Assembly: GCA_948466345.1 (NCBI GenBank) | Contig: CAOKAC010000003.1 | Location: forward strand, 140,812 to 204,811 | Reading direction: 5' to 3' | Length of the DNA: 64,000 nucleotides | DNA from: an uncultured Clostridia bacterium | Lineage (GTDB): Bacteria; Bacillota; Clostridia; Oscillospirales; CAG-272 | Part shown: one piece after another, positions 1 to 64,000 of the stretch | Numbering within the stretch: position 1 is the stretch's first letter | Layout: each line of letters opens with the position of its first letter | Notes under the pieces: model-generated | The model's input: the letters and a program-made list of their open reading frames with translations, nothing else | The model's database searches: none | Told to the model about the DNA's origin: nothing | Translations under genes and position numbers: made by a program

Positions 1-132
1 TCCAGCTCCGGTTCTTTCTGTCTATCGGCGGCTACGATTGACGGAACGCCGGTTGGGGGTCGTGCACCGCAGATTCTGGAAGTCCTTCGGCGGGATTTAA
101 TGGCCGACTGGCTTCAGGCAACAAACGGATAA
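1..132 (+). CDS. 3' end of an upstream gene (partial, function unknown)
   Basis: Frame +1 is open from the window edge to TAA at 130-132 (...LEVLRRDLMADWLQATNG*). Too short to assign. Confidence 0.3.
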   Translation, partial: SSSGSFCLSAATIDGTPVGGRAPQILEVLRRDLMADWLQATNG

Positions 133-156
133 TACAAAATAGAGAGGAAACCAGAA

Positions 157-1221
157 ATGACGCAGGAAGAACTTACGCTGGAAAACTTGGGGAGTAGCCT
201 GGATGATTTGGCAAATCTGGATCCACGGGGATATGGCGTGTGTAAAATACTTTATCGGGGCGCTCGGGCATTTCAGGGTGAGGCGCTGACGATGAATGCG
301 GCGAAAAAATTGTGCGCTGCGTTGCGGCAGGATGATGTTGTATATTTAATCAGTGGATTTGTGCTGCGTCCTTATAATAAGGCTGAGACAGATGGTATTA
401 TCAGCACGATGCTGTTGGCCCGTTGTCTGATCCAGGGGTTCGGCGTGCGTCCTGTGGTGATTTGCCCGGATGAGTGCATGAATACGGTAGAAGGACTGGC
501 TTCTATATTAGGCTTCCATCTGACCGATTTGCCCGATCTGTTTTCTATTCCATTAACAATGGCAGCCGTATCTTTTCCGAAGGACACAGCAGCCGCTGAG
601 GATTTTTCGAATACAGTTATTGATACTACCGGTATGCCAAGGGCGGTCGTTTCTATAGAAGCGCCTGGGGCCAATGCCCAAGGCGTGTACCATAATGCTA
701 TCGGTAAATCGGTAACTAATTTGGAGGCAAAAACAGACATACTGTGGGAGAAGCTGTGCAATGCAGGCGTGTTGAATATCGCGATTGGAGACTTGGGCAA
801 TGAAATTGGTATGGGCGCTATTGCAGAGCATATTGAAAAATATATTCCTTATGCTGGAACAGGCGCGTGCTCATGTGGATGTAGCGATGGAATCTTAGCA
901 AAGACAAAAACAGACAACTTAATCACAGCTACTGTTTCAGATTGGGGCTGTTATGGCATGATAGCTGCCATTGCATATTTAAAGAACAATCTTGAACTGT
1001 TTCATGACGGTGCGATGCAGGAGCGTGCTATGCGTAAAGCCGCAGAATGCGGCGTGATCGATATGTATGGATGGGCTGTTCCGGCTATTGATGGAATCGG
1101 GATTGAAATGACCTGCGCGATTGTAGAAGCAATGCGAGGTTGTATAGAGTATACGCTGCGGCTGCGTGAAACCTGTAGCACTTGGTTTGAAAAAACCATT
1201 GAAAAGGGATTCTTTGCATAA
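157..1221 (+). CDS. DUF4392-like (glutamate-cyclase-domain) protein
   Basis: 354-aa ORF, first gene of a tightly packed six-gene operon. Motifs LDPRGYG and IGDLGNEIGMG recall the DUF4392 / D-glutamate-cyclase-like family (recalled from memory, not searched). Confidence 0.5.
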   Translation: MTQEELTLENLGSSLDDLANLDPRGYGVCKILYRGARAFQGEALTMNAAKKLCAALRQDDVVYLISGFVLRPYNKAETDGIISTMLLARCLIQGFGVRPVVICPDECMNTVEGLASILGFHLTDLPDLFSIPLTMAAVSFPKDTAAAEDFSNTVIDTTGMPRAVVSIEAPGANAQGVYHNAIGKSVTNLEAKTDILWEKLCNAGVLNIAIGDLGNEIGMGAIAEHIEKYIPYAGTGACSCGCSDGILAKTKTDNLITATVSDWGCYGMIAAIAYLKNNLELFHDGAMQERAMRKAAECGVIDMYGWAVPAIDGIGIEMTCAIVEAMRGCIEYTLRLRETCSTWFEKTIEKGFFA

Positions 1222-1240
1222 GGAAAAGGGAGGCTTTTGT

Positions 1241-1963
1241 ATGGGATATAAACTGCTTACCTGCGGTGAGTGCGCTGTTACAGTGGAGTTTTCCAGGGAG
1301 ATGGATCCGCACGCCGGAAAAGCGGCGGTAGGGCTTGCGGGGGAGCTCAGACGGCGGGAAACGACAGGAATTTATGAGATTATCCCTACATATCGTTCTG
1401 TGACAATATGCTTTGATCCCCTTACCATTTCTTACAAAGCAGTAAAGCGATTGATATCCAACTGTATGCGCTGCAGGCACACAGAAGCGAGGGAAAAAAA
1501 CGTTCGGCGTTTTTTTCTCCCTGTTTGCTATGGCGGATCATATGGGATGGATTTGAATGATATTGCACAGCGAACCGGTTTGGATCCTCGCGAGGTGGTT
1601 CGGCGGCATATCAGCCGCGAGTATCCGATTAATATGATCGGCTTTTTGCCTGGATTTCCCTATTTGACCGGGATGGATTCCACGATTGCAGTCCCAAGAT
1701 TAGAAAATCCAAGAGAAAAAATTCCTGCTGGATCTGTGGGAATCGGCGGGGAACAGACTGGAGTGTATCCGATTGATTCCCCTGGCGGCTGGCGCCTTAT
1801 CGGCAGAACCCCTGTACGTCTATATGATCCTGACCGAACTCCCCCGGTATTGTATAATGCCGGTGATTGGATTCGTTTTTATCCTGTAAGCGAACAGGAA
1901 TACTTTAGAATAGAAGCAGCAGTGGCTGCGGGTACATATACAGTGGAGACGGAGGAAGTGTAA
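1241..1963 (+). CDS. pxpB: 5-oxoprolinase subunit B (PxpB/KipI, allophanate hydrolase subunit 1 family)
   Basis: ATG 1241 follows GGGAGG; the longer 1166 start would overlap the upstream gene. GFLPGFPYL and SPGGWRLIGRTP motifs are typical of KipI/PxpB. The stop overlaps the pxpC start (TAATG). Confidence 0.85.
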   Translation: MGYKLLTCGECAVTVEFSREMDPHAGKAAVGLAGELRRRETTGIYEIIPTYRSVTICFDPLTISYKAVKRLISNCMRCRHTEAREKNVRRFFLPVCYGGSYGMDLNDIAQRTGLDPREVVRRHISREYPINMIGFLPGFPYLTGMDSTIAVPRLENPREKIPAGSVGIGGEQTGVYPIDSPGGWRLIGRTPVRLYDPDRTPPVLYNAGDWIRFYPVSEQEYFRIEAAVAAGTYTVETEEV

Positions 1964-2910
1964 TGTGTATACGGATAGAAGTACCCGGCCCGCTGACTAC
2001 AGTGCAGGATCTGGGCAGAGTCGGACATATGCACAGCGGATTCCAGCAGTCTGGCGCTATGGACTGGTATGCTGCATCCCTTGCAAATATTTTGTGCGGC
2101 AATGATGTAAACAGTGCGGTATTGGAGATGACCCTGGGTGGAATTACCTGCCGCTTCTTGGAACCGGTGGTCTTTGCCTTATGCGGTGCGGATATGTCTG
2201 CTGTATTAGATGGAGCAGCCGTTCCCATGCAGCAGGCAGTGCTGGCGCCTGCCGGAAGTCTTTTGAAAATGGGAATAGCACAGACTGGATGCCGTACATA
2301 TATGGCGGTGTCGGGCGGGCTGGACGTACCCCTTATTATGGGGAGTCGTTCTACGAACCTGCGTTGCAGGCTCGGCGGCTTTGCAGGCCGAAGCCTGCAA
2401 GCGGGCGATGTACTGTCGGTATTGCCTAGCGTGTCTTTGGTAAGCGGCTCTTGTGTCCCTTGTGAAAAGCCTGCCCATGGCGAGGCTTTGATTCGTGCTG
2501 TTCCTGGTCCGCAAAACGACTATTTTACGAAAAATGGTATACAAACATTTTTTACTGAAGCTTATACTGTAACGCCTGCATCGGATCGGATGGGAATGAA
2601 GCTGTCCGGCCCTGCACCGCAGGCGGTGTCTGGCACGGACATTATCTCGGATGGCATTGCTTTGGGCAGCGTGCAGATACCTGCCGGCGGTCAGCCGATT
2701 ATTTTGCTTTCCGACCGCCAGACAGTCGGGGGATATGCTAAGATTGCTACGGTGATAAAAGCCGATCTGCCAAGATTGGCCCAACTCCGGCCAGGAGATA
2801 CGATCCGATTTGTAAAAACTGGCAGAAAAGAGGCGCTGTCCGCTTTGAATAAAATGCGGGAGCGTTTGACAGACATCCAAGCACAGATACAAATGCAAAG
2901 AAAGGTATAG
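1963..2910 (+). CDS. pxpC: 5-oxoprolinase subunit C (PxpC/KipA, allophanate hydrolase subunit 2 family)
   Basis: 315 aa. [10 protein letters not shown] near the N-terminus and SDRMGMKL / [14 protein letters not shown] motifs are typical of KipA/PxpC. Translationally coupled to pxpB. Confidence 0.85.
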
Positions 2911-2917
2911 CCGAAAT

Positions 2918-3703
2918 ATGAATGATATACACGCCACACCAGCACAGGTACGGGAAAAGATTCGTCAGGGGATTATTACTGGTCAGACCGCAGGTATGTG
3001 TAACGGATATGCACAGGCAAATTTGTGTGTGCTTCCTCGGGAATATGCTTATGACTTTTTGCTGTTTGCCCAGCGGAATCCTGCTCCATGTCCTATTTTG
3101 GAGGTCAGTGATCCTGGAGAACGGCTGCTGTATACGATTGCAAAGAATGCGGACATTGCAACGGATTTTCCCAAATATCGAATTTACATAGACGGTGTAC
3201 TGAAAGAGGAAACGACCGACGCGTCTTCCTTTTGGAGAGAAGACCTTGTTTCCTTTTTAATCGGTTGTTCCTTCTCTTTTGAAGGAGAGCTGTTGGCTGC
3301 CGGAATTCCCGTGCGACATATTGAAGAGGGAAGGAATGTGCCTATGTTTCTTACAAATATTCCTTGCCGGCCGGCGGGTATCTTCCATGGCAATATGGTT
3401 GTGTCGATGCGTCCTATGCCGGCAGACCAGGTTGTGCGCGCAGTAAATGCTACAGCCGCTATGCCGAAGGTACACGGCGCTCCTGTGCATATTGGGGATC
3501 CTGCAGGAATCGGTATTGCTGATATTCACCGACCAGATTTTGGTGACGCAGTAACCGTATATCCTGGCGAGGTACCGGTGTTCTGGCCCTGTGGTGTAAC
3601 ACCGCAAGCCGCTGTGATGGAGGCAAAACCATCCTTTGCGATTACCCATGCGCCGGGACATATGCTGATCACAGATATTCCCAATGCGGCGTTGAAATAT
3701 TGA
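2918..3703 (+). CDS. DUF1445 putative hydro-lyase (YcsI-like, D-glutamate-cyclase-like)
   Basis: 261 aa. N-terminal [26 protein letters not shown] and C-terminal [12 protein letters not shown] are characteristic of UPF0317/DUF1445. A DUF1445 gene (ycsI) likewise lies within the B. subtilis ycsF-kipI-kipA cluster. Confidence 0.75.
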
Positions 3704-3716
3704 ATCGAGGTGTCTG

Positions 3717-4490
3717 ATGAGAAAAAAAGTAGATTTAAACTGTGACTTGGGCGAGGGCTTTGGCACGTATCACATGCATATGGATGGCGACATTATCCGC
3801 TGTATCACATCCGCTAATATCGCGTGCGGATATCACGCTTCCGATCCGCTTATCATGGATCAAACCGTACAGATGGCCCTCCGCGCCGGTGTAGGTCTTG
3901 GCGCGCATCCTGGATATCCCGATCTGATGGGATTTGGCCGCCGCAATCTGCAAGCGTCTCCTGCCGAGGTACAGGCATATGTAACCTATCAGTTGGGAGC
4001 GCTTCATGCCTTTGCCTTGTCACATGGCGGGCGCTTATCCCATGTAAAGCCTCATGGAGCTATGTACAATATGGCGGCAAAGGAGCCATCCCTTGCTAAA
4101 GCTATTTGCGCCGCAGTATACCAATTTGACAAAAGCCTTATTTTACTTGGCCTTTCTGGTAGTTGTATGCTGGAAGAGGCAGAGAAAATGGGGCTCCCTG
4201 TCGCTAGAGAAGTATTTGCAGATCGAGCATATGAGTCGGACGGCACGCTGGTCGCCCGTACAAAATCTGGCGCCATGATTGAAGATGAAGATTTAGCAGT
4301 GGAGCGGGTGGTACGCATGGTGCAGGATGGATGGGTGCAGGCTATCGACGGAACAGACATAGCGATTTGCGCAGATTCCATATGTGTTCATGGTGACGGC
4401 CCCAAAGCCCTGCTATTTACGCAGAAAATCCGAATGGCCTTGGAAAACGCAGGTATACAAATAGCGCCTCTTGCAGAAGTGGTAGGGTAA
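3717..4490 (+). CDS. pxpA: 5-oxoprolinase subunit A (PxpA, LamB/YcsF family)
   Basis: MRKKVDLNCDLGEGFG N-terminus and KPHGAMYN motif are diagnostic of LamB/YcsF. Sits in the operon with pxpB/pxpC. Confidence 0.9.
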   Translation: MRKKVDLNCDLGEGFGTYHMHMDGDIIRCITSANIACGYHASDPLIMDQTVQMALRAGVGLGAHPGYPDLMGFGRRNLQASPAEVQAYVTYQLGALHAFALSHGGRLSHVKPHGAMYNMAAKEPSLAKAICAAVYQFDKSLILLGLSGSCMLEEAEKMGLPVAREVFADRAYESDGTLVARTKSGAMIEDEDLAVERVVRMVQDGWVQAIDGTDIAICADSICVHGDGPKALLFTQKIRMALENAGIQIAPLAEVVG

Positions 4491-4514
4491 AACATTCAAT
4501 TTTGGAGTGACGCA

Positions 4515-5669
4515 ATGGGATATCAACGAATTTGTGCAAAAATTGACTTGAACGCGGTGGAAAAAAATGTTGCAGGAGTGCGCGCACGTATTCCCGGCAG
4601 CACAAAAATTATGGCGGTGATTAAAGCCGATGCTTATGGCCATGGCGCAGTTTTTCTTTCCGAATTTTTAAAAAATCAAGTAGACTGGTTTGGTGTTGCC
4701 ACGGCAGACGAGGCGTTGGAACTCCGAAATCATGGATGTGAAAAACCGATTCTTATTTTGGGATATGTCCATCCGGAAGAATATCCGATGCTTGTGGGAA
4801 AAAATATAACTACAACGATTTTTCGGTATGCAGATGCAAAATCATTGTCAGATGTGGCGCTGCTGCAAGAAAAGAAAGCGGAAGTGCATATCAAAATCGA
4901 TACGGGTATGGGGCGGATCGGCTATCCGGTCAGTCGGGAGACCGCAGAGGAAATTCAGAAAATTTCCCATCTTCCAGGACTTTGCATTACCGGTATATTT
5001 AGTCATTTCTATGGAGCTGATGCGAAGGATAAAACAGCGGTGCTCGCCCAGCGTGACCGTTTTGACCGTATGATTAATATGCTGGATAAAATAGGCGTGG
5101 ATATCCCTCTGAAGCATTTAAACAATAGCGCCGGTACTATGGAACTGGATAAACACTACGATATGGTGCGTATGGGCATCATGCTGTACGGCATCTATCC
5201 GTCCGATGAAATGGATCTATCCTATCCTTTATATCCTGCAATGGAACTTATTTCCCATATTTCCCATGTGAAAACGATCCAAGCGGGAGAGGGTGTCAGT
5301 TATGGACACATCTATGTAGCCAGTCATACTGAACGGCTAGCGACCATTCCTGTTGGGTACGCAGACGGGTATCCTAGAAGCCTATCCAATAAAGGCTATG
5401 TCTTGATACGCGGCAAACGCTGTCCAATTCGTGGCAGGGTTTGTATGGACCAGATGATGGTGGATGTCTCGGACATAGAGAATGTGCAGGTAGGCGAGTC
5501 GGTGGTTTTGATGGGCTGCGATGGAGAAGAGCAGCTTACTGCAGCACAAGTGGGAGATACTGCCGGGTCCTTCAGTTATGAGTTTGTCAGCGGTATCGGA
5601 ATGCGGGTTCCACGAGTGTATTATTATAATGGTAAAGAAGTAAAATTGATAAATCGACTGCAAAATTAA
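4515..5669 (+). CDS. alr: alanine racemase
   Basis: 384 aa. PLP-lysine motif AVIKADAYGHG plus a C-terminal beta-domain (VSYG, GYADGYPR). Starts 25 nt after pxpA, so probably co-transcribed. Confidence 0.9.
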   Translation: MGYQRICAKIDLNAVEKNVAGVRARIPGSTKIMAVIKADAYGHGAVFLSEFLKNQVDWFGVATADEALELRNHGCEKPILILGYVHPEEYPMLVGKNITTTIFRYADAKSLSDVALLQEKKAEVHIKIDTGMGRIGYPVSRETAEEIQKISHLPGLCITGIFSHFYGADAKDKTAVLAQRDRFDRMINMLDKIGVDIPLKHLNNSAGTMELDKHYDMVRMGIMLYGIYPSDEMDLSYPLYPAMELISHISHVKTIQAGEGVSYGHIYVASHTERLATIPVGYADGYPRSLSNKGYVLIRGKRCPIRGRVCMDQMMVDVSDIENVQVGESVVLMGCDGEEQLTAAQVGDTAGSFSYEFVSGIGMRVPRVYYYNGKEVKLINRLQN

Positions 5670-5741
5670 GATAAATTTGCATTATCATAAAAATTGTACC
5701 AATTCATACAAATATAATTGTACTTTTTCTGTAAATTTTAC

Positions 5742-5770
5742 TTGACATTACCCGTCAAACAGTATATAAT
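5742..5770 (+). promoter_or_regulatory. sigma-A-type promoter of the surface-protein gene
   Basis: TTGACA (5742-5747), 17-nt spacer, TATAAT (5765-5770), about 40 nt upstream of ATG 5809. Confidence 0.7.
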
Positions 5771-5808
5771 GAACCCATAGAATATGATATGGAGGTGCAA
5801 ATACGCAC

Positions 5809-7941
5809 ATGAAAAAGCTGTTTTCTATTGTTTTAATGGCAGCTCTGCTTGTTGCTTGCATCACACCGGCGCTCTATTCCTCCGCAGCGGACGTTGCTCC
5901 GTCCTTTGTGGTTGCAGAGAACACCGATTTTGATGAAAACGCAGGCACGGTCGACGTAACTTTTGGTATTGCAAACAACCCAGGCATTTCCGAATTAAAG
6001 GTGCTGGTGTACTACCTTGAATCTGAATTGTCTATTGCTAAGTTTTCGAATGGAACTGTTTTTGATGCTGCTGATAACGTGCAGGGAGCAACGCTAAAGT
6101 CTGATAACAGAAATATGAAACCATATTTCTCGGCAGAGGAGTTTGGTGATGTTGTCTATAATGTAACCGAGTTTGATGTATATGCTCCGACTATGGACGC
6201 AGACGAAACTGAAAATGGAACATTTCTTAACTTAACTTTCAATTTTGCTGGCGCACATCCTGCAGGTGCAGAATTTACATATGGTATTAAAGTAATGTCT
6301 GCAACTAATGCTGAAGGTGACCCTATTGACTTTGCTGGTAAGCAGGAAGGCAAAGTTACTGCTACTCCTGATCCCTACAAAGATGTTTACGACAACTTTA
6401 CTGTGTTCACTACAGACGGAACTGTGGATGTGGATGCAAAGGAAGTAACTGTAGACCTTCGTCTTGTAAATAACCCTGGTATCAATGCGCTTCGTATTTT
6501 CATTGCTTACGATGAAGCATTGCAGCTGACCACTCTCCAGCCTGTTGACGGTATCTTTACCGGAAGCGAGTTCGAGGTAAGTGAAGATAAGCATGCAGAT
6601 CCTTCTGCAAGCGCATCCGCAAAGAATGCTTTCGCGCATAAGAATATTTCCCTTGATGGAAAAGCTTGCGCTATTATTCTGGCAACAGCAGACAAAGAAG
6701 AAAACAGAACTGCCGGCGGCGTTTTGGCTCGTCTTACCTTTGCATTGCCCGAAGATATGAAGCAGGGCGATAGTTTCCCCATTGACTTCTGCTGGACTGG
6801 TACAGATATAGTACAGCTTGATATGGACAACATGGATGAGTATGGCAAGCCTGTACTGAAATTCTTGGAACCTGACAATCCTACCTGCGCTGTTGGAACC
6901 AAGGTTTGTGAGCATCCGAATGTAGTTCTCACAGAAACAACAGCTCCTTCTTGTACAGCAACAGGCGTAAAGAGCGGTGAGTGTCCGGATTGCGGTCAAA
7001 CTGTTGAAGAAGTTATTCCTATGCTTCCGCATACACCTTCTGCTGATACCAAAGTAACACCTCCTACTTGTACTGAAGCGGGTAAGATTACAACTGTATG
7101 TGAAGTTTGTGGCAACGATATTGAAACAGTAGATGATCCTGATAACGCTGCACTGGGTCATGATGAAGTAAATGTAAGAGAAAATATTACTAAACCCGCA
7201 ACTTGTGCAGAAGCAGGTCTTAAAGATATTATTTGCGGTAGATGTGATGTAGTTCTGCAAAAAGATGTAGAAATTACTAAATTGCCTCATACAGAAGCAA
7301 CTAGAGTTGTAGATCCTACTTGTACAGAAGGTGGTAAGATTGTTACCTACTGCTCTGTTTGTAACGAAATCATTAATGAAGAGGTAGATCCTGATCATGC
7401 GGACGCTTTGGGTCATACTGCAGGCGCACCTGTAGTGACCAAGCCTGCAACCTGCAAAGAAGAAGGTTCTCAGGATATCTACTGCACAGTATGCGAAGAA
7501 AAAATTGCAACAGAAACTATTGAGATGCTGGAGCATGATGTAGTTACAGTAGTAGTGGATCCTACTTGTGTTGATGCAGGTAAAATTGTTACGAAATGTT
7601 CTCTTTGTGGTGATATATTCAGTGAAGAAGAGGATGTAGATCATCCCGCAACCGGTGTGCACACTCCTGGTGAACCTGAGATTGTTGAGCCGACAGCTAC
7701 AGAAGAAGGCACTAAGACAATTAAGTGCTCCGTTTGTGGCGAAGTGCTCTCCACTGAAAAGATCCCCGCAAAAGGCGTTGATTCTAGTGATGCAGGCACA
7801 ACAAAAGCTCCTGACAAGAATACAGGCAAAAATCCTGTGACTGGCGATAACATGGTATATGTAATCGTTATTGCTGCTGTTGCAGTTATTGGTTGCAGTG
7901 CTGTAGTTGTTATTAGAAAGAAGAAAGCTTCTGAAAGATAA
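5809..7941 (+). CDS. secreted cell-surface protein: two cohesin-like domains, seven His/Cys3 mini-repeats, NPxTG-type sorting signal
   Basis: Signal peptide MKKLFSIVLMAALLVACITPALYSSAA. Two cohesin-like beta-sandwich regions (aa ~30-185 and ~195-355, e.g. VTVDLRLVNNPGINALRIFIAYD). A Cys-rich repeat block. C-terminus is KNPVTGD, then a hydrophobic helix, then RKKKASER. Confidence 0.8.
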   Translation: MKKLFSIVLMAALLVACITPALYSSAADVAPSFVVAENTDFDENAGTVDVTFGIANNPGISELKVLVYYLESELSIAKFSNGTVFDAADNVQGATLKSDNRNMKPYFSAEEFGDVVYNVTEFDVYAPTMDADETENGTFLNLTFNFAGAHPAGAEFTYGIKVMSATNAEGDPIDFAGKQEGKVTATPDPYKDVYDNFTVFTTDGTVDVDAKEVTVDLRLVNNPGINALRIFIAYDEALQLTTLQPVDGIFTGSEFEVSEDKHADPSASASAKNAFAHKNISLDGKACAIILATADKEENRTAGGVLARLTFALPEDMKQGDSFPIDFCWTGTDIVQLDMDNMDEYGKPVLKFLEPDNPTCAVGTKVCEHPNVVLTETTAPSCTATGVKSGECPDCGQTVEEVIPMLPHTPSADTKVTPPTCTEAGKITTVCEVCGNDIETVDDPDNAALGHDEVNVRENITKPATCAEAGLKDIICGRCDVVLQKDVEITKLPHTEATRVVDPTCTEGGKIVTYCSVCNEIINEEVDPDHADALGHTAGAPVVTKPATCKEEGSQDIYCTVCEEKIATETIEMLEHDVVTVVVDPTCVDAGKIVTKCSLCGDIFSEEEDVDHPATGVHTPGEPEIVEPTATEEGTKTIKCSVCGEVLSTEKIPAKGVDSSDAGTTKAPDKNTGKNPVTGDNMVYVIVIAAVAVIGCSAVVVIRKKKASER
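6907..7773 (+). repeat. seven tandem ~40-45-aa coding repeats, H-x(9-13)-C-x(3-4)-G-x(5-6)-C-x2-C
   Basis: Repeats read directly, e.g. HTPSADTKVTPPTCTEAGKITTVCEVCG, HTEATRVVDPTCTEGGKIVTYCSVCN, HDVVTVVVDPTCVDAGKIVTKCSLCG. The last unit has lost its first Cys (EPTATEEGTKTIKCSVCG). Similarity is also visible at DNA level. Confidence 0.8.
7831..7938 (+). other. C-terminal cell-wall sorting-signal-like region (NPVTGD + TM + basic tail)
   Basis: NPVTGD is followed by NMVYVIVIAAVAVIGCSAVVVI and RKKKASER. This tripartite layout is typical of sortase substrates, with an NPxTG variant motif. Confidence 0.55.
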
Positions 7942-7970
7942 GCTGTTTTAGCACATATTGTGTAAATATA

Positions 7971-8003
7971 AAAAGCCTTGGGAAATATTCCAGGGCTTTT
8001 TAT
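7971..8003 (+). terminator. intrinsic terminator
   Basis: GCCTTGG / CCAGGGC stem (one G-U pair) with an 8-nt loop, then TTTTT. Confidence 0.65.
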
Positions 8004-8095
8004 TTAGGAAAAAATTATACTATTATATGCAAGGCTTCTTGTAAAATTTCAGTTCACGTGGTACAATACATAGTATAAAGTAAAAGGAGGATAAC

Positions 8096-8761
8096 ATGAA
8101 CAAGAGAATAAGTGTAGTACTCCTTCTTTTATTATCGAGCTTTCTATTTTCTAGCTGCGGTGTTAGGGACTTTCTCTCTACACTTGGTTTTGATACGCAC
8201 GATTACGAGGGCGAAGAACTATTAGAGACATACGATGGGGATACCGAAAAAGCAGATGAATTAACAGAAATGTTAGAAATTTTGACGATTCATTCCCCTC
8301 TACTCATGCCATTTGAGGGAGCTAAAGAGGCTATGATCTCCTGTCGTGATTCTGTTCTGAATTATATGCTAAATAAAAGCTATTCAAAATATACTGGAAA
8401 CATTACGCTTTTAGATCAGGTGAAAGAAGCATACCCACATATGCAGGTTTCAGCAATTATTCCTGCTGAGGATTTTGAAAATACAGTCTATACTTATTTC
8501 GGAGGCAGACAAAAAATCAAAAATGTAACCAGCACGCTTTTTATGTATTTGGAAAAAGTCAATGCATATATTACTGTTGCCCAGCCGCAGGAGAGTAATG
8601 TACAATTTGAAATTCAAAAAATAGAAGAAACAGAAAATACCTACCGTGTCTATTTTCGGTGTATATTGTATGAAGAAGTATCTCCTTTGTACAAAACACT
8701 GATTATCAAACGTGACGATGGCAATTCTTATTTCCGTTATCTGCGAGAGTATGATGCGTAA
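8096..8761 (+). CDS. putative lipoprotein, unknown function
   Basis: AAAGGAGG RBS. Signal peptide with lipobox (LLLLLSSFLFSSCG). No recognisable catalytic motif. Confidence 0.6.
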   Translation: MNKRISVVLLLLLSSFLFSSCGVRDFLSTLGFDTHDYEGEELLETYDGDTEKADELTEMLEILTIHSPLLMPFEGAKEAMISCRDSVLNYMLNKSYSKYTGNITLLDQVKEAYPHMQVSAIIPAEDFENTVYTYFGGRQKIKNVTSTLFMYLEKVNAYITVAQPQESNVQFEIQKIEETENTYRVYFRCILYEEVSPLYKTLIIKRDDGNSYFRYLREYDA

Positions 8762-8790
8762 AAAAACCACCAGCTATGCTGGTGGTTTTA
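8761..8790. terminator. bidirectional intrinsic terminator
   Basis: AACCACCAGC-tat-GCTGGTGGTT perfect hairpin flanked by an A-run and a T-run, between convergent genes. Confidence 0.75.
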
Positions 8791-8793
8791 GTT

Positions 8794-9324
8794 TTATCTA
8801 AAAATATGATGCGCACGTTTTTCCACGGCAAACAACAGAATGAATCCAAGGCCAACGCCAGCAATTAATTCTCCAATTCCAATTGTTAGTGTTAAAAACC
8901 AGATTGCCGAAGTATCGCCATATACGAAACGAAGCACCCACGGCACGATAAGTATGTTAGCCAGTAAATTAGGGAAGGGGAGAGACAATTTAAGAAAAAA
9001 GGCTTTCTTGCTCTTTCCAGTACTTTTTTTGATACATTTGCCGATCCAGTAGGCACCCAATGCACCCAAAAGCGTTGCCACAGATCCGAAAAGGATGTCC
9101 CAAGGCGCACACCCAGTTACCAAATTGGCTATAGCGCATCCAACGAATAGCCCTGGTATCGCTGCTGGTGTAAAGAGAGGAAGTACACATAAAGCTTCTG
9201 AAATCCGTACTTGGATCACACCAGATGCAAGCCCTGCCATAGCCGATACTAAGGTGAGAGCCACATAGACAGCCGCGATAAGACCTGCTTGCACAATAAA
9301 GAATAGCGTCTTTTTGTTTTTCAT
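8794..9324 (-). CDS. queT: queuosine-precursor transporter QueT (ECF S-component-like)
   Basis: Start at MKNKKTLFF (ATG 9324). About 5 TM helices. IQVRISEAL motif is typical of QueT. Preceded by a preQ1 riboswitch. Confidence 0.75.
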   Translation of the reverse strand: MKNKKTLFFIVQAGLIAAVYVALTLVSAMAGLASGVIQVRISEALCVLPLFTPAAIPGLFVGCAIANLVTGCAPWDILFGSVATLLGALGAYWIGKCIKKSTGKSKKAFFLKLSLPFPNLLANILIVPWVLRFVYGDTSAIWFLTLTIGIGELIAGVGLGFILLFAVEKRAHHIFR

Positions 9325-9334
9325 ATTTAGTTTT

Positions 9335-9376
9335 CTCCGTAGTTTTGTTTTTTGTGAGGATTTTGCGAACTCACAG
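9335..9376 (-). promoter_or_regulatory. preQ1-I riboswitch
   Basis: Minus-strand RNA: CUGUGAG-UUCGCAAAAUC-CUCAC-AAAAAACAAAACUA-CGGAG. P1 is GUGAG/CUCAC, the loop starts UUCGC, and an A-rich tail ends in CUA directly before the SD (GGAG), 10 nt from the ATG. Confidence 0.7.
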
Positions 9377-9381
9377 GATAT

Positions 9382-9410
9382 AGTATAACACAAATATTGA
9401 CACTTGTAAA
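9382..9410 (-). promoter_or_regulatory. sigma-A-type promoter of the preQ1-queT unit
   Basis: On the minus strand: TTTACA (9410-9405), 17-nt spacer, TATACT (9387-9382). Confidence 0.65.
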
Positions 9411-9411
9411 G

Positions 9412-10119
9412 CTATTTCATAGCTTCTATAAATTGAATACCGCCAAAGTCAGATAACGGTCCGTCCCAGAGCTCAACAATAGGGATTTTTTTCTTGCGGC
9501 AAAATTCTAGCAAAGCATGCCCTGTGCTGCAGCGCTTAGCCTGACCATATATATAAACGGTGTCTTTCCAGACCCCACCGCAGCCGCCGATAAAGCCTGT
9601 ATTATACCCCGAAAGCCGTATGTCCCCGCCCGGAACTTTATATATGGGGATCCCGATTCGTTCACCTGCACGACAAATTGATGGATCTGCCGTCACTAGC
9701 GTTCCGCCTATATATAAAGTAGAACATCCTGCATACCCTTGCTTTGTATCTGCTGCCAAATAGGGCAGCAATTCTGGCACAAGGGAAGAGCGGCGGGCGA
9801 TTACTTGCTGTCTATCAGGTAAAACCAGCGCATTTACCCCCACATCTAAAGGATATAGTGCTGCACGCGGTGCAGCTGTACAAATTAAATTCAGCTTGCA
9901 CAGTTCAAGAATTCTATCAATTACTTGATGTGCCAAGCAATAATATTCCCGATGGCAAAATAATTTGCCATCTAGAATGACAATTAACATATCTGGATGA
10001 TGTGCAACTGGTGGGGCTAGCTGGGGATCGGCTGGTAGTCTCAATATTTCAAAATTTTTAGAAAGTTTTTTCGCTGCAGCTGCGGGACAATTTTCACTAA
10101 TAATTGCGAGAACGGACAT
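9412..10119 (-). CDS. hypothetical protein (possibly a DUF6873-type amidinotransferase-fold protein)
   Basis: Start at MSVLAII (ATG 10119) behind GAGGTG. 235 aa, soluble, Cys in FIGGCGGVW near the C-terminal third. The family call is recollection only. Confidence 0.4.
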   Translation of the reverse strand: MSVLAIISENCPAAAAKKLSKNFEILRLPADPQLAPPVAHHPDMLIVILDGKLFCHREYYCLAHQVIDRILELCKLNLICTAAPRAALYPLDVGVNALVLPDRQQVIARRSSLVPELLPYLAADTKQGYAGCSTLYIGGTLVTADPSICRAGERIGIPIYKVPGGDIRLSGYNTGFIGGCGGVWKDTVYIYGQAKRCSTGHALLEFCRKKKIPIVELWDGPLSDFGGIQFIEAMK

Positions 10120-10180
10120 AATGTACACCTCTTTTCAAAACAAAAACTCCCGCCAGAAGGCGGGAGCAATGTGTCAACGA

Positions 10181-10366
10181 TTATGCACGTTCAACCTTGC
10201 CGGAACGCAAGCAGCGAGAGCAAACATGAACGGTTTTGTGTGTTCCCTGAACAACAGCACGCACTTTTCTAATGTTGGGTTTCCACATTCTGTTTGTTTT
10301 GCGGTTGGAATGAGAAACATTGTGACCAAACACAACGCCTTTGCCGCAGATTTCACATTTAGCCAT
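10181..10366 (-). CDS. rpmB: 50S ribosomal protein L28
   Basis: 61 aa, MAKCEICGKGVVFGHNVSHSNRKTNRMWKPNIRKV... is canonical L28. Confidence 0.95.
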   Translation of the reverse strand: MAKCEICGKGVVFGHNVSHSNRKTNRMWKPNIRKVRAVVQGTHKTVHVCSRCLRSGKVERA

Positions 10367-10488
10367 TTTCTACCTCCGTTTATATGGATCCATATAATCA
10401 AAATTCAACAGATAATATTTTATCATATATATTTGAGAATTGCAATACCTTTTGCAATTTTTTTACAGATTTTCATTGAATAATAAAT

Positions 10489-12117
10489 TCAATTTTTATA
10501 AATTTTTTTACAAATCTGTGCAAAGGAAAGTCCATATTTGTCAGCGATGTCTTTGGCATAACTTTTTCCATCCGGCTTTTTTCGAATTACACGAAAAGTC
10601 CTTCGGCCATCTTCAGCCACTTCTGCAACCATATTGTCGATGGGAACACCGCCTTTGGGAATACAAGTCTGATTTATTTGTTCTACGGCGGCCGCAAGAT
10701 CGTGCAGATGTGTTGAAAAAATCAGTCTGCATCCAACCATGCTGAACCCGGAAAGTACTTCGGATGCAATATATGCGCCTTCATAAGAACCTGTAGAGGA
10801 TAGTGACTCGTCCAATAATACCAGACTGTGCGCAGTAACCTTGTCAAAGATTGCATCCAGACGGGCGCATTCTTCTCCAAGTCGGCCTTTTTCTACAGTA
10901 TCTTCGCTTCCGGTAGGAAAATGCGTAAAAATACAGTCACAGGGACTGATAACGACCTTTTCTGCACAAACAGGAAGACCAAGCTGAGCCATAGCAAAAG
11001 CATGCCCTACAGAACAGGTTAGCACACTTTTACCGCCTCGGTTGGGGCCGGTGATTACATATATCATAGCGCTGCTGTCAAAGGTGATATCGTTGGAGAT
11101 TAAAGGAGAATCTGTTTTTGCAGAAATAACCGGGTTACAAAGTCCCTTTGCCTGAAATATATTTTCCGACATGTTTCGAATTTCCGGTACACATAAAGGA
11201 CAACCGCGTTCCTGCAGCTGTCGAATCAGAGCTGCCCCTTTTGTGACAAACTCAATCTCTGGTATCATATGCAGGAGAAAATCCGTATTGTCCAGAACAT
11301 AATATTGGACCGCACTCTTCCAAGAACGAATAGAAGTTTTAAATACATCGGCAATGGCGTTGTTAAAAGCGTTCATCATTGCCATTTGCTGATTTTCATT
11401 TTGTCCCTTATAAAAAGGAATCAAACTCGCAATACAGGTCATATCGTCGTTTTTAAAGTCCAAACGCATAACCTTGTCAAAAAATTCTCCACTTTTAAAC
11501 CGATCACTGTTTACTGATAATACTCCAGCAGATTCTGGAAACAAACGAGCATCTAGATTTACGCCAATGGTAACGCTACGGATATCTCGTACCCGCGATG
11601 CCAGACTGTTGAGCTTTTCTGTTAGATCTTTGTAATATTTGCTTTCTGTTAGTAACGAAATTCGTTCTATAAGATTTTGCAGTGCAGGCGAATGGACTCG
11701 GTCTTTGAAGGGGAGCAGTTCTTTTTGCAGCATAGACATCAATGAAGTATATATTTCAATTTCAGATATACTATATAAATAACTGTCGCCCACGGCAGTG
11801 TTAGAATACATTTTGCGCAGTTCTGTAATATCATATAGAAAGGGAAGCATGCGAACAAGGACATCACACAGTGCTGAATGCGCCGTGAGGTCAGCAAAAG
11901 TTTTTTGACGGTACTGGATTACTTGCACATCTGTTGTAAAAAAACTTCCGATATCGCTGGAGGAAAGCTCGATGAGTCTATACAATTCCAGCTGTTCGGC
12001 GCTGTCATTTGGCAGGCCATATGAAGATCGATAGGATGCGGACCGCGTCTGTGCATCTGGATACAGCAAGCTGATATCGGACAACATTGTCGTCAAGTCT
12101 TTTTCATTTTTGTCCAT
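10489..12117 (-). CDS. MutS-related ATPase (MutS domain V only; no mismatch-binding or Smr domain)
   Basis: Start MDKNEKDL (ATG 12117). Walker A GPNRGGKSV, Walker B LVLLDESLSSTG and STHLHDL are typical of the MutS ABC-ATPase domain. The N-terminal ~330 aa are unrecognisable. Confidence 0.7.
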   Translation of the reverse strand: MDKNEKDLTTMLSDISLLYPDAQTRSASYRSSYGLPNDSAEQLELYRLIELSSSDIGSFFTTDVQVIQYRQKTFADLTAHSALCDVLVRMLPFLYDITELRKMYSNTAVGDSYLYSISEIEIYTSLMSMLQKELLPFKDRVHSPALQNLIERISLLTESKYYKDLTEKLNSLASRVRDIRSVTIGVNLDARLFPESAGVLSVNSDRFKSGEFFDKVMRLDFKNDDMTCIASLIPFYKGQNENQQMAMMNAFNNAIADVFKTSIRSWKSAVQYYVLDNTDFLLHMIPEIEFVTKGAALIRQLQERGCPLCVPEIRNMSENIFQAKGLCNPVISAKTDSPLISNDITFDSSAMIYVITGPNRGGKSVLTCSVGHAFAMAQLGLPVCAEKVVISPCDCIFTHFPTGSEDTVEKGRLGEECARLDAIFDKVTAHSLVLLDESLSSTGSYEGAYIASEVLSGFSMVGCRLIFSTHLHDLAAAVEQINQTCIPKGGVPIDNMVAEVAEDGRRTFRVIRKKPDGKSYAKDIADKYGLSFAQICKKIYKN

Positions 12118-12355
12118 GTTTATTCCTGCCTTTCTAACTATAATATTAAGATACCACAAATCCATATAAATAGAAATAGATTTCATGGAAAATTAAAATT
12201 TACGTCAAATATTTTGTCAAATAAATGTATAAATTTCGTTGCAGAATATTCGCCATTGTGATATAATACAAATATGGGATTTTACATATTATTTCAAAGA
12301 AAATTTGAATAGAAAATAAACCTATGGAAAGGAACCGGATATACCGGGAGAAACC

Positions 12356-13813
12356 ATGAAAAAAACACTTGCTTTTCTTGCATTGATACTTGTTTTTTCA
12401 ATGCTTTGGCTGGCTGGATGTGATGAAGATAAAAAAAGCAAAGATACTACCCAGACTGAAGAAGAAACTACAGAAGAAACGACAGAAGCAGATACCACGG
12501 AACTAGAAACGACGGAAGCAGAATCTGTGGAGGAACAGACAACTGAAGAAACAGCCAAGGAAACAGATTCTATGGCGGCGGGGACCCCCGATACTTGGGT
12601 CGATACTTCTTGGAGCGACGGAGAACTTTCCGGTGGAGGAGAGCTGTATAATGGTGGGGATCCTTCGGGCGGTAATGAGAATACACCAGGAAATGGATTT
12701 ACTGGAAATGGGAGCAGCGGCGAAAATATTGGACCGGTTGAAACGCCTACAGGTAAAGTTTTAATTCATACATATTCTGACAGGCCGGTAGCTAGGGATG
12801 AGGATAATTCTACCACGGTGCCTTATTTGCCAATGATTAGCAGCACAGTTTTGCCTTCTATGAATGAAATGTATAATGTGCCAAGATTGCTAATGAAGGA
12901 TATAAAGCCCGGGATGGTTTGTGAGAATGTAATTATTGGTTATGACGATTATATGTTTTATGAAGATACATTAAATGATTTTATTGGATCAGGATTTTTA
13001 ACAGATACTGTGTATAACCGTGCAGTTAAGACTTTGATAGAACGCAACAATTGGGCTGAGTCTCACGGAAAGAAATTTTATTTTGTGATTGCTCCTAATA
13101 AAAATACCGTATACCCAGACTACATGCCGGAAGGGTATACTATGGCGTCTTATAGAAGATACGATCAGTTTGTAGAAATGCTGCAAAGCGCAGGAATTAC
13201 AGCGGTGGATCTGCGCGGGACTATGGCTGCAGCAGTGCGGGAGGTGCCAGAACGGAATTTGTATTATAAATATGATACCCATTGGAACAACCACGCTGGT
13301 TACTTTGCTTATCGAGCCGCAATGGATATGATACGTGCAGATTTCCCCAATGTAGTGATTCATGATAAGAGCGAATATCAAATCAATTATTGCGAAACCT
13401 ATATGAAGGACATGGCGTACTATTTGGGATATTACAGTCGTCTAAAAGATTACGGCCCGGTTTATACACTGAAAAGCGGCAGAACTGCACAGCTAGCAAA
13501 TTATACGCCTAAAAGCGCATGGGGACAGTTTGCTTTTGCTTATGAGGGGCCGGATGGATATAGCGATAGGCTGTACTATTTCCAGTATTTGAATAATTAC
13601 AATCAAAGTGCGCCGAATGCATATATTATGCGTGACTCTTATAGTATCGCAATGGTACCTTTTTTGAAAGATAGCTTTTACAAAAGCACCTATAACTGGA
13701 CCTTTAGCTTTAGTGAAAGTGAGATTTTAAAGGCGGATGCCGATGTTATTATGGTAATTGTGGCTGAACGGAATTTGCGCAGCTATGTCAATGGTGAGGC
13801 CGTAGCAAACTAA
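12356..13813 (+). CDS. lipoprotein with AlgJ/AlgX-like (DHHW-type) SGNH acyltransferase/esterase domain
   Basis: Lipobox LWLAGCDE, a T/E-rich low-complexity linker, then FYFVIAPNKNTVYPDYMP and YYKYDTHWNNHAGY motifs typical of AlgJ/AlgX-N-like O-acetyltransferases. Confidence 0.6.
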   Translation: MKKTLAFLALILVFSMLWLAGCDEDKKSKDTTQTEEETTEETTEADTTELETTEAESVEEQTTEETAKETDSMAAGTPDTWVDTSWSDGELSGGGELYNGGDPSGGNENTPGNGFTGNGSSGENIGPVETPTGKVLIHTYSDRPVARDEDNSTTVPYLPMISSTVLPSMNEMYNVPRLLMKDIKPGMVCENVIIGYDDYMFYEDTLNDFIGSGFLTDTVYNRAVKTLIERNNWAESHGKKFYFVIAPNKNTVYPDYMPEGYTMASYRRYDQFVEMLQSAGITAVDLRGTMAAAVREVPERNLYYKYDTHWNNHAGYFAYRAAMDMIRADFPNVVIHDKSEYQINYCETYMKDMAYYLGYYSRLKDYGPVYTLKSGRTAQLANYTPKSAWGQFAFAYEGPDGYSDRLYYFQYLNNYNQSAPNAYIMRDSYSIAMVPFLKDSFYKSTYNWTFSFSESEILKADADVIMVIVAERNLRSYVNGEAVAN

Positions 13814-13872
13814 TGATTCATGTCAAAGGCATATTTGTCTGGGCATAAAGACCAATGAAAAGAGGAAATAAT

Positions 13873-14439
13873 ATGAAAAAAATCAACTTGTTTCTTGTGC
13901 TGTCTCTGCTTGTTTGCTGCTTTGCAGGACTTGTAGGATGTGAAAAAACAGATGTGCCTAACACACCGGAGAAAAACATTAAGGTCACAGGTGAACTGTC
14001 CGATATCGTTTCGGCAGTGGATGAGAAAATTTCTTTTGAAAAAAATGTCAGTGAAGTGATTTACAAAGCAGAAGACGATAGCGAAATGATGATGCTTCTG
14101 TATGGTGTAGTGGATATACCTGCGGCAGATCATTTAATAGATTATGTAATAACAAGTCCCGCAAATACCCATCACACCTTTGCTGTGTTTGTTTTTGATG
14201 ATGAAATGACTGAAGACGATTTTACGCAGGTACGCGAAACGGTTAACGAAACTTATATGCAAACCCGTGCGTCCTCCTTACAAATGTATTTTCCGGAAGA
14301 ATATGCGACCATGACCTGGGCTATAGACAATCCGGATCTGGTGTGGAGACAGTACGACAATGCGCTGGTACTGATTATCAATGGAGACGAAGAACCAACC
14401 GGAGCTTTTGAAGCTTTTGAAGCTGCTGCACTGAAGTAA
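13873..14439 (+). CDS. putative lipoprotein, unknown function
   Basis: ATG 13873 behind GAGGA. Signal peptide with lipobox (LLVCCFAGLVGCEK). Confidence 0.55.
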   Translation: MKKINLFLVLSLLVCCFAGLVGCEKTDVPNTPEKNIKVTGELSDIVSAVDEKISFEKNVSEVIYKAEDDSEMMMLLYGVVDIPAADHLIDYVITSPANTHHTFAVFVFDDEMTEDDFTQVRETVNETYMQTRASSLQMYFPEEYATMTWAIDNPDLVWRQYDNALVLIINGDEEPTGAFEAFEAAALK

Positions 14440-14470
14440 ATAAAGGCTGCATATATTATGCAGCCTTTAT
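14440..14470. terminator. bidirectional intrinsic terminator
   Basis: Perfect 14-bp inverted repeat ATAAAGGCTGCATA / TATGCAGCCTTTAT between convergent genes. Confidence 0.75.
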
Positions 14471-15388
14471 TTATATTTCACCGCACAGACGGGCAGTGAG
14501 AAATTTATAAAATTTTTCTTTATCCTTCCAAGAAACGGCACAGTCCATCATTTTACCACGCATAGGATCAATGAGTGAGAGCCCTTTGTCACTTACATAT
14601 ACAGGGAGTTTTTGATAGTTCAGCAGGTCTTTTGAAATAAGTGCATATACACCTACCGTATCAAAGAGTCCAGATGTAGGTCCATGATAATTATAGTTCA
14701 TATTTTTGAACCAGATATCTGTGTTTTCCACAAGTGCGGCCATCAAAGGATCGTTTGCAGCTGTCTCACGGATATGATCAAAATACTCCGTTTCTAAAAT
14801 CGTGAACCCGGAAACATCCAGGGGAATCAGTTCTACTTCCCAGTCATTTTGTTCCACACCAATCCGATATGCGTCAATACTGACGTTAATGTTGCTTTCT
14901 GTTCCCAGAGGGGGATACCAACCTTTCACAGCTCCGTTGTACAGGTTAGCGCCAAGAAATACAAGACGGCTTTTTTCCACGATGCGGGGTTCTTTTTGTA
15001 TTGCCGCAGCCAGATTTGTGCAGGGACCGATAGCCAGCACTGTAATTTTTTCGTCAGAGTGCATGATAAGATCTACCATGGCTGCAACACCGTCTTCATG
15101 AAGATTGGGATAGGAGGACAGCTCGTAATCTTCTACCCAATCTAGAATGTTGCTGCATCCTTCCAGACTGCCGGTTCCGTGTACACCCACACCAACCGGA
15201 ACATCCTCTCTGCCGGCAATCTGCAGCATTTTTGCTGCCAGCTTTGCCTGATATGTAGTGTCGAAGGCTGCGGAGACAACCATACGCAAATCAATTTCCG
15301 GACTGCGCAGGATCATAGCAAGCGCCCAGGTATCATCGATATCACAGCCGATATCTGTGTCTAATATAAGGGGAACAGGTTTCTTCAT
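14471..15388 (-). CDS. nucleoside hydrolase (inosine/uridine-preferring family)
   Basis: N-terminal ILDTDIGCDIDDTWALAMIL (DxDxxxDD Ca-binding motif), about 305 aa. Confidence 0.85.
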   Translation of the reverse strand: MKKPVPLILDTDIGCDIDDTWALAMILRSPEIDLRMVVSAAFDTTYQAKLAAKMLQIAGREDVPVGVGVHGTGSLEGCSNILDWVEDYELSSYPNLHEDGVAAMVDLIMHSDEKITVLAIGPCTNLAAAIQKEPRIVEKSRLVFLGANLYNGAVKGWYPPLGTESNINVSIDAYRIGVEQNDWEVELIPLDVSGFTILETEYFDHIRETAANDPLMAALVENTDIWFKNMNYNYHGPTSGLFDTVGVYALISKDLLNYQKLPVYVSDKGLSLIDPMRGKMMDCAVSWKDKEKFYKFLTARLCGEI

Positions 15389-15514
15389 AATAGGATCCTT
15401 TCCATTGCAAATAATACAATACGCTTATTCTATCATATTTTATCCAAATTGTATATGGATTTTTTTCATTTTTCCGTATACGCATAAATTTCTTAAAAAA
15501 ATATAAAAAATCCG

Positions 15515-15543
15515 TTGACAAGATTGTTTTTGGATGCTATAAT
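15515..15543 (+). promoter_or_regulatory. sigma-A-type promoter of the T-box leader
   Basis: TTGACA (15515-15520), 17-nt spacer, TATAAT (15538-15543). Confidence 0.75.
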
Positions 15544-15552
15544 ACTAAAAAA

Positions 15553-15808
15553 GCGTGGAAGGGGACCCCCGTTCCAATGCGCAAGATGCAGAGAGACGCT
15601 GGTTGGTGAAAAGCGTTGCTTGTGTGGAACTACTCGCCCCTGAGCTGTCGGCTGAAATTTTTTTAGTAGGCCAGACCGGAACCCTCCGTTATCTTAGGGA
15701 AGGGCATGTAGTGCCTAATGAGTGGACGCATGATTTGCGTCAATAAGAGTGGTACCGCGGAAGCTATGCTTTCGTCTCTTGCTTTAGTGCAGAGACGAAA
15801 GCTTTTTT
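15553..15808 (+). promoter_or_regulatory. T-box riboswitch leader (probable Leu, CUC specifier)
   Basis: K-turn GCGUGGAAGGGG / CCCCUGAGC. AG bulge AGAGAG (15590-15595). Distal loop GGUUGGUGAAA. Specifier loop 3' side UA-CUC-G (CUC 15633-15635). T-box sequence AAUAAGAGUGGUACCGCGG (15743-15760). Terminator GCTTTCGTCTCT / AGAGACGAAAGC + TTTTTT (15768-15808). Confidence 0.85.
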
Positions 15809-15883
15809 ATTTGCATTTTTCCAGGTAATCGTCTCTGATCAATACTTTGAAAAAATTATTGAGGAGAAAGGTAGAATGATTTT

Positions 15884-18415
15884 ATGAAACTCGCATTTTC
15901 TACATTAGGTTGTCCGAATTTTAGCTGGCCTGATATTTACGCTATGGCGAAAGATGTCGGCTTTAGCGGCATTGAACTCAGAGGTCTTGGCGATGAAATT
16001 TTTTCTGTTCACGCGGAGCCCTTTAGTGAAGAAAATATTGAGAAGACCAAAGAAAAACTGAAAAAATTACATTTGGAAATTCCGTGTCTTTCTTCCGGCT
16101 GCGCTCTGCGCTTTGCAGAACATTTGGAAGAAAACGTGCAAGAGATTGGTGAATATATTCGTCTGGCGAAACAGCTTGGAACTCCCTATATCCGTATTTT
16201 AGGAGACCGCACTGCAGAAGTTACAACAGATTTTGATGATACTGTAGTGGTAGAAGCTTTGCGGAGGCTGGCGCCGCAGGCGGAAGCTGCGGGGGTCATG
16301 CTGCTTGTGGAGACAAACGGTGTATATACAGATACACAGCGTTTATGCTCCGTGCTCAACGCGGTAGAAAGTGATGCGGTGGGAGCTCTTTGGGATATGC
16401 ATCATCCTTATCGATTTGGCGGAGAAAAGCCACAGCAGACGATTCAAAATCTTGGCGCGTATATTAAATATACCCATATCAAAGATTCTGTTATGAACGG
16501 CGAAATAGTAGAGTATCGAATGATGGGAGAAGGGAATCTTCCTATTTCTGACTTTCTGGCGGCGCTCCGTTCTATCAATTATGAGGGGTACATTTCTCTG
16601 GAGTGGCTCAAACGCTATATGCCCGATTTGGAGTCCTCCGGAATCGTATTCCCGCATTTTGTAAACTACATGCAGCAGTACATCGGTTCTTCCGACATGG
16701 CGGGCAGATTGCAGACCAGTGCTAGAGGCGATGGAAAATATGTATGGCCCAAAGAAAGACTGATTGATCTGACTTTTCCCCAGGTGCTGGATCGTATGTG
16801 TGACGAGTTCCCGAATCAGTATGCATTCCGATATACCACCTGCGATTATACCAGAACATACAGCCAGTTCCGAGAAGACGTGGATAATTTTGCCCGGTCC
16901 CTTATTGGTATGGGTGTCAAACAGGGAGATCATGTAGCAATTTGGGCGACAAACGTACCTGCGTGGTATATTACCTTTTGGGCGACAGTGAAAATCGGCG
17001 CTGTGCTTGTAACAGTTAATACCGCGTATAAGATCCATGAACTGGAATATTTGCTTCGTCAATCAGATACACATACTCTTGTTATGGTGGACAGCTATAA
17101 AGACTCCGATTATGTGAAAATCATCAACGAATTGTGTCCGGAACTGCAGACCGCAAAGAAGGGAGCCCCCCTGCGGATTAAGAAATTGCCATTCTTACGC
17201 AATATTATTACCTGTGAGTCTGACCAGAAGGGATGTTGGAATTGGGAAGAGGCTTTAGCGGCAGGAGAGAGTGTGCCTGTCAGCGAAGTATATCGTCGTG
17301 CGTCTATGATCAGCAAGCATGATGTATGTAATATGCAGTATACCTCCGGTACAACCGGGTTTCCCAAGGGCGTCATGCTTACCCATTATAATGTGGTAAA
17401 TAACGGCAAAGCAATTGGAGACTGTATGGATTTATCTACAGCAGACCGGATGATGATTCAGGTGCCAATGTTCCACTGTTTCGGTATGGTGTTGGCTATG
17501 ACCGCATCTATGACGCATGGTGTCACTATGAGTCCGATTCCTGCATTTTCTCCCAGCAAGGGACTGGCCTGTATTACAAAGGAGAAAATCACTTGTTTTC
17601 ATGGTGTGCCTACTATGTTTATCGCTATGCTTGGGCATGCTGACTTTGAAAAAACGGATTTCAGTCACATGCGTACCGGCATTATGGCCGGCAGCCCTTG
17701 TCCCATTAAGGTAATGGAGCAGGTAATCGAAAAAATGCATATGAGCGAGATCTGTATCACATATGGGCAGACCGAGGCGTCTCCGGCAACAACGATGTCT
17801 AAAATTACAGATTCTATTGAAACCAGAGTAAACACGGTGGGAAGTCCTATCTTTGGCGTAGAATGCAAAATTGTAGATCCGGAAACGGGTGAAGAGCTTC
17901 CCGACAATGTGGACGGTGAATTTGTGGCCAGAGGCTATAATATCATGAAAGGATATTATAAAATGCCTGAAGCTACTGCTGCTGCAATTGATGCAGACGG
18001 CTGGCTCCATTCCGGGGATATGCTGCGTCGTCTGCCGGATGGGAACTACAAAGTAACCGGCCGCTTAAAGGATATGATTATTCGCGGCGGAGAAAATATT
18101 TATCCAAAAGAAATTGAAGATTTTATTTATACCCACCCGAAGGTAAACGATGTGCAGGTGATTGGTGTTCCCGACAAGGATTACGGAGAAGAGATCATGG
18201 CCTGCGTCATTCTGAAGGAGGGTGAGACATCTACAGAAGAAGAGATCAAGGCATATGTACGGGATCATATGGCAAAGCACAAAACGCCCCGATATGTGGC
18301 TTTTGTAGATGCGTTCCCCATGAATGCGGCGGGTAAAATCCTTAAGTATAAAATGCGCGAGGATGCGGTGAAGCTGCTGAATCTTACAGATGCTAGCAAG
18401 ATTGTAACGGCATAA
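15884..18415 (+). CDS. fusion protein: xylose-isomerase-like TIM-barrel (AP endonuclease 2 family) domain + AMP-forming acyl-CoA synthetase
   Basis: Single 843-aa ORF. aa 1-~270 (MKLAFSTLGCPNFSW...YISLEW) look like sugar-phosphate isomerase/epimerase TIM barrels. aa ~290-843 carry adenylate-forming motifs (MQYTSGTTGFPKGVMLTH, YGQTE, GWLHSGD, IIRGGENIYPKEIE). Confidence 0.85.
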   Translation: MKLAFSTLGCPNFSWPDIYAMAKDVGFSGIELRGLGDEIFSVHAEPFSEENIEKTKEKLKKLHLEIPCLSSGCALRFAEHLEENVQEIGEYIRLAKQLGTPYIRILGDRTAEVTTDFDDTVVVEALRRLAPQAEAAGVMLLVETNGVYTDTQRLCSVLNAVESDAVGALWDMHHPYRFGGEKPQQTIQNLGAYIKYTHIKDSVMNGEIVEYRMMGEGNLPISDFLAALRSINYEGYISLEWLKRYMPDLESSGIVFPHFVNYMQQYIGSSDMAGRLQTSARGDGKYVWPKERLIDLTFPQVLDRMCDEFPNQYAFRYTTCDYTRTYSQFREDVDNFARSLIGMGVKQGDHVAIWATNVPAWYITFWATVKIGAVLVTVNTAYKIHELEYLLRQSDTHTLVMVDSYKDSDYVKIINELCPELQTAKKGAPLRIKKLPFLRNIITCESDQKGCWNWEEALAAGESVPVSEVYRRASMISKHDVCNMQYTSGTTGFPKGVMLTHYNVVNNGKAIGDCMDLSTADRMMIQVPMFHCFGMVLAMTASMTHGVTMSPIPAFSPSKGLACITKEKITCFHGVPTMFIAMLGHADFEKTDFSHMRTGIMAGSPCPIKVMEQVIEKMHMSEICITYGQTEASPATTMSKITDSIETRVNTVGSPIFGVECKIVDPETGEELPDNVDGEFVARGYNIMKGYYKMPEATAAAIDADGWLHSGDMLRRLPDGNYKVTGRLKDMIIRGGENIYPKEIEDFIYTHPKVNDVQVIGVPDKDYGEEIMACVILKEGETSTEEEIKAYVRDHMAKHKTPRYVAFVDAFPMNAAGKILKYKMREDAVKLLNLTDASKIVTA

Positions 18416-18420
18416 AAATA

Positions 18421-18457
18421 AAAAAAGGCCTGTCAAAATTTATGACAGGCCTTTTTT
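18421..18457. terminator. bidirectional intrinsic terminator
   Basis: AAAAAAGGCCTGTCA / TGACAGGCCTTTTTT, a perfect hairpin with an A-run and a T-run. Confidence 0.8.
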
Positions 18458-18464
18458 AGTATGA

Positions 18465-18839
18465 TTATTTTTTTACATTTTTGAATCCGCAATATATAAG
18501 AAATGTGCCGGTGAAAACACCGCACGCAATAACAAATAATCCAAAGCCTCCAAATACGGTCCCGCAGTTATTATAAAAAATTTCGGCTACCGTGTTACCG
18601 GAAACAGAAGCAAGGCGAGACATATTTTCGGCCCCATTCAGCATTTGAATGCCGCCAAACAAGCAAAGCAGAAAAGTAAGCCCGGCAGCAATGAAGCAAA
18701 TAATAGATACCGGACCTCTTTTGGACCTTTTAGGAACAGGCTGACTTTCTGCTTGAGGACAAGCGAGATTATTGTTGCACTCCCTGCAAAAGGTCTGACC
18801 ATCTGAAATTTCTTTGCCGCATAATCCGCAAAATGCCAT
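18465..18839 (-). CDS. zinc-ribbon membrane protein, unknown function
   Basis: ATG 18839 behind GGAGG. N-terminal CGLCG...CREC zinc ribbon followed by 2-3 TM helices. Confidence 0.6.
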   Translation of the reverse strand: MAFCGLCGKEISDGQTFCRECNNNLACPQAESQPVPKRSKRGPVSIICFIAAGLTFLLCLFGGIQMLNGAENMSRLASVSGNTVAEIFYNNCGTVFGGFGLFVIACGVFTGTFLIYCGFKNVKK

Positions 18840-18940
18840 TTTAACCTCCAAATAAATTTAAATATTTGTCAAATTGTATCATAAATGCTTGAATAAATCA
18901 ACCTTGTATATACATATTTGTGCATAATTGCATAATATTG

Positions 18941-19007
18941 TTGACAATTGTTTCACAGTTATGATATACTAAATACGCGTATGACTTGTTTTCCAAAAAC
19001 AAGTCAT
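18941..19007 (+). promoter_or_regulatory. promoter plus 5'-proximal perfect 12-bp inverted repeat upstream of fakB
   Basis: TTGACA (18941-18946), 18-nt spacer, TATACT (18965-18970). Then ATGACTTGTTTT-cca-AAAACAAGTCAT (18981-19007). Confidence 0.6.
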
Positions 19008-19054
19008 TTTCAATGGATTCATCGTTTTTATGCATATATTAAAAAAGGATAGGT

Positions 19055-19927
19055 ATGCTTATGGTAGATTCATTTATTATATTGACAGATTCCGGAAGCG
19101 ATATTACCCAAGAAATGGCTGAAAGCATGCAGGTGCAGGTGATGCCGCTCATGTATACCTTAGACGAGGAAGATCCAATGCCTGGGGATGAGGTAGATAT
19201 TAAGAACTTTTATCGCCAGCTGCGTGAGGGGAAAAGTGCCAAAACCTCTGCTGCCAATTATGAAGATTTGACAAGAACGCTGGAGACGATTGTCTGTGGC
19301 GGACATGATGTATTATATATTGCATTTTCATCGGGGCTTAGCAGTACTGCTAGCACAGCGATGCTGGTTGCAGGAGAACTCTGCGAGAAATATCCGGAGC
19401 GAAAAATTTTTGTGGTAGATTCGCTGGCGGCTTCCCTTGGACATGGACTGCTTGTATATTTAGCTTCCCGCTGTCGCGCAGATGGAAAATCTATCGAGCA
19501 GGTACGAGACTTTGTGGAGGAAAACAGACTTCGCCTTTGCCACTGGTTTACAGTGGATGATCTGCATCATTTGAAGCGGGGCGGTCGCGTATCCGCAGCT
19601 ACAGCGGCTATCGGCACCATGCTGTCTATCAAACCGGTGCTGCATGTAGATGATGCGGGACACCTGATCAATGTATCTAAAGCGAGAGGACGCAAGGCAT
19701 CGCTTGTATCGTTAGTGGAGCAGATGGAGAAAACAGCCGTTGATCCGGCGGGACAAACTGTATTTATCAGTCACGGAGACGCGCTGGAGGACGCCCAGCA
19801 GGTTGCGCAGATGGTACGTGAAAAGATGGGTGTGCAGGATATACAAATCGGGTATATTGGCCCGGTAATCGGTGCACATTCCGGGCCCGGCACTGTTGCG
19901 TTGTTTTTCCTTGGCACACAGCGTTAA
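19055..19927 (+). CDS. DegV family fatty-acid-binding protein (FakB-like)
   Basis: 290 aa. IILTDSGSDI N-terminus and the overall pattern are typical of DegV. Immediately upstream of a FakA-like DAK2 gene. Confidence 0.85.
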   Translation: MLMVDSFIILTDSGSDITQEMAESMQVQVMPLMYTLDEEDPMPGDEVDIKNFYRQLREGKSAKTSAANYEDLTRTLETIVCGGHDVLYIAFSSGLSSTASTAMLVAGELCEKYPERKIFVVDSLAASLGHGLLVYLASRCRADGKSIEQVRDFVEENRLRLCHWFTVDDLHHLKRGGRVSAATAAIGTMLSIKPVLHVDDAGHLINVSKARGRKASLVSLVEQMEKTAVDPAGQTVFISHGDALEDAQQVAQMVREKMGVQDIQIGYIGPVIGAHSGPGTVALFFLGTQR

Positions 19928-19955
19928 ATTTTGTCTTACAAGAGGAAGTCACAAA

Positions 19956-21596
19956 ATGAAGATGAATGGTTCTATGTATCGGGATATGGTGGTTTCTGCC
20001 GCTTGTTCTCTGGACAACCAAAAAGATGTAATTAATAATTTGAATGTTTTTCCTGTGCCTGACGGTGATACTGGCATTAATATGAGTCTGACAATGAGCG
20101 GCGTGCGTGGAGATTTTGTGTCCTTTGCCGGGACGCTTGGCGAATGTGCACAAAAGGCCGCCAATTTGATGCTGCGGGGAGCCAGAGGCAATTCAGGTGT
20201 AATTCTATCCCTGTTTTTTCGCGGTATCGCAAAGGCATGGGCCAATGTAGAAGAGGCAGCGGACTGTAGGGAAATTGTAAAAGGATTTTCCAAAGGTGTT
20301 TCAGAAGCCTATAAGGCTGTTATGAATCCAACAGAGGGTACGATTCTCACTGTTATGCGGGTCATGACGGAAACGGCTGTGTCCAAAATAGAAGAAGAGC
20401 AGTGGGAAGACAATATACAGGAGTTATTTGGTTTGATGCTGGAGGCAGCAAAGAGTGCGCTGGAAAAAACACCGGAACAGCTTCCTATTTTAAAGCAGGC
20501 TGGCGTAGTAGATTCTGGCGGATGTGGGTTTGTTGCCGTTATCGAGGGAATGAAAGCTTGTTTGGATGGTCGTCCGATTACGGCGGCAGCATCGGATCTC
20601 CAACCAAATGAGGCGGCAGACTTTCGTGCCTTTCAAACAGAGGATATACGCTATGCCTATTGTACGGAATGTATTGTAGGCAAAAGCCCTCGATATGCAG
20701 GTGAAAATACTACGGAGGATTTGCACCGCTTTATTATGAAGCTGGGGGACAGTGTAGTCTATGTGGATGATAGTGAATTGATTAAGCTCCATGTGCACAC
20801 GAACGATCCTGGAAGGGTACTTACAGAAGCACTGCGGTACGGTGTTCTGGAAACTGTAAAAATAGAAAATATGAAACAGCAGCACTCATCGCTATCCGGA
20901 TCACAGCCTGCGACTTCATCCTCTCAGATTACAGAACCGGAAAAGAAATATGGTTTTGTAACTGTGTGTATAGGGCAGGGAATGGAAGATTTGTTTCGCG
21001 ACCTGGCAGCAGATCAGATCGTAAGCGGCGGACAGACGATGAATCCCAGTACAGATGAGATTGTAGATGCTGTGCAAAGGACACCAGCAAAAACGGTATT
21101 TGTACTTCCCAACAATAAAAATATTTATATGGTCAGTCAGCAGGCTGCAAAAATTGTGAATGATCGTAAGGTAGTGGTGTTGAATACTACTTCTGTGCCG
21201 GAAGGGGTGGCAGCAATGCTGGCTTTTGATTCTGAGGCTGACTGTGAAACCAATACGGCGGCGATGGAGGCTGCTATCAAACATGTTACTACTTTGTCCG
21301 TCACTTATGCGGTACGAGATACGGAGATTGGGGAGACACTTATTAAAGAAGGCGAGATACTCGGACTGATAAACGGAAAGATTGCATGTTCTTCCTCTAC
21401 ACAGGAAGGTTGTGTAGGCAGTATGATAGAGTCCGTTCCAGAAGCATCGGTTGTTACGGTGTATTATGGAGAAGGAGTGACTGCTTTGCAGGCGGAAGCT
21501 GTGTCGTCATTGTTGCAAAAACGATATCCAGAGGCAGAAGTGATGTCTCTTTATGGCGCACAGCCGGTGTATAGTTACATTATTTCTATTGAATAA
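19956..21596 (+). CDS. DAK2-domain protein (YloV/FakA-like fatty acid kinase ATP-binding subunit)
   Basis: ATG 19956 behind AGAGGAAG. LNVFPVPDGDTGINM and ARGNSGVILS motifs of the DhaL/DAK2 domain. About 546 aa, like YloV/FakA. Confidence 0.8.
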   Translation: MKMNGSMYRDMVVSAACSLDNQKDVINNLNVFPVPDGDTGINMSLTMSGVRGDFVSFAGTLGECAQKAANLMLRGARGNSGVILSLFFRGIAKAWANVEEAADCREIVKGFSKGVSEAYKAVMNPTEGTILTVMRVMTETAVSKIEEEQWEDNIQELFGLMLEAAKSALEKTPEQLPILKQAGVVDSGGCGFVAVIEGMKACLDGRPITAAASDLQPNEAADFRAFQTEDIRYAYCTECIVGKSPRYAGENTTEDLHRFIMKLGDSVVYVDDSELIKLHVHTNDPGRVLTEALRYGVLETVKIENMKQQHSSLSGSQPATSSSQITEPEKKYGFVTVCIGQGMEDLFRDLAADQIVSGGQTMNPSTDEIVDAVQRTPAKTVFVLPNNKNIYMVSQQAAKIVNDRKVVVLNTTSVPEGVAAMLAFDSEADCETNTAAMEAAIKHVTTLSVTYAVRDTEIGETLIKEGEILGLINGKIACSSSTQEGCVGSMIESVPEASVVTVYYGEGVTALQAEAVSSLLQKRYPEAEVMSLYGAQPVYSYIISIE

Positions 21597-21627
21597 AAAA
21601 ACGGACTATATAGTCCGTTTTTTTATT
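21595..21627 (+). terminator. intrinsic terminator
   Basis: AAAAAAACGGACTATATAGTCCGTTTTTTT palindromic hairpin with a T-run. Confidence 0.8.
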
Positions 21628-21681
21628 TGCTTTGGTTACGTGTAAAACACTTTGAAAGATATGTATAACCTTTTTGCAGAA

Positions 21682-21777
21682 AGGACCTCCAAGCTGGGAT
21701 ATGATAATTTTTGCAAAAGCTGCATTGGGCTTTTTAATTTTTACGGGATACTGCAGTTTTTTTTCGTACAACCACAT
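21682..21777 (-). pseudogene. cotJC: cotJC 5' fragment (Mn-catalase-like spore coat protein, truncated after ~32 codons)
   Basis: MWLYEKKLQYPVKIKKPNAAFAKIIISQLGGP matches the CotJC N-terminus (B. subtilis MWVYEKKLQYPVKV...EQYGG). The remaining ~155 codons are absent and the reading frame runs into the fakA terminator. Confidence 0.75.
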
Positions 21778-21813
21778 ATTTTAATTCTGCAAAGCAGTTC
21801 CTTTCCTTAAATT

Positions 21814-22083
21814 TTATCGCGAAGTGTTGGCGCTGTATTCCCAAGGCCAAGGTCCCTTTATCCAACTCCAGCAGTCGTTGTCCGTACCGCCGTGAATAGT
21901 TAAAGGCCCATATTGGGATTCATATGCTAGATACGCTTCTTCCAGCAGACGGTTGTATTTATTATAGCAAGCAATGGCAGCTTGATCACCAGGATGCGTA
22001 TCCAAATACAAATTAACTTCTACCAGAGCGAACCCATATACTTGAATATCATGCATCAATGCGTTTCTATCTTTAGGCATCAT
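21814..22083 (-). CDS. cotJB: spore coat protein CotJB
   Basis: ALMHDIQVYGFALVEVNLYLDTHP...YNKYNRLLEEA pattern of CotJB. The likely start ATG 22083 overlaps the cotJA stop (ATGA) behind AAAGGGG. Confidence 0.85.
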   Translation of the reverse strand: MMPKDRNALMHDIQVYGFALVEVNLYLDTHPGDQAAIACYNKYNRLLEEAYLAYESQYGPLTIHGGTDNDCWSWIKGPWPWEYSANTSR

Positions 22084-22508
22084 CAGCGGCACCCCTTTCT
22101 CGGACAAGCCGTAGGGTAAAAGGGAAAATCCAGTTCTTTGAATAGAGTTCCCCTTTCAAAGCCAGGTTCCAGATCGTAAAGATTTCTCCATTCCTGCATG
22201 GGTACATAGGCCATGGCAAGAGGCATTCCTGCAAGTCTGTCTTCACCATGCACCCTACACTGACCAGATGTGCGGCCCGGACAGGAAGCGCCTAATCCCC
22301 TATTGCATCCACATCCGTTTTGCCTGGGCATACCGACTTTGTTGCGTGTGGGGCAGATTGTTGCCTGCGACAAGGTAGAAACTGCCTCACGGCTCTCCTG
22401 TTTACCGTATTTCTGCGTCGGCATTTGTCCTACATGGCTGAACAGTTCTTCACCAATGCGGTCGCGCGGGGTTCTGTTTTCAGCATTGTAATTCATAATT
22501 ATGCACAT
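22083..22508 (-). CDS. cotJA: spore coat-associated protein CotJA (with long N-terminal extension)
   Basis: C-terminal LAMAYVPMQEWRNLYDLEPGFERGTLFKELDFPFY is the CotJA signature. The start is uncertain (22508 or 22496). Confidence 0.8.
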   Translation of the reverse strand: MCIIMNYNAENRTPRDRIGEELFSHVGQMPTQKYGKQESREAVSTLSQATICPTRNKVGMPRQNGCGCNRGLGASCPGRTSGQCRVHGEDRLAGMPLAMAYVPMQEWRNLYDLEPGFERGTLFKELDFPFYPTACPRKGCR

Positions 22509-22698
22509 TCCTTTCTTTGCATTTGTGTCACTCTAATAGCAAGGGACACAAATGAGGTTTGAAAACACTGTATCTGCTCTGTTTTCAAACGTATTGCTTT
22601 TTTTGTTCTATGCTTTTTTTGGCAGAGCGGCAGACCGCTCTCGCTATAGTATATGCTGATCTTTATGCACTGTACATGCATGACATTGCCGACGCCTC

Positions 22699-22727
22699 TT
22701 GAAAATGTCACGGTTTTGTGGTAATAT
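22699..22727 (+). promoter_or_regulatory. sigma-A-type promoter of rnhA
   Basis: TTGAAA (22699-22704), 17-nt spacer, TGgTAATAT extended -10 (22719-22727). Confidence 0.6.
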
Positions 22728-22766
22728 AGCAGAAGTGTCAATAGAGATTTCAGAAAGAGAGAAAAG

Positions 22767-23222
22767 GTGAAAAAAGTAGAAATTTATACAGATGGGTCCT
22801 GTAAGCAAAATCCTGGACCTGGGGGCTGGGGAGCAATTTTAGTATACCAGGGCAAGGAGATGGAATTGTCAGGGGGAGAGGCAGATACTACCAATAATCG
22901 AATGGAACTGACAGCGGTAATTGAGGCGCTGCGGCGGCTGCGGGAACCCTGCCAGGTTTTGCTGACCACCGATTCTAAATATGTTTCCGATGGGATTTCC
23001 AAGGGCTGGGCTGTTTCCTGGAGATCCCGAGGATGGAAGAAAGCTGATAAGAGTCCTGCATTGAACCCAGATCTGTGGGGGACTCTGTTGGAATTGTGTG
23101 AAATCCATTCTGTCAAATTTCATTGGGTAAAGGGTCATGCAGGGCATCCATACAACGAGCGATGTGATACATTGGCGCAGGGAGAAGCCCAAAAAATTGC
23201 TGATAAAAAGGACAGGGCGTAG
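22767..23222 (+). CDS. rnhA: ribonuclease HI
   Basis: GTG start at 22767. VEIYTDGSC...GPGGWGAIL...TNNRMEL...[18 protein letters not shown] is canonical RNase H1. Confidence 0.9.
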
Positions 23223-23236
23223 GCCCTGTCCTTTTT
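23205..23236. terminator. bidirectional intrinsic terminator
   Basis: AGGACAGGGC-gtag-GCCCTGTCCT flanked by an A-run and a T-run. The rnhA stop lies in the loop. Confidence 0.8.
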
Positions 23237-23237
23237 A

Positions 23238-25778
23238 TCAGTCAATGACTTCAATGCACATATGATCGGTAAGCTTTTCTGTAGGTATGAAAAGCTTTTG
23301 TGTCTGCATCAGGGAGTCGAATACCCCTTCTGCAGTCTCTTTGTTAATTGTAAAGGTGCGTGTTCCTCGTTCTTCGTTGCGGTACGACAGGGTGAGCGGG
23401 CGTCCTTTGACGCTAATTTCAATTTTTGCCGCTTTGCAGGGCATCACAGCAGGCGTCTGAATGGTAAGTCCATCCAAAGTAGGCGCGATGCCAAATCCAT
23501 ATTTAATCATTTCCTTGACAAGAACGGCACCGCTGCCAGTGTACCAGTCGCCCATGGAACCGCCGTCGATTTCATAATCCGGATTTTCACAGTAGGAGTT
23601 CGGCATGGCAAAGGTGGTCATAGTGCAGTTGTCGTGGGTGATTACCATGGACTTTTCCATCTGCATCCATGCCTTTTCGGATTCACCCAGACAAAATAGT
23701 GCCATAATACCAAACATACTTGCATGCACATAAGCGCAGGAATTTTCATAGGTACCGGGTGTTATATAGGAGATGCGTCCGGCCTCAGGCAGCGCGTAGG
23801 GGAAGGGAACATCAAAGGTTTTCAGTCCATATTTGGAGTCCATTGCATCCAGCGTATCCATGATTACCGCTTTCATGGAAGGATCCTTTTGGGTCATACC
23901 GGTGATGGCCCAGAAGGCGTTGGAGGTGATGCTCCGGCGGGACTTGCCGTCAACATCCTTCCATGATCCTAGTTTATAGGATATTTTATCTCCCCAGCCA
24001 TGAATGATCCGGCGTTGGCCGGCATCATTCACATCAATTCCATATTTTTTAAGCCCTTCTTCAATTCCATGGCTATACGCTGCATATTCGCTGATTTTTT
24101 CTGTGTACTTACCGATTTTGGTGAGAATCTTTGTCATTTCCTGCAGATTCTGATAAAACTGCAAAGTTGCCATAACTGTAACGCCAGAGCCATATTTTTT
24201 ACCAGAATCCTTGGTTTTTCCAAGACCATCCAGCGCGTCATTCCAGTCGCCGTACAAGGCGCGCAGGCAATTTGTGCCGTATTCTCGATCCAAATTTCCG
24301 GCAAGGAAGTCCATGATCCGCAGCAAGTGTTCCAGCACCGTGTCCTGAATATCACTTTTTTGCATTACATAGTTGTGATCCGGATGTGCTACATAGTAGG
24401 AGCAAATTTCGTCCAATATGGAGTAGTCATCCGTATAGGACAGATATGTGTAAATCGTGGAAATGATCCATACGCCCTGATCGATATATTCCCGCATGTC
24501 CATATCCGGCAAAGTATCTGGCGTAGCAGGTACAGAGAACTGACGAGGAGGCCGGCCATCTTCCAAGATATAGTTGAGCGCTACGACGATTTTTTCACGG
24601 CTTAGTGCAGGCTGCCAAATCAGAGAACCTTCCAACTGCTGGAATACGTCTCGAATCCCGATATGGGGACCCGCATAGTTTTTACCCAGCGCACAGAAGC
24701 TAGTCTGTTTTTGCACATTGCGGATAAAGCGGTTCAGTACAGCAGGATGCAGATCGGTTTTTCCATTCCAGTCTGCAAAGGTGATTTTCATGTTGTCCAA
24801 GTCACGGCATTCTTCCTCTTCCCATGCAAACAAAGCACTATCAATGGACGCTGTATCAATAGGGTCTTTTGCGTGGGATTTCGCATCATCAATGCTGTGA
24901 TAGTAGGACAGATCATACTCCCGGCGTACCATTTCGCCGCCGTCCAGTTCCATGTGAATCATATCGCATGCGGCGGGAATTTCTGTGGTAGTTGCTTCCC
25001 GCGCCTGCTTTTGGAAGTGACCAGTACGCAGTGCTTCTGCATTTGTCAGGCCTCTGCCTCGATATCCTAAAAAGTCTGATTTTGCCATAGTATAATATAC
25101 GTCTGTAATGGTTCCGCCGTCAGAACAGGTGTTGATGAGCAGGCAGTGTTCTGAAGTGCGCAGAAGACTGGAATTTTCACAGAGTCGGGATCCAAATTTG
25201 TTCATCCGATCCCAAAAGGCTTCGGTCTCTTCAAATTTGAGGATAGCGTAATGATAAGACGCAAGGTAAAAAGGAATTTTGTTCTGTGTCTTATTAATAG
25301 CGGTTAGTGCAAAATGAATATGCTTCTTTTTATCTGTATGCAGGCGAACCGCAAAGGTGACCTGCTCGGTATCTGTGATATAGTAGGCGCAACGGGGAGA
25401 ATATACCACATATCGGTTTACAGCCAGCGGTTCAAACAGTTGTCTGCTGGCACCGAGAAGAGAAATCGGATAGTAATCGCCGCTGTCCATAGGGATGCCT
25501 GCAAAAAAGTTGACAGAAGGATCCTCGGAAAAGTGAACTGTTTGAAAAATATTGAAGGTGGATTCACAAGCTTCTATGTACCCGGAAGAGCGGGCCCACA
25601 CCACTAGCCCGTCCGCGTCATAGGGGTAACGGGATTCGCCGTTTTCCCTAGGATAGCATACGATATCCCGCTCACCCAGGTAAAAGGTGTTTTGCGGGAG
25701 CTTTTTGTCAGGAGAGGGATGGGCTTCCAATTCCTGAATCTGAGACAGAATCGATTCAATTTTTTGTCTGAGCGTCAT
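23238..25778 (-). CDS. GH94-like glycoside phosphorylase/hydrolase ((alpha/alpha)6-barrel, cellobiose-phosphorylase-type)
   Basis: 846 aa. YGDWNDALDGLG aligns by eye with the GH94 catalytic RADWNDCL region. GTYENSCAYVHA and DWYTGSGA...GIAPTLDGLTI resemble C-terminal GH94 blocks. Substrate unknown. Confidence 0.55.
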   Translation of the reverse strand: MTLRQKIESILSQIQELEAHPSPDKKLPQNTFYLGERDIVCYPRENGESRYPYDADGLVVWARSSGYIEACESTFNIFQTVHFSEDPSVNFFAGIPMDSGDYYPISLLGASRQLFEPLAVNRYVVYSPRCAYYITDTEQVTFAVRLHTDKKKHIHFALTAINKTQNKIPFYLASYHYAILKFEETEAFWDRMNKFGSRLCENSSLLRTSEHCLLINTCSDGGTITDVYYTMAKSDFLGYRGRGLTNAEALRTGHFQKQAREATTTEIPAACDMIHMELDGGEMVRREYDLSYYHSIDDAKSHAKDPIDTASIDSALFAWEEEECRDLDNMKITFADWNGKTDLHPAVLNRFIRNVQKQTSFCALGKNYAGPHIGIRDVFQQLEGSLIWQPALSREKIVVALNYILEDGRPPRQFSVPATPDTLPDMDMREYIDQGVWIISTIYTYLSYTDDYSILDEICSYYVAHPDHNYVMQKSDIQDTVLEHLLRIMDFLAGNLDREYGTNCLRALYGDWNDALDGLGKTKDSGKKYGSGVTVMATLQFYQNLQEMTKILTKIGKYTEKISEYAAYSHGIEEGLKKYGIDVNDAGQRRIIHGWGDKISYKLGSWKDVDGKSRRSITSNAFWAITGMTQKDPSMKAVIMDTLDAMDSKYGLKTFDVPFPYALPEAGRISYITPGTYENSCAYVHASMFGIMALFCLGESEKAWMQMEKSMVITHDNCTMTTFAMPNSYCENPDYEIDGGSMGDWYTGSGAVLVKEMIKYGFGIAPTLDGLTIQTPAVMPCKAAKIEISVKGRPLTLSYRNEERGTRTFTINKETAEGVFDSLMQTQKLFIPTEKLTDHMCIEVID

Positions 25779-25909
25779 ATGTTATGTACCTTTCAGAAAA
25801 TTGTTTGATTTATTGTATCATAGAAGTTTTAGGGCTGCAAGGCGATACTTGATTTTTTCTTTGCTATTTTGTAAAATAAGACAGATTAAATATGCAGCGG
25901 GAGATTTTT

Positions 25910-27403
25910 ATGAAACGTATACTGACTGGCGCACAAATGAAAGAATGTGATGCAGCGCAAATCCGTGCTGGAACGCCGTCCTATGTGTTGATGGAGCGGG
26001 CGGCCAGATCGGTGGTGGATGAGATATATCGCAATGGATGGGAAAAGATGCAAGTACTGGTAGTATGCGGCAATGGAAACAACGGAGGCGATGGTTTGAT
26101 TGCAGCGCGTCTTTTGCATATGGATGGCGTATCTGTTCATGTTTGTTTTGTTGGAGATGCGACACACTGTACACCTGAAACCGGACAGGCGTATACAGAC
26201 GCGCTGCAATCCGGTGTATTTTTTGCACGGTCTCCAATTGGGAGCAGTTATGGATTGATTGTAGACGCCTTGTTTGGAATTGGGCTATCCCGTGCACCAG
26301 AAGGACAGTATAGAGAAATCATTCAGCAAATAAACCGCTGTGACGCAAAAGTTTTAGCTGTCGATATTCCATCGGGGATATGTGCCGATACAGGAAAGGC
26401 ACCGGGGGCGGCAGTACGTGCTGATGTGACGGTGGCTATGGCAGCATATAAAAGAGGACATGTACTTGAAAAGGGCGTGGACTATAGCGGAAAGGTAGTT
26501 TGCGCGGACATAGGGATTAGCACGGAGCTGTTCGATATAACGGATAATGCAGCGGCTTTGGCTTATGTGATTGAGGAGAGGGAACTGTCCCTGATCCCTC
26601 GGAGAAAAAGAGATGCCAACAAGGGCACTTTTGGGCGGGTTTTGATAATCGGTGGATCGCGGGGTATGTGTGGCGCGGCATATTTGTGTGCAAAAGCGGC
26701 CTACAGAAGCGGCGCGGGGCTAGTGGAGATTTTTACCTGTGAAGAAAATCGGCAGCCGTTGCAGATTTTGCTTCCTGAGGCGATTGTGACCGCTTATACA
26801 GGAGATATACCAGATCTGACCCTTTTGGCTGCCGCTCTGGAGCGGGCCAGCTTTGTTGTGCTGGGGCCAGGACTAGGACAGAATGCTGGAGCAGAATTTT
26901 TAGTGCGTGAAACCCTTTGGCGAACGCGCGTGCCTCTTGTCTGTGATGCGGACGCGCTAAATGTGTGTGCGGCACACGCTCTTGCATATCCCGATGATAT
27001 CCCGGTTATTGTGACGCCTCATCCGGGGGAGTTTTCCAGAATGACAGGTCAGAATATAGAGGCCCTCTCACAGGATCCTCAGAGTAGCGCGATACAGTAT
27101 GCTCTGGAAAATAAGGTAATTTGTGTGCTGAAATTTGCCCGCACAGTAATTACCGATGGAAGTGCATTGTTTGTCAATATGAGCGGCGGTCCCGTTCTTT
27201 CTAAGGGTGGAAGCGGAGACGTGTTGTGTGGTGTGATTGCCGGTATGCTGTGCAGTGGGATGTCTCCTATTGGGGCAGCTTGCTTGGGCGTTTATGTGCA
27301 CGGAAGAGCAGGGGAGGCTGCGCAGTCTGCATATGGAGAATACTCTCCTCTTGCCTCAGAAGTATGCGATGAGATTGCGGGTATATTAAAAAAAGCACAT
27401 TAG
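25910..27403 (+). CDS. nnr: bifunctional NAD(P)H-hydrate repair enzyme Nnr (epimerase + ADP-dependent dehydratase)
   Basis: ATG 25910 behind GGGAGA. N-terminal YjeF-N (VVCGNGNNGGDG) and C-terminal carbohydrate-kinase-like domain (GTFGRVLIIGGS...KGGSGDVLCG). Confidence 0.9.
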   Translation: MKRILTGAQMKECDAAQIRAGTPSYVLMERAARSVVDEIYRNGWEKMQVLVVCGNGNNGGDGLIAARLLHMDGVSVHVCFVGDATHCTPETGQAYTDALQSGVFFARSPIGSSYGLIVDALFGIGLSRAPEGQYREIIQQINRCDAKVLAVDIPSGICADTGKAPGAAVRADVTVAMAAYKRGHVLEKGVDYSGKVVCADIGISTELFDITDNAAALAYVIEERELSLIPRRKRDANKGTFGRVLIIGGSRGMCGAAYLCAKAAYRSGAGLVEIFTCEENRQPLQILLPEAIVTAYTGDIPDLTLLAAALERASFVVLGPGLGQNAGAEFLVRETLWRTRVPLVCDADALNVCAAHALAYPDDIPVIVTPHPGEFSRMTGQNIEALSQDPQSSAIQYALENKVICVLKFARTVITDGSALFVNMSGGPVLSKGGSGDVLCGVIAGMLCSGMSPIGAACLGVYVHGRAGEAAQSAYGEYSPLASEVCDEIAGILKKAH

Positions 27404-28569
27404 TTATAAAGCTCTCCGAAAACCTGGCGGCATAAATCTTGACAATATGCAAGGGAAAAATCCGGGTCACTGCTGCAAATTTCATTTTCTTCTGCCAGAT
27501 TCTGTGTGTAATCTGACAGCTTATAGGTGGTAATCTGTCCTGCTCCTGTACGTACATGGGTGACCAGAGGCAATACGCCGTAGTCTAGAATATAGGCTTT
27601 GCCTTGGGCATCCATGGAAATGGTAACCTGGGCCATAGCACCCACCATACGGTTAGCGATACCCTTACCAGTTTCAGCGGTGGCATTGATAAAATTGCCA
27701 AGCGAATAGTATACAAGCATATTTCCATTGTCCCCGGTAATCATTTTTACCGGTTCGATTACGTGGGGGTGGGTACCGATTACCAGATTTACACCGCATT
27801 CATAGAAAAGCTGGGTCCATTTATCTTGACTCGCATCCGGTTTGAGTGTGTATTCTGTTCCCCAATGGGGGGCTACGATAACGAAATCCGCAGCATCTTT
27901 TGCCTGGGCTATATCAGCGCGTACCTTAGCTTCCTCCAGAAGATTTATGGTATAGGCTGATCCGTTGGGAAGCGTCATCCCATTTGTACCATAGGTATAA
28001 TTTAAAATAGCGATCCGAATGCCATTTATTTCCCGTACATAGACGGTGTCCCCAGCGGCTGCACTATCGTATATCCCCAGCACTCCAATATCAGGATAGC
28101 TTGTCTTCCAAAAGCTTAGGCAGTTGCGTATGCCAGCTTCCTTTTTGTCCAGTGCGTGATTGGTGGCGTGAAGCACTATATCGAATCCTGCGCGGACGAG
28201 GGCATCTCCTACTTCAAAGGCGCCATTAAAATTGGGATATCCGGAAAGTCCAAGCTCCCTGCCTCCAAGGATTACTTCTTGATTGACAATAGCAAGATCT
28301 GCTGCTGCGATTTCGTCTCGCACGTTTTGAAAAAGGTGATCGTATAGGTAGCTGCCGTCTGCCATGCGCCCGCTGTCGGATACCGTTTCATGCAGCAATA
28401 CGTCTCCTACCATGGAGAGGGTTACGCTCGTCGGCTGAGGAGCTTCTGTTTCGAGAGTGGTTGTTTCTTCCCTTGCAGTTGTTTCATCATATGGCGGATT
28501 GGACTGTACCGTCTTCGCACAGCCGGTCAGTAAAAGGATTATCAGAACCCAAATAAACGATTTTTTCAT
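27400..28569 (-). CDS. CapA-family metallophosphoesterase lipoprotein
   Basis: ATG 28569. Lipobox LLLTGCAK. SMVGDVLLHE, ATNHALD and APHWGTEY motifs of the PGA_cap/CapA family. Confidence 0.8.
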   Translation of the reverse strand: MKKSFIWVLIILLLTGCAKTVQSNPPYDETTAREETTTLETEAPQPTSVTLSMVGDVLLHETVSDSGRMADGSYLYDHLFQNVRDEIAAADLAIVNQEVILGGRELGLSGYPNFNGAFEVGDALVRAGFDIVLHATNHALDKKEAGIRNCLSFWKTSYPDIGVLGIYDSAAAGDTVYVREINGIRIAILNYTYGTNGMTLPNGSAYTINLLEEAKVRADIAQAKDAADFVIVAPHWGTEYTLKPDASQDKWTQLFYECGVNLVIGTHPHVIEPVKMITGDNGNMLVYYSLGNFINATAETGKGIANRMVGAMAQVTISMDAQGKAYILDYGVLPLVTHVRTGAGQITTYKLSDYTQNLAEENEICSSDPDFSLAYCQDLCRQVFGELYN

Positions 28570-28635
28570 ATGCTGTTCTTTCCAAAACATGCCCGACGGA
28601 CGCATTCGAGTCCATCGGGCATGTTTTTATAATTT

Positions 28636-29463
28636 TTATAAATTGATAGATTTTAAGTATTCGATGCTAGCCCGGGCGCATTCCATTTGATCCATTCCTA
28701 GAGAGGGATTGTCCTGTTCAACGATTATCCATTTGGAACCTGCATCTTTTGCGGCTTCCAAAATCGCAGGGATATTCAGCATTCCTTCTCCTGTGGGCCG
28801 AAATTCCAGTTTGGACTCCCCTTCGTCTGCTTCTGTCTCAGGCAAGCCAATCAGCGCATACAGATGCGCGGGCTTTTCACCGCTCATATAAAAATCTTTT
28901 AAATGCACCACCGGGCAGCGGCCGGTAAATTTGCGGATATAAGCGGCCGGGTCTTCTCCGGAGACGGTTACCCAGCAGGTGTCAAGCTCTGCCTGCAGTT
29001 CTTTGGGCGTCAAATGGTCAAACTGGTATTCCAATTTATACTGACCGTCTATTTTCTCAAATTCAAATTCATGATTGTGGTACAGCATCTGGATGCCTTT
29101 GGACCCGGCCTGCTTTCCAATTAGGCGCATGTTTTCCAAAACGGTTTCATAGTCCGCGTCTCCTGGGCGCTGTCCTTCAACCATATAAGGGTATGCAATA
29201 TATTCAACTCCCAAGGTTTGATAAAGAGAAAGCTGGTTTTCCAGATCTGTTGTAAGCATATTATAAGATACATGGGCGCTGATGATTTTCAGTCCCAGTT
29301 CATCGCATAATGCACGAAATGTATGTGGGTCCATATCGTATGAACCGCCGCAGGGTTCTATCCCATCATATCCCATGGCGGCGATTTGCCTCAGGGTACC
29401 TGCGGGATCCTTTTCCATAAAATCTCTGACGCTGTATAGCTGAATTGCGATTGGCAGTGCCAT
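28636..29463 (-). CDS. sugar phosphate isomerase/epimerase (xylose-isomerase-like TIM barrel)
   Basis: ATG 29463 behind GGAGG. MALPIAIQLYSVRD start and HNHEFEF metal-site motif. Confidence 0.75.
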   Translation of the reverse strand: MALPIAIQLYSVRDFMEKDPAGTLRQIAAMGYDGIEPCGGSYDMDPHTFRALCDELGLKIISAHVSYNMLTTDLENQLSLYQTLGVEYIAYPYMVEGQRPGDADYETVLENMRLIGKQAGSKGIQMLYHNHEFEFEKIDGQYKLEYQFDHLTPKELQAELDTCWVTVSGEDPAAYIRKFTGRCPVVHLKDFYMSGEKPAHLYALIGLPETEADEGESKLEFRPTGEGMLNIPAILEAAKDAGSKWIIVEQDNPSLGMDQMECARASIEYLKSINL

Positions 29464-29572
29464 AAAAACCTCCAAGCTGATATGATTCATATTATTATAT
29501 ACGCTTCTATGCAAAAAAACAAGATAAAAACCAAGGTTTTCCATAAAAAATCATTTCCAGTCAACGCATCTC

Positions 29573-29601
29573 TTGACATCGCTGGGGTGTTGCTATATAA
29601 T
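29573..29601 (+). promoter_or_regulatory. sigma-A-type promoter of guaB
   Basis: TTGACA (29573-29578), 17-nt spacer, TATAAT (29596-29601). Confidence 0.7.
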
Positions 29602-29609
29602 AAATATAA

Positions 29610-31103
<1,494 letters not shown>

Positions 31104-31146
31104 ATCGCCTTTTGGCGCACATTGAAAGAAAGGCATGGTGGATACC

Positions 31147-32136
31147 ATGAAAAAGCTTGTTACATTGATTTTGACTGCTGCATTGCTGTTATCGTTGTTT
31201 GCAGTGCAGGTGTTTGCAGCAGAGAACTCTGTTTCCATTTCCATCAAGGGAGCCCAAGGAAAGCCTGGTGATATAGTAAAAGTTCAGTTATATATGGATG
31301 AAAATCCAGGACTTTGGTGCTGCGGACTTGATATAGTCTATAACCCTTCCTACTTCCAGTTGGGAGATGTGGAAAATGGTGAAGTATTTAGTGATGCTGC
31401 ATTTGTAAAGAGTCGGATTACGCCGACGGGCAATTATCGGTTTTATGCACAATATAACACCGATGAAAATACTGATAAAACAGGCGTTTTGGCAACATTT
31501 TATTTCAAAATTTTAGAGGCTGCTCCCAATGGTTCTCATAATATTTCTATCAAACTGCCTGACGGGGAGTGGATTTTAAAGGTTTTGCCGGGCTATAAAC
31601 AGGAAGATGTCACCGTTCATATCGGGGACGCAGCAACAATAAAGGTTACTGATTCGACTGCGACTGCGCCTGTAAAGGATACAACTACAGATGACCCATC
31701 TGAAACAACGGATAAGTCAGAAAATACTACCGGACGGCCTGTAACAAAACATGTGACTGATGACGAAAGCTATGCTGTTACGGACAAGGACGGCAAGTAT
31801 GTAACAGAGATCGTTACCAGCGTGGTTACAGACAGTAATGGGGATACACAGTATGATGAAGCAGGGAACCCTGTTACTGAAATTGTGACGGAAACAGTGC
31901 CGGTGCCGGAGTCTACACAGCCTGAGAATGAAGATGAAACACAGAAAAATGTAGGCACAAAAAGAATTATTTTGATTGTTGGCATTATTTTGCTTGTAGT
32001 CGCCGCAGGAATTATACTGGTTATTTTGTACAATGCTCGTAAAAACGGCAAGGGGCCTGGAAATGATGGAGAAAGCGGAAGTGAACCTTCATCAGATTCT
32101 TCGAATAAAAATACAGATACAGCCAGCAAGGAATAA
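31147..32136 (+). CDS. membrane-anchored cohesin-domain surface protein
   Basis: Signal peptide MKKLVTLILTAALLLSLFAVQVFA. Cohesin-like domain (GDIVKVQLYMDENPGLWCCGLDIVYNPSYFQL...GVLATFYFKILE). T/D/E-rich linker, one TM helix, acidic/Ser-rich cytoplasmic tail. No sortase motif. Confidence 0.7.
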   Translation: MKKLVTLILTAALLLSLFAVQVFAAENSVSISIKGAQGKPGDIVKVQLYMDENPGLWCCGLDIVYNPSYFQLGDVENGEVFSDAAFVKSRITPTGNYRFYAQYNTDENTDKTGVLATFYFKILEAAPNGSHNISIKLPDGEWILKVLPGYKQEDVTVHIGDAATIKVTDSTATAPVKDTTTDDPSETTDKSENTTGRPVTKHVTDDESYAVTDKDGKYVTEIVTSVVTDSNGDTQYDEAGNPVTEIVTETVPVPESTQPENEDETQKNVGTKRIILIVGIILLVVAAGIILVILYNARKNGKGPGNDGESGSEPSSDSSNKNTDTASKE

Positions 32137-32143
32137 AAAAGAG

Positions 32144-32170
32144 AGCCACCGAAGTTCGGTGGCTTTCTTT
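32144..32170. terminator. intrinsic terminator between convergent genes
   Basis: AGCCACCG-aagtt-CGGTGGCT hairpin followed by TTCTTT. Confidence 0.65.
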
Positions 32171-33500
32171 ACGCATATTTATATTTTTTCCGTTTTGCAA
32201 TAAGAAAAATAGCAGATATGATGCAGGCAAAAATTTCTGCTGCTGAGATGGCCCACCATATGCCGTCAACCCCAAAGAATACAGGCAGTATAAGAACCGC
32301 TGCCGCTTGAAATATGAGCGTGCGCAAAAAAGAGATTGCCGCTGAGACAGCGCCATTATTCAGAGCGGTAAAGAAGGACGATGAAAAAATATTGCATCCT
32401 GCCAATAAAAAGGAGAGAGAAAATACACGAAAGGCATGTTTTGTCAGCTGATATAGTTCTAAATCATACCCGACAAACAGCTTTGCAAGCGGGGCGGCAA
32501 GAACAGATGCCAGTACAGAAAGCGTAATGCCGGCAATGCTCATCAAGCCTATACTTTTTCCAAGCATGTTTTTTACTTCAGAGTGGTTACTGGCGCCAAA
32601 GTGATAACTAACAATCGGAGCGCTTCCAATTGCATATCCGATAAAGATGGCGATAAAAATAAACTGTACATACATAAGCACGCCATATGCAGAAACGCCA
32701 TTCTCTCCTGCAAAATGCAGTAGTTGGAAATTGTACAGCATGCTAACGAAAGAAGCGGAGATATTGCTCATCAATTCGGAAGAACCATTGGTGCATGCCT
32801 TCAAAATTGGCCGCCAGGCGAGCTTTGTTTTCATTAGCCGCAAGAGACTGGTATTCGGACGAAGAAAATATATGAGCGGAAACAATCCGCCAACACATTG
32901 ACTGATTCCGGTAGCAACGGCTGCTCCGACAACACCCAACCCGAATCCGGCGATAAACAGTGCGTCCAGCGCCATATTAGTAACACCCGCCGCTATAGTT
33001 GTAACAAGGCCAAGCTTGGGCTTCTGTGCTGCGATCAGAAAACTTTGAAATACGTTTTGCAGCATAAATGCAGGGGTAAAACCGGTTACAATTCTGCCGT
33101 ACAGGATGCAATGGTTTATCATTCCATCAGTTGCGCCAAGAAAATGTGCTACAGGACGCATAAAAGTGATACCAATAACAGCTAATACGATACCTAAAAG
33201 CAGCGTGAAAAGCACCATGATAGAAAAATAGCGGTTTGCTCGTTCTCTATTTTGCTCACCTAGCACTTTAGATACTAGGGCGGTCCCTCCTGTTCCAATC
33301 ATAAAGCCCATTCCGCCGAGAATCATTATAAACGGCATAACTAGGTTGATGGATGCGAAAGGTGTTTTCCCAACAAAATTGGATACAAATAATCCGTCTA
33401 CCACGCCATAAATAGAGGTAAACACCATCATTACAATAGATGGGAGTACAAACCGCAGCAACTTTTTATATGTAAAATGATCGGATAATTGTATGCTCAT
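32169..33500 (-). CDS. MATE family efflux transporter
   Basis: Start MSIQLSDHFTYKKLLRFVLPSIV (ATG 33500, ATGA overlap with the marR stop). 12 predicted TM helices and a typical MATE N-terminus. Confidence 0.85.
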   Translation of the reverse strand: MSIQLSDHFTYKKLLRFVLPSIVMMVFTSIYGVVDGLFVSNFVGKTPFASINLVMPFIMILGGMGFMIGTGGTALVSKVLGEQNRERANRYFSIMVLFTLLLGIVLAVIGITFMRPVAHFLGATDGMINHCILYGRIVTGFTPAFMLQNVFQSFLIAAQKPKLGLVTTIAAGVTNMALDALFIAGFGLGVVGAAVATGISQCVGGLFPLIYFLRPNTSLLRLMKTKLAWRPILKACTNGSSELMSNISASFVSMLYNFQLLHFAGENGVSAYGVLMYVQFIFIAIFIGYAIGSAPIVSYHFGASNHSEVKNMLGKSIGLMSIAGITLSVLASVLAAPLAKLFVGYDLELYQLTKHAFRVFSLSFLLAGCNIFSSSFFTALNNGAVSAAISFLRTLIFQAAAVLILPVFFGVDGIWWAISAAEIFACIISAIFLIAKRKKYKYA

Positions 33501-33937
33501 TCTGCACCTCCTATTTCGTTTGTTTTGTCTTTCAATATTTCTGTATACTTTCGGAAAAGAGACAGAAACATTGCGCGCTCCTGCTCGGAAAGCGCAAGAA
33601 GGGCGCTTTGCTCCGCCAGCATAACAGAATCTACCGTATCCCTTGCAAGGCAAATCCCTTTTTCGGTGAGCATGACACATTTGCTGCGCCGATTCTGGCC
33701 ATAGGAAAGCGTGATATATCCTTCGGCCTCCAAGCTTTTCAATGCAGAATTTACGGTTTGCTTTGGCTCATGCAAGATTTCACAGATTTCTGTTTGTGTT
33801 ATCCTGTTTTGCTCTTCACGCAGTGTATATAAAATCCAAAAGGTGCATGCGGATAGCCCGAGTCTTTTACAAAGCGCGCGGTAGATACCGTCATTTTCCT
33901 TGATTAAATCGTTATATGCAGGCAGCGGATTGTTCAT
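33497..33937 (-). CDS. MarR family transcriptional regulator
   Basis: 146 aa. Winged-helix region (ITQTEICEILHEPKQTVNSALKSLEAEGYI). Translationally coupled to the MATE gene. Confidence 0.85.
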   Translation of the reverse strand: MNNPLPAYNDLIKENDGIYRALCKRLGLSACTFWILYTLREEQNRITQTEICEILHEPKQTVNSALKSLEAEGYITLSYGQNRRSKCVMLTEKGICLARDTVDSVMLAEQSALLALSEQERAMFLSLFRKYTEILKDKTNEIGGAE

Positions 33938-33960
33938 AGCATCTTTCCTTAAAAGAAAAA

Positions 33961-34011
33961 ATATCCGAAATCGGACTTTTATAGTATAGTCCGATTTCGG
34001 ATATTTGTCAA
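33961..34011 (-). promoter_or_regulatory. marR promoter overlapped by a perfect 17-bp inverted repeat (likely MarR operator)
   Basis: ATATCCGAAATCGGACT (33961-33977) / AGTCCGATTTCGGATAT (33988-34004). Minus-strand -35 TTGACA (34011-34006), 17-nt spacer, -10 TATACT (33988-33983). Confidence 0.7.
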
Positions 34012-34028
34012 GATGAATAGAAATGAAG

Positions 34029-34646
34029 TTACAAATTATTAAAATGCAATCCTGAAAGCGTTCCTGCGTTCAAATATGCGTCTTTTGAAATGGAGCACAC
34101 GCCGACCGCTACGCTTTTACCTTTGGCCATAAGAGGCTCATGGGCAAATCCTTCAAAGGTCATGCCGGCCTTTTCCATTACTTTTCTGGAGGGGATATTG
34201 CCTTCCATAAATCGGGATTCTACCCGATTCAGTCCGAGCACTTCAAAGGCAAATTGGACAACTCTTTGCAGTGCTTCCGGGGCAAGACCCTGGCCCCAAT
34301 AGTTTTTATTAAGTACATATCCCACTTCACCCAAACTTTTTTTGCAGTCAATTCGGGTAAATCCGCAGGTTCCGATCATTTTATTTTCTGTGCGGAGAAC
34401 CAATGCCCAATCAAAAAATTCTCCCGCTTTGTAGCGGCTGGAAACATAGGTAAGATACCGGCGGGTAAACGCCTCATCAGGGTGAGGCTCCCAAGTGAGA
34501 AAGCGGGTTACAGTAGGATCCTTAGCGTACGCAAACATATCGCTGCTGTCGCTGCGCTGCATACGGCGCAATGTCAGTCGATTGGTCTGCAGTACCGGCG
34601 GATTCCGAAAAATAGATTTGAGCATGTTTGCCATAGTAGACTCCAT
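34029..34646 (-). CDS. GNAT family N-acetyltransferase (RimJ/RimL-like)
   Basis: TNRLTLRRM...WEPHPD...GYVLNKNYWGQGLAPEA pattern. The start may be ATG 34634 (MANML), which has a GGAG RBS. Confidence 0.8.
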   Translation of the reverse strand: MESTMANMLKSIFRNPPVLQTNRLTLRRMQRSDSSDMFAYAKDPTVTRFLTWEPHPDEAFTRRYLTYVSSRYKAGEFFDWALVLRTENKMIGTCGFTRIDCKKSLGEVGYVLNKNYWGQGLAPEALQRVVQFAFEVLGLNRVESRFMEGNIPSRKVMEKAGMTFEGFAHEPLMAKGKSVAVGVCSISKDAYLNAGTLSGLHFNNL

Positions 34647-34902
34647 TTCGCCGGATGGCGGCGATATAAATGAATTTTGCTATTATAGTATAGCATATTT
34701 TATCAAAGAAAGATAGCGTTTTTCCTGCTTATTTATTCCGGTGAATGTCCAGTTTTTATATTAAGATATTGTATGTCAAACGCAGGACAGAGGAAATCCA
34801 CATGGAAATTTTTATAATTTTATTGATGTATTCATAAAAATATGATACACTGATAATAAACTTTTATGTAGTATTGTCTTTTACATTGGAAAGGAATAAA
34901 GA

Positions 34903-35718
34903 ATGGAATTTCATAAAATTGCAGTTTTAGGTACGGGAAATATGGGACGGGCCATTACCGACGGGATGCTTTCTTCCGGAATGCTGCAGCCCGGCGAATT
35001 GGTTTTGGCAGATTTGCAGGCGGAGCGACTGCAATCTTATGAAGAGATGGGCTGCGCAGTGACTGCTGACGCCGTACAGGCATGTCAGCAGGGGGACGTG
35101 TGGATTTTGGGCGTAAAGCCACAGGTTTTGCCAGCATTGCTTGAGAACCTGCGGCCCTACTGTGCTGAAAAACTGGTGATTTCCATAGCCGCAGGCGTTT
35201 CTATAGATACAATTGAGTCCACATTGCCAATGTGCTCGGTGGTGCGGGTCATGCCTAACACTCCGCTTATGGTTGGCAAGGGAGTCAGCGCGTTGTGCTG
35301 TGGAGCACGTGTTGATGCGGCGCAGCGTGCCTTTGCAGAAAAGATATTCTCCTGTGCGGGAAGCGTTCTTTGGTGTGGGGAAGAACTTCTCAATCCTATA
35401 ACGGCGCTTACCTCTAGCTCTGTGGCATATTTTGCCCGCCTTATTGCAGATATGTGTGCGTGGGCGGAACAAAATGGATTTCAAGCATTTGACAAATCGG
35501 CTGTTGTTCAATGGGTTTGCGATACGGCTGCCGGCACTGCCGCATTGATAACGGAACGAAAAATGGATCCGGCGGCTCTGGTTCGTGCGGTAGCTTCCCC
35601 AGGCGGAACGACCCAGCGCGCACTAGACGTTTTTGATGAACGGGATTTAAGCGGTCTTGTTTTGGAAGCGATGGATGCGTGTCTGCGCCGCGCTGACGAA
35701 TTGTCCGGAAAAGCATAA
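34903..35718 (+). CDS. proC: pyrroline-5-carboxylate reductase
   Basis: IAVLGTGNMGRAI NADP-binding fold and C-terminal SPGGTTQRAL motif. Confidence 0.9.
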   Translation: MEFHKIAVLGTGNMGRAITDGMLSSGMLQPGELVLADLQAERLQSYEEMGCAVTADAVQACQQGDVWILGVKPQVLPALLENLRPYCAEKLVISIAAGVSIDTIESTLPMCSVVRVMPNTPLMVGKGVSALCCGARVDAAQRAFAEKIFSCAGSVLWCGEELLNPITALTSSSVAYFARLIADMCAWAEQNGFQAFDKSAVVQWVCDTAAGTAALITERKMDPAALVRAVASPGGTTQRALDVFDERDLSGLVLEAMDACLRRADELSGKA

Positions 35719-35780
35719 TAAAACTGGAATGGAAAAGCCCTCTTGCGCATAGGATGTACTAAAAAGGAGCGGGGGCTATC

Positions 35781-36296
35781 ATGACAGAAGAAAAAGAGTT
35801 TATATTTGGAGAAGTGCGGGAAAAAAAGCGGTCTTATTTGGTATATTTGCCGATTGCTGCATTTTTGATTTGTATTGCCGCAGGAACATATATAGGGGGA
35901 GACGGCGGCGCTTTTGTTCGTTTGGAAAATCCCTTTGATAAAGACACCTCCTTTTTCTTCACCTGTGCGGGGATATGCTTTTTAGATATTGTACAAACTT
36001 TGCTGATTGGAGTGGGTGCAGGTCAGCGTATGTTTATTCCCGTTGCAACGGGAATCGGGGCGCTTCGAGGAATGGCTCTTGGTGCAGCAATTTCTTTTTG
36101 TACCGAAAATGCGCTTCCCAGTGCGGCAGTCGGCATGACAGCTTCGTTTGGTGCCGTATCGGCACTGCTCCTTTGTTACGGGACATTTATGCATCGCATC
36201 TCTTGTGAGACCGGTTTTTTGTATCGTATTCTATGTTATTTTGCAGTAAGCGGAGCAGCAGCGCTGCTGCGATTGCTGCCGTATCTGTTGCTTTGA
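35781..36296 (+). CDS. hypothetical integral membrane protein
   Basis: 171 aa, about 4-5 hydrophobic helices, no recognisable motif. Confidence 0.5.
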   Translation: MTEEKEFIFGEVREKKRSYLVYLPIAAFLICIAAGTYIGGDGGAFVRLENPFDKDTSFFFTCAGICFLDIVQTLLIGVGAGQRMFIPVATGIGALRGMALGAAISFCTENALPSAAVGMTASFGAVSALLLCYGTFMHRISCETGFLYRILCYFAVSGAAALLRLLPYLLL

Positions 36297-36324
36297 AAGA
36301 AGTTTTACAGAGAAAGGAAGTCAA

Positions 36325-37362
36325 ATGGCAAAAAAGTATGAAAATATGGGCGATAAAAACGCTTATGATAAGGAACCCCAAAAGAAAAAGCGCTTCACGC
36401 TGAATCCTTTTGAAAATATGTATCAAAAGGAGGGGAAGGGAGTTGGGCTGGAGGAACTCCATGTACTGGAGAAGCCGAATCTGCGAACCTTTTTTAAGCT
36501 TCTGCGCCGCAAGTTGAATTATATTTTTTCCATAAATATTTTGATGGTTGTGGGGAATTTTCCGCTTTTATTTGCATTGTTTGCTGTGGCGTATACATTA
36601 AATGAAGCTTTTGCCCCTAATTATCAGATTTATTCTGTACTCCAGGGAGCAGCGTATTTTGATAATTCGCCGCCGATTCTATCGCTTCTGGGTATATATG
36701 GATTGCAGGACAGTGTATCTATTTTTACGACAGCATCTTATGTGTTCTTGGGGCTCTCTGCACTGGTTCTGTTTACCTTCGGACCGGTAAATGTAGGAAC
36801 CACCTATATTTTGCGTAATATGGTACGAGAAGAACCGGTATTTGTGTGGAGTGATTTTTGGTATGCTGTGAAGCGAAATATTAAACAAGGGATTTTATTC
36901 GGAATCATTGATTTGGCGATGATTGCAATTCTGGCATTTGATATGCTGGCATATCGAATCAATATTTTAAATAGTACGCTGTATTTCGGGTTGTATATTC
37001 TCAGCTTCGGGATGATGATCATGTATTTCTTTATTCGAATGTATGCGTATCCCATGATCGTTACTTTTGATATGAGCCTTTGGAAGATTTTTAAAAATTC
37101 TATTTTCTTTGCCATTTTGGGAATCAAACGAAATATCTTGGCACTCCTTGGCACAGTGATTCTTTTTGTACTGGACTTTTACCTCATGGGCATTTTCTTG
37201 CCTTTGGGATTGATTTTGCCCTTTGTTATTTTGCTTGGCATGGCAGGCTTTATGTGCAATTATGCCTCGTTCCCTAAAATCAAACAGATTATGATAGATC
37301 CGTATTATAAAGAAGTAGACGCAATGAACGGCGGAGAAAATATGGCTGCATCACAGAAATGA
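36325..37362 (+). CDS. YesL-like (DUF624) membrane protein
   Basis: 345 aa, multi-TM. The N-terminal cytoplasmic segment followed by INILMVVGNFPLLFALFAV resembles DUF624. Confidence 0.45.
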   Translation: MAKKYENMGDKNAYDKEPQKKKRFTLNPFENMYQKEGKGVGLEELHVLEKPNLRTFFKLLRRKLNYIFSINILMVVGNFPLLFALFAVAYTLNEAFAPNYQIYSVLQGAAYFDNSPPILSLLGIYGLQDSVSIFTTASYVFLGLSALVLFTFGPVNVGTTYILRNMVREEPVFVWSDFWYAVKRNIKQGILFGIIDLAMIAILAFDMLAYRINILNSTLYFGLYILSFGMMIMYFFIRMYAYPMIVTFDMSLWKIFKNSIFFAILGIKRNILALLGTVILFVLDFYLMGIFLPLGLILPFVILLGMAGFMCNYASFPKIKQIMIDPYYKEVDAMNGGENMAASQK

Positions 37363-37364
37363 AG

Positions 37365-37399
37365 AAAAACCAGGTCAACAAAGTTGACCTGGTTTTTTT
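37365..37399. terminator. bidirectional intrinsic terminator
   Basis: CCAGGTCAAC-aaa-GTTGACCTGG flanked by an A-run and a T-run. Confidence 0.8.
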
Positions 37400-37407
37400 A
37401 TAGTTAT

Positions 37408-38250
37408 TTAGTTTCCGCAGCCGCAGCGCTTGCCGTTGTCCGTACTGCATCCCCTAGCTAGACTGCCTGCAGAAGGCGGGCAGAACTCATTTACAGGGAA
37501 AGCCATACTGTGGAACAATCGGCAGGGATCATCTTCGTGTACTTCCTGGCAAACTTTTTCGGGAACGCAGTATTCCACTGCATTTACCAGATATTGCGCA
37601 GGGCGCTCAATACGAATTACGGAGAAGAGTCCTAGGGTAACAACCAATTTGTCTCCCTCTGTGTCACAAATGTCACCGCCGGATACTGTGCAGCAAACTC
37701 CCTGAGGAATTTCGTCACAGCAGCAGCAACAGCAACAGCATTTCTGTTCTGGCTTTACAATTTTGCAGGACAGAATAATCGGGTCTACTGCTTCTACGAC
37801 AGCAATGGGAAGATTTGTAGTCATAGGGCATCCGCAGCCGTCTTTGGGCGGGCAGAAGCCGGAGCAGTTATTATCGCTTTTGAATACGCTTACATTGCCT
37901 TCGCTGCCAAACAGAATGACCTTTTTCTCAACAACAGCGATACCTTCTACTTCCTGTATATTTCCGGGAGAAATACACGCTTCGCAGGTAACACGGATAT
38001 AGATCTTAATAGTCAACTGATAGAATCCTCTGTTGAATGGAACACAATCAATGTTGATATAAGACCATACGATTCTGGCACATTTGCAGCGTACTGCAAC
38101 TCCTCTATCAACAAGCTCCTGGCCGTATCCGGTCAGAAATACACGTACATCCTCGAAACAGTCCTTGTCGCGGCAGGAATCAAGAACCCGGTATGTATCG
38201 ATACATACCATTTCCCGGGACGAGGGCTGACACTGTCTGTTATCAGACAT
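37408..38250 (-). CDS. cysteine-rich protein (~32 Cys in 280 aa, C8 run), unknown function
   Basis: ATG 38250 behind GGAGG. Sequence reads ...EQKCCCCCCCCDEIPQGVCCTV... plus many CxC/CxxC pairs. No signal peptide or TM helix seen. Confidence 0.7.
   Translation of the reverse strand: MSDNRQCQPSSREMVCIDTYRVLDSCRDKDCFEDVRVFLTGYGQELVDRGVAVRCKCARIVWSYINIDCVPFNRGFYQLTIKIYIRVTCEACISPGNIQEVEGIAVVEKKVILFGSEGNVSVFKSDNNCSGFCPPKDGCGCPMTTNLPIAVVEAVDPIILSCKIVKPEQKCCCCCCCCDEIPQGVCCTVSGGDICDTEGDKLVVTLGLFSVIRIERPAQYLVNAVEYCVPEKVCQEVHEDDPCRLFHSMAFPVNEFCPPSAGSLARGCSTDNGKRCGCGN
37717..37740 (-). repeat. (TGY)8 trinucleotide tract encoding eight consecutive cysteines
   Basis: Plus strand ACA GCA GCA GCA ACA GCA ACA GCA, which is minus-strand TGC TGT TGC TGT TGC TGC TGC TGT, in frame with the CDS. 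Confidence 0.9.
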
Positions 38251-38333
38251 ATATATTATACCTCCTCTGAGCATAAGACAGCAAGTATTTACTGCCTTCG
38301 CTATATCATATGCGCAGGTATACAAGTTGACAA

Positions 38334-38654
38334 TCAGATGTCCGCCTCTATAAAATCCGGGAAAGCTTCTTCTAAAAGCTGAAATCCTCGTAAAATCGCC
38401 ATAGTATTGTCCAAAATCAAGGCGTTATCGTCCGGCAGTTCAAAATCCATTCGTACATATCCTGCAGAAAAATCTTCTCTGTAACGCTCAATTTTTCCTT
38501 CCTCGTATGCTTCACGCAGCAGGGCACGCAGTGTGTAACATAAAATCGACACCGCAGAGCATAAAATATCCTGTCCGGCAGAGGCATATTCTGTATGTCC
38601 AACACATTCAAATAAGTACGTGTCATAATACGTGTCAAAAGAAATTTTGGTCAT
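38334..38654 (-). CDS. Prp/YsxB-like cysteine protease (phage-associated)
   Basis: 106 aa. GHTEYASAGQDILCSAVSIL aligns with the Prp catalytic His/Cys block (GHAG...GQDIVCAAIS in B. subtilis YsxB). ATGA overlap with the portal stop. Confidence 0.7.
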   Translation of the reverse strand: MTKISFDTYYDTYLFECVGHTEYASAGQDILCSAVSILCYTLRALLREAYEEGKIERYREDFSAGYVRMDFELPDDNALILDNTMAILRGFQLLEEAFPDFIEADI

Positions 38655-40288
38655 TGTAAAAGCTCCTTTGAGGAGATAGGTGCAGGAGAAAGAGACCTTT
38701 CACCGTTTTCACGCACCCGGCGCAAAATTTCTTCTTTTCCCTCGAATTCCATGATTTCAAGACAAAGCTGTGCCTCATTGCTGCGATGGGGTTCAAAAAT
38801 ACCCATTTTATACAGTTCACAGGCAAGCTCATTCATAGCCATTCTGGAGAATGCTGTTTTTTTGTGTGCACGAACTTTGATATCAAAGATAGGCTGCGCA
38901 CGCAAGAAGGATTCATCATCGTTTTGACCAAATATATCGCTTCCACATTGAATAAACGCTTCCAGACCGTCAGCGCCCACAATGCGGAAGCAGCGCGGCC
39001 AGGTATAAAATTGGCGGATTAGATCGATCAGAAAAATACAGATATCTTCATAAGCACGATATGCTCCGGAAAGCATATCTCGGGAGCTTTTGTTACCGGC
39101 TTCCTGAAGCGCCGCAATGGCAGATGCTGCAGTGACACCGCCGCTGGTAGACCCTTGGGAGAAATCCCGGTTGCCAGTGGTTTCTTTTATCTCGTCAATT
39201 TTATTGTTTAGTATAGCGACATAAACTTCTGAAAGAGTGGGAACGGTGATGGGCATAATGGATGTGGATGGATCTCCGGATCCGGAATAGTGCACAAAGG
39301 GCTGGTCCCACTTGGCAAATTCTTTTTCGTTAATGCTGCCGTCGCTGCGTACAAAAAAGCGTCTTTCAGCTGCCATTCTGGCATTGCGTACAATGGCACT
39401 GCTTAAAATATCTATTTCTTTCTGGGTGCCCCGCATAGCGTCAATTACACTGAAGCCGCAGGGTGACCCTTGTATTGGATACATTTTGTCAATTACAAAG
39501 GGATATCTTCCATGATTATAAAATCCGATTTCCCGATACAGCGGATCATTTTCTGAGGCGTACAGGAGAATTCCATTGCAGAATTTACAAAAGTGCAGAC
39601 ATTCTTTCCCATCTTTTTTTGTTTTATAGTACCAATCGATTACAGCTGATTTGTCGGAGGTATCAACAGTATCGTCATAAATATACTGTGTGATATCAAA
39701 AGTTGGTGTGGCAAGACAGTCCTGCAATACTGGATATTCTTCCTGCAAGTAGTCATTATCCCAAAGATCCACGTGAAAAATATTTTGTGATTTCTGTATG
39801 TCTGTGATGCCTGGCTCCCAGAAAAGGTTGAGCAGGTCAATGCGCCGTACATCAATGTTACCAAGGCCCTCGTCCAGAGATTGATTCCAGAAAACTCCGT
39901 AGCATGCGGCGCCGTACTTTAGTTTATCATACCAGCATTCGGAGTAGGTACTTTCAAAATGGTTTCGTTCCAAAATAAGCGGCAGGATGTCAGTAAGCAG
40001 ACGCGCTGCTGGTCCATCGCTTTTTTCACGCGGTAAACACGTTGCCTCCGGGATATTGTCCATGGCATCGGCATGTTTGTTAATAATTGTGTTAAACAGC
40101 CAGCCGGTAGCGATAGAGTCCTCACTTTTGTCATCGTAATGCCGCATTTTCCACCACTGCTCACTGTCGATGATGCGTTTTTCGAACGATGCTTTTCCTG
40201 CCTTATATTTTTCCAGTATGGCGTATGCCGCACATACGGTGTCATTTGTGATTGGCTCCGCTGTACGCCCTTTTTTTTGTTTTTTCAT
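38651..40288 (-). CDS. phage portal protein
   Basis: 545 aa directly downstream of the large terminase. GGAGG RBS. The N-terminal YKAGKASFEKRIIDSEQWWKMRH and the overall size fit Firmicute siphophage portal families. Confidence 0.7.
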   Translation of the reverse strand: MKKQKKGRTAEPITNDTVCAAYAILEKYKAGKASFEKRIIDSEQWWKMRHYDDKSEDSIATGWLFNTIINKHADAMDNIPEATCLPREKSDGPAARLLTDILPLILERNHFESTYSECWYDKLKYGAACYGVFWNQSLDEGLGNIDVRRIDLLNLFWEPGITDIQKSQNIFHVDLWDNDYLQEEYPVLQDCLATPTFDITQYIYDDTVDTSDKSAVIDWYYKTKKDGKECLHFCKFCNGILLYASENDPLYREIGFYNHGRYPFVIDKMYPIQGSPCGFSVIDAMRGTQKEIDILSSAIVRNARMAAERRFFVRSDGSINEKEFAKWDQPFVHYSGSGDPSTSIMPITVPTLSEVYVAILNNKIDEIKETTGNRDFSQGSTSGGVTAASAIAALQEAGNKSSRDMLSGAYRAYEDICIFLIDLIRQFYTWPRCFRIVGADGLEAFIQCGSDIFGQNDDESFLRAQPIFDIKVRAHKKTAFSRMAMNELACELYKMGIFEPHRSNEAQLCLEIMEFEGKEEILRRVRENGERSLSPAPISSKELLQ

Positions 40289-40327
40289 ATTTGATTCATC
40301 CTCCTTGCCGCTATGCGGCTTTTTATT

Positions 40328-41713
40328 TTAATATGTAAATTGTCTATATTTTTGTCCGTTCGCCAACAGATTTAATGGATCGTCGCTTGCTGATTGAACA
40401 GCAGACGCGGGATTCGGCCGGATGGGCCGGTTCATACAGAAATATCGAAAGGAATCGGCAAAGTGATCTTCCTGGGAAGTATCCAAATCTTCGGGACAAT
40501 GTTCGCTATAAGTGAGTAAGGGCAGGGTGCGTATGGCGTGTTTACAGGTATTAAAAAAATATACCATTGGTTTCCCATCCCCATCAAAAGCAAGTCGATA
40601 ATGGCACTGCATCCATCCTGGCAGGCGCTTGTTGTCTCCGGGCTGAAAGTATACATAATGTCGGTCTGCTGCTTCAATAATGGCTTCTCCACGGGACGCG
40701 TCCCATATGGAAGGGTCGGCAACTCCGAAAATTTGTTTGCCCCGCAGCCAGCGGTGTTCTGCTTCAATTTTGTGGATTTCCCGAAAAATTCGATCGGGAT
40801 CCCATTTTACCCCTTCGTTGGGGTTTATACAGCCATATAGCTGCAGGATCAAGTAGGCGCGCCCTTCAAAATCAATTGCCCACCAGTCACAGGAAAAAGG
40901 TTTAGAATATCCAAAGTCAAAGCTACGGTACAGTTTCCAATCCGGCGGAACTTCAAAGGGATCAATTACATGGGTATAGAGCTTGTCGCGATAGTGGGAT
41001 GCATCGTCGGTAAATTCTTCAAAAAACTGTCCCTCAAAAATATCCCAGTCACCCTCCAGCCAAGCTTTACGCAGTTTGGGAGGCAATGCTTCCAGCTTTT
41101 GAATATATCCGGGATCACTTTGCATCAGCGCTGTATTATCTGTGACAAGAGAGCGGATAAACATATACTCGTCTGCCTCTTCTCCTGGTTTAGTGGCTTT
41201 ATCAACAAATAGCCGTTTTACCCAGCCATGTCCTACGCCTCCCGGATTACAGGTGAGATAAATTCGTTTTGGATAGGTATTTACACCGCGAACGCAGGCC
41301 TTGATTCGATCATACATTTCTTCCGGGAATTGTGTTGCCTCATCTATAAACAGCACATCGGTTTCTGTTCCTTGAAATTTATCCAGGTCTGCTACATTAC
41401 GACAGTAGCGAAAAGCAATAACCGATCTGTTTTTAAAGGTCATATCCCGAGTAGATTCCTTGTATGTAGCAATTCCATGGAGTAGAGGAATCATAGGCAC
41501 GATGTGGTTTTGCCGCAGCTCTGGGTAGGTACGGCGCACAATCATAATACGAATACCAGGATAATGCAGGGCTAACAAGGCTGCCTTAATGCGTACAGCC
41601 CAGCTTTTGCCCCCTCCGCGGGCACCGCCAAAAGCGATGTATCGATGTGTATCCGCAAGAAATAGTTCCTGCCGAGGGGAGGGCCTTGGAATTTGAAGGG
41701 TTACTTTGCCCAT
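40328..41713 (-). CDS. phage terminase large subunit
   Basis: 461 aa. Walker A FGGARGGGKSW, Walker B VLFIDEAT, C-terminal RNase-H-like nuclease region (FDFGYS...DHFADSFRY). Confidence 0.85.
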   Translation of the reverse strand: MGKVTLQIPRPSPRQELFLADTHRYIAFGGARGGGKSWAVRIKAALLALHYPGIRIMIVRRTYPELRQNHIVPMIPLLHGIATYKESTRDMTFKNRSVIAFRYCRNVADLDKFQGTETDVLFIDEATQFPEEMYDRIKACVRGVNTYPKRIYLTCNPGGVGHGWVKRLFVDKATKPGEEADEYMFIRSLVTDNTALMQSDPGYIQKLEALPPKLRKAWLEGDWDIFEGQFFEEFTDDASHYRDKLYTHVIDPFEVPPDWKLYRSFDFGYSKPFSCDWWAIDFEGRAYLILQLYGCINPNEGVKWDPDRIFREIHKIEAEHRWLRGKQIFGVADPSIWDASRGEAIIEAADRHYVYFQPGDNKRLPGWMQCHYRLAFDGDGKPMVYFFNTCKHAIRTLPLLTYSEHCPEDLDTSQEDHFADSFRYFCMNRPIRPNPASAVQSASDDPLNLLANGQKYRQFTY

Positions 41714-42138
41714 TTTTCAATGTCCCCCTCCAGCACCACGTTTATGGCGGTATCGCAGTCTTCAGTATCGGCTTCTTCCAGTCCACGGATTACAGCAGCC
41801 AATTCTTTTGCGGCAAGAGTCAGTTCCTTTAGCTGACGGATATCCGCATGGTCACCGTTTTCCAATGCTCCCTTCATTTCGGCGGCCATTTTGTCAATAA
41901 TTTCTGCTATGGTTTCTACAGCTAACCGCAGCCGCGTACTTTGGCCTTCATTTTCTTGTCGGGGCTGTGAACCGTTAGGAGAATATTGGCTTTTTTTTTG
42001 GCGTGTATGGTACCATCCATCCTTTCTACCAATTTTTTGTAAGCTAGGAACTGGGATGCCATATTTATCTGCAAGGCTTTTATAGCTGGCTCCTAACATG
42101 AAATCATGCCGAATCATCTTTAATCTTTCATCTGTCAA
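41701..42138 (-). CDS. phage terminase small subunit (HTH)
   Basis: TTG start at 42138 behind AAAGGAG. N-terminal HTH (GASYKSLADKYGIPVPSLQKIGRKDGW). 13-nt overlap with terL. Confidence 0.65.
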   Translation of the reverse strand: MTDERLKMIRHDFMLGASYKSLADKYGIPVPSLQKIGRKDGWYHTRQKKSQYSPNGSQPRQENEGQSTRLRLAVETIAEIIDKMAAEMKGALENGDHADIRQLKELTLAAKELAAVIRGLEEADTEDCDTAINVVLEGDIEKWAK

Positions 42139-42342
42139 TCGTCACACTCCTTTCTGACAGTACATAGCATAGCGGACTTTGGCTGTCATTTCTCCCCATC
42201 AGGAATATACTGGTATAGGATTGTAAAAAGAGGCGGTAAAAAGGAAGAACGCGAAATAGCAGTTTTTCAGGCTGGTTTACAGAAAAACAACTGAATTTTT
42301 AAAGTAAAAAAGGCGGGAGCCAATGAAAGGAAAGGGAACAGT

Positions 42343-42564
42343 ATGATGTGTATAGCGGCAATGAAGAATATGACAGCCGCCATAAAAGGGAGAAGTGCAC
42401 TGGAATTGGTGGGAATACGGTGTACAATTGTTAGTTTGGAACCTACACTGACAAAACGGGGATGTGCGTATGGACTGAGTTTTCCATGTGCATATTTGGA
42501 TAAGGTAAAATCTGTTTTGTCGTCCAAACGGATCAACTATGGTGAAATACTGGGCGGCAGATGA
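42343..42564 (+). CDS. DUF3343 domain protein (putative S/Se carrier-like)
   Basis: 73 aa. The pattern ...A...L...GI.C.IVSLEPTLTKRGCAYGLSF... fits DUF3343. Its stop lies 15 nt before the class-V aminotransferase start, a common pairing. Confidence 0.6.
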   Translation: MMCIAAMKNMTAAIKGRSALELVGIRCTIVSLEPTLTKRGCAYGLSFPCAYLDKVKSVLSSKRINYGEILGGR

Positions 42565-42578
42565 AAGGGGGAAGGCGG

Positions 42579-43712
42579 ATGATATATCTTGATAATGCGG
42601 CGACTACGTATCCAAAGCCGGAGTCTGTCGTACAGGCAATGACTACGTGTATGCGGGAATATTGCGGAAATCCAGGGCGAGGAAGTCATACTATGGCGGT
42701 ACGTGCATCGGAAAAGCTGTATGAGTGCCGGCAAGAGGCTACGGAACTATTCGGCGCCGACAGCCCAGAAAATGTAGCGTTTACTTTAAATACTACGTAT
42801 GCACTGAATATGGCGATTAAGGGACTTATTCCTGCGGGATCCCATGTAATTCTATCGGACATGGAGCATAATAGCGTGCTTCGCCCGGTAGAGGAACTAC
42901 GCAGGAGCAGTGGCGTCCATTATGATATTTTTCGTACAGGCGGCAGTGACTTCGAAACACTGGAACGCATCCGCCGCCTGATTAAGCGGGATACAGTGGC
43001 TGTTATATGTACTGGCTGCTCGAATATCATTAACCGCACACTACCAATACGTGATATTGGAAGACTGTGTGAAAACCATGGTCTATATTTTATTTTGGAT
43101 GGGGCGCAGGGCGCTGGTATATATGATATCAACATGCGTCGGGATAAGATTACAGCACTTTGTGTTCCAGGCCATAAAGGATTGATGGGGCCCCAAGGAA
43201 CTGGTCTTTTGATTCTGCGTGAAGATGTGACGATTGATACACTCGTAGAAGGCGGCAGCGGTATTCATTCAGCGGATCCGGGCATGCCGGATTTTCTTCC
43301 GGACAGACTGGAGGCTGGAACGATGCCCACACCTGGTATCGCAGGACTTTGTGAAGGGATTCGATATGTGCGCAGCAGGGGAGTGGAAGAGATACGCGCC
43401 CATGAGGCAGGGCTTTATCGGGCATTGATGAACACCTTGCGGGGAGATTCTAGGTTGGTAATTTACAGCAGTAGAGTTCCAGGTGCAATTGTTCTGTTTA
43501 ATATTAAAGGCGTCAGTGCCCAAAAGACAGGATATGAGTTGGATAGAAGGGGGATTTGTGTGCGCAGTGGACTGCATTGTGCACCACTTGCCCACGAAAC
43601 GTTAGGAACGCCGGATGGCGGCGCGGTGAGAGTAAGCTTTGGTCCGCTTTCTTCCATGAACGATGTTACAGGTTTTTGTAATGCGCTGCACGATGTGATA
43701 AAAGCGGAATAG
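42579..43712 (+). CDS. class V aminotransferase-fold PLP enzyme (cysteine desulfurase family)
   Basis: MIYLDNAATTYPKP start, PLP-lysine region VPGHKGLMGPQGTG, C-terminal VRSGLHCAP. Confidence 0.8.
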   Translation: MIYLDNAATTYPKPESVVQAMTTCMREYCGNPGRGSHTMAVRASEKLYECRQEATELFGADSPENVAFTLNTTYALNMAIKGLIPAGSHVILSDMEHNSVLRPVEELRRSSGVHYDIFRTGGSDFETLERIRRLIKRDTVAVICTGCSNIINRTLPIRDIGRLCENHGLYFILDGAQGAGIYDINMRRDKITALCVPGHKGLMGPQGTGLLILREDVTIDTLVEGGSGIHSADPGMPDFLPDRLEAGTMPTPGIAGLCEGIRYVRSRGVEEIRAHEAGLYRALMNTLRGDSRLVIYSSRVPGAIVLFNIKGVSAQKTGYELDRRGICVRSGLHCAPLAHETLGTPDGGAVRVSFGPLSSMNDVTGFCNALHDVIKAE

Positions 43713-43754
43713 TCAAAGCCGGCGCTCAGTTTGTTACTGAGCGCCGGCTTTGAC
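43712..43754. terminator. 19-bp perfect GC-rich hairpin between convergent genes
   Basis: GTCAAAGCCGGCGCTCAGT-ttgtt-ACTGAGCGCCGGCTTTGAC. There is no U-tract on either side, so function as an intrinsic terminator is uncertain. Confidence 0.5.
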
Positions 43755-44296
43755 TACGTACTTTTACAGTTTTTTATATGTGCCTTTAACTTTTTGATTG
43801 CCCAATCATAATGACTGGAGGTGTCACTTATAAAATACGAACCCAAAGTGCTTTTTCCAACCCATTGGTAAGTTCCCTTAGTAAACAGTTCTTCATTGGA
43901 AAAGGTCTCCGCCAATGACACTACATCTTTATGAGATTTCTCAAGCATTTTTTTGGCTTCCTCTAAAGTGGTGTCCTGGTGCTTTTCCCAAAATTTTATA
44001 TTCATATCCCCATAGGTTTTCCAGTTGTACGGCTCTGGAATAAATGGCTTGCTGTCCCCATTTTGATTGGATTGTACCCAATTCAGTAAAAGCTGGTGCC
44101 ATTCATAGAGATGGATCAGGATGTCACGCAGGTTTCGATCTCGTCTCCAATGCGCTTCTTTTTTCTTCTCATCCTTTGAAAAATCAAAGGGGGTAGCCAA
44201 TTCTTTTTCCGTCAAACTGGCAATCAGCGCATTCATTTTCTCATATCCTGCTGTTGCCGCATTTAACAAATCTGTTTTTGTTGTCGGTCTGCCCAT
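43754..44296 (-). CDS. ClbS/DfsB family four-helix-bundle protein (DUF1706)
   Basis: 180 aa. TKTDLL...Y.KM...I..L, ILIHLYEWHQLL and SSHYDWA motifs recalled from ClbS/DfsB. The gene and its flanks look more AT-rich than neighbours by eye. Confidence 0.65.
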   Translation of the reverse strand: MGRPTTKTDLLNAATAGYEKMNALIASLTEKELATPFDFSKDEKKKEAHWRRDRNLRDILIHLYEWHQLLLNWVQSNQNGDSKPFIPEPYNWKTYGDMNIKFWEKHQDTTLEEAKKMLEKSHKDVVSLAETFSNEELFTKGTYQWVGKSTLGSYFISDTSSHYDWAIKKLKAHIKNCKST

Positions 44297-44426
44297 CGTT
44301 ATTTTTTTAGCTCCAATCTTGCTTTTTTATTATGTCAATGCGGAGAAATATTTTCCCAGTGGATATGATTATGAAAACAAATCTATAAAATTATGTTATG
44401 AAAATTACTATTTCAAAAAAATACAT

Positions 44427-45308
44427 TCATTTTTTATTATAAAAAATATGTGGGCCCGTGCAAGTTTTACATAAGAAAGCAGTAGCACCCGTGGCCTGCA
44501 ACTTTGTAACAGCGAGTTCTGCAGTGTGCTCACTTTCAAATATTCCAAATACTGCTGGTCCACTGCCGCTCATCATAGCGAGGCGAGCCCCAGCCTCTTC
44601 CAGAATTTTTTTGCAGGCGGACGCCTCCTTATGTATCGGTAAAACGACTGATTCAAATATATTAAACATTGCAGTATGCATATCATTCCAGCTTTGGATA
44701 TGCTGCGTATCCCAATCCTCTGGTTTAGCAGGAAGTTTTTTTCCATATGCTGCATCCAGCATATGGTAGGCGGCAGGCGTGGACACACCGGCACCACCTC
44801 TAGCAATAACCATATGTATAGGTTTCAGCGGTGTCAGGGGCGTAATTACTTCTCCTCTGCCGCGGCACAGTGCAGTACCGCCAGTCATGCAAAAGGGCAC
44901 ATCAGCTCCTAGATTTCCACCAATCTGTAAAAGCGCATCCATTGAAATAGGACTATCAAATAAGCGATGCAGGAGCAGAAGAACAGCTCCTGCATCGGTA
45001 CTGCCGCCTGCTAGGCCACTGGCAACGGGGATTTTTTTATTCAAAGTAATAGATACCCCTGCATTCTCTATACCACTTTCCCGAAAAAAATTCAAAGCGG
45101 CACGATATGCCAAATTTTTTTCATCACAGGGTAGGGAGATGTCCGAACACTGTAACGTAATACCCGATGGCGTTTTTTCCACTGTAATGGTATCGTATAA
45201 AGACACGGTTTGCATGACACTGCAAACCGTGTGGTATCCGTCTGCTTGGACGGGACCCACATCTAAAAATAAATTTATTTTTGCCGGTGCAAGGGCACTA
45301 AGCTGCAT
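44427..45308 (-). CDS. ispE: 4-(cytidine 5'-diphospho)-2-C-methyl-D-erythritol kinase
   Basis: APAKINLFLDV N-terminus and GHMP-kinase motif PVASGLAGGSTDAGA. Confidence 0.9.
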   Translation of the reverse strand: MQLSALAPAKINLFLDVGPVQADGYHTVCSVMQTVSLYDTITVEKTPSGITLQCSDISLPCDEKNLAYRAALNFFRESGIENAGVSITLNKKIPVASGLAGGSTDAGAVLLLLHRLFDSPISMDALLQIGGNLGADVPFCMTGGTALCRGRGEVITPLTPLKPIHMVIARGGAGVSTPAAYHMLDAAYGKKLPAKPEDWDTQHIQSWNDMHTAMFNIFESVVLPIHKEASACKKILEEAGARLAMMSGSGPAVFGIFESEHTAELAVTKLQATGATAFLCKTCTGPHIFYNKK

Positions 45309-45319
45309 ATGCTACTCTT

Positions 45320-46489
45320 TCAGCGGACAAGCCGCAAAATAAAATTTTTTTGAATTTTTACAGCGTTTTTTGGACACATTTCCTGACAGCAGTAACAACG
45401 AATGCAGTTTTTATCCTGCACGTTCAACCGTTTTTTTCCATTCTGTTCTTTTATGGTAATCGTCTTTTTAGGACAGGACGCAGCGCACACGCCGCATCCG
45501 ACACATTTTTTTTGATCAATTTTGGGGCGCGGTTCCAAAAATCGTACCAATCGTCCCCCAAACAGATCTGGAAAATCCCGCAGAATGGACCGTCGGCTTG
45601 TATCCGGTGGGATGACATTTGCTGTAATATGCTGTTTGTAATCTGTACCTGCTATGGTCAGTTGGGCAATATCAACTGGACAAACACCGCGCTGGATAGA
45701 AGCCTGTACAGATGGGACAGTACCGTTAAAGCCCAGCAGATGTTCCGCAAGGAGGTCCAGAGAAAAAGGTGAAAGGGAGGTCATAAGCACGCCGTATTTC
45801 CTGGGTGTGCCGCCAGTGGGGCCATTGCCTTCCATGCCACAAATCCCATCACAGATGGTAATCATCGTTTTATTATCTAATAGCATTTGCGCCAAATCGC
45901 AGAGCATTTGGGTAAAACTTTCTACCCGACTGAACCTGGCATGCATTTCCACTTTCTCGGTGCCGGGGATTACCCCATATAAATTTTTTACGCCACAGCT
46001 CATTTTTGTAAGAGAATGCGTCTTCAGCTTGCATATGTTTACAATAATATCCGCGTCGCAAATAGGCTGAATGACATGAAAACTTCGACAGGCTGCCCCG
46101 TCAGGAAACTGCATCGTCGAAGCCCCCGTTTTATAGTTCAGCGTAATATTCTCTTGTTGGGCTATTTCTTTTATGCCGCATCCATTATAATGAAGACGTA
46201 TGGTGGTTTCTGTATATGGGCCACCGGAGCTTTCTGCAAGTAATAAAGCGTCAGCTCCCATGCTGCGTAGAGCACGGGCGGCACCTGCGATTACGGCCGG
46301 ATGGGTAGTAGCAGCGAAATCCGGATTTTTGCTCATTACCAAATTGGGTTTTAGTACAATTTTTTTTCCAGCCAGCATTTCTTTTGTTACACCAGCCAAT
46401 GCCATTTGCTGTTCTAAAATCTTTGCAATATTTTCTATGTTATATTCTGTGCAGCCGTTAAGGGTTACAGGATAAATCTGCATACTCAA
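45320..46489 (-). CDS. DUF362 domain protein fused to a 2x[4Fe-4S] ferredoxin domain
   Basis: KIVLKPNLV and LKTHSLTKMSCGVKNLYG (DUF362-like). C-terminal CVGCGVCAASCP and CIRCYCCQEMCP clusters. Sits 16 nt after nadB and 11 nt before ispE. Confidence 0.7.
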   Translation of the reverse strand: MSMQIYPVTLNGCTEYNIENIAKILEQQMALAGVTKEMLAGKKIVLKPNLVMSKNPDFAATTHPAVIAGAARALRSMGADALLLAESSGGPYTETTIRLHYNGCGIKEIAQQENITLNYKTGASTMQFPDGAACRSFHVIQPICDADIIVNICKLKTHSLTKMSCGVKNLYGVIPGTEKVEMHARFSRVESFTQMLCDLAQMLLDNKTMITICDGICGMEGNGPTGGTPRKYGVLMTSLSPFSLDLLAEHLLGFNGTVPSVQASIQRGVCPVDIAQLTIAGTDYKQHITANVIPPDTSRRSILRDFPDLFGGRLVRFLEPRPKIDQKKCVGCGVCAASCPKKTITIKEQNGKKRLNVQDKNCIRCYCCQEMCPKNAVKIQKNFILRLVR

Positions 46490-46505
46490 AGCCTTTCAAG
46501 GATGT

Positions 46506-48044
46506 TTAATCTGCAATATAGTGAGCGCCTATACTTTCTTTTCGTGCACACGCTGCGTCCAAAATCATTTTTGCGGTTTGCGCCATGTTACAGATTTCGT
46601 AGGCATCTTTTCTATCTAAGCATAAAGACTGGTATTTATCAAAAATATCACCTACGATTTTTCTTCCTGCTTCCAAGTTCTTACTGTACCGAACAGCCCC
46701 TGCATATTTTGTCAGCGTTTGGCGAATGATTTCGCGGTCTTGCATGATTTCTTCAAGCACTGCTGTTTTACCGCAGGGTACAGAATCGGGAAGGAGAATA
46801 CTTCGCATTTGACGATCTATTGTATTTATATGACGCGCTGCACGGCGAGCAAATACCAAGCATTCCAACACAGAATTGCTGGCGAGGCGATTGGCTCCAT
46901 GAATACCGGTAGATGCTACTTCACCGCATGCATACAGTCCATCTATATTGGTCATTGCATCCAGATTCGTTTTGATACCGCCCATTATATAATGTTGCGC
47001 GGGACGAACGGGTATCTGATCCGTAGGTACCATAATACCGAATTTATGACATTCTTCGTAAATGGTTGGAAAACGGGCAGAGAAAAATTCGTCCGTCATT
47101 GAAGATACATCCAAAAATACGTTTTTTTCACCAGTTCGGTCTAATTCAGCTAAAATACATCTTGTAACAATATCCCGCGGAGCCAAATCTCGCAGCTTAT
47201 GCATATCATGCATAAAGGCCTCGCCATTACGATTGCGCAATATGCCGCCTTCTCCGCGGACCGCCTCTGAAATAAGGAACAGTCTATCGCTATGTTTCGG
47301 TGAAATCAGCGTGGTGGGATGGAACTGGATCATTTCCATATTTTCGCATACAACGCCGGCACGACTGGCGCATGCCATCCCATCTCCTACAGCGCCTCTG
47401 GGATTGGTGGTGTATTGGTATAAATAGCCTACTCCGCCAGTTGCGAGGATCACGTTAGGTGCGTGCAGAATAAAAGGCGCCTCATCTGCACCGGCGACAA
47501 TGCATCCGGAGGCATTGTCGCTTACCGTAAGCAGGTCGATCAAATAGGTATTATAAAATAATGTAATGTTTTCTCTTTCTTGGGCGATATGTCCAAGCTG
47601 TTTGGTGGTTTCCCGTCCTGTTGCATCTCCGCCGCAGTGTACAATTCTGCGGCAGGAGTGTCCACCCTCACGGGTAATCTGCAGCTCTCCTTCGGGATTG
47701 GTATCAAAGGGAACATTTAGATCAACCAGTTCCTGAATGTTTTCCGGTCCTTCTTCTACAAGCACGCGAACTGCTTCTTCGTTACACAGTCCTGCGCCGG
47801 CAATCAGGGTATCTTCAATATGCGACTCAAAATTATCTGTGGGAGACAATACGGCGGCAATACCGCCTTGGGCATAATAGGAATTGCTCTTTTTCAGGTT
47901 TTCCTTTGTGACGAGAGCGACTCGTAGAGAGGCATCGATATGCAGCGCAGCATACAGACCTGCGATGCCGCTGCCAATAATTACTACATCATAGTTATGA
48001 GAGGGAAGAGCAGAAAAAGAACCACTGTATAAATATCTTCGCAT
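46506..48044 (-). CDS. nadB: L-aspartate oxidase
   Basis: DVVIIGSGIAGL FAD fold, HYIMGGI and GANRLASNS motifs. Adjacent to nadC. Confidence 0.9.
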   Translation of the reverse strand: MRRYLYSGSFSALPSHNYDVVIIGSGIAGLYAALHIDASLRVALVTKENLKKSNSYYAQGGIAAVLSPTDNFESHIEDTLIAGAGLCNEEAVRVLVEEGPENIQELVDLNVPFDTNPEGELQITREGGHSCRRIVHCGGDATGRETTKQLGHIAQERENITLFYNTYLIDLLTVSDNASGCIVAGADEAPFILHAPNVILATGGVGYLYQYTTNPRGAVGDGMACASRAGVVCENMEMIQFHPTTLISPKHSDRLFLISEAVRGEGGILRNRNGEAFMHDMHKLRDLAPRDIVTRCILAELDRTGEKNVFLDVSSMTDEFFSARFPTIYEECHKFGIMVPTDQIPVRPAQHYIMGGIKTNLDAMTNIDGLYACGEVASTGIHGANRLASNSVLECLVFARRAARHINTIDRQMRSILLPDSVPCGKTAVLEEIMQDREIIRQTLTKYAGAVRYSKNLEAGRKIVGDIFDKYQSLCLDRKDAYEICNMAQTAKMILDAACARKESIGAHYIAD

Positions 48045-48058
48045 GAAAGGGCCTCCAC

Positions 48059-48904
48059 TCAGACGAGTTTGAATTTCAGACTGATATCCATGGCGCGTAC
48101 AGAATGGGTTAGGGCGCCGATACTGATAAGATCCACGCCGGTTTGGGCAACCTGAGCCAAATCTTTTTCTCCCATGTTTCCAGATGCTTCCACTAGGGCG
48201 CGTCCATTCACGATTTCTACAGCTTTTTGCATTTCGTCACAGGACATATTATCCAGCATTACAATATCCGCTCCAGCCTCAAGCGCTTCCTGAAGCATGT
48301 CCATATTTTCTACTTCAACCTCAATCTTTAAGGTGTGTGGGGCTGCAGCTCTGGCGGCAGCAACAGCCTTTTGAATACCGCCGGCTGCAACGATGTGATT
48401 ATCTTTAATAAGCACGCCGTCGGACAGATTAAATCGATGATTGATGCCGCCGCCGCAGCGAACGGCATATTTTTCCAGATAACGCAGCCCGGGTGTTGTC
48501 TTTCTGGTTTCTGTAATTTTGGCCTTATATCCAGACACACTGGATACGGCCTTAGCGGTAGCGGTAGCGATTCCACTCATATGCTGGAGTAGATTTAGGC
48601 CGACTCTCTCTCCGGTAAGAACGCTCCGTGCGTTTCCGGAAACCTCGGCCAACACATCTCCTGCATGAAAGGTAGCTCCTTCCTGCAAAAATGCCTGCAG
48701 CGTAATATCTGCATCTAATAGATCAAAGACTGCACGGACGATATCCATGCCACAGAGCACTCCATCCTCCTTGGCAATATACCGGCCGTGTGCTACAGCG
48801 TCGCCGGGGATCGTTGACAGAGTGGTTATATCGCCTCCGCCGGCGTCTTCTTCCAGAGCGGTACGCAAGAGACTTTGCACAGAAGGAATAGATGTGATTT
48901 TCAT
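48059..48904 (-). CDS. nadC: nicotinate-nucleotide pyrophosphorylase (carboxylating)
   Basis: 281 aa. TRKTTPGLR, LIKDNHI and MLDNM motifs of QPRTase. Confidence 0.9.
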   Translation of the reverse strand: MKITSIPSVQSLLRTALEEDAGGGDITTLSTIPGDAVAHGRYIAKEDGVLCGMDIVRAVFDLLDADITLQAFLQEGATFHAGDVLAEVSGNARSVLTGERVGLNLLQHMSGIATATAKAVSSVSGYKAKITETRKTTPGLRYLEKYAVRCGGGINHRFNLSDGVLIKDNHIVAAGGIQKAVAAARAAAPHTLKIEVEVENMDMLQEALEAGADIVMLDNMSCDEMQKAVEIVNGRALVEASGNMGEKDLAQVAQTGVDLISIGALTHSVRAMDISLKFKLV

Positions 48905-48965
48905 GATGTAAACTGCCTTTCTCGTCTATCTATTTGGGAATATTTGATTTGCATATACTTATTTT

Positions 48966-48994
48966 AGTATAGCACAGTTTATATACCAATGCAA
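48966..48994 (-). promoter_or_regulatory. sigma-A-type promoter of the nadC-nadB-DUF362-ispE operon
   Basis: Minus strand TTGCAT (48994-48989), 17-nt spacer, TATACT (48971-48966). Confidence 0.6.
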
Positions 48995-48995
48995 G

Positions 48996-49034
48996 AAAAA
49001 GCGCAAACTTTGCCATAGGGGTTTTCGTTTGCGC
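48996..49034 (-). terminator. probable intrinsic terminator of the upstream minus-strand gene
   Basis: GCGCAAAC / GTTTGCGC stem (18-nt loop) followed on the minus strand by TTTTTC. Confidence 0.45.
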
Positions 49035-49073
49035 CGCAGCCTTTTTATGGTTTAAAAATTGCTTAATGTTTTC

Positions 49074-49946
49074 TCAGCTTTGTTTCCCGATACTCAGTCC
49101 GCAAAAGGACTCGGAACGCGGTTCATAAAATAGAATCAGTTGTTTGCCCACAGTATTGGTGCCGATTGTAAGAAGCATGTTATGGTAACTGACGATTTGC
49201 ACATGATGAGAAAAATCAAAAAATGCCCATGGAATGTATATTTCATTATAATTGCCTAGGGAATCCTCCGAGTAAGAATAAACCGCACACAACTGGGAAT
49301 ACTGTGTCCAAAACTTTATTAGGGGATTGAATATGTGTATATCTTTTACTTCAGCGTTTATTTCCAAATCATTTGGGACCGATAGAATGTTACTGAACGT
49401 ATTTTCTGCTTCCTGCATAATTTTCTGCAATCGTTCGGTTGCTTGTTCCTGCTGTTTTGTAGTCAAAGGAGTTTCCGAAACTGGCGTACAGGTATAATAT
49501 AATAATTCAGCGCTTGCAGCGTCTGCTGCAAGCGTTAGTGTATACGGATCACCATCTGTTTCATATCTGTATTCTTTAAGAAACAGATACTGCTTTGATT
49601 CGTCATATTCTAAATAATTGGCTGGATCAAATGTTTCATTTCCTGGGGCTGCGCGGGGGCTGAGCTGCTGTACGATCTGACGAATTTGCAGGTTTCCTTC
49701 TTGGATTTGCTGCCAAGACAGCGACAGGGAAAGGTTCTTTTTTGTATCGTAGCAGTTCCAGGGATAAAGCGTCAGTGTTTCGCTTTCGGCAATATATAGT
49801 GGATAGCTTCCCATGTCCATTTTTGTTTTTGACAGCACATTTTCTTCCCGACACGGAATATGTTCCAGTAAGGCAGCAGTGGCAAACCCAGCACATAATA
49901 TTAGCACGGCAAGCAGATAAGGTAAAATGTTTTGCATCCGTCGCAT
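49074..49946 (-). CDS. hypothetical membrane-anchored protein
   Basis: GGAGG RBS. N-terminal TM/signal anchor (ILPYLLAVLILCAGFATAALL). Downstream of the two-component system. Confidence 0.55.
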   Translation of the reverse strand: MRRMQNILPYLLAVLILCAGFATAALLEHIPCREENVLSKTKMDMGSYPLYIAESETLTLYPWNCYDTKKNLSLSLSWQQIQEGNLQIRQIVQQLSPRAAPGNETFDPANYLEYDESKQYLFLKEYRYETDGDPYTLTLAADAASAELLYYTCTPVSETPLTTKQQEQATERLQKIMQEAENTFSNILSVPNDLEINAEVKDIHIFNPLIKFWTQYSQLCAVYSYSEDSLGNYNEIYIPWAFFDFSHHVQIVSYHNMLLTIGTNTVGKQLILFYEPRSESFCGLSIGKQS

Positions 49947-49976
49947 TTGTTGCCTCCTTTTCGCTGAAACGGTTTT

Positions 49977-51401
49977 CTAACCTCCCGATGTGGGCATAAC
50001 CAGCCACACTATCGTGCCCTTTCCCTCATGGCTGCGAATATGCAGCTGTGTATTATGCAGATGCGCAATTTCACTGCACAAGGAAAGTCCAAGTCCTGCC
50101 CCATTTTCCTTACGACTGCGAGCTTTATCTGCCATATAAAACGGTTCTGTCGCGTGCTGCAGCTGCTGTGCATTCATTCCGATCCCGTGATCCTCAACCG
50201 CGATAATGCTTTTCCCTCGTCTGGTTTTGCAGGACAATCGGATTTCGCTGCCAGTATGTGAGGCCTTTACTGCATTGTCTATTAAATTATAAAGCAGGGA
50301 TTTAAACAATTCTTTGTCTATTGTAAGAATCGTCTTATCACAGTGTACAGAAAGCCGGACACGGTTATGCAGGCACATTGGCGCTGTCGCCACGCGGATT
50401 TCTTCAAACAGAGCCGCTGCAAACACTTGTTGCTGTTCGGTCTGTACGTGTTCTGCAGTGGCAAGCTGAAGAAGCTTGCCTGAAAGCGTTTGCAGACGTT
50501 TGGCTTCTGTAACGATGATCTGTGCGTATTCCTGACGCATTCCTGCGTCCATGGAGCGTGTAACACGCATTAGATCCCCGAATCCCATTATAGAAGTCAG
50601 CGGTGTTTTCAATTCATGAGCAAAACTGTCTACAAATTGCTTGCGTGAATCAGCAGTTTGCTGCAGTTGTTCCATATGCTGCTCCGTTGCCTCTGCCATA
50701 TCGTTGATATGTGCGGCCAACTGTCGTAATTCTACCGCTCCTTTGGATTTGATTCGTGTGTGGTAGTCTCCTTGTGTAATCTGTTCCAAACCTATTTGAA
50801 TAGCAGAAAGGGGCCGTAAATGTAAGTATGTTGTTACCAGAAGCAATACTGCGATTACGGATGCGGTCAGCAAGTTTATATAACAAATCATTCGCATCTG
50901 TTCCGCTTTTGCAGCATATAATGCATTCAAACTTTTTTCTGTGTACAGCAGATAATCCTTTTCTTCTATTGTTAAAATAGATCCGTTCATTAAATAGACA
51001 GAATGCGCATCGTGAATAATTTGCTGCAGGCAGACATCTTTTTCCTGAATGCTGTCGACAAAGACTTTTGCTCTTTCCGCTGCTTGCGCTGGATATATTT
51101 GGACCACTGTGCCGTCCAAATATAACGCCGCACCGCTGATGTCGATATTTTCGTTCAGAAAGGTACCGGCAATCTGCTGCACTTGCTTTTCTCCCAACGC
51201 CGGCAGGGAGAAGAGCATTCTTTGATATACAATTTGACTGGAAATTCCTGCTGCTAAATTTGCATGCGCAGCTGCGGCTCGTTCTTTTTCTTGTTGAATT
51301 GTACTACGGAAGTTTTTGCTTTGAATCATCCATCCGGTTATCGTTGTTGCCAGTATAACGAGTAGGAGTGCAGTGAGAAATATTCTCTGCCAAAGTTTCA
51401 T
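49977..51401 (-). CDS. sensor histidine kinase (HAMP-HisKA-HATPase)
   Basis: Two TM helices, H-box FAHELKTPLTSI, and N/G boxes (DNAVKAS, DHGIGM, GAGLGLS). Confidence 0.9.
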   Translation of the reverse strand: MKLWQRIFLTALLLVILATTITGWMIQSKNFRSTIQQEKERAAAAHANLAAGISSQIVYQRMLFSLPALGEKQVQQIAGTFLNENIDISGAALYLDGTVVQIYPAQAAERAKVFVDSIQEKDVCLQQIIHDAHSVYLMNGSILTIEEKDYLLYTEKSLNALYAAKAEQMRMICYINLLTASVIAVLLLVTTYLHLRPLSAIQIGLEQITQGDYHTRIKSKGAVELRQLAAHINDMAEATEQHMEQLQQTADSRKQFVDSFAHELKTPLTSIMGFGDLMRVTRSMDAGMRQEYAQIIVTEAKRLQTLSGKLLQLATAEHVQTEQQQVFAAALFEEIRVATAPMCLHNRVRLSVHCDKTILTIDKELFKSLLYNLIDNAVKASHTGSEIRLSCKTRRGKSIIAVEDHGIGMNAQQLQHATEPFYMADKARSRKENGAGLGLSLCSEIAHLHNTQLHIRSHEGKGTIVWLVMPTSGG

Positions 51402-52057
51402 TGGATTCGCTTCAACCGATATCCTATTTTCGGAATCGTTACCAAACGGTCGTGCAGTTTTAGCTTCGCGCGGAGTTGCTGAACGTGGATATCTACGGTT
51501 CGCGTTTCCCCGGCAAAGTCATATCCCCATACTGCCGTGAGCAGACGCTCTCGTGTCAGCGCAATATCCGCGTTTTCAATGAAAAAAACCAGCAAGTCAA
51601 ACTCTTTCGGAGTTAGAGCAATCGCTTTTTCAATCCTTTTAACCACATGCCGGTTTAAATCGACTTGTATGTCTCCATATGTCAGAAGCTTTTGTGCCTT
51701 GTTTGTTCGCCGCAGTACGACTTCAATACGTGCCAACAACTCCACCACTTCAAAAGGCTTGACGATATAATCTTCCGCTCCACTTCGCAGTCCCCGCACA
51801 CGGTCACTGACTTCCTGCATGGCTGTTAGAAAAATAACAGGAACACCTTTGGTTCGAATTTGTTCCATAACGCCAAAACCGTCTAACTGGGGCAGCATAA
51901 CATCTAAAAGAACAAGGCTGAATGATTCGTGCATAATTCGGTAGACAGCAGTTTTTCCATCTCCACACTGCTCGCTTTTATATCCAACAATGTCAAGCGC
52001 TGCTGCAATCATTTTTGATATATGCGGGTCATCTTCCACAATCAGTATCTTTATCAA
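51398..52057 (-). CDS. OmpR-family response regulator
   Basis: MIKILIVEDD receiver domain (D at LLDVMLP) plus winged-helix output (LTPKEFDLL...GYRL). ATGA overlap with the kinase gene. Confidence 0.9.
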   Translation of the reverse strand: MIKILIVEDDPHISKMIAAALDIVGYKSEQCGDGKTAVYRIMHESFSLVLLDVMLPQLDGFGVMEQIRTKGVPVIFLTAMQEVSDRVRGLRSGAEDYIVKPFEVVELLARIEVVLRRTNKAQKLLTYGDIQVDLNRHVVKRIEKAIALTPKEFDLLVFFIENADIALTRERLLTAVWGYDFAGETRTVDIHVQQLRAKLKLHDRLVTIPKIGYRLKRIQ

Positions 52058-52338
52058 CTACCAGTCACCTCCAAAAGGGGAGAATATATAAATATACCGC
52101 AATTTTTTTAATAAAAGTATACCATATGCACCGACAAATTACAAAGTCAACTTTTCCTTTTTTACATTTTTCTTACATCTTTTTGCGGACATGCTGTCCG
52201 TTTTTTCGTAAGATACAAACAGCGGCGCCGCAAGACGCATCCCTCTTTTCATCGTTTTCTCCATCTTTCTTCCACGCGGCGCCGCAATCGATTTTCATTC
52301 TTTTTGTGCCGCTGTAGGGTGGCAGGAAGGAGAGTACT

Positions 52339-53172
52339 ATGCGACAACACCATTTATTCATTGTTCTGCTTGCCGGATTGCTTATTCTTTTGTGTGCTTT
52401 GTGCGCGTGCGGTGATGCACAGGCGCCTATACCAATACAAACATCTGCTAATACAAATGCACAGGAATCATCTGCTTCCATAAATACAGATACAGACCCT
52501 TCTCCCAAAGGAATAATCCTGATTGATCCGGGGCACGGCTTCGATGATCCCGGCTGTACGGCTTATGACGGCAGTTTTACTGAGGCGCAGATCACAGAAG
52601 CTGTTGCCGGCCTGCTGCAAAAGGAGCTGGCGTCAAGGGGATGGAATGTGGAATTGACCCATGACGGTAGGCATATGCCCGATGCGGAACTGCTATATGA
52701 TAGCGCACAGAAGATGCCTATACAAAACGATATAAATGTAAATCCACAGGAATGGGTGTGTGACAACAATCTGTTCAGTAAATACGAACGTGTACTTTAC
52801 GCCAATGCCCGCAATCGAGAAACGCCGGTCATTTTGTTCCTGTCGCTGCATGTCAATTTTGTTGAGACTTCTGCACAGACGGTGCGGGGATTCGAAATTG
52901 ATTATTACAAAGATCATCCTGGTGCATCGGCTGCCTGCAGTTTTTCCGAAACGCTTGGCCGCATACTTGCAGATACGTTTCATCAAAAAGTAAAGCTTTT
53001 TGCAGATAATAAAAAGGAAGCGTTTGTGGTAACAAAATATACGGATATGCCTTCGGTGCTCCTTGAAATGGGGTATGCCAGCAATACCGAGGATGCGGCT
53101 CTGCTCGCTAGCGTGAAGTTTCAGACGCGGTTGGCACAGGCAATTGCAGTAGCGGTGGATAATATTTTTTGA
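52339..53172 (+). CDS. N-acetylmuramoyl-L-alanine amidase (Amidase_3), lipoprotein
   Basis: Lipobox LCALCACGD. IILIDPGHGFDDPG and LSLHVN Zn-site motifs. Confidence 0.8.
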   Translation: MRQHHLFIVLLAGLLILLCALCACGDAQAPIPIQTSANTNAQESSASINTDTDPSPKGIILIDPGHGFDDPGCTAYDGSFTEAQITEAVAGLLQKELASRGWNVELTHDGRHMPDAELLYDSAQKMPIQNDINVNPQEWVCDNNLFSKYERVLYANARNRETPVILFLSLHVNFVETSAQTVRGFEIDYYKDHPGASAACSFSETLGRILADTFHQKVKLFADNKKEAFVVTKYTDMPSVLLEMGYASNTEDAALLASVKFQTRLAQAIAVAVDNIF

Positions 53173-53458
53173 ATAAAAATGTCAAAAAGTGTTGACAATT
53201 GATATAAAAATATGTTAAATTGTAAAATACAATTTATTAAAAATGCAAAAAACAAAAAATCAAAATAAAGAAAGGCGGTGAATTTTTTTAACGCTCAGGG
53301 CATTTCCAATTTGCTTACATTTTGAAAGGAGTCTGTACAGGAAGAGATTATTATTATATGTACTATGTGCAGCGGTAGTTGTATTATAAATGTGGGCTGC
53401 ATTTTTGAACTGCCAAAGCGTAATAAAAACATATTAACGAAACGAAGGGATTTTACTT

Positions 53459-54541
53459 ATGAAAAAGATTATCAAAGGTTTTATTATTACATTGACAGCG
53501 GCTGTTTGCCTGCAGTTTTGCCTGATTTTTACGGCAGCTGCAGATTTGTCAGCAGAGGACTGGGACATCGGTGATTCTATTTCTTTAAATGTATCCCCTG
53601 CATATGCGGATGAAATTTTAACGGACGCATTGAGCGCGTTTGATGACTTCGGAATAAAAGCGGCTTATATTGCCGAAAAACAGGTTCGTGACGGAAACAT
53701 CTACTTGAGCCTGCTTCTTGTTGCAAACGAAGATACGCAGATTGATACGCTGGTGTCACAACTAGAGGCAGATGTACGTTTTACAAAAGTGCGCAGCAAT
53801 GCAGTGGTCAATACATTACATTTGACCGTCTCTTCCGATACTGTGAAGGTAGGGGAAACGCTGACTATTCGGCCGGAAGGAATTTTGAATGTGGATGATA
53901 GGTCCTACGGTCTTTCATACGCATCTGTTGATGTTCTTACAGAGAATTACGATCCTGAAAAGGAATATACGCCCGCAGACTTTCCGCAGTTTGCCTTTTC
54001 TGCGGTAAATAAAACTGCCCTTGCAGGCGGCAACGCATACTTCACACTGACATTGTCCGAGCCTGGATATTGTAATTTTTATAGAGCAATAAATGCGCTT
54101 GCCTTGGATCCTGCTATTTTGTATGTGAGGCCCACACCTACTATAATTCCGTGTGTTGTTAATAAACCTGTTTGGGAGATTTCCGATACATCGGTCGCTG
54201 CATTTGTAACGTCTGATCCGATAGAAAACAGAGAGAGGATAATTAAGGGCTTGCAGCCGGGAACAGTCACAGTGACCTATATTCCTTCTCTTGGATATCA
54301 CCTGGCGAGAGACTATGCGGTTACGTATGAAATCACGGTAACGGAAGCGGACACTGCTCCTGTGGAAACAACGGAATCGAGATCTGGCAGTGAAACGACG
54401 AATACAGAATCTGGAAATACGAAAGCCAATCCACAAACGGGCGATAAGGGGATGGCATCCCTGTGTGTGCTTGCCGGCGCAGCGCTTGTCGGATGCACGG
54501 CGGTAGCGGTTATTCGGTATAGGAGAAGAAATTCCCTCTGA
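53459..54541 (+). CDS. secreted surface protein with Ig-like (Big_2-type) region and NPQTG-type sorting signal
   Basis: Signal peptide. IKGLQPGTVTVTYIP is an Ig-like motif. C-terminus is ANPQTGDKG, then a hydrophobic helix, then RYRRRNSL. Confidence 0.7.
   Translation: MKKIIKGFIITLTAAVCLQFCLIFTAAADLSAEDWDIGDSISLNVSPAYADEILTDALSAFDDFGIKAAYIAEKQVRDGNIYLSLLLVANEDTQIDTLVSQLEADVRFTKVRSNAVVNTLHLTVSSDTVKVGETLTIRPEGILNVDDRSYGLSYASVDVLTENYDPEKEYTPADFPQFAFSAVNKTALAGGNAYFTLTLSEPGYCNFYRAINALALDPAILYVRPTPTIIPCVVNKPVWEISDTSVAAFVTSDPIENRERIIKGLQPGTVTVTYIPSLGYHLARDYAVTYEITVTEADTAPVETTESRSGSETTNTESGNTKANPQTGDKGMASLCVLAGAALVGCTAVAVIRYRRRNSL
54428..54538 (+). other. C-terminal cell-wall sorting-signal-like region (NPQTGD + TM + basic tail)
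   Basis: AAT CCA CAA ACG GGC GAT at 54428-54445, followed by MASLCVLAGAALVGCTAVAVI and RYRRRNSL. Confidence 0.55.
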
Positions 54542-54560
54542 TAGGTGAGTATGTATTTTA

Positions 54561-54593
54561 AAAAGCTTACAGGAATTTTTCCTGTAAGCTTTT
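54561..54593 (+). terminator. intrinsic terminator
   Basis: AAAAGCTTACAGG / CCTGTAAGCTTTT hairpin. Confidence 0.75.
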
Positions 54594-54710
54594 TGATATG
54601 TTCATTATTTAACGACTATGAGGGTGTGTGCAGGCCCGGTTGACAAAGGCGCAGCTTTGGGGTATACTATGTAAGAATTGCATTACACAGTGTAAAAGGG
54701 ATCGTTATAA

Positions 54711-55589
54711 ATGAAAAAACTACTATTTTTAATCAATCCCACTTCCGGGAAAAGGGCGCTGGAAGATTCTCTCATGCATGTAGTGTCTACTTTTTCCGAT
54801 GCAGGATTTGATGTGAATATTCATTTATCAAAAGATCAGGAAGATCTTTATAATTGTGCATATAACGGTGGTGCTTACGACTTAATCGTTTGCTGCGGCG
54901 GAGATGGTACGCTGAATATCGTAGTAAATGCGGTATATCGGTCGGGAAACAATACGCTCATTGGGTATATCCCAGGAGGTACTACCAACGATTTTGCAAA
55001 TAGTCGGCACATTGATAGTATAGCAACGGGCGCAGCAAAGCAGATTGCCGAGGGAATTATACGGGATGTTGATTTAGGAATCCTGGAAGAAAAGCCTTTT
55101 GTCTATGTAGCTGCTTTTGGCATGTTTGCAGATGTTTCATATCTGACGAGCCGGGAGAATAAGCAAAATTTTGGGCATGCAGCTTATGTATTCAGTGGAA
55201 TTAAATCTTTTGCAAAGGCCAAAACGTATAGCCTGCGCATAGAACATGATGGAGAAGTGCTTGAAGGGGATTTTATTTTTGGTATGGTCAGCAATTCCAA
55301 GCGGATCGGTGGGTTTGAACTGCCTATTATCAAAAATGTTCTGTATGATGATGGGGAGATGGAGGTTATGCTGGTTCGTAAGCCGAAAAATACGATGGAT
55401 ACAACGCATCTCCTAAACTGTCTGCTCACGCAGTCTTCTGATGAATCCAATATTCATACGTTTAAAACCGCTTCTTTGCGTTTTTCTTGTGATGAAGAAA
55501 TTCCCTGGTCTCTGGATGGAGAATTCGGAGGCACTTTTAAGAGCGGAGAAATTCAGGTAAAAGGCGGCGCTGTCCGCATGATTTTTTAA
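54711..55589 (+). CDS. diacylglycerol/lipid kinase (YegS/BmrU/DagK family)
   Basis: LFLINPTSG start and the VCCGGDGTLN nucleotide-binding motif. Confidence 0.85.
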   Translation: MKKLLFLINPTSGKRALEDSLMHVVSTFSDAGFDVNIHLSKDQEDLYNCAYNGGAYDLIVCCGGDGTLNIVVNAVYRSGNNTLIGYIPGGTTNDFANSRHIDSIATGAAKQIAEGIIRDVDLGILEEKPFVYVAAFGMFADVSYLTSRENKQNFGHAAYVFSGIKSFAKAKTYSLRIEHDGEVLEGDFIFGMVSNSKRIGGFELPIIKNVLYDDGEMEVMLVRKPKNTMDTTHLLNCLLTQSSDESNIHTFKTASLRFSCDEEIPWSLDGEFGGTFKSGEIQVKGGAVRMIF

Positions 55590-55613
55590 TTTTGAAACAA
55601 CACGAGGATTTTT

Positions 55614-57218
55614 ATGATTACAGTTAGCAACTTATCCTTTCAATTTGACGGACAGTATTTGTTTAAAAATGTTGATCTGAAATTTACGCCGGGCAACTGC
55701 TACGGTGTAATCGGTGCAAATGGTGCAGGAAAATCTACATTTTTTAAGCTTTTGTATGGAGAATTGGAACCTACTACAGGAAATGTGGAGATTCCTCAGA
55801 CGGTGCGTATGTCCGTACTGCGTCAGGACCATTTTGCGTTCGACGCCTTTTCCGTTCTGGACACGGTTATTATGGGGAATCAACGTCTGTATGATATCAT
55901 GAAAGAGAAAGACGCCATCTATGCTAAGGAAGACTTTAGCGACGAAGACGGGATTCGCGCGGCGGAGCTGGAAGGCGAATTTGCCGAGCTGAACGGATGG
56001 GAAGCAGAGAGCGATGCAGCAAAGCTGCTGCAGGGACTAGGGCTGTCGATTGATATCCTGGAAACGGAAATGAGCGCGTTGCGTGACAGCGATAAAGTAA
56101 AAGTATTGCTGGCCCAGGCTCTTTTTGGAAATCCAGATATTATTTTGCTGGACGAGCCTACAAACGGACTGGATCTTGCTGCTACCAGATGGTTGGAGGA
56201 TTTTTTGGCAGATTATTTCGGTACGGTACTGGTAATCTCCCATGACCGGCATTTTCTAAACAATGTGTGTACCAACATTGTAGATATTGATTACAATGAA
56301 ATCAAAATGTATGTGGGGAACTACGAGTTTTGGTATGAGTCCAGCCAGCTGATCCAGCGGCTGATGAAGGCGCAGAATAAGAAAAACGAAGAAAAAATTA
56401 AGGATCTGCAGGAATTTATTTCTCGCTTCTCCGCAAATAAGTCTAAGTCTAGACAGGCTACCAGCCGTAAGAAGCTGTTGGACAAGCTGACGGTGCAGGA
56501 ATTGCCGGCATCCAGCAGACGCTATCCTTTTATAGGATTTGATATGGATCGGACGCCTGGAAAGGATATTTTATTCGTAACGGATCTTAAGAAAAGCGAA
56601 AACGGGCAGCCGCTTTTTTCGAATGTATCCTTTACGGTGGGGCGGGATGATAAAATTGCTTTTGTAGGTAATGAGCTTGCGATTACCGCTCTTTTTCGAG
56701 TTTTGATGGAAGAAACAGAGCCGGATGCCGGTTCCTTTAAATGGGGAATCAGTATTACTAAGTCTTATTTCCCGCATGACCATTCTGCGTATTTTAACGG
56801 GCATGATGAAAATATGCTGGACTGGCTGCGACCCCTTGCAAAAGATCAAACGGAAACGTATCTGCGGGGAATGCTGGGGCGCATGTTATTTTCCGGAGAC
56901 GCGCCTTTGAAAAAGGTCAGCGTGCTGTCCGGTGGGGAAAAGGTGCGGTGTATGTTTTCTAGAATGATGCTATTTGGGTCAAACTTTTTGATTGTAGACC
57001 AGCCCACCGATCACTTGGATTTGGAATCCATTACTGCAGTAAACAACGGTCTGCGGGATTTCAAGGGAAATGTCCTGCTTTCATCGCATGACTATGAGAT
57101 TGTAAATACCGTAGCAAACCGCATTATAGAAATCCGTCCGGACGGAATGACAGATTTCCTAGGTACATATGACGAGTATGTAGCCAAAAAGGAAGAAGAG
57201 GCGGTTCGATTAGCTTAG
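55614..57218 (+). CDS. ABC-F family ATPase (translation factor type)
   Basis: Two ABC cassettes (GANGAGKST, LLDEPTN; LSGGEKVR, IVDQPTDHLD) separated by a charged linker. No TM domain. Confidence 0.9.
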   Translation: MITVSNLSFQFDGQYLFKNVDLKFTPGNCYGVIGANGAGKSTFFKLLYGELEPTTGNVEIPQTVRMSVLRQDHFAFDAFSVLDTVIMGNQRLYDIMKEKDAIYAKEDFSDEDGIRAAELEGEFAELNGWEAESDAAKLLQGLGLSIDILETEMSALRDSDKVKVLLAQALFGNPDIILLDEPTNGLDLAATRWLEDFLADYFGTVLVISHDRHFLNNVCTNIVDIDYNEIKMYVGNYEFWYESSQLIQRLMKAQNKKNEEKIKDLQEFISRFSANKSKSRQATSRKKLLDKLTVQELPASSRRYPFIGFDMDRTPGKDILFVTDLKKSENGQPLFSNVSFTVGRDDKIAFVGNELAITALFRVLMEETEPDAGSFKWGISITKSYFPHDHSAYFNGHDENMLDWLRPLAKDQTETYLRGMLGRMLFSGDAPLKKVSVLSGGEKVRCMFSRMMLFGSNFLIVDQPTDHLDLESITAVNNGLRDFKGNVLLSSHDYEIVNTVANRIIEIRPDGMTDFLGTYDEYVAKKEEEAVRLA

Positions 57219-57247
57219 TCGTAATCCTTACTTTTTCGATAGCGCAT

Positions 57248-57277
57248 AAAAAAGGACACAGTACTGTGTCCTTTTTT
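57248..57277. terminator. bidirectional intrinsic terminator
   Basis: GGACACAGTACTGTGTCC palindrome flanked by an A-run and a T-run. Confidence 0.8.
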
Positions 57278-57288
57278 ATTACGAAGTA

Positions 57289-58392
57289 TTATGCTTTTTC
57301 CCGTTCAAAGAAATATTTTTGATTGTGACATTTGATACTCTGCACCAGCCCAATAAGCATATACATTGCCAGCAGAGAAGAGCCACCGTAACTCATAAAG
57401 GGAAGGGTGATTCCAATTACCGGCAGCATCGCCAGACACATTCCGATATTTTCCAGCGTTTGAAACATAAGAACCGCAACGACTCCGGCACAGATATATG
57501 CCCCGTAATCCTTTCGGGCGATGCGTGCAATCCAAATCAGACGGATTACCAGTGTGGTCATCAGCGCCATATATAAGAAACAGCCGAAAAATCCAAACTT
57601 TTCTGCAAGAATGGCGAAAATGAAATCGGAATAGCAGTCGGGAATGAGCTTATATTGAGTTCCTCCGGAAAATCCGGAGCCAAGAAATCCTCCAGCCGCT
57701 ATAGCAGTACGGCTGCTCAGTGCTTGAAACCCTTTTCCAAGAGGATCTAATTCTGGGTCGAACCCACAGATAATTCTCTGCCTCTGCGTTTCGCTCAAAA
57801 ATTTCCATAAAACAGGCGACGCTGCCGCGACAAGGGCAAACGCCCCGATAAAATACCAGATAGAAAGCCCGCCTACAAGGAGCATAACGGCGATGATTCC
57901 AAGATATACTAAGGCGGATCCCAGGTCTCCGGTCATTAAAACCAAACCAAAAATGATACCTCCATGAATAGCCAAGCCGGCTACATTTTTTATATGATTG
58001 ATATCGTCCTGTACACGTTTGATGTGCCGGGAATAAGTAATGATAAATAAAAACTTTACATATTCTGACGGCTGTATATCGAAAGGTACACCAGGGATAC
58101 GCAACCATGCCTTGTTTCCACGATCTCCTGCTCCAAAGACGATTACGGAGGCCATTGCAAGGACTGCTAGGACAAAAATCCATATACCGAAGCGTTTGAC
58201 CAGCTTGTCATAATCCAAATATGCCAGAACAAACATAACGCAGATGCCAAGGAGCGCCGCAATAGATTGCACTATCGCGTACCGTGAGCCAACTTTGTTT
58301 GCAGCTCCTGCTAGTGTAACAATAGAAAGGGCGGTCATACCCAGCACGCAAAATAGGATTACATAATCGATTTGACGCAGCTTTTCTTTCAA
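57289..58392 (-). CDS. FtsW/RodA/SpoVE family peptidoglycan glycosyltransferase
   Basis: 367 aa, about 10 TM helices. SEYVKF, GDLGSAL and PFMSYGGSS motifs of SEDS proteins. Confidence 0.85.
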   Translation of the reverse strand: MKEKLRQIDYVILFCVLGMTALSIVTLAGAANKVGSRYAIVQSIAALLGICVMFVLAYLDYDKLVKRFGIWIFVLAVLAMASVIVFGAGDRGNKAWLRIPGVPFDIQPSEYVKFLFIITYSRHIKRVQDDINHIKNVAGLAIHGGIIFGLVLMTGDLGSALVYLGIIAVMLLVGGLSIWYFIGAFALVAAASPVLWKFLSETQRQRIICGFDPELDPLGKGFQALSSRTAIAAGGFLGSGFSGGTQYKLIPDCYSDFIFAILAEKFGFFGCFLYMALMTTLVIRLIWIARIARKDYGAYICAGVVAVLMFQTLENIGMCLAMLPVIGITLPFMSYGGSSLLAMYMLIGLVQSIKCHNQKYFFEREKA

Positions 58393-58449
58393 AGAAACAG
58401 AAAACTCTTTCAGGGTAAAACCTCCTTTCTATATTAAATTCTCATATTT

Positions 58450-59889
58450 TTAATATGCGATTGCCCAGTATACCATATGCTTTGCAGGTTTACCGCAGCA
58501 GACGCACCGATCGGACAACTTCTCCTGCTGAAAGGGAATACACCGAGAGCATACACCCGTTTCTTCTTTTACCTGGTCTTCACAGGCTTCTTCACCGCAC
58601 CACATGGCCTTAACAAAGCCCTCTCCATTTTGCGCAATAGCGGTTTTAATTTCTTCTATGGTAGTGCAGGCGTAAGTATGCGCAGTCCGATTGGACAGCG
58701 CCTTTTCGTACATACCTGCACGCACCTGCTCTAACCGTTCTGCCACCACTTTTTCGATGTTTTCCAGTCCATCAAAATTCTTTTCACGATTGTGACGCTG
58801 GACAGTAACACATTTGCCTTCCGCAATATCCCGAGGCCCGATTTCAATACGAAGGGGAACACCCTTCATTTCATACTCGGCAAACTTCCATCCAGGAGAA
58901 TTGTCGCTGTCGTCTACTTTTACCCGGAATTGGCCCTTGAGACGATCCCGCAGAGCGTACGCTGCTTCCAATACTCCATCCTTTTGTTGCTGTACCGGAA
59001 TAATTACAACTTGAATGGGCGCTATAGCCGGAGGAAGTACTAGACCGTTGTTGTCGCCGTGAGACATAATGAGTCCGCCGATCATCCGGGTAGAAACGCC
59101 CCAGGACGTCTGGAAGGGATGTACCAGCTTATTTTCTTTATCGGTGTATTTTATATCAAAGGCTTTGGCAAAACCATCTCCGAAATAATGAGAGGTGCCT
59201 GCCTGCAACGCTTTTCCATCGTGCATAAGCGCCTCAATGGCGTAAGTGGCTTCCGCACCGGCAAACTTATCGCTTTCTGTTTTTCTTCCCTTGATCACCG
59301 GAATGGCCAAATCCTGTTCATGGAAATCAGCATAGCAGTTTAGCATACGAATGGTTTCTTCTTCTGCCTCTTTTGCTGTAGCATGAATAGTATGACCCTC
59401 CTGCCAAAGAAATTCTCTGGAACGCAGGAAAGGGCGAGTGGTTTTTTCCCACCGCACAACGGAACACCATTGATTATACAGTTTAGGCAGATCCCGGTAA
59501 GATTTCACTACGTTTGCATAGTGCTCACAGAATAGTGTTTCCGAGGTAGGGCGCACACAGATCCGTTCGGTGAGAGGCTCGCTTCCTCCATGCGTGACCC
59601 ATGCCACTTCCGGTGCAAAGCCCTCTACGTGTTCTTTTTCTTTATTTAACAGGGATTCCGGGATAAACATGGGCATATATACGTTTTCATGCCCGGTTTC
59701 TTTAAAACGAGCGTCCAGATTTTTTTGAATCAGCTCCCAGATTGCATATCCGTAAGGGCGGATTACCAGACAGCCTTTTACGCTGGAATATTCAATCAGT
59801 TCTGCTTTTTTGCAGATATCTGTATACCATTTTGCAAAATCCTCGTCCATGGAGGTGATTTGATCCACCATTTTTTTATCGTTTGCCAT
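58450..59889 (-). CDS. proS: proline--tRNA ligase (archaeal/eukaryote-like type)
   Basis: 479 aa. [36 protein letters not shown]-terminus, class II motifs, and a C-terminal Zn-binding domain ending ...WAIAY. Confidence 0.9.
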
Positions 59890-59958
59890 TGGTTACCTCT
59901 TTTATAAATGTAAATATAGTAAATATTGTATATCAGAATCGTCTGTTTGTCAAATAGC

Positions 59959-62442
59959 TTATTCCTTTTTTAGTCTAGCAAAGGATGCCATCAGCTTTTT
60001 AATTCCTATTTTATCAAATTCGACTTCATACAGTATATCTGATCCCATCGGTTTTACAGACAGTATTGTTCCGCTGCCAAAAGTAGTATGCCGGACTCTA
60101 GCTCCTTTATCAAAGCGTTCCAGTGATGCTGCCGCTGCAGTACGTGGGACGGCGCCCGTTTTGGGTCGCGGGGCTCCCATGCCGGATAAATTTCCAGTAT
60201 AAGCTGCCCGTTCTTCTCCGGTTCCGTACCCACTGCCGGGTGCGTTTTTGTTGTAGATAGGAGTGCTGCCGGAGTGTTGGAATGTTCCCTTGGTATAAGC
60301 GCGCTCACCGACCGACTGATAATCGGTAAAGGTATCGTCTGCCTCTTGTAAAAGCCAAGGTGGAATCTCACCAGCAAAGCGGGATTTTTTATTGTATTGG
60401 GTGCTGCCGTTAAGCATACGCTGGTGTACATGGGTGATGTAAAGCCGCTGCCTAGCCCGGGTAATAGCTACATATGCCAGGCGTCGCTCCTCCTCGATTT
60501 CCGTAGGGTTCATGATAGCCTGAAATCCCGGAAAGATGCCTTCCTCCCAACCGGGGAGAAATACATTTTGAAATTCCAATCCCTTTGCGCTGTGAATGGT
60601 CATTAGCACTACAGCGTCCGCAGCTTCGTCATATCGGTCAATATCCGAGACAAGCGCTACGTCTTCCAGAAATTCAGACAGGGAAGGGGTGGCAGTTGTA
60701 CTTTCGTACTGCGCAGCGGTGGAAACCAATTCACCGATATTATCCAGCCGTTCCTTCTCCGCGTCGCCGGCTGCGATCCACATTGCCTGATACCCGGATT
60801 TTACACAGACTTTTTCAATAAGTGCAGAGATTTTTGAATCCTTTGCATCTGTCCTCAGTTCATCTATCAGCTTTGCCAAGGCCATCATAGCCTTGGCAGC
60901 GCTGGAGGGAATTGCAGTATATGTATTCGCACGTGCTAAAACATCCAGCAGGGGAATCTGTAGTTCATCGGCAATTGCCATAGCCGCCCCGATGCTTTTT
61001 TCACCAATTCCACGGCGAGGCGTATTGATAATTCTTCGCAGGCGCACGCTGTCCGCCGGGTTATTGACAACGGATACATAGGCTAAGACATCTTTGATTT
61101 CTAAGCGGTCAAAGAATCGTAAGGCTCCCAGCATGCGATAGGGAATACCGCTTTTGGCCAGCGCCTGTTCAATAGCGCGGGACATGGCGTTGGTTCGGTA
61201 CAGAACGGCAAAGGAAGAAAATGCGCCGCCGTCCTCGTGCAGTTCTCCAATCGTATCCGATATAAAACGGGCTTCGTCTAACTGAGTAGAGAGCTTTTTC
61301 AAAAAGATTTTTTCTCCTTCATCTCCCTGGGTCCACAGTTTTTTGCCTTTTCTTTCTTTGTTATGCACAATAACCGCATTTGCAGCGTCCAAAATTCGTT
61401 TGGTAGAACGGTAGTTTTGCTCTAGGCGAATTACTTTTGCGTTTGGATAGGTATTGTCAAAAGTGAGGATATTTTCAATGGTAGCGCCACGAAATTTGTA
61501 GATGGACTGGTCGTCGTCTCCAACTACCATCAGATTTTTATATCCCCCTGCTAGAAGGGATACCAGCTCAAATTGGGCGCGGTTTGTATCCTGATATTCG
61601 TCAATGGAAATATAGCGAAACCGGTTTTGCAGATTTTGCCGTACGTTCTCAAAGCTTTGCAGCAGGGTGACTGTCTGCATGATGATATCGTCAAAGTCCA
61701 GCAGGTTGGAAGCCTGCAGACGGGACTGATATAATTCGTAAACCTGACCGATTTTGCGCAGCCGGCTGTCGCTTCCTACTTCCGTTTGGTACTCTTCCGG
61801 AGTCATTAGATGGTTTTTGGCTCTACTGATTTCTGTAAGAATGCTTTTGGCAGGAAGAAATTTAGCGTCAATATTCAACTGCTTCATACATTCCGCAATC
61901 AGCTTTTTCTGGTCGTCTGTATCCGCGATACCAAAGCCGGATCCATACCCTACCAATTCTCCGTGTCTACGCAGGATTCTCATGCAAACAGAGTGAAACG
62001 TACCGGTCCAGATATCCTGTACCTGTGATGCGTCCTCTCCAAAAATAGAAGTAAGCCTTGCCTTGATTTCCCCGGCAGCTTTATTTGTGAAGGTGACAGC
62101 TAATACAGACCATGCCGGCGGTGGGTTTACCGCGAAGCGCTCTAAATATTCCCCGAGCTGTTCTCCATCCAACTGCATAGCTTCTGTCATAGACTGTAAG
62201 TCGTCGGAGGTACAGTCTTCCGGTACATAATCTGTCATGTATGCGTCGCCGTAACGAATGATGTACGCAAGACGACTAACAAGAACGGTTGTTTTTCCAC
62301 TGCCCGCTCCTGCTAAAATCATCAGCGGATGATGAATGGTATAGATACATTCCCGCTGTTGGCTGTTCAGGTGGCCATAATATTTATCAAATAGCTTACG
62401 TTTCTGCACAGTATACTGCAGACGCAGAGTTTCGTTTTCCAT
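59959..62442 (-). CDS. pcrA: ATP-dependent DNA helicase PcrA/UvrD
   Basis: Walker A AGAGSGKTT, DEYQDTN, VGDDDQSIY, TIHSAKGLEF and VAITRA helicase motifs. C-terminal Tudor-like FGSGTI. Confidence 0.9.
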   Translation of the reverse strand: MENETLRLQYTVQKRKLFDKYYGHLNSQQRECIYTIHHPLMILAGAGSGKTTVLVSRLAYIIRYGDAYMTDYVPEDCTSDDLQSMTEAMQLDGEQLGEYLERFAVNPPPAWSVLAVTFTNKAAGEIKARLTSIFGEDASQVQDIWTGTFHSVCMRILRRHGELVGYGSGFGIADTDDQKKLIAECMKQLNIDAKFLPAKSILTEISRAKNHLMTPEEYQTEVGSDSRLRKIGQVYELYQSRLQASNLLDFDDIIMQTVTLLQSFENVRQNLQNRFRYISIDEYQDTNRAQFELVSLLAGGYKNLMVVGDDDQSIYKFRGATIENILTFDNTYPNAKVIRLEQNYRSTKRILDAANAVIVHNKERKGKKLWTQGDEGEKIFLKKLSTQLDEARFISDTIGELHEDGGAFSSFAVLYRTNAMSRAIEQALAKSGIPYRMLGALRFFDRLEIKDVLAYVSVVNNPADSVRLRRIINTPRRGIGEKSIGAAMAIADELQIPLLDVLARANTYTAIPSSAAKAMMALAKLIDELRTDAKDSKISALIEKVCVKSGYQAMWIAAGDAEKERLDNIGELVSTAAQYESTTATPSLSEFLEDVALVSDIDRYDEAADAVVLMTIHSAKGLEFQNVFLPGWEEGIFPGFQAIMNPTEIEEERRLAYVAITRARQRLYITHVHQRMLNGSTQYNKKSRFAGEIPPWLLQEADDTFTDYQSVGERAYTKGTFQHSGSTPIYNKNAPGSGYGTGEERAAYTGNLSGMGAPRPKTGAVPRTAAAASLERFDKGARVRHTTFGSGTILSVKPMGSDILYEVEFDKIGIKKLMASFARLKKE

Positions 62443-62645
62443 AACATCTCCGTTCTTTTGGGAAAAAGTATCAATTAAAATTATACCATATCGCTCTATT
62501 CTTGTCTATAAAGGGACGACAAATTTCCATGAAATCTTTCTCTATTTTACGTTTGACACGGTATTTTTATAAAATCTATTTACAGAATCAAATTAAATGT
62601 GGTATGATATTGTTGCAATATTATTAAGAAGAGGATGTGAATCCA

Positions 62646-63953
62646 ATGGAAAGATATTATCAGCCTGAGATTGAGTGCGCGCCGATTGAGAAAATCAAGG
62701 CGTGGCAAAATGAAAAGCTCGCCTCTCAGGTGCGGCATGTATGGGACAATGTGGCCTACTACAGGAATCTGATGCAGGAAAAGGGGGTTACGCCTGACGA
62801 TATCCGCAGCACAGATGATTTATATAAGCTGCCTTTTTTAACAAAAACGGATCTGCGGGATGCATATCCTTACGCCCTTTTGGCAAAGCCCCTGTCCGAC
62901 TGTGTCCGTATTCAGTCAACCAGCGGCACTACCGGTAAGCGTGTTGTAGCGTTTTATACGCAGAAGGATGTGGATTTGTGGGAAGAATGCTGTGCAAGAG
63001 CCATTGTAGCAGCTGGTGGTACAAAGGATGATGTATGTCAGGTTTGCTACGGATATGGTTTGTTTACCGGCGGACCTGGACTGCATGGTGGCTCCCACAA
63101 GGTTGGATGTCTGACCCTTCCTATGTCCAGCGGTAATACAGAACGGCAGATTCAATTTATGCTGGATCTGCAGTCTACAATTTTATGCTGTACCCCTTCT
63201 TATGCAGTATACATAGGCGAGACACTTCGGGAGATGGGATATTCTAAAGAGGATATCCATTTGAAAGCGGGCATCTTTGGTGCAGAACCATGGACCCAGG
63301 AAATGCGTCGGGATATTGAGAATACGTTGGGTATTCGGGCATATGATATATATGGACTGACGGAGACTTCCGGTCCTGGTGTGTCGTTCGAGTGCAGTGA
63401 ACAAACCGGGATGCATATCAATGAAGACCACTTCCTGGCGGAGATTATCGATCCCAACACGGGAGAGGTGCTGCCGGAGGGAAGCAAAGGAGAACTGGTA
63501 TTTACCAGCCTGGATAAAGAGGCGTTTCCGTTGCTACGATATCGGACAAGAGATATATGCGTGCTCAGTCGGAAAAAGTGTTCCTGCGGCAGAACCCATA
63601 TTAAAATGAGTAAGCCTATGGGCCGCAGTGATGATATGATGATTATCCGTGGAGTAAATGTTTTCCCATCTCAAATTGAAGCGGTACTACTGAAGCAGGG
63701 GTATACCTCCAATTATCAGATTGTAGTGGACCGGGTAGGCAGTACAGATACCTTTGATGTATATGTGGAAGTTACGGAAGAGCAATTTGCCGATACGGTA
63801 CGAGAACTGACATTGCATGAAGAACAGCTTGCTGGTGCTATGAAGCTGATGCTTGGCATCAATCCGAAGGTACATCTGGTACAGCCAAAATCCATTGCAC
63901 GCAGCGAGGGAAAAGCTGTACGAGTAGTTGACAAAAGAAAGCTGCATGACTAA
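62646..63953 (+). CDS. phenylacetate--CoA ligase family protein (PaaK-like)
   Basis: ATG 62646 behind GAGGA. MERYYQPEIE start, SSGTTGK-type motif (STSGTTGKRV), YGLTE, RYRTRD. Confidence 0.85.
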   Translation: MERYYQPEIECAPIEKIKAWQNEKLASQVRHVWDNVAYYRNLMQEKGVTPDDIRSTDDLYKLPFLTKTDLRDAYPYALLAKPLSDCVRIQSTSGTTGKRVVAFYTQKDVDLWEECCARAIVAAGGTKDDVCQVCYGYGLFTGGPGLHGGSHKVGCLTLPMSSGNTERQIQFMLDLQSTILCCTPSYAVYIGETLREMGYSKEDIHLKAGIFGAEPWTQEMRRDIENTLGIRAYDIYGLTETSGPGVSFECSEQTGMHINEDHFLAEIIDPNTGEVLPEGSKGELVFTSLDKEAFPLLRYRTRDICVLSRKKCSCGRTHIKMSKPMGRSDDMMIIRGVNVFPSQIEAVLLKQGYTSNYQIVVDRVGSTDTFDVYVEVTEEQFADTVRELTLHEEQLAGAMKLMLGINPKVHLVQPKSIARSEGKAVRVVDKRKLHD

Positions 63954-63979
63954 TTGGCAGCAGAGAAAGGATGAAATCC

Positions 63980-64000
63980 ATGAGTGTCAAACAAGTTTCT
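63980..64000 (+). CDS. 5' end of probable ACT-domain protein (partial)
   Basis: AAAGGA RBS and an MSVKQVS start, typical of the small ACT proteins that follow PaaK-like genes. Only 7 codons are visible. Confidence 0.35.

Follow-up and report, generated by a model that had tools for sequence, protein, structure and literature searches.

What does a bacterial operon do that brings together the subunits of a 5-oxoprolinase, both domains of animal D-glutamate cyclase, a D-amino-acid transaminase, and an alanine racemase? Such a locus lies at one end of the window, a 64,000-nucleotide stretch of DNA from an uncultured Clostridia bacterium, and no paper describing the operon was found in the literature. 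Its gene content suggests a bacterial route, so far undescribed, that handles D-glutamate and the corresponding lactam, 5-oxo-D-proline. The operon comprises seven genes in the order dat, DUF4392, pxpB, pxpC, DUF1445, pxpA, alr, with the following features (window coordinates):

1–132, + strand: 3′ end of dat (last 43 codons and stop), operon gene 1, encoding a 280-aa D-amino-acid transaminase; the translation is the C terminus of the product of L001 9134–9976
157–1221, + strand: long-form DUF4392 (GLUCM-like_C) protein, 354 aa, with a two-metal acidic site and a CxCxC insertion (PF14336, E 3e-81)
1241–1963, + strand: pxpB, KipI-like, carboxyltransferase subdomains C and D (PF02682, E 2e-71; GGGAGG before the ATG at 1241)
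1963–2910, + strand: pxpC, KipA-like, carboxyltransferase subdomains A and B (PF02626, E 9e-97; 1-base TAATG overlap with pxpB)
2918–3703, + strand: DUF1445/D-Glu_cyclase-domain protein, "putative hydro-lyase" (PF07286, E 2e-71)
3717–4490, + strand: pxpA, LamB/YcsF lactam-utilisation family (PF03746, E 5e-101)
4515–5669, + strand: alr, PLP-dependent alanine racemase, last operon gene (Ala_racemase_N and Ala_racemase_C)
5742–5770, + strand: consensus sigma-70 promoter for the unrelated gene that follows (TTGACA-17-TATAAT, 12/12 matches), the 3′ operon boundary

Six of these ORFs, on the + strand between 157 and 5669, have the coordinates given in a preliminary description of the locus, and Pfam and NCBIfam profile searches bear out all six of its domain assignments, including a full-length PF14336 match for the ORF it had read as DUF4392. 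The tight packing reported there is likewise real: the successive junctions from DUF4392 to alr measure 19, −1 (TAATG), 7, 13, and 24 nt, so that no gap exceeds 24 nt and one is a 1-base overlap, and each junction carries a GGAGG-like ribosome-binding site 6 to 10 nt 5′ of the ATG. The partial gene at 1–132, correctly suspected of belonging to the same unit, is the 3′ end of dat, separated from DUF4392 by 24 nt; dat starts outside the window, and the operon is thus larger than the six genes first described. We read the full dat gene from contigs encoding an identical DUF4392 protein and matching all seven cassette proteins at 100% tblastn identity. On its 5′ side, dat is preceded by a terminator and a promoter-like site, with the terminator intervening between dat and an upstream PotABCD-like ABC system, and the operon in this window contains no dedicated transporter. 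Downstream, an AT-rich spacer of 139 nt separates alr from the next gene, and because the promoter at 5742–5770 precedes that gene, the operon ends at alr. The source organism is a spore-former, and the genes around the operon are housekeeping genes of the ordinary kind; the window also contains a CapA-like (PGA_cap) gene.

Dat is a class IV aminotransferase (Pfam PF01063) whose top NCBIfam match is TIGR01121, D-amino-acid transaminase, at 219.6 bits, under the cut-off of 277. Its top PDB match is the Bacillus enzyme DAAT (3daa/1daa, E 2e-46), with which it shares every canonical active-site residue (Y31, R98, H100, K145, E177, and L201), each at least 97% conserved across 76 orthologues. The finding that the first gene, outside the view of the preliminary description, encodes a D-amino-acid transaminase strengthens the idea, raised there, of a dedicated D-amino-acid route. 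The textbook reaction of Dat enzymes, D-Glu + pyruvate = 2-oxoglutarate + D-Ala, ties D-Glu to alr, with which the operon closes. Alr in turn is linked to D-Glu because it makes or consumes D-Ala, the Dat co-substrate. It scores 388 bits against TIGR00492 (cut-off 168), its top PDB match is Alr1 (4y2w, E 7e-95), and its catalytic residues, K37 in AVIKADAYGHG and Y263 in VSYG, are both present and conserved in orthologues. Models for the VanT serine racemase score under their cut-offs.

PxpB scores 190.5 bits against TIGR00370 (cut-off 145.6) and PxpA 372 bits against NF003814 (cut-off 226), with PDB matches for PxpA to PH0986 (E 4e-89) and E. coli YbgL (E 5e-70). PxpC exceeds the TIGR00724 cut-off (310 versus 230 bits) and best matches YbgK in the PDB (5dud, E 3e-57), but falls under the cut-off of the PxpC equivalog NF045499 (260 versus 500 bits). 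The preliminary description had the operon acting on D-amino acids rather than on L-5-oxoproline; since PxpB and PxpA pass NCBI curated thresholds, this exclusion is not supported, and PxpABC may have canonical L-5-oxoprolinase activity.

The DUF1445 protein exceeds the NF003969 cut-off (424 versus 324 bits), matches Atu3911 in the PDB (3db9, E 8e-100), and has 105 of 261 positions at least 97% conserved in 66 orthologues. We take the DUF1445 family to include B. subtilis YcsI, and ycsI and pxpI to be the same DUF1445 gene. In B. subtilis, ycsG and, further downstream, ycsI belong to one operon (PMC10448178), in agreement with the earlier placement of ycsI in the ycs/kip cluster, and the kip region is where a C. 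difficile preprint locates a gene named pxpI. The DUF1445 and DUF4392 proteins are homologous to the N-terminal and C-terminal domains, respectively, of animal D-glutamate cyclase (PF07286 D-Glu_cyclase is the former DUF1445, PF14336 GLUCM-like_C the former DUF4392), and their families are, as first stated, the two domains of that enzyme, which converts D-Glu to 5-oxo-D-proline (PMC5339696, PMC5132392). Its substrate is free D-Glu and its direction is that of cyclization (PMC5339696). The table of an automated screen from 2025 lists six cases in which gut microbes carry GLUCM_HUMAN homologues in split form, with no analysis of context (PMC12547972).

The AF2 model of the DUF4392 protein (pLDDT 96.3) has a sole fold relative in the PDB, TON_0340 (TM 0.87), whose six metal ligands are all kept (E77, D79, E168, D212, E216, and D312) at positions at least 97% conserved in orthologues. 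The cysteines C238, C240, and C242 are invariant, occur in ≈94% of long-form representatives, and are missing in TON_0340. TON_0340, the sole DUF4392 member assayed alone, behaved as a weak Mn-dependent phosphatase, and its genome context in Thermococcales is one of sugar-phosphate genes. The DUF4392 family is heterogeneous in function, which counts against the D-Glu reading.

Across 80 species-representative genomes, orthologues of DUF4392 have this gene set beside them, far more than chance would produce, and the operon is kept in many gut and soil Clostridia. The tightest link is the dat–DUF4392 pair (median gap ≈20 nt), with dat directly 5′ of DUF4392 in 74 of 78 loci. Among the 51 loci long enough to judge, DUF1445 and PxpABC are complete in 45, and alr is found in 34, with a third of cassettes lacking it. 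Two gene orders occur, type I (n = 30) and type II (n = 15), and the fact that content is kept despite shuffled order argues for functional coupling, with selection on content and not shared ancestry alone.

Cassette flanks include an Lrp/AsnC regulator (20 loci), Liv-type ABC transporters (≈10), and Na:alanine symporters (6), and point to amino-acid handling, not cell-wall synthesis. No peptidase, amidase, or peptide or muropeptide transporter is conserved in the flanks of the 80 cassettes, which speaks against the peptidoglycan-derived substrate originally envisaged. Distant long-form DUF4392 relatives adjoin other D-specific PLP enzymes (BhcC/D-threonine-aldolase-like), in clusters with or without DUF1445 and RidA and with no PxpABC, a pattern that supports a model in which the PLP enzyme removes a D-amino acid produced or consumed by DUF4392. 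Some relatives lie in catabolic clusters, together with regulators of the GntR/CdaR/LacI types, RidA, and dehydrogenases, and one distant relative adjoins an M20 ArgE/DapE-type deacylase and a dicarboxylate/amino-acid symporter.

Four independent links, namely the Dat signature, the DUF1445/DUF4392 pair, the PxpA and PxpB models, and Alr, converge on D-Glu. Gene content, active-site residues, operon structure, and conservation are observed, whereas substrates, direction, and stereospecificity are inferred, and we give an even chance to the reading that the operon manages the D-glutamate/5-oxoproline (pyroglutamate) node in Clostridia in a salvage or catabolic direction. The 5-oxoproline lactam would be opened to glutamate, Dat would transaminate D-glutamate with pyruvate to 2-oxoglutarate and D-alanine, and Alr would convert D-alanine to L-alanine, so that D-Glu or 5-oxo-D-proline would feed its carbon and nitrogen into central metabolism with glutamate racemase not needed. 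DUF1445 and DUF4392, the latter with its putative Mn/Mg site, would carry out a D-specific interconversion of 5-oxo-D-proline and D-Glu, and PxpABC the ATP-driven lactam opening. In one variant, PxpABC would retain the L-specificity for which it is known, both pyroglutamate enantiomers would be cleared, and Dat and Alr would pull the D branch. Lactam hydrolysis without ATP is uphill, with ≈3 to 4% glutamate at equilibrium, and Dat is reversible, so this variant needs high substrate or a strong downstream pull. Two loci (L059 and L018) have dat–DUF4392–DUF1445–alr without pxp genes, and the D branch can therefore stand alone. In a second variant, PxpABC and the cyclase-like pair would both act on the D-lactam, PxpABC providing a thermodynamic push; if the two worked in opposite directions on one enantiomer, the result would be a futile cycle. 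The cassettes that lack alr, the absence of a dedicated transporter from the operon in this window, and the differing lactam substrates of P. putida PxpABC paralogues also weigh against the main reading.

The same genes could instead serve an anabolic or homeostatic purpose, with Alr making D-Ala, Dat using it with 2-oxoglutarate to supply D-Glu for peptidoglycan, and the cyclase-like pair and PxpABC repairing metabolites by recovering glutamate spontaneously cyclized to D- or L-5-oxoproline. Dat and Alr are reversible, and certain species of Bacillus and Staphylococcus are known to make D-Glu via Dat; the absence of a transporter from this operon and its spore-forming host and housekeeping surroundings also fit. 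PxpABC itself is reported to have been found as a damage-control enzyme for spontaneous 5-oxoproline (Niehaus 2017, as cited in the C. difficile and P. putida preprints). Against this, the amino-acid-responsive Lrp/AsnC regulators, Liv-type importers, and alanine symporters near many cassettes are more typical of catabolic operons, and DUF4392 relatives occupy clearly catabolic clusters, leading us to consider this explanation unlikely, if the most credible of the alternatives.

We regard as improbable that the true substrate is a different lactam or cyclic D-amino-acid derivative, with a broad-specificity Dat as its outlet. P. putida PxpABC paralogues do differ in lactam substrates (preprint 10.1101/2021.12.09.472016), PxpC and Dat fall under their equivalog cut-offs, and DUF4392 relatives partner 3-hydroxy-D-aspartate-aldolase-like enzymes, not glutamate enzymes; however, PxpB and PxpA both clear the cut-offs of the curated 5-oxoprolinase models, Dat retains the canonical residues for carboxylate binding, and the sole assayed enzyme with both cyclase domains, the animal one, uses D-Glu. 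Comparably doubtful is a D-gamma-glutamyl cycle, in which the pair might act as a cyclotransferase on gamma-D-glutamyl compounds (stem-peptide fragments of peptidoglycan, poly-gamma-D-glutamate, or D-glutamine), releasing 5-oxo-D-proline that PxpABC would reopen with ATP ahead of Dat and Alr. It would avoid a futile cycle and explain co-expression of cyclizing and ring-opening enzymes, and the deacylase and symporter beside one distant relative and the CapA-like gene in the window speak in its favor, but its sole basis is analogy, with gamma-glutamyl cyclotransferase and 5-oxoprolinase of the animal gamma-glutamyl cycle as the model, the 80 cassettes lack a conserved flanking peptidase, amidase, or peptide transporter, and the animal enzyme takes free D-Glu. 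The linear route first proposed, in which DUF1445/DUF4392 cyclize D-Glu and PxpABC opens the ring to dispose of peptidoglycan D-Glu and D-Ala, shares the cyclizing direction of the animal enzyme (PMC5339696) and has all genes at one locus, but is very improbable: it regenerates D-Glu at the cost of ATP with no net conversion, a futile cycle sensible only if ring opening were to invert the stereocentre, it gives no role to Dat, the most conserved partner, and the conserved neighbors of the cassette include neither a peptidoglycan peptidase nor a muropeptide transporter. The preliminary interpretation is thus partly supported: its domain assignments are confirmed and its D-amino-acid route is strengthened, whereas its reaction order, its exclusion of L-5-oxoproline, and its peptidoglycan origin are not supported.

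Several known systems come close. The operon has the three subunit families in common with the 5-oxoprolinase operons of E. coli (pxpABC/ybgJKL), B. subtilis (ycsFGI-kipIAR), C. difficile (kipOTIA), and C. glutamicum (pxpTABC), but none of these is reported with a D-amino-acid transaminase, DUF4392, or alanine racemase, and the work reported on C. difficile and C. glutamicum deals solely with L-5-oxoproline. An Nramp-type "T" transporter is not present in the operon here. In one distant relative cluster an Nramp gene adjoins DUF1445, as in B. subtilis. The Clostridium version of the cassette differs from the described operons in adding BCCP and biotin carboxylase. The carboxyltransferase domain of urea carboxylase/urea amidolyase has homologues in PxpB and PxpC, and in type II cassettes, where BCCP and biotin carboxylase follow these two, the full urea-carboxylase domain set is present as separate genes; no BCCP or biotin carboxylase gene for the cassette in this window occurs within the 64 kb. 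The gamma-glutamyl cycle (gamma-glutamyl cyclotransferase and ATP-dependent 5-oxoprolinase) shares the logic of a cyclizing enzyme paired with an ATP-driven ring opener, but uses unrelated protein families and L stereochemistry, and a gamma-glutamyl donor is not evident here.

As in the Dat and Alr route of Bacillus and Staphylococcus, Dat shows the catalytic and carboxylate-binding residues canonical for DAAT, and Alr its catalytic Lys and Tyr; unlike there, dat and alr flank a lactam-handling module in one operon, and Dat scores below the TIGR01121 equivalog cut-off. Animal D-glutamate cyclase (DGLUCY/C14orf159, EC 4.2.1.48) likewise combines PF07286 and PF14336, and the six acidic metal-binding residues of the DUF4392 domain are intact here; the DUF4392 protein also carries a CxCxC insertion, which is missing from the crystallised archaeal member. 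The domains are fused in the animal enzyme, whereas here they are two proteins with pxpB and pxpC between them, and their genomic partners suggest a system that feeds or drains D-Glu, in contrast to its plain excretion as the lactam.

Gene calls, together with other contigs that encode the identical DUF4392 protein, give the operon the order dat-DUF4392-pxpB-pxpC-DUF1445-pxpA-alr. All six ORFs that the preliminary description had placed on the forward strand are present, and its domain assignments, including the DUF4392 call for the first of them, were upheld by Pfam and, for PxpB, PxpA, DUF1445 and Alr, by NCBIfam:

157-1221, forward strand: DUF4392 (GLUCM-like_C); PF14336, E 3e-81, whole profile matched
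1241-1963, forward strand: pxpB; PF02682, and TIGR00370 at 190.5 bits (cut-off 145.55)
1963-2910, forward strand: pxpC; PF02626, and TIGR00724 at 310 bits (cut-off 230)
2918-3703, forward strand: DUF1445 (D-Glu_cyclase); PF07286, E 2e-71, and NF003969, "putative hydro-lyase", above cut-off
3717-4490, forward strand: pxpA; PF03746, E 5e-101, and NF003814 at 371.6 bits (cut-off 226)
4515-5669, forward strand: alr; both alanine-racemase domains in Pfam, and TIGR00492 at 388 bits (cut-off 168)

The genes are as tightly packed as had been described, with intergenic distances of 19, -1 (TAATG), 7, 13, and 24 nt across 157-5669, and a Shine-Dalgarno-like site precedes each start codon. The partial gene at 1-132, suspected of belonging to the same unit, does so: other contigs identify it as the end of dat, a 280-aa PF01063 class IV aminotransferase gene lying 24 nt 5' of DUF4392. 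The contigs used for this extension encode an identical DUF4392 protein and show 100% tblastn identity across the seven cassette proteins. Upstream of dat, a terminator with an 11-bp stem and T-run closes the preceding lipoprotein gene, and a TTTACA-17-TAAAAT site lies ~90 nt 5' of the dat start; an Rfam search of positions 8800-15700 of L001, a locus with the identical DUF4392, returned no match at E ≤ 1. At the other end, a sigma-70 consensus promoter (12/12 match, 5742-5770) belongs to the gene after alr, and alr is therefore the last gene of the operon. Behind alr, a terminator search found just a weak AT-rich hairpin (z = -0.97). The scan also raised a 13-bp A/T-rich hairpin at 1491-1519 (+) within the pxpB coding sequence, which is probably a coincidence of the EKNVRRFFL codons.

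The gene served by that promoter (5809-7941, +) encodes a 710-aa protein with a signal peptide, a C-terminal membrane anchor, and some six repeats that each carry a pair of CxxC motifs, and has no Pfam match. Farther along, a phage terminase large subunit gene and a P22-type portal gene adjoined by a Prp-like peptidase (38651-41713, -) stand isolated amid housekeeping genes and are probably a prophage remnant or small phage-derived element. The region 44427-48904 (-) encodes NadC (QRPTase), NadB (L-aspartate oxidase), a DUF362 / 4Fe-4S protein, and a GHMP kinase; because NadA was not seen at its expected place there, the DUF362 / 4Fe-4S protein may replace quinolinate synthase. The 64 kb window holds no murI, second alr, second pxpABC, BCCP, or biotin carboxylase gene.

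A DUF4392 profile scan of GTDB representatives, one genome per species, identified at least 560 stretches with a relative. We analyzed the best 80 of these loci, at 53-92% identity; their carriers belong to Clostridium sensu stricto, Oscillospiraceae, Acutalibacteraceae, Faecousia, Intestinibacillus, and Lachnospiraceae. Neighbors were counted by tblastn with the seven cassette proteins, and downstream genes were judged in the 51 loci whose downstream stretch reached 5.5 kb or more. The pairing of dat and DUF4392 is the tightest in the cassette, with Dat encoded immediately 5' of DUF4392 in 74 of the 78 loci with room among these 80 (median gap ~20 nt). Within the 51 loci, DUF1445 occurs in 48, PxpA in 46, PxpB and PxpC in 49 each, and Alr in 34; the co-occurrence of DUF4392 with DUF1445 and a complete PxpABC, proposed earlier for a neighborhood survey, is found in 45. 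Two arrangements occur: dat-DUF4392-pxpB-pxpC-DUF1445-pxpA-(alr), as in the window (type I, 30 loci), and dat-DUF4392-DUF1445-pxpA-(alr)-pxpB-pxpC, chiefly in Clostridium (type II, 15 loci). That content stays constant while order is rearranged is strong evidence for selection on the gene set. Informative departures are dat-DUF4392-DUF1445-alr lacking all pxp genes (L059 and L018), dat-DUF4392 alone (L025), and dat-DUF4392-pxpB-pxpC-alr without DUF1445 and pxpA (L057 and L060). In all, the cassette occurs in well over forty Clostridial species, including the cultivable C. tyrobutyricum, C. beijerinckii, and C. neonatale.

An origin of the substrate in peptidoglycan fragments, as had been suggested, finds no counterpart in the surroundings of the cassette. 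Clustering of 584 flanking ORFs from the 80 loci, with Pfam annotation, in 73 loci, of the two closest ORFs upstream, revealed no conserved peptidase, amidase, or peptide transporter; the only recurrent flanking genes encode Lrp/AsnC proteins, Liv-type ABC transporters, alanine symporters, and unrelated ABC-F and O-antigen-ligase proteins. Within the window, 22 kb from the cassette, lies a PGA_cap (CapA-like) gene (27400-28605, -) of a family tied to poly-gamma-glutamate capsules, which may be relevant to the source of D-glutamate.

The dat product has TIGR01121 (D-amino-acid transaminase) as its top NCBIfam match, at 219.6 bits, which is under the cut-off of 277.45 and well above its scores against the branched-chain and aminodeoxychorismate-lyase models. 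Its nearest solved structures are the Bacillus D-amino-acid transaminases (E 2e-46), and K144, E176, L200, Y33, R100, and H102 correspond to Lys145, Glu177, Leu201, Tyr31, Arg98, and His100 of 3daa. In this Bacillus YM-1 numbering, Lys145 and Glu177 are catalytic and Tyr31, Arg98, and His100 form the carboxylate trap. All six positions are ≥97% conserved across 76 orthologues. Alr likewise has its catalytic K37 (PLP) and Y263, both conserved in orthologues, scores under the cut-offs of the VanT and DadX exception models of NCBIfam, and has a Thermoanaerobacter-type Alr1 as its nearest solved relative.

Both domains of D-glutamate cyclase, PF07286 and PF14336, are encoded in the cassette, on separate polypeptides (2918-3703 and 157-1221) with pxpB and pxpC in between. 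The DUF4392 residues E77, D79, E168, D212, E216, and D312 align with E59, D61, E115, D157, E161, and D246 of TON_0340, a crystallized archaeal short-form member of the family and its sole relative with a solved structure, and these six acidic metal ligands are ≥97% conserved among orthologues. In TON_0340 crystal structures, the corresponding residues bind two Mn/Mg ions, and the protein displayed only weak phosphatase activity in assay. An AlphaFold2 model of the window protein (pLDDT 96.3) has TON_0340 as its sole PDB match (TM 0.87). The model matches no racemase fold in the PDB, which rules out the Asp/Glu/hydantoin racemase annotation quoted by Ariyoshi et al. The window protein is 86 residues longer than TON_0340, and a 10-residue insertion absent from the latter carries a CxCxC motif (C238, C240, and C242) that recurs, even at identities as low as 30%, in ~94% of the 117 long-form representatives. 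This motif may bind a third metal, ligate an Fe-S cluster, or provide catalytic thiols; C29 and C103 are likewise invariant, in cassette orthologues only. DUF1445 is extremely well conserved: it matches Agrobacterium Atu3911 at E 8e-100, and conservation across the cassette orthologues reaches ≥97% at 105 of its 261 positions. No DUF1445-DUF4392 fusion (~600 aa) was found among the top 150 of the 1,553 representatives, at 50% clustering, that make up the small DUF4392 family.

By definition, PxpABC hydrolyzes 5-oxo-L-proline at the expense of ATP and needs its three subunits together to do so. PxpA is close to E. coli YbgL (1xw8; E 5e-70). PxpC scores 260 bits against the PxpC equivalog NF045499, below its cut-off of 500, and clears only a wider model, TIGR00724 ("5-oxoprolinase/urea amidolyase family"); its best PDB match remains YbgK. 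In nine type II loci (L036, L012, L023, L026, L028, L034, L042, L058, and L047), a 147-aa BCCP-like gene follows pxpB-pxpC, and in eight of them, L047 having the BCCP gene only, a 447-aa biotin carboxylase gene comes next. In L036 (13806-17333), pxpB, pxpC, and the two genes behind them either overlap or lie no more than 23 nt apart, and the biotin carboxylase passes accC TIGR00514 at 705 bits. This run of separate genes recreates the domain set of urea carboxylase. A 2026 cryo-EM paper describes a PxpC homologue that binds BCCP biotin (compare PMC13012033), which, with the genes trailing pxpBC in Clostridium, hints that Pxp-type lactam opening may draw energy via carboxybiotin.

Beyond the cassette, DUF4392 occurs in other company. 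In Thermococcales (L090, 3190-6807; L091, 3215-6798), the short-form gene (TON_0340) follows a Hps-Phi fusion, a 250-aa unknown, a HAD hydrolase, and a 59-aa ORF, without Dat, Pxp, or DUF1445. This conserved Hps-Phi / HAD-phosphatase cluster fits the reported phosphatase activity of TON_0340 and differs from the bacterial context, and a Pfam match by itself is therefore no proof of cyclase function. Six distant long-form relatives from bacteria show 30-44% identity; three of them adjoin a fold-type III PLP enzyme that is matched best by the 3-hydroxy-D-aspartate aldolase BhcC:

L092, 2144-7569: DUF4392 beside a BhcC-like PLP enzyme (30-34% identity for all three)
L095, 6863-9062: the same pairing
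L097, 1196-4263: the same pairing

The BhcC family belongs to the D-threonine aldolase / D-serine dehydratase-like group and is D-specific. DUF1445 is present in two of these three clusters, whose further neighbors include RidA, an Nramp gene, a Liv-type ABC transporter, and GntR/CdaR regulators. A fourth relative adjoins an M20 deacylase, a dicarboxylate symporter, and RidA; the other two have unrelated contexts, and PxpABC is absent near all six. The Thermococcales cluster and the two unrelated contexts rule out Dat or Pxp as general partners of DUF4392. The contexts instead suggest that long-form DUF4392, often with DUF1445, partners D-amino-acid-consuming PLP enzymes, which in the cassette of the window is Dat.

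Judged from their sequences, Dat, the cyclase domain pair, the 5-oxoprolinase, and Alr point independently to D-glutamate. Interconversion of D-Glu and 5-oxo-D-proline is known from a single enzyme, the animal D-glutamate cyclase DGLUCY, which has both domains (PMC5339696). Of the dedicated D-amino-acid route proposed in the preliminary description, the D-amino-acid theme stands, borne out by Dat and the PLP partners, but the reaction order does not: cyclization of D-Glu followed by ATP-dependent ring opening would be futile, giving D-Glu back at the cost of ATP, and is thus no pathway. The most likely direction, and a coherent one, would run from lactam to glutamate to 2-oxoglutarate, with Dat as the D-Glu exit (D-Glu + pyruvate <-> 2-oxoglutarate + D-Ala) and Alr handling its co-substrate by returning D-Ala to the L pool.

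This direction could be realized in two ways. In the first, the families would keep their known stereospecificity: PxpABC would open 5-oxo-L-proline with ATP, and the cyclase-like pair would equilibrate 5-oxo-D-proline with D-Glu, Dat and Alr pulling. The Pxp-less dat-DUF4392-DUF1445-alr modules and the Pxp-less distant relatives support this version. In the second, the Pxp proteins and the cyclase-like pair would act jointly on the D-lactam. Lactam hydrolysis without ATP is thermodynamically uphill, which favors joint action, as do the interleaving and translational coupling of the type I genes and the occurrence of PxpABC just where the PLP partner is a reversible transaminase, not an irreversible dehydratase. 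The ycsI gene of B. subtilis belongs to the DUF1445 family. Its position in the pxp/kip region (PMC10448178) favors the second version as well. Carried to its full extent, joint action would make the pair and Pxp a D-stereospecific, energy-driven 5-oxo-D-prolinase, powered in Clostridium by biotin carboxylase and BCCP, and CxCxC DUF4392 a D-amino-acid-generating family, a composite that we consider quite unlikely as a whole. If true, it would give bacteria a first known enzyme system for 5-oxo-D-proline; Clostridium would supply energy through the dedicated biotin carboxylase and BCCP encoded after pxpBC, via carboxybiotin and not direct phosphorylation; and long-form CxCxC DUF4392 proteins would turn cyclic precursors into D-amino acids for removal by dedicated D-specific PLP enzymes.

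An anabolic or repair role, with Alr and Dat supplying D-Glu for the wall and the remaining genes recovering cyclized glutamate, seems to us unlikely. A "D-gamma-glutamyl cycle," in which by analogy the cyclase-like pair would be a cyclotransferase on gamma-D-glutamyl compounds, would likewise remove the futile-cycle problem, but the flanking ORFs of the 80 loci give it no support and we regard it as very improbable. That the substrate is a non-glutamate lactam is highly doubtful, even though PxpABC paralogues vary in substrate, with other lactams on record (preprint 10.1101/2021.12.09.472016).

For the two DUF families and the bacterial fate of 5-oxo-D-proline, the operon offers an assignment open to direct testing: a D-glutamate cyclase split in two and connected to a D-amino-acid transaminase and an alanine racemase. 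DUF1445 ("putative hydro-lyase") and DUF4392 still lack names in bacterial annotation, and 5-oxo-D-proline is the lactam of D-Glu, a component of every peptidoglycan. Why a cyclase and an ATP-driven ring opener are co-expressed is a puzzle, made more acute by the BCCP and biotin carboxylase genes of the Clostridium version, whose answer would reveal how PxpABC is energized and its stereospecificity. For gut biology, it would define the recycling of D-Glu and pyroglutamate by abundant Clostridia.

In the literature searched, no paper turned up that describes this operon or reports a D-glutamate cyclase or 5-oxo-D-prolinase from bacteria; nor did we come upon a bacterial gene credited with acting on 5-oxo-D-proline, or an assignment of roles to the individual domains of the animal enzyme. 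The authors of the TON_0340 study had already noted the Rosetta-stone link between DUF1445 and DUF4392 (PMC5132392), and an automated 2025 screen listed zero full-length and six split gut-microbe homologues of human D-glutamate cyclase, neighbors not being considered (PMC12547972, Table 1). The cassette thus brings known enzyme families together in a combination that is conserved and so far undescribed, which implies an undescribed bacterial route for D-Glu and 5-oxo-D-proline. It differs from the pxp operons of E. coli, B. subtilis, C. difficile (kipOTIA), and C. glutamicum (pxpTABC), for which no Dat, DUF4392, or Alr is reported, and from animal D-glutamate cyclase, in which a single polypeptide carries the two domains that the cassette encodes as two genes.

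Follow-up and report, generated by a model that had tools for sequence, protein, structure and literature searches.

A leucine T-box ahead of a TIM-barrel/acyl-CoA ligase fusion family with a probable role in leucine supply

A conventional leucine T-box precedes a gene that fuses a xylose-isomerase-like TIM barrel to an AMP-forming acyl-CoA ligase in the 64-kb stretch of clostridial DNA analysed here (the window). With a probability of roughly 0.6, this T-box drives a member of a fusion family that serves leucine supply, with isovalerate activation as its most likely activity. The comparison set comprised ~160 related loci from the clade of the window (clade 1) and a sister clade (clade 2). 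Their sequences tie the fusion family to leucine supply, most likely through salvage of branched short-chain acids such as isovalerate (features in Table 1).

Table 1. Features of the T-box leader and the fusion gene (positions in the window)
Feature	Position	Strand	Basis
Sigma-70-type promoter	15515-15543	+	TTGACA 15515-15520, 17-nt spacer with TG, TATAAT 15538-15543
T-box leader (RF00230), full length	15547-15782	+	covariance-model score
Stem I: GA/K-turn motif, specifier loop, AG bulge, distal loop	15553-15645	+	covariance-model alignment
AG bulge AGAGAG	15590-15595	+	Stem I
Distal loop GGUUGGUGAAA	15601-15611	+	Stem I
Specifier codon CUC (Leu), then G15636, then CCCC helix strand	15633-15635	+	model specifier triplet
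Antiterminator with T-box sequence AGAGUGGUACCGCGG at 15746-15760	15746-15779	+	covariance-model alignment
T-box bulge UGGU	15750-15753	+	within antiterminator
Intrinsic terminator, 12-bp stem and U6 tract	15768-15812	+	sequence and minimum-free-energy fold
843-aa ORF, TIM-barrel/acyl-CoA ligase fusion	15884-18415	+	ORF and Pfam
Xylose-isomerase-like TIM barrel, residues 1 to ~270	15884-16693	+	PF01261
AMP-forming acyl-CoA ligase, residues ~290-843	16751-18412	+	PF00501 and PF13193
Bidirectional terminator hairpin, 15-bp stem, flanking A and T runs	18421-18457	.	sequence

The T-box RNA itself is ordinary, a tRNA-sensing switch of the standard kind. Its RF00230 score is 111.1 bits, above the gathering score of 93 (E 1.1e-23), and the alignment spans model positions 1-219 untruncated, as expected of a full-length T-box; this was the sole Rfam match within the window. 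The promoter, K-turn, AGAGAG bulge, distal loop and 12-bp terminator that an earlier note on this DNA had assigned to a complete T-box were all recovered in place. The promoter agrees with the consensus at 12/12 positions, and orthologous leaders show equivalent promoters. The model score, the parts of Stem I, the UGGN bulge with its competing terminator and the consistent specifier together place the leader in the T-box family. No tRNA genes were found within the window.

A single-sequence minimum-free-energy fold of the leader recovered the terminator hairpin and not the canonical Stem I, and the covariance-model alignment was therefore used for the structure. Using the structure given by the Rfam alignment and counting pairs in well-aligned helices, we found pairing in 97.9% of Stem I cells across 16 orthologous leaders, versus 36-51% when the partners were slid, and a covariation score of 0.55 versus 0.06-0.22, with compensatory changes at 7 pairs. 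RNAalifold on a MAFFT alignment of the same 16 Stem I sequences, the middle of which is poorly aligned, recovered the distal helix alone. Seven motif-positive leaders score 70-93 bits, short of the Rfam threshold, yet align with the full model; nine others pass.

The terminator stem is formed by GCUUUCGUCUCU (15768-15779) and AGAGACGAAAGC (15791-15802). Its 5' arm is also the 3' strand of the antiterminator, and the two structures are mutually exclusive. The variable base of the T-box sequence had been given as U; indeed, the bulge reads UGGU and is unchanged in 55/55 clade-1 and 45/45 clade-2 leaders. Its predicted partner is the 3' end ACCA of a tRNA with discriminator A73. We propose that the T-box attenuates transcription by reading the charging of tRNA-Leu, with CUC pairing with anticodon GAG. 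The ACCA end of uncharged tRNA-Leu would bind the UGGU bulge and stabilise the antiterminator, the terminator hairpin (15768-15802) would then not form, and the fusion gene would be transcribed. The transcription unit is predicted to be monocistronic because a bidirectional terminator comes after the stop codon.

The earlier note had read CUC, followed by a purine, as the specifier, and had worried that the codon was insecure because the specifier loop reads ACCCCC on its 5' side, where the usual AGUA S-turn is missing. On paper, the 3' side of the loop (UACUCG) permits three frames, such that UAC (Tyr) or ACU (Thr) might be read instead of a leucine codon, and a UGGU bulge is also compatible with tRNA-Tyr, which has A73. 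The covariance model, however, aligned CUC rather than UAC or ACU to the specifier triplet, with G15636 after it, and the position rule for T-box specifiers (codon, one base, then helix; PMC7778990) yields the same codon. Among 56 orthologous clade-1 leaders, the specifier was CUC in 50 and CUG in 4 and ambiguous in 2 (L012 and L022, which read CUG or UGG). An unbiased K-turn/helix script called 48 of the CUC and all 4 CUG codons, and L037 and L043 were read as CUC by eye. Likewise, all readable clade-2 leaders (n=45) carry CUG or CUC at this structural position, 36 by script and the remainder by eye. CUC or CUG is thus retained while the -2 and -1 frames drift: the -1 frame gives ACU, UCU, GCU or CCU and the +1 frame UCN or UGG, the bases before the codon vary freely (GAACUC, AUCUC, GGCUC, UCCUC and others), and the adjoining helix covaries. 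Since CUN is the only frame that holds to one amino acid across orthologues, the specifier is leucine, as read from the compared leaders. This comparison rules out the frames UAC, ACU and UCG, makes a specifier for any other amino acid exceedingly improbable, and removes the worry over the missing AGUA.

The fusion architecture described earlier was borne out by Pfam, with all three domains above their cut-offs: AP_endonuc_2 (PF01261; residues 21-244, 4e-30, 105.7 bits, cut-off 31.1), AMP-binding (PF00501; residues 303-692, 2e-93, 313.6 bits, cut-off 29.9) and AMP-binding_C (PF13193; residues 743-818, 6e-21, 75.6 bits, cut-off 24.5). The translation contains the ligase motif YTSGTTGFPKG, and on its PF00501 and PF13193 scores the ligase domain is assigned to the ANL superfamily. 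No NCBIfam model reached its curated cut-off with the window ligase. The closest family was PRK12583 (profile positions 13-555 of 558), of which the protein is not a member because it scores 684.4 bits versus a cut-off of 832. MbcS (NF047394) was not among the best 25 families for the window protein, which is not classed with it. A sequence search of the PDB returned generic ANL ligases alone, with no close match to the barrel.

The AlphaFold model of the barrel (pLDDT 91) was matched by Foldseek with probability 1.0 and TM 0.72-0.78 to ketose 3-epimerases, IolI, AsbF and Art22, at identities of at most 19%. The predicted metal tetrad, E143, D171, H198 and E240, is conserved in 84/84 clade-1 proteins, and its first ligand is Lys in 71/81 sister-clade proteins. 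By its score, its modelled fold and its predicted Glu-Asp-His-Glu ligands, the barrel is a PF01261 member. Its strong conservation marks it as a candidate for uncharacterised chemistry within the fusion family. The window encodes another AP_endonuc_2 protein (28636-29544), which at 22% identity is unrelated to the barrel.

The fusion is abundant and widespread in Clostridia, being present in at least 593 species genomes. Cultured carriers include Yeguia hominis, Ligaoa zhengdingensis, Zongyangia hominis and Anaerobacterium chartisolvens. Its homologues form more than 120 clusters of 835-890 aa, most of 843-844 aa, at 75-93% identity, and whole-protein identity between genera is 77-79%. The clade-1 gene is usually monocistronic. 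Asked whether homologous fusions also have T-box leaders, about two thirds of the retrieved clade-1 loci do, with leucine specifiers. The earlier note had called the target unusual; this holds in that acyl-CoA ligase targets are nowhere mentioned in the T-box regulon literature searched (Wels 2008, the TBDB paper and Sun 2013), and does not hold in that the fusion and its T-box are widespread in Clostridia. A literature search for a TIM-barrel/ligase fusion or an isovalerate-CoA ligase found nothing relevant. Neither PFOR, IlvE nor LeuA-like genes were found in the 64-kb window, and gene-neighbourhood clustering of 84 clade-1 loci gave no partner common to more than 7; at one clade-1 locus (L074) the fusion is preceded by a PFOR gene, with 56 nt between the end of that gene and the fusion. 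The free-standing or split barrels (L084-L087) have no T-box at the Rfam threshold. P0126 was rejected as the nearest 'unfused' ligase: it lies on a 3.3-kb contig and its closest relatives are fusions, and it may therefore be a fragment. The search for its relatives was the route by which the sister clade surfaced.

The sister clade, which is 57% identical to the clade of the window and includes Bacteroidales, provides the genomic links to branched-chain amino acid synthesis. A divergent LeuA-like (IPMS-like) gene lies directly upstream of the fusion in 79/80 further sister-clade loci, and in L088-L093 it overlaps the fusion start by 4 nt. This partner scores 287 bits versus the IPMS cut-off of 532, indicating a paralogue, possibly with altered function. 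A true PFOR (TIGR02176, 1670 bits) is encoded downstream of the fusion in 20 sister-clade loci. IlvE is directly downstream of it in L096, L098, L112 and L117, and is followed by PFOR in the last three. In Firmicutes, a leucine T-box stands ahead of these operons, and it was found on 45/69 LeuA-like/fusion operons with enough upstream sequence. The leucine T-box operon of the L098 type holds all three enzymes, namely the fusion ligase, the PFOR-type oxidoreductase and IlvE.

Furthermore, adjacent genes encoding HTH-Cupin-ligase proteins carry T-boxes with AUC (Ile) and GUC or GUA (Val) specifiers. The best-matching family of these proteins is MbcS; the Ile and Val ligases of L091 reach 431 and 420 bits against the NF047394 cut-off of 850. 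MbcS activates 2-methylbutyrate and isobutyrate and hardly acts on isovalerate (PMC10026030), as would be expected if the leucine skeleton had a ligase type of its own; T-box control of MbcS is not reported in that study.

Circumstantially, the sister-clade operons and the Ile and Val switches back a route from branched acid to acyl-CoA, 2-oxoacid and leucine. We infer the substrate and the direction of flux as follows. The fusion belongs to a large, strongly conserved family that would be dedicated to leucine supply. Its ligase domain would most likely convert isovalerate, the acid with the leucine skeleton, to isovaleryl-CoA, or, with lower probability, activate isobutyrate as a feed for LeuA. 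A PFOR/VOR-type ferredoxin oxidoreductase would then reductively carboxylate the acyl-CoA to 4-methyl-2-oxopentanoate, which IlvE would transaminate to leucine. Against a role in leucine supply stand the lack of conserved neighbours around the clade-1 gene, the ~30% of orthologues without a T-box and the scores of the ligase under NCBIfam cut-offs.

The same T-box and ligase chemistry could serve membranes instead, if isovaleryl-CoA made from external isovalerate primed iso-odd branched-chain fatty acids and so spared scarce leucine from breakdown. MbcS in Staphylococcus aureus offers a precedent, as a ligase that passes short branched acids from the medium to fatty-acid synthesis (PMC10026030). 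Lipid genes also lie near some fusions: FakB (DegV, 19055-19927) and FakA (19872-21596) are just downstream in the window, and genes for MGDG synthase and PlsY are upstream in L002. However, the Fak neighbours are under their own promoter and occur at 4-5 of 84 loci, the LeuA-like, PFOR and IlvE partners of the sister clade make amino acids rather than lipids, and tRNA charging, which the T-box senses, is a translation signal. We regard fatty-acid priming as decidedly unlikely.

A plain isovalerate route accounts neither for the TIM barrel nor for the LeuA-like partner of the sister clade. That the route needs no barrel, yet the clade-1 metal site is perfectly conserved, counts against our preferred explanation, and, given the universal LeuA-like partner, the chemistry may involve isopropylmalate-type intermediates instead of isovalerate. 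The barrel could act as an isomerase, epimerase or dehydratase on a hydroxy- or oxo-acid intermediate that the ligase activates, in an undescribed step of the leucine pathway that works with the LeuA-like enzyme, for instance as a LeuCD/LeuB bypass or a route from another precursor. Consistent with such a step, the fusion appears obligatory, at 840-848 aa in 80/80 clade-1 loci and with the two halves of split versions still adjacent, and all clade-1 proteins keep the canonical tetrad. The near-constant LeuA-like paralogue points the same way, as do a free-standing barrel homologue that adjoins a class-IV aminotransferase gene, with ilvN and leuA nearby, and the different, simpler ligase type employed by the Ile and Val switches. 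This step would nevertheless be without chemical precedent, no characterised relative of the barrel exceeding 19% identity in Foldseek. The Lys at the first metal position in most sister-clade proteins speaks against a single metal-dependent reaction that all members share and need, and reductive carboxylation fully explains the PFOR and IlvE partners. We consider such a step rather doubtful. It is possible, and put forward tentatively, that the fusion and its divergent LeuA-like partner form a new enzymatic entry to leucine in which the barrel catalyses a new step and that, with the ligases under Ile and Val T-boxes, they make up the long-missing genes by which abundant gut and rumen Clostridia and Bacteroidales turn branched-chain fatty acids into branched-chain amino acids.

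T-box specifiers mark the amino acid that the downstream gene serves, and three uncharacterised ligase families are thereby marked for Leu, Ile and Val, which adds acyl-CoA ligases to the regulated targets of the T-box regulon. Rumen and gut anaerobes carboxylate isovalerate, isobutyrate and 2-methylbutyrate reductively to Leu, Val and Ile. If leucine supply from isovalerate holds, genes would now be named for this decades-old physiology, in which these isoacids become branched-chain amino acids and which lies behind gut cross-feeding and the use of isoacid supplements in ruminants.

Compared with known systems, the leader has the same architecture as the Bacillus subtilis leuS and ilv-leu leucine T-boxes (RF00230), including Stems II, IIA/B and III, and its specifier CUC, with a 3' C, obeys the 'C-rule'. 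It differs from them in the 5' side of its specifier loop, ACCCCC in place of AGUA, and in its target, which is an acyl-CoA ligase fusion and not an aminoacyl-tRNA synthetase, canonical biosynthetic operon or transporter. MbcS is likewise an AMP-forming ligase, and its relatives in related loci are under Ile and Val T-boxes, whereas the window ligase belongs to another subfamily, with PRK12583 as its best match, and is fused to a barrel. Pseudomonas putida PP_4063 and B. subtilis YngI, which we take to be PRK12583-type ligases, are encoded next to leucine-catabolic genes. In RB-TnSeq data, two candidates emerged for CoA addition to isovalerate, and PP_4063 is one of them (bioRxiv 10.1101/2020.07.04.188060). 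Those enzymes are unfused and catabolic, and the window ligase scores under their cut-off.

The barrel shares its predicted fold and Glu-Asp-His-Glu tetrad with PF01261 enzymes (ketose 3-epimerases, IolI, AsbF, hydroxypyruvate isomerase and Art22), from which it differs in its low identity, in its fusion to a ligase and in the replacement of the first Glu by Lys in most sister-clade members. Classical reductive carboxylation uses neither a TIM barrel nor a LeuA-like enzyme, and the fusion is linked to it through genomic association; the enzymes which that pathway does need, a ligase to form the acyl-CoA, a 2-oxoacid:ferredoxin oxidoreductase to carboxylate it and a branched-chain aminotransferase, are all encoded in the L098-type operons.

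The T-box family RF00230 was the sole Rfam family matched in the 64-kb window, at 15547-15782 (+), where the hit covers model positions 1-219, a complete leader, at 111.1 bits and E 1.1e-23, above the gathering score of 93. The leader of the fusion gene was the only T-box across the 64 kb; the prolyl-tRNA synthetase gene at 58450-59889 (-), whose product has a ProRS-C_1 C-terminal domain, had none at Rfam's threshold. The promoter, leader elements and protein domains described in the earlier note were all recovered, at the same coordinates, by Rfam, promoter, fold and Pfam analyses. The terminator shares the 3' strand of the antiterminator, and the two structures are therefore mutually exclusive. 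In these respects the leader is a typical RF00230 T-box.

Features of the fusion transcription unit in the window and T-boxes of flanking ligase genes at two sister-clade loci
Feature	Position	Details
Extended promoter	15515-15543	TTGACA, 17-nt spacer with TG, TATAAT; perfect; upstream of T-box
K-turn, Stem I base		GCGUGGAA ... UGAGC; covariance-model alignment
Specifier loop		Present; covariance-model alignment
AGAGAG	15590-15595	Covariance-model alignment
Distal loop		GGUUGGUGAAA; covariance-model alignment
Stems II, IIA/B, III		All present; covariance-model alignment
T-box sequence		AGAGUGGUACCGCGG; covariance-model alignment
Terminator	15768-15779 with 15791-15802	12 bp, then U-tract
Fusion ORF	15884-18415	843 aa
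AP_endonuc_2	Residues 21-244	Fusion protein
AMP-binding	Residues 303-692	Fusion protein
AMP-binding_C	Residues 743-818	Fusion protein
Bidirectional terminator	18421-18457	Ends fusion transcription unit
L091, flanking-gene T-boxes	2428-2655 (-), 5012-5246 (-)	Rfam
L165, flanking-gene T-boxes	About 8808, about 11603	

The CUC specifier had been doubted for want of an AGUA on the loop's 5' side. The covariance model placed CUC (15633-15635) at the specifier triplet, followed by G15636 and a CCCC strand pairing with GGGG 15561-15564, an arrangement that obeys the TBDB rule of codon, one base and loop end (PMC7778990). A codon-blind parser, which seeks only the K-turn and closing helix, was then applied to 56 motif-positive leaders of clade 1, the window's own fusion clade (55 loci and the window itself). 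It read CUC in 48 and CUG in 4, and two mis-parsed leaders (L037, L043) were CUC by eye. L012 and L022 are ambiguous: the loop sequence ahead of the helix is CCUCUGG-U, giving a Leu codon (CUG+G) if the helix has 5 bp and a Trp codon (UGG+U) if it has 4 bp. The score of the L012 leader is just 69.7 bits. A specifier for an amino acid other than leucine is nonetheless very improbable, since the -1 frame (ACU, UCU, GCU or CCU) and the +1 frame (UCN or UGG) change the amino acid across the leaders and only the CUN frame keeps a single one. The codon-adjacent helix covaries (GGGG/CCCC, AGGG/CCCU, GGAG/CUCC, GAGG/CCUU, CGGG/CCCG), and for three helices in 16 leaders 97.9% of cells were paired, compared with 36-51% with slid partners, with compensatory changes at 7 pairs. 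The bulge is invariably UGGU, complementing discriminator A73. The orthologous leaders thus upheld the CUC call, and by comparative sequence evidence the switch is leucine-specific.

A barrel-domain scan of one genome per species matched at least 593 genomes, and the best 80 loci were all fusions of 840-848 aa. The leaders of homologous fusions, which the earlier note had proposed to inspect, carried the T-box core motif UGGUACC(G/A)CG 75-257 nt 5' of the start codon in 55/83 clade-1 loci, to which L048 adds a further one (93.9 bits). Rfam scans of 18 motif-positive loci placed 9 above the stringent threshold (96-115 bits); 7 others, rescanned at an E-value threshold, were all full-model matches (70-93 bits, E 4e-13 to 5e-19). 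About 30% of clade-1 orthologues have no Leu T-box, for example L002 and those of Merdivicinus and Flemingiibacterium. No neighbouring gene was common to more than 7 of 84 clade-1 loci, leaving the Leu T-box as the sole conserved companion; the fusion gene is a stand-alone unit whose surroundings change. NiCo (L028, 6644-6726) and TPP (L011, 7496-7599) riboswitches, apparently unrelated, lie 3' of the fusion gene at two loci.

A large sister clade of 813-846-aa fusions emerged when the nearest ligase that appeared to be unfused was used as query; its members share 57% identity with the window protein, and some are from Bacteroidales. At sister-clade loci L088-L093, the end of a LeuA-like gene overlaps the fusion start by 4 nt. 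Its 466-472-aa product (HMGL-like + LeuA_dimer) had 2-isopropylmalate synthase as best family but scored 287 bits where the cut-off is 532, and is thus a divergent paralogue. The Bacteroidaceae loci carry a 1161-aa PFOR (TIGR02176, 1670 bits) 32 nt after the fusion. A metagenome scan added 80 sister-clade loci, with the LeuA-like gene immediately upstream in 79/80 and PFOR downstream in 20/80. A 356-aa branched-chain aminotransferase gene directly follows the fusion in L096, L098, L112 and L117, with PFOR next in the last three. In clade 1, a PFOR gene ends 56 nt upstream of the L074 fusion. A T-box precedes the LeuA-like gene in 45/69 sister-clade loci with sufficient upstream sequence; by script the specifiers were 31 CUG and 5 CUC, and the remainder were CUG or CUC by eye.

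At sister-clade loci L091-L093 and L159-L173, the fusion operon is flanked by HTH_19-Cupin_2-AMP-binding genes (full-length proteins 752-776 aa), whose best family was MbcS at 431 and 420 bits, with a cut-off of 850. Each gene is preceded by a separate T-box (99 and 95 bits in Rfam), with an AUC (Ile) specifier for one and GUC/GUA (Val) for the other, so that these genes and the Leu operon make up a cluster of three switches. Purified MbcS has a Km below 10 uM for 2-methylbutyrate and isobutyrate and above 500 uM for isovalerate (PMC10026030). The Ile and Val switches thus precede MbcS-type ligases and the Leu switch a different type, as would be expected were each ligase to activate the acid that shares the carbon skeleton of the corresponding amino acid.

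The ligase domain of the window fusion reached no cut-off among curated NCBIfam families, the nearest being PRK12583 (684 bits, cut-off 832). Homologues from Yeguia, Ligaoa and Zongyangia are 77-78% identical to the window protein, unusually high between genera, and in the split genes L085 and L086 both halves are still adjacent. The barrel model (pLDDT 91) has a generic xylose-isomerase-like fold, with Art22, ketose 3-epimerases, IolI and AsbF as best solved-structure matches, all at ≤19% identity. A second xylose-isomerase-like barrel gene in the window (28636-29544 (-), 302 aa) is unrelated (22% identity over 167 residues). Elsewhere, D-glutamate-cyclase-like, 5-oxoprolinase-type (CT_C_D, CT_A_B, LamB/YcsF) and alanine racemase genes cluster at 157-5669, and P22-like portal and large terminase genes at 38651-41713 suggest a prophage or prophage remnant. 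No Pfam match was found at E ≤ 1e-5 for a 710-aa ORF (5809-7941 (+)) and four ORFs of 171-360 aa (8096-8761, 35781-36296, 37408-38325, 53459-54541), or at 1e-4 for a 194-aa ORF (13855-14439).

These comparisons establish the RNA, its leucine specificity and the gene associations, and for the RNA part alone we have very high confidence. We propose that uncharged tRNA-Leu would induce the fusion, whose ligase would convert isovalerate to isovaleryl-CoA; a PFOR/VOR-type enzyme would reductively carboxylate this to 4-methyl-2-oxopentanoate, and IlvE would yield leucine. We assign this overall explanation a probability of about 0.6. Isobutyrate, entering LeuA via 2-oxoisovalerate, would be a less likely substrate. 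The ligase might instead supply primer for branched-chain fatty acids, given the DegV/FakB and FakA (fatty acid kinase) genes directly 3' of the fusion (19055-21596). This is unlikely, as the Fak genes have their own near-consensus promoter (18941-18970, 11/12) and the neighbourhood recurs in only 4-5/84 loci.

The isovalerate route accounts neither for the barrel nor for the sister clade's obligatory LeuA-like partner. That the barrel performs a new leucine-pathway step is doubtful, if somewhat less so than the fatty-acid role. Its metal tetrad Glu-Asp-His-Glu (E143, D171, H198, E240) is kept in 84/84 clade-1 proteins, suggesting an active enzyme. At L084 (4106-5807), 29 nt separate a class-IV aminotransferase gene from a free-standing barrel homologue downstream of it (268 aa, 51% identity). 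The aminotransferase reaches neither the BCAT nor the D-amino-acid transaminase cut-off, and the locus also has ilvN-like and leuA genes and no T-box at Rfam's threshold; this context points to branched-chain amino acid metabolism. In sister-clade barrels, D171, H198 and E240 are retained, R104 and D108, invariant in clade 1, are lost, and the E143 position is Lys in 71/81, a substitution that argues against a single shared metal-dependent step.

The acyl-CoA ligase fusion is not an ordinary T-box target. 'CoA' is absent from Wels 2008 and the TBDB paper (PMC7778990), as are 'acyl-CoA', 'CoA ligase' and 'CoA synthetase' from Sun 2013. Full-text literature searches on the fusion returned nothing relevant; they did not cover two key reviews, and an earlier mention is possible. 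The RNA itself would not surprise a specialist; the value lies in the Leu/Ile/Val set of T-box-labelled ligases, which opens the old isoacid-to-amino-acid physiology to genetic testing.

Follow-up and report, generated by a model that had tools for sequence, protein, structure and literature searches.

A cysteine-packed protein of uncultured gut Clostridia as a probable distant relative of the exosporium lattice protein CsxA

A gene of 280 codons with 32 cysteines, found on the minus strand of a 64,000-nucleotide stretch of DNA from an uncultured Clostridia bacterium (hereafter the window), probably encodes a distant, hitherto unannotated member of the CsxA superfamily and thereby a self-assembling, disulfide-cross-linked lattice protein of the spore envelope. 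[quoted passage not shown] Dissolving its lattice takes both reducing and denaturing conditions. Its arrays are hexagonal and disulfide-cross-linked, and it is essential for the exosporium (PMC7333573; bioRxiv 10.64898/2026.09.03.749163). A sequence-only reading of the window had proposed a cross-linked, cysteine-rich spore-surface protein under a mother-cell promoter, a proposal that is supported here by a conserved -10 box and sharpened to homology with CsxA; for the CotY/CotZ/ExsY proteins that it cited by analogy there was no Pfam match, neither in the window protein nor in 93 members of its family.

The gene, its family and its kinship to CsxA

The coding sequence (37408..38250 including the stop, minus strand) starts with ATG at 38250 and ends with TAA at 37410-37408. 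Its cysteines amount to 11.4% of the residues, against a mean of 2.1% and a maximum of 4.9% in the other 48 large open reading frames of the window (binomial P for at least 32 cysteines about 2e-14 relative to the rest of the window). The paired motifs described earlier are all found in the translation, namely CxC at 55/57, 139/141 and 276/278, CxxC at 89/92, CC at 186/187 and a C-terminal RCGCGN. According to the invariant columns of alignment A1, the most conserved N-terminal motif is LDSCRDKDC (codons 23-31, 38158..38184, minus strand). The N-terminus is hydrophilic, and a signal peptide is therefore absent, while the sole moderately hydrophobic stretch (residues 147-165, Kyte-Doolittle 1.77) has E, D and K among its residues and is modelled as a beta-strand, which makes a transmembrane helix unlikely, in line with the original reading.

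At an expectation value of 1e-3 or lower, 2827 homologues were retrieved, with at least 586 matches in GTDB species genomes and 1201 clusters at 50% identity, and all listed GTDB members are labelled "hypothetical". Between pairs of close species dN/dS is 0.005-0.03, a ratio that is unusable above 25% amino-acid divergence because dS is saturated. Judged from these homologues and the low dN/dS, the cysteine-packed protein is the product of a genuine gene, and this gene is chromosomal and conserved in gut Clostridia, carried by uncultured Oscillospirales-type lineages and not by Clostridium sensu stricto. Cysteine content varies from 6 to 33 among the members; in the wide alignment only C26, C31 and C243 come close to invariance, and most others are not conserved.

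Scans of the window protein against Pfam and NCBIfam (E <= 1) and PHROG returned no family, as did scans of the 93 family members, and a PDB sequence search with two profiles gave noise only (E > 0.1). The earlier statement that no family could be recognised thus stands for curated libraries and falls at the profile level. With the CsxA sequence G9F2G0, taken from the supplement of PMC4942563, BLASTP already aligns residues 202-253 of the window protein at 43% identity (E 2e-6), and also the N-terminal motif VCI..(V/I)(L/F)D.C..K(D/E)C. The profile search that had been suggested is clearer still: the family profile matches the single CsxA sequence over 221 columns (hhalign 98%, E 3e-13) and aligns end to end with a 39-sequence CsxA-family profile over 208 collinear columns (99.1%, E 5e-19), against E 0.1-0.6 for reversed and column-shuffled control profiles. 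Identity to CsxA over the profile alignment is about 22%. In the precomputed annotation PF27077.1 is present on all 87 CsxA matches and absent from all 120 listed relatives, including P0001, the representative of the 90% cluster of the window protein; the window protein is therefore filed as a sister-family homologue and not as a PF27077 member, an assignment that is indirect in that it draws on this annotation, the scanned Pfam and NCBIfam copies giving CsxA itself no match. CsxC has no profile similarity to the family.

Structure prediction, likewise called for at the outset, gave a confident, beta-rich monomer model (pLDDT 81, pTM 0.77), and a Foldseek comparison of two AF2 models with the PDB and BFVD yielded nothing at E <= 0.001.

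The run of eight cysteines

The eight consecutive cysteines (residues 171-178, in the context EQK-CCCCCCCC-DEIPQGVCC) are indeed encoded by a 24-nt TGC/TGT tract on the minus strand (37717..37740). They represent a cysteine cluster in the loop that links the strand of residues 158-165 to the D(D/E)IP motif. The position of this cluster is conserved throughout the family, most members having a linker of 17-19 residues with four to six cysteines, and in the profile alignment it coincides with the CGGGCNCGCTC region of CsxA. In the predicted model the block has a pLDDT of about 61.

A contingency locus, in which the tract shifts in length by slipped-strand mispairing and so creates surface variants, would build on the earlier remark that such a tract could slip without leaving the frame, as length steps in multiples of three do. 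A variant with seven cysteines does exist within the 90% identity cluster (P0363, eight contigs), and the run spans one to eight cysteines over the family. The repeat is, however, imperfect (TGC TGT TGC TGT TGC TGC TGC TGT), with (TGC)3 as its longest pure stretch; the comparison of run lengths found eight cysteines in 14 of 15 distinct close sequences, and the identical 280-aa protein on 71 contigs. Six species-level relatives, separated by a dS of 0.7-1.0, have exactly eight cysteines each although their TGC/TGT pattern varies, which argues that selection acts at the amino-acid level and against repeat dynamics. Across the family, variation comes mainly from substitutions in a linker whose length is nearly constant. 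Slippage as the driver of variation is accordingly considered very improbable, and the run is read here as one form of a conserved cysteine cluster.

Transcription signals, phage-like neighbours and split alleles

The gene has its own ribosome binding site, GGAGG, 10 nt before the ATG (38261..38265, minus strand), as previously noted, and most relatives have an AGGAGG-like site. The -10 box CATATGATA (38304..38312, minus strand), earlier likened to that of sigma-K promoters, is of the mother-cell sigma-E/sigma-K type, the consensus of which has been described (PMC3789822). Its form CATAnnnT[AG] recurs in 78 of 81 distinct upstream regions (9.9 in shuffles), and if the regions are anchored without requiring it, the CA before TAnnnT is invariant (46/46). 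A properly spaced -35 element had been reported missing; this has to be revised, as the motif TTGTCA (38328..38333, minus strand), starting 1 nt past the Prp stop codon, places its C (38329) 16 nt before CATA, the position of the C in the sigma-K 'AC'. The window sequence reads TC at this site instead of AC, and the spaced motif G[TA]CA-N15/16-CATAnnnT[AG] is present in 46 of the 81 regions compared with 0.11 in shuffles, 36 with GTCA and 10 with GACA, the C alone being correctly spaced in 68 of 81.

Further downstream, a stem-loop GCGAAGGCAG...CTGTCTTATGC of -14 kcal/mol (38271..38301, minus strand; z = -3.0 against shuffles) begins roughly where transcription is predicted to start, near 38298, and may serve to stabilise the mRNA at its 5' end. 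Hairpins at this place in 77 relatives have a median z of -2.5, with 73% below -1.5, and their stem sequences differ; an Rfam scan of 36000-43000 retrieved no family. Although the upstream regions have otherwise diverged, the -10 box, the 5'-terminal hairpin and a strong ribosome binding site are kept. At the other end, a bidirectional intrinsic terminator found in the scan of both strands (37365..37397; stem of 15-17 bp with an A-run on one side and a T-run on the other) is common to the cysteine-rich gene and a convergent DUF624 gene. The conserved motif would point to transcription in the mother cell under sigma-E/sigma-K. Among 30 window open reading frames scanned there are housekeeping genes only and no sporulation gene, so that spore formation by the host is not supported by the window itself; SpoIIID is encoded 6 kb from one family member.

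The same upstream region can be read as a sigma-A-like promoter (TTGTCA-17-TATGAT, 10/12 in a sigma-70 scan), and it is in this context that a spore-unrelated role has to be weighed, namely that of a cytoplasmic metal-binding or redox-buffering protein, metallothionein-like or a carrier of Fe-S or Zn clusters. The extreme cysteine content, with its CxC, CxxC and C8 motifs, would suit such a function, and cysteine desulfurase-like and selenium/sulfur carrier-like genes lie beyond the neighbouring phage-like cassette. The invariant CA of CATA, on the other hand, is not a sigma-A feature, many non-cysteine residues are conserved around a confidently predicted beta-sheet core, and the homology to the structural lattice protein CsxA extends over the full length. 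As most cysteines are poorly conserved, cross-linking fits better than a defined metal site. We regard the metal-binding role as improbable and retain the spore-envelope reading.

The phage-like cassette terS-terL-portal-Prp, with terS near 42100-42200, ends 83 nt upstream of the cysteine-rich gene, on the same strand and with no terminator between. It lacks a capsid gene; more than 20 species carry it intact, and purifying selection acts on it (the dN/dS value of the L038/L045 portal pair being artefactual). In complete relatives of the phage, scaffold-like and major head genes come after Prp; related phages encode scaffold and capsid exactly where the gene of the putative lattice protein sits.

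A place in the phage remnant, as cargo or as a structural part such as a decoration, scaffold or capsid substitute, could be argued from this occupation of the scaffold and major capsid site, from the uninterrupted proximity to the cassette, and from an adjacency that holds in more than 20 species, including cases of a different downstream flank. Yet in 46 of 84 related loci the neighbourhood is free of phage genes and a small P-loop gene takes the upstream position, a 135-aa P-loop gene being the usual partner of the family gene, and the promoter motif is conserved with or without the cassette. Conversely, the same cassette is seen without the cysteine-rich gene at a different locus of another lineage (L122). 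The protein matches no PHROG and no BFVD fold. Matches in 'viral' collections are diverged relatives (37-48% identical; 32-43% in GenBank phage records), and the IMG/VR loci with the open reading frame examined are, with one exception, gene fragments at the edges of predicted prophage contigs. Since most homologues reside in non-phage contexts, the phage-cargo proposal, raised in the sequence-only reading as an alternative, is rejected as most unlikely, and a CsxA-like chromosomal protein is preferred. Two narrower candidates derived from the gene order were also dropped. An HK97-type capsid or encapsulin was considered for the position after portal and Prp, but no solved or viral structure matched in fold and the family is found mostly outside phage contexts; for a substrate of Prp, no L27-type QFF|A cleavage motif is visible by eye, and the conserved EF(C/F)PP is also present in members without the cassette, for which reason the idea was given up.

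It is a rather unlikely but conceivable extension that the cassette is a domesticated functional unit and not a decaying prophage, and that it might package DNA into capsids from elsewhere or, in the boldest version, work together with the cysteine-rich lattice protein. Foreign capsids could come from a helper phage or from dispersed GTA-like operons; GTA-like packaging with dispersed operons has reportedly been found of late in Oscillospiraceae.

In other species the coding sequence itself is split by prophages at three sites, around residues 24-28, 73 and 156, whereas the window copy is intact. The break at residues 24-28 is the equivalent of the LDSCRDKDC site, and its junctions, taken from L085-L103, share a common sequence. 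Large serine recombinase open reading frames of 494-502 aa end at this break in four loci (L087, L090, L094 and L097); all have Resolvase and Recombinase domains and three of the four a Zn-ribbon. Mother-cell sporulation genes are known to be rebuilt by excision of such intervening elements (PMC5595907), and the split pattern, being of the kind known for these genes, would lend indirect support to a role in the spore. Genes of the csxA type are not named as a target of intervening elements in PMC5595907, PMC4191935, PMC10747680 or the related literature found.

Proposed assembly and comparison with known systems

Late in sporulation, the mother cell would transcribe the gene from its sigma-E/sigma-K-type promoter, and the mRNA, with its 5'-terminal hairpin and strong ribosome binding site, would be translated at high output. 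Having no export signal, the protein is predicted to fold in the mother-cell cytoplasm around its beta-sheet core, to oligomerise in the manner of CsxA and then to tile as an ordered lattice round the forespore. Packing in the lattice may juxtapose surface and loop cysteines, chiefly those of the cluster before D(D/E)IP and of the C-terminal CxC, which would form intermolecular disulfides and leave a robust, reducible layer of the spore envelope. Assembly, disulfides and spore location of the window protein are in this scheme inferred, and the phage-like neighbours would form a unit separate from the cysteine-rich gene.

To our knowledge, no exosporium scaffold of Clostridium other than CsxA has a molecular model to date, and the relatives known for CsxA were mostly from Clostridium sensu stricto. 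The link proposed here would provide a name and a mechanism, both open to test, for a protein conserved in uncultured gut Clostridia, bacteria whose spores drive transmission from host to host. The hundreds of natural variants, with their widely differing numbers of cysteines, could reveal which cysteines build the lattice, and the family may serve as a marker of the capacity to form outer spore layers in metagenome-assembled genomes. With the split alleles, the list of sporulation genes that recombinase-bearing prophages interrupt would grow by one target. The packaging cassette, conserved and devoid of a capsid gene, offers a lead of its own on domesticated phage machinery.

Comparable interruptions of coding sequences at defined sites are those of sigK by skin, spsM by SPbeta, gerE by gin and yabG by yin (PMC5595907, PMC4191935, PMC10747680). 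Unlike those host genes, the window copy is uninterrupted, and excision during sporulation in its relatives would be a prediction.

The Bacillus proteins ExsY, CotY and CotZ follow the same strategy, the self-assembly of a cysteine-rich protein into a disulfide-locked array, but are not homologous to the window protein, and their fold differs from that of CsxA (PMC7333573; bioRxiv 10.64898/2026.09.03.749163).

With CsxA itself the likeness extends over nearly the full length. Both proteins have the N-terminal VCI..K(V/I)(F/Y)D.C..K.C and the C-terminal core TLG.F.I(I/V)(K/R).E..VQ(L/Y)L(V/I)(P/N)A..YC.P..EC...DPC..F..(F/L)P in common; both are cytoplasmic, lack a signal peptide and have the cysteine cluster in the same loop, and in size they are close (280 aa with 32 cysteines compared with 299 aa with 25 in CsxA). 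The window protein differs in the absence of the acidic C-terminal tail and in the homopolymeric nature of its cluster. The loci differ as well: many csxA loci of Clostridium adjoin collagen-like (BclA-type) genes (PMC7333573), and glycosyltransferase genes are a frequent but not obligatory companion as well, whereas the window locus has neither collagen-like nor glycosyltransferase neighbours. A scan of all frames of the window, and of those fetched loci that contain an intact relative or the cassette, together with their flanks, shows no run of eight or more GXY triplets. A further difference is the usual partner of the family, the P-loop gene.

CsxA has been placed in the SPOCS/DUF3794 fold class, with trimeric hubs proposed to crystallise and to be cross-linked by disulfides (bioRxiv 10.64898/2026.09.03.749163). 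The class comprises the cysteine-rich CsxC, CdeC and C. sordellii CsA/CsB and the cysteine-poor morphogenetic proteins CotE, SipL and SpoVID, and the 93 family members have no Pfam match to DUF3794 at E <= 10. By way of the homology to CsxA, the logic of this class, trimer hubs that are subsequently cross-linked, would extend to the cysteine-rich protein of the window.

A cysteine-rich protein and its distant relation to CsxA

The product of the minus-strand open reading frame from the ATG at 38250 to the stop codon at 37410-37408 has 280 residues, of which 32 (11.4%) are cysteines, as estimated in the sequence-only reading; across the window's 48 remaining large ORFs the mean is 2.1% and the maximum 4.9% (binomial P for at least 32 cysteines ~2e-14). 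Translation agrees with the eight consecutive cysteines (C8 run, residues 171-178) read from the tract at 37717-37740 on the minus strand (TGC TGT TGC TGT TGC TGC TGC TGT) and with the CxC and CxxC pairs and the C-terminal RCGCGN; a CC pair stands at 186/187. No signal peptide or transmembrane helix had been seen, in keeping with a hydrophilic N-terminus and a sole moderately hydrophobic stretch (147-165), which has charged residues inside and is a beta-strand in the AF2 model.

Among 5.8 billion proteins searched, 2827 homologues were retrieved at E <= 1e-3, 1201 of 1.84 billion cluster representatives matched in a profile search at E <= 1e-3, and at least 586 family loci were confirmed when one genome per GTDB species was scanned. 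The 120 homologues listed of the 2827 are all ~265-325 aa long, carry no Pfam domain and come from MAGs of Clostridia, Oscillospiraceae or Ruminococcaceae, with "hypothetical protein" as the sole name wherever one is given; among the GTDB matches listed, those at 97-100% belong to "Candidatus Avispirillum" and uncultured Clostridia. With a dN/dS of 0.005-0.03 between close species and many non-cysteine residues also invariant in the family alignment (e.g. PFNRGFYQL, VILFGSEGN, RIERPAQ), the gene is real and strongly constrained, a member of a large unannotated family.

That no family could be recognised, as the sequence-only reading had stated, holds for the curated libraries (Pfam, NCBIfam and PHROGs, with no family for the window protein or 93 members; the Pfam and NCBIfam copies were without a CsxA model) and for PDB sequences searched with family profiles, but not for profile comparison with CsxA, an exosporium basal-layer protein of Clostridium sporogenes and C. 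botulinum found via the literature on Cys-rich Clostridium exosporium proteins (G9F2G0, 299 aa, 25 Cys; sequence printed in the supplement of PMC4942563). BLASTP aligns residues 202-253 with CsxA at 43% identity (E 2e-6) as well as the N-terminal motif VCI..(V/I)(L/F)D.C..K(D/E)C; the 93-sequence family profile matches the CsxA sequence with 98% probability (E 3e-13, 221 columns) and the profile of 39 CsxA relatives with 99.1% (E 5e-19, 208 collinear columns). Because reversed or column-shuffled CsxA alignments gave E 0.1-0.6, cysteine composition does not account for the match. The CGGGCNCGCTC cluster of CsxA aligns with the C8 run and its ITLGLFIIIKCEIVVQLMVPAYGYCPVPEECKCSHDPCKEF with the conserved TLGLFSVIRIERPAQYLVNAVEYCVPEK.C...DDPC.LF block of the family, and the window protein is very probably a CsxA homologue; CsxC showed no similarity to the family profile. 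In precomputed annotation, the Pfam accession PF27077 is on all CsxA hits and on none of the listed relatives of the window protein, which argues for a divergent sister family outside PF27077 as currently drawn. We class the protein as a distant CsxA-superfamily member, with modest novelty of its own.

AF2 confidence rose from pLDDT 68 with 52 close sequences to pLDDT 81 (pTM 0.77) with 93 diverse ones. Long strands (16-40, 52-69, 76-94, 97-114, 149-165 and 201-221) form a sheet in the model, which also has short helices; confidence is lower in the Cys-rich loops, at ~120-148, in the C8 block (pLDDT ~61) and in the C-terminal tail. Foldseek at E <= 0.001 matched neither a solved nor a viral structure. 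CsxA itself is reported to have the SPOCS/DUF3794 fold, with strand-swapped trimers that fit the cryo-EM lattice (Fisher et al., 2026 preprint, bioRxiv 10.64898/2026.09.03.749163).

Slippage as a source of length change in the C8 tract, as had been proposed, finds no support. TGC and TGT are irregularly mixed in the tract, and in the protein's 90% identity cluster its length is nearly constant (C8 in 14 of 15 distinct sequences, C7 in one), the length differences between members falling in the C-terminal tail; six relatives at dS 0.7-1.0 keep all eight cysteine codons with differing TGC/TGT patterns. The identical 280-aa protein occurs on 71 contigs. Family-wide, the longest run varies from one to eight cysteines, mainly via substitution, and the linker from DPxxL to D(D/E)IP measures 17-19 residues in 115/132 sequences, most with 4-6 cysteines. 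Constant cysteines with changing codons and a near-fixed linker mark the cluster as a selected feature, of which C8 is the extreme form.

Expression signals and a possible place in the spore envelope

Both the gene's own GGAGG ribosome binding site (38265-38261) and the CATA-type -10 box CATATGATA (38312-38304), on the minus strand, were located where the sequence-only reading had put them. Related loci supplied 81 distinct upstream regions, highly diverged outside the promoter motif and a hairpin; CATAnnnT[AG] is present in 78 of them (mean 9.9 in shuffles) and the composite G[TA]CA-N15/16-CATAnnnT[AG] in 46 (0.11 in shuffles), the latter at a median of 64 nt 5' of the ATG. The -10 box CATA is characteristic of mother-cell sigma factors and common to sigma-E and sigma-K, which are told apart by the -35 element, ATA or AC respectively (PMC3789822). 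The earlier statement that a properly spaced AC -35 is lacking stands in part: the -35 C sits at the sigma-K position, preceded by A in 10 relatives (GACA) and by T in 36, the window included. Since the CATA box is so conserved, with CA before TA in 46/46 regions where sigma-A-style anchoring would not require it, yet a sigma-70 scan reads TTGTCA-17-TATGAT with a score of 10 of 12, conservation lends good, though not conclusive, support to a promoter of the mother-cell sigma factor type (sigma-E or sigma-K).

A stem-loop (38301-38271, minus strand; -14 kcal/mol, z = -3.0) directly follows the -10 box, near the predicted mRNA 5' end; most relatives keep it as a structure with differing stem sequences (median z -2.5, 77 regions), and it matched no Rfam family in a scan of 36000-43000. 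From what is known of Gram-positive mRNA decay, we take it to be a 5'-terminal mRNA stabiliser. GAAG(A/G)C, conserved at its base, could be a regulator site, and a terminator scan placed a bidirectional terminator 3' of the stop codon.

The protein singled out by the sequence-only reading is real and unusual, and its biology had been guessed largely correctly: the analogy with Cys-rich spore-surface proteins gains from the CsxA homology and the conserved mother-cell-type promoter motif. Together with the conserved cysteine cluster, the lack of an export signal and strong purifying selection, these suggest a sequence of events in which the mother cell would express the gene and the product would fold into a beta core, oligomerise and tile around the forespore as an ordered layer, which intermolecular disulfides from the loop cysteine cluster and the terminal CxC would lock, as proposed for CsxA (PMC7333573; bioRxiv 10.64898/2026.09.03.749163). 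A spore-envelope lattice protein is, on these grounds, a rather likely identity.

Genomic context and the capsid-less cassette

Directly upstream on the same minus strand lie a TerS-like gene (41701-42138), TerL (40328-41713), a P22-type portal (38651-40288) and a Prp-type cysteine protease (38334-38654), and the Cys-rich product had alternatively been read as cargo of this phage remnant. The flanks are housekeeping: on the cassette side a class-V (cysteine desulfurase-like) aminotransferase (42561-43712, plus strand) and a small Se/S-carrier-like ORF just upstream of it (73 aa, ~42325-42546, plus strand), both divergent from the cassette, then ispE, nadB and nadC, and on the opposite side DUF624, proC and a GNAT gene. 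In 46/84 related loci, a 135-aa P-loop gene immediately precedes the CsxA-like gene and phage genes are absent nearby, and the promoter motif is identical in both types of loci; therefore, the CsxA-like gene is an autonomous chromosomal gene, and the phage-cargo reading is rejected.

The P-loop protein (MLKLIIGVKGTGKTK...; e.g. L001:9472-9879 and L004:9473-9880, loci from other genomes) is a conserved partner absent from the window and has no Pfam/NCBIfam family. Neither sporulation genes (30 window ORFs scanned) nor a collagen-like partner gene near the Cys-rich gene (GXY-repeat scan of window and fetched loci) were found, which limits the spore-envelope reading. The window's right end (57289-62442) carries proS, pcrA and a RodA/FtsW/SpoVE-family gene, which in other genera (L001:1427-6556) are neighbours of the CsxA-like gene, so that its ancestral neighbourhood may lie ~20 kb away in the window genome.

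The cassette (38334-42138, minus strand) also occurs in the compared loci L005-L019, L022-L024, L027, L038, L045, L116-L119 and L123-L126. In each of the 21 further loci that have TerL, portal and Prp ahead of the Cys-rich gene, all three are intact single-HSP ORFs of full length (contig-end truncations in two loci), with lowest identities of 66%, 58% and 39%, respectively; dN/dS is ~0.03 with dS near saturation. The order aminotransferase/Se-carrier, cassette, CsxA-like gene is constant and the downstream flank varies. The aminotransferase/carrier pair is syntenic with the cassette in all species examined; conservation is higher in TerL than in the adjacent aminotransferase. Unlike related complete phages (L113 and L120, TerL up to 73% identical), in which scaffold-like and major capsid genes follow Prp, the chromosomal cassette ends after Prp, and no capsid, scaffold or tail genes are found in the window cassette. 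The same four genes at another locus (L122:9778-13464; TerS-like 81 aa, TerL 70% identical, portal 583 aa, Prp 105 aa) lie between a two-component system and DUF308/DUF2238 with rplL-rplJ-rplA-rplK-nusG-secE, with neither a capsid nor a CsxA-like gene. Upstream of terS, a motif conserved across species (~42216-42181 in the window, minus strand) has CAT(A/T)nTATTC (ATACCAGTATATTCC in the window) followed ~5-45 nt later by GGGGAGAAAT and is a candidate promoter or leader element of the cassette; CAT(A/T)nTATTC resembles a CATnnTA-type -10 box. The cassette looks domesticated rather than decaying. For a capsid-less packaging cassette under selection, the GTA-like packaging recently reported in Oscillospiraceae and Ruminococcaceae, in a study that notes dispersed operons as the source of GTAs (PMC12946183), offers no more than a lead. 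The cassette and the split alleles of relatives are two side observations worth follow-up.

Prophage-split relatives

Relatives at 32-48% identity are found in IMG/VR and in GenBank "Bacteriophage sp." records, and in nearly all IMG/VR loci with the ORF examined (L085-L112) the homologous stretch begins or ends sharply at one of three sites where prophages split the gene: ~residues 24-28 (within the invariant motif DSC.DKDC; window codons 23-31, 38158-38184), ~73 or ~156. Contigs of a single species differ in their combination of breaks, some being intact, and the junctions carry one common sequence. Large serine recombinase ORFs of 494-502 aa end exactly at the first break in four loci (L087:8502-10010, L090:8461-9945, L094:8437-9924 and L097:8525-10018), all with Resolvase and Recombinase domains and three with a Zn-ribbon domain; endolysin genes lie near other breaks. 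The literature found on gene-intervening elements does not name csxA-type genes as a target; such elements interrupt the sporulation genes sigK, spsM, gerE and yabG, their excision taking place in the mother cell (PMC5595907; also PMC4191935, PMC10747680). The split CsxA-like relatives have the same layout, with a recombinase gene at the first break, and would thereby indirectly back the sporulation reading.
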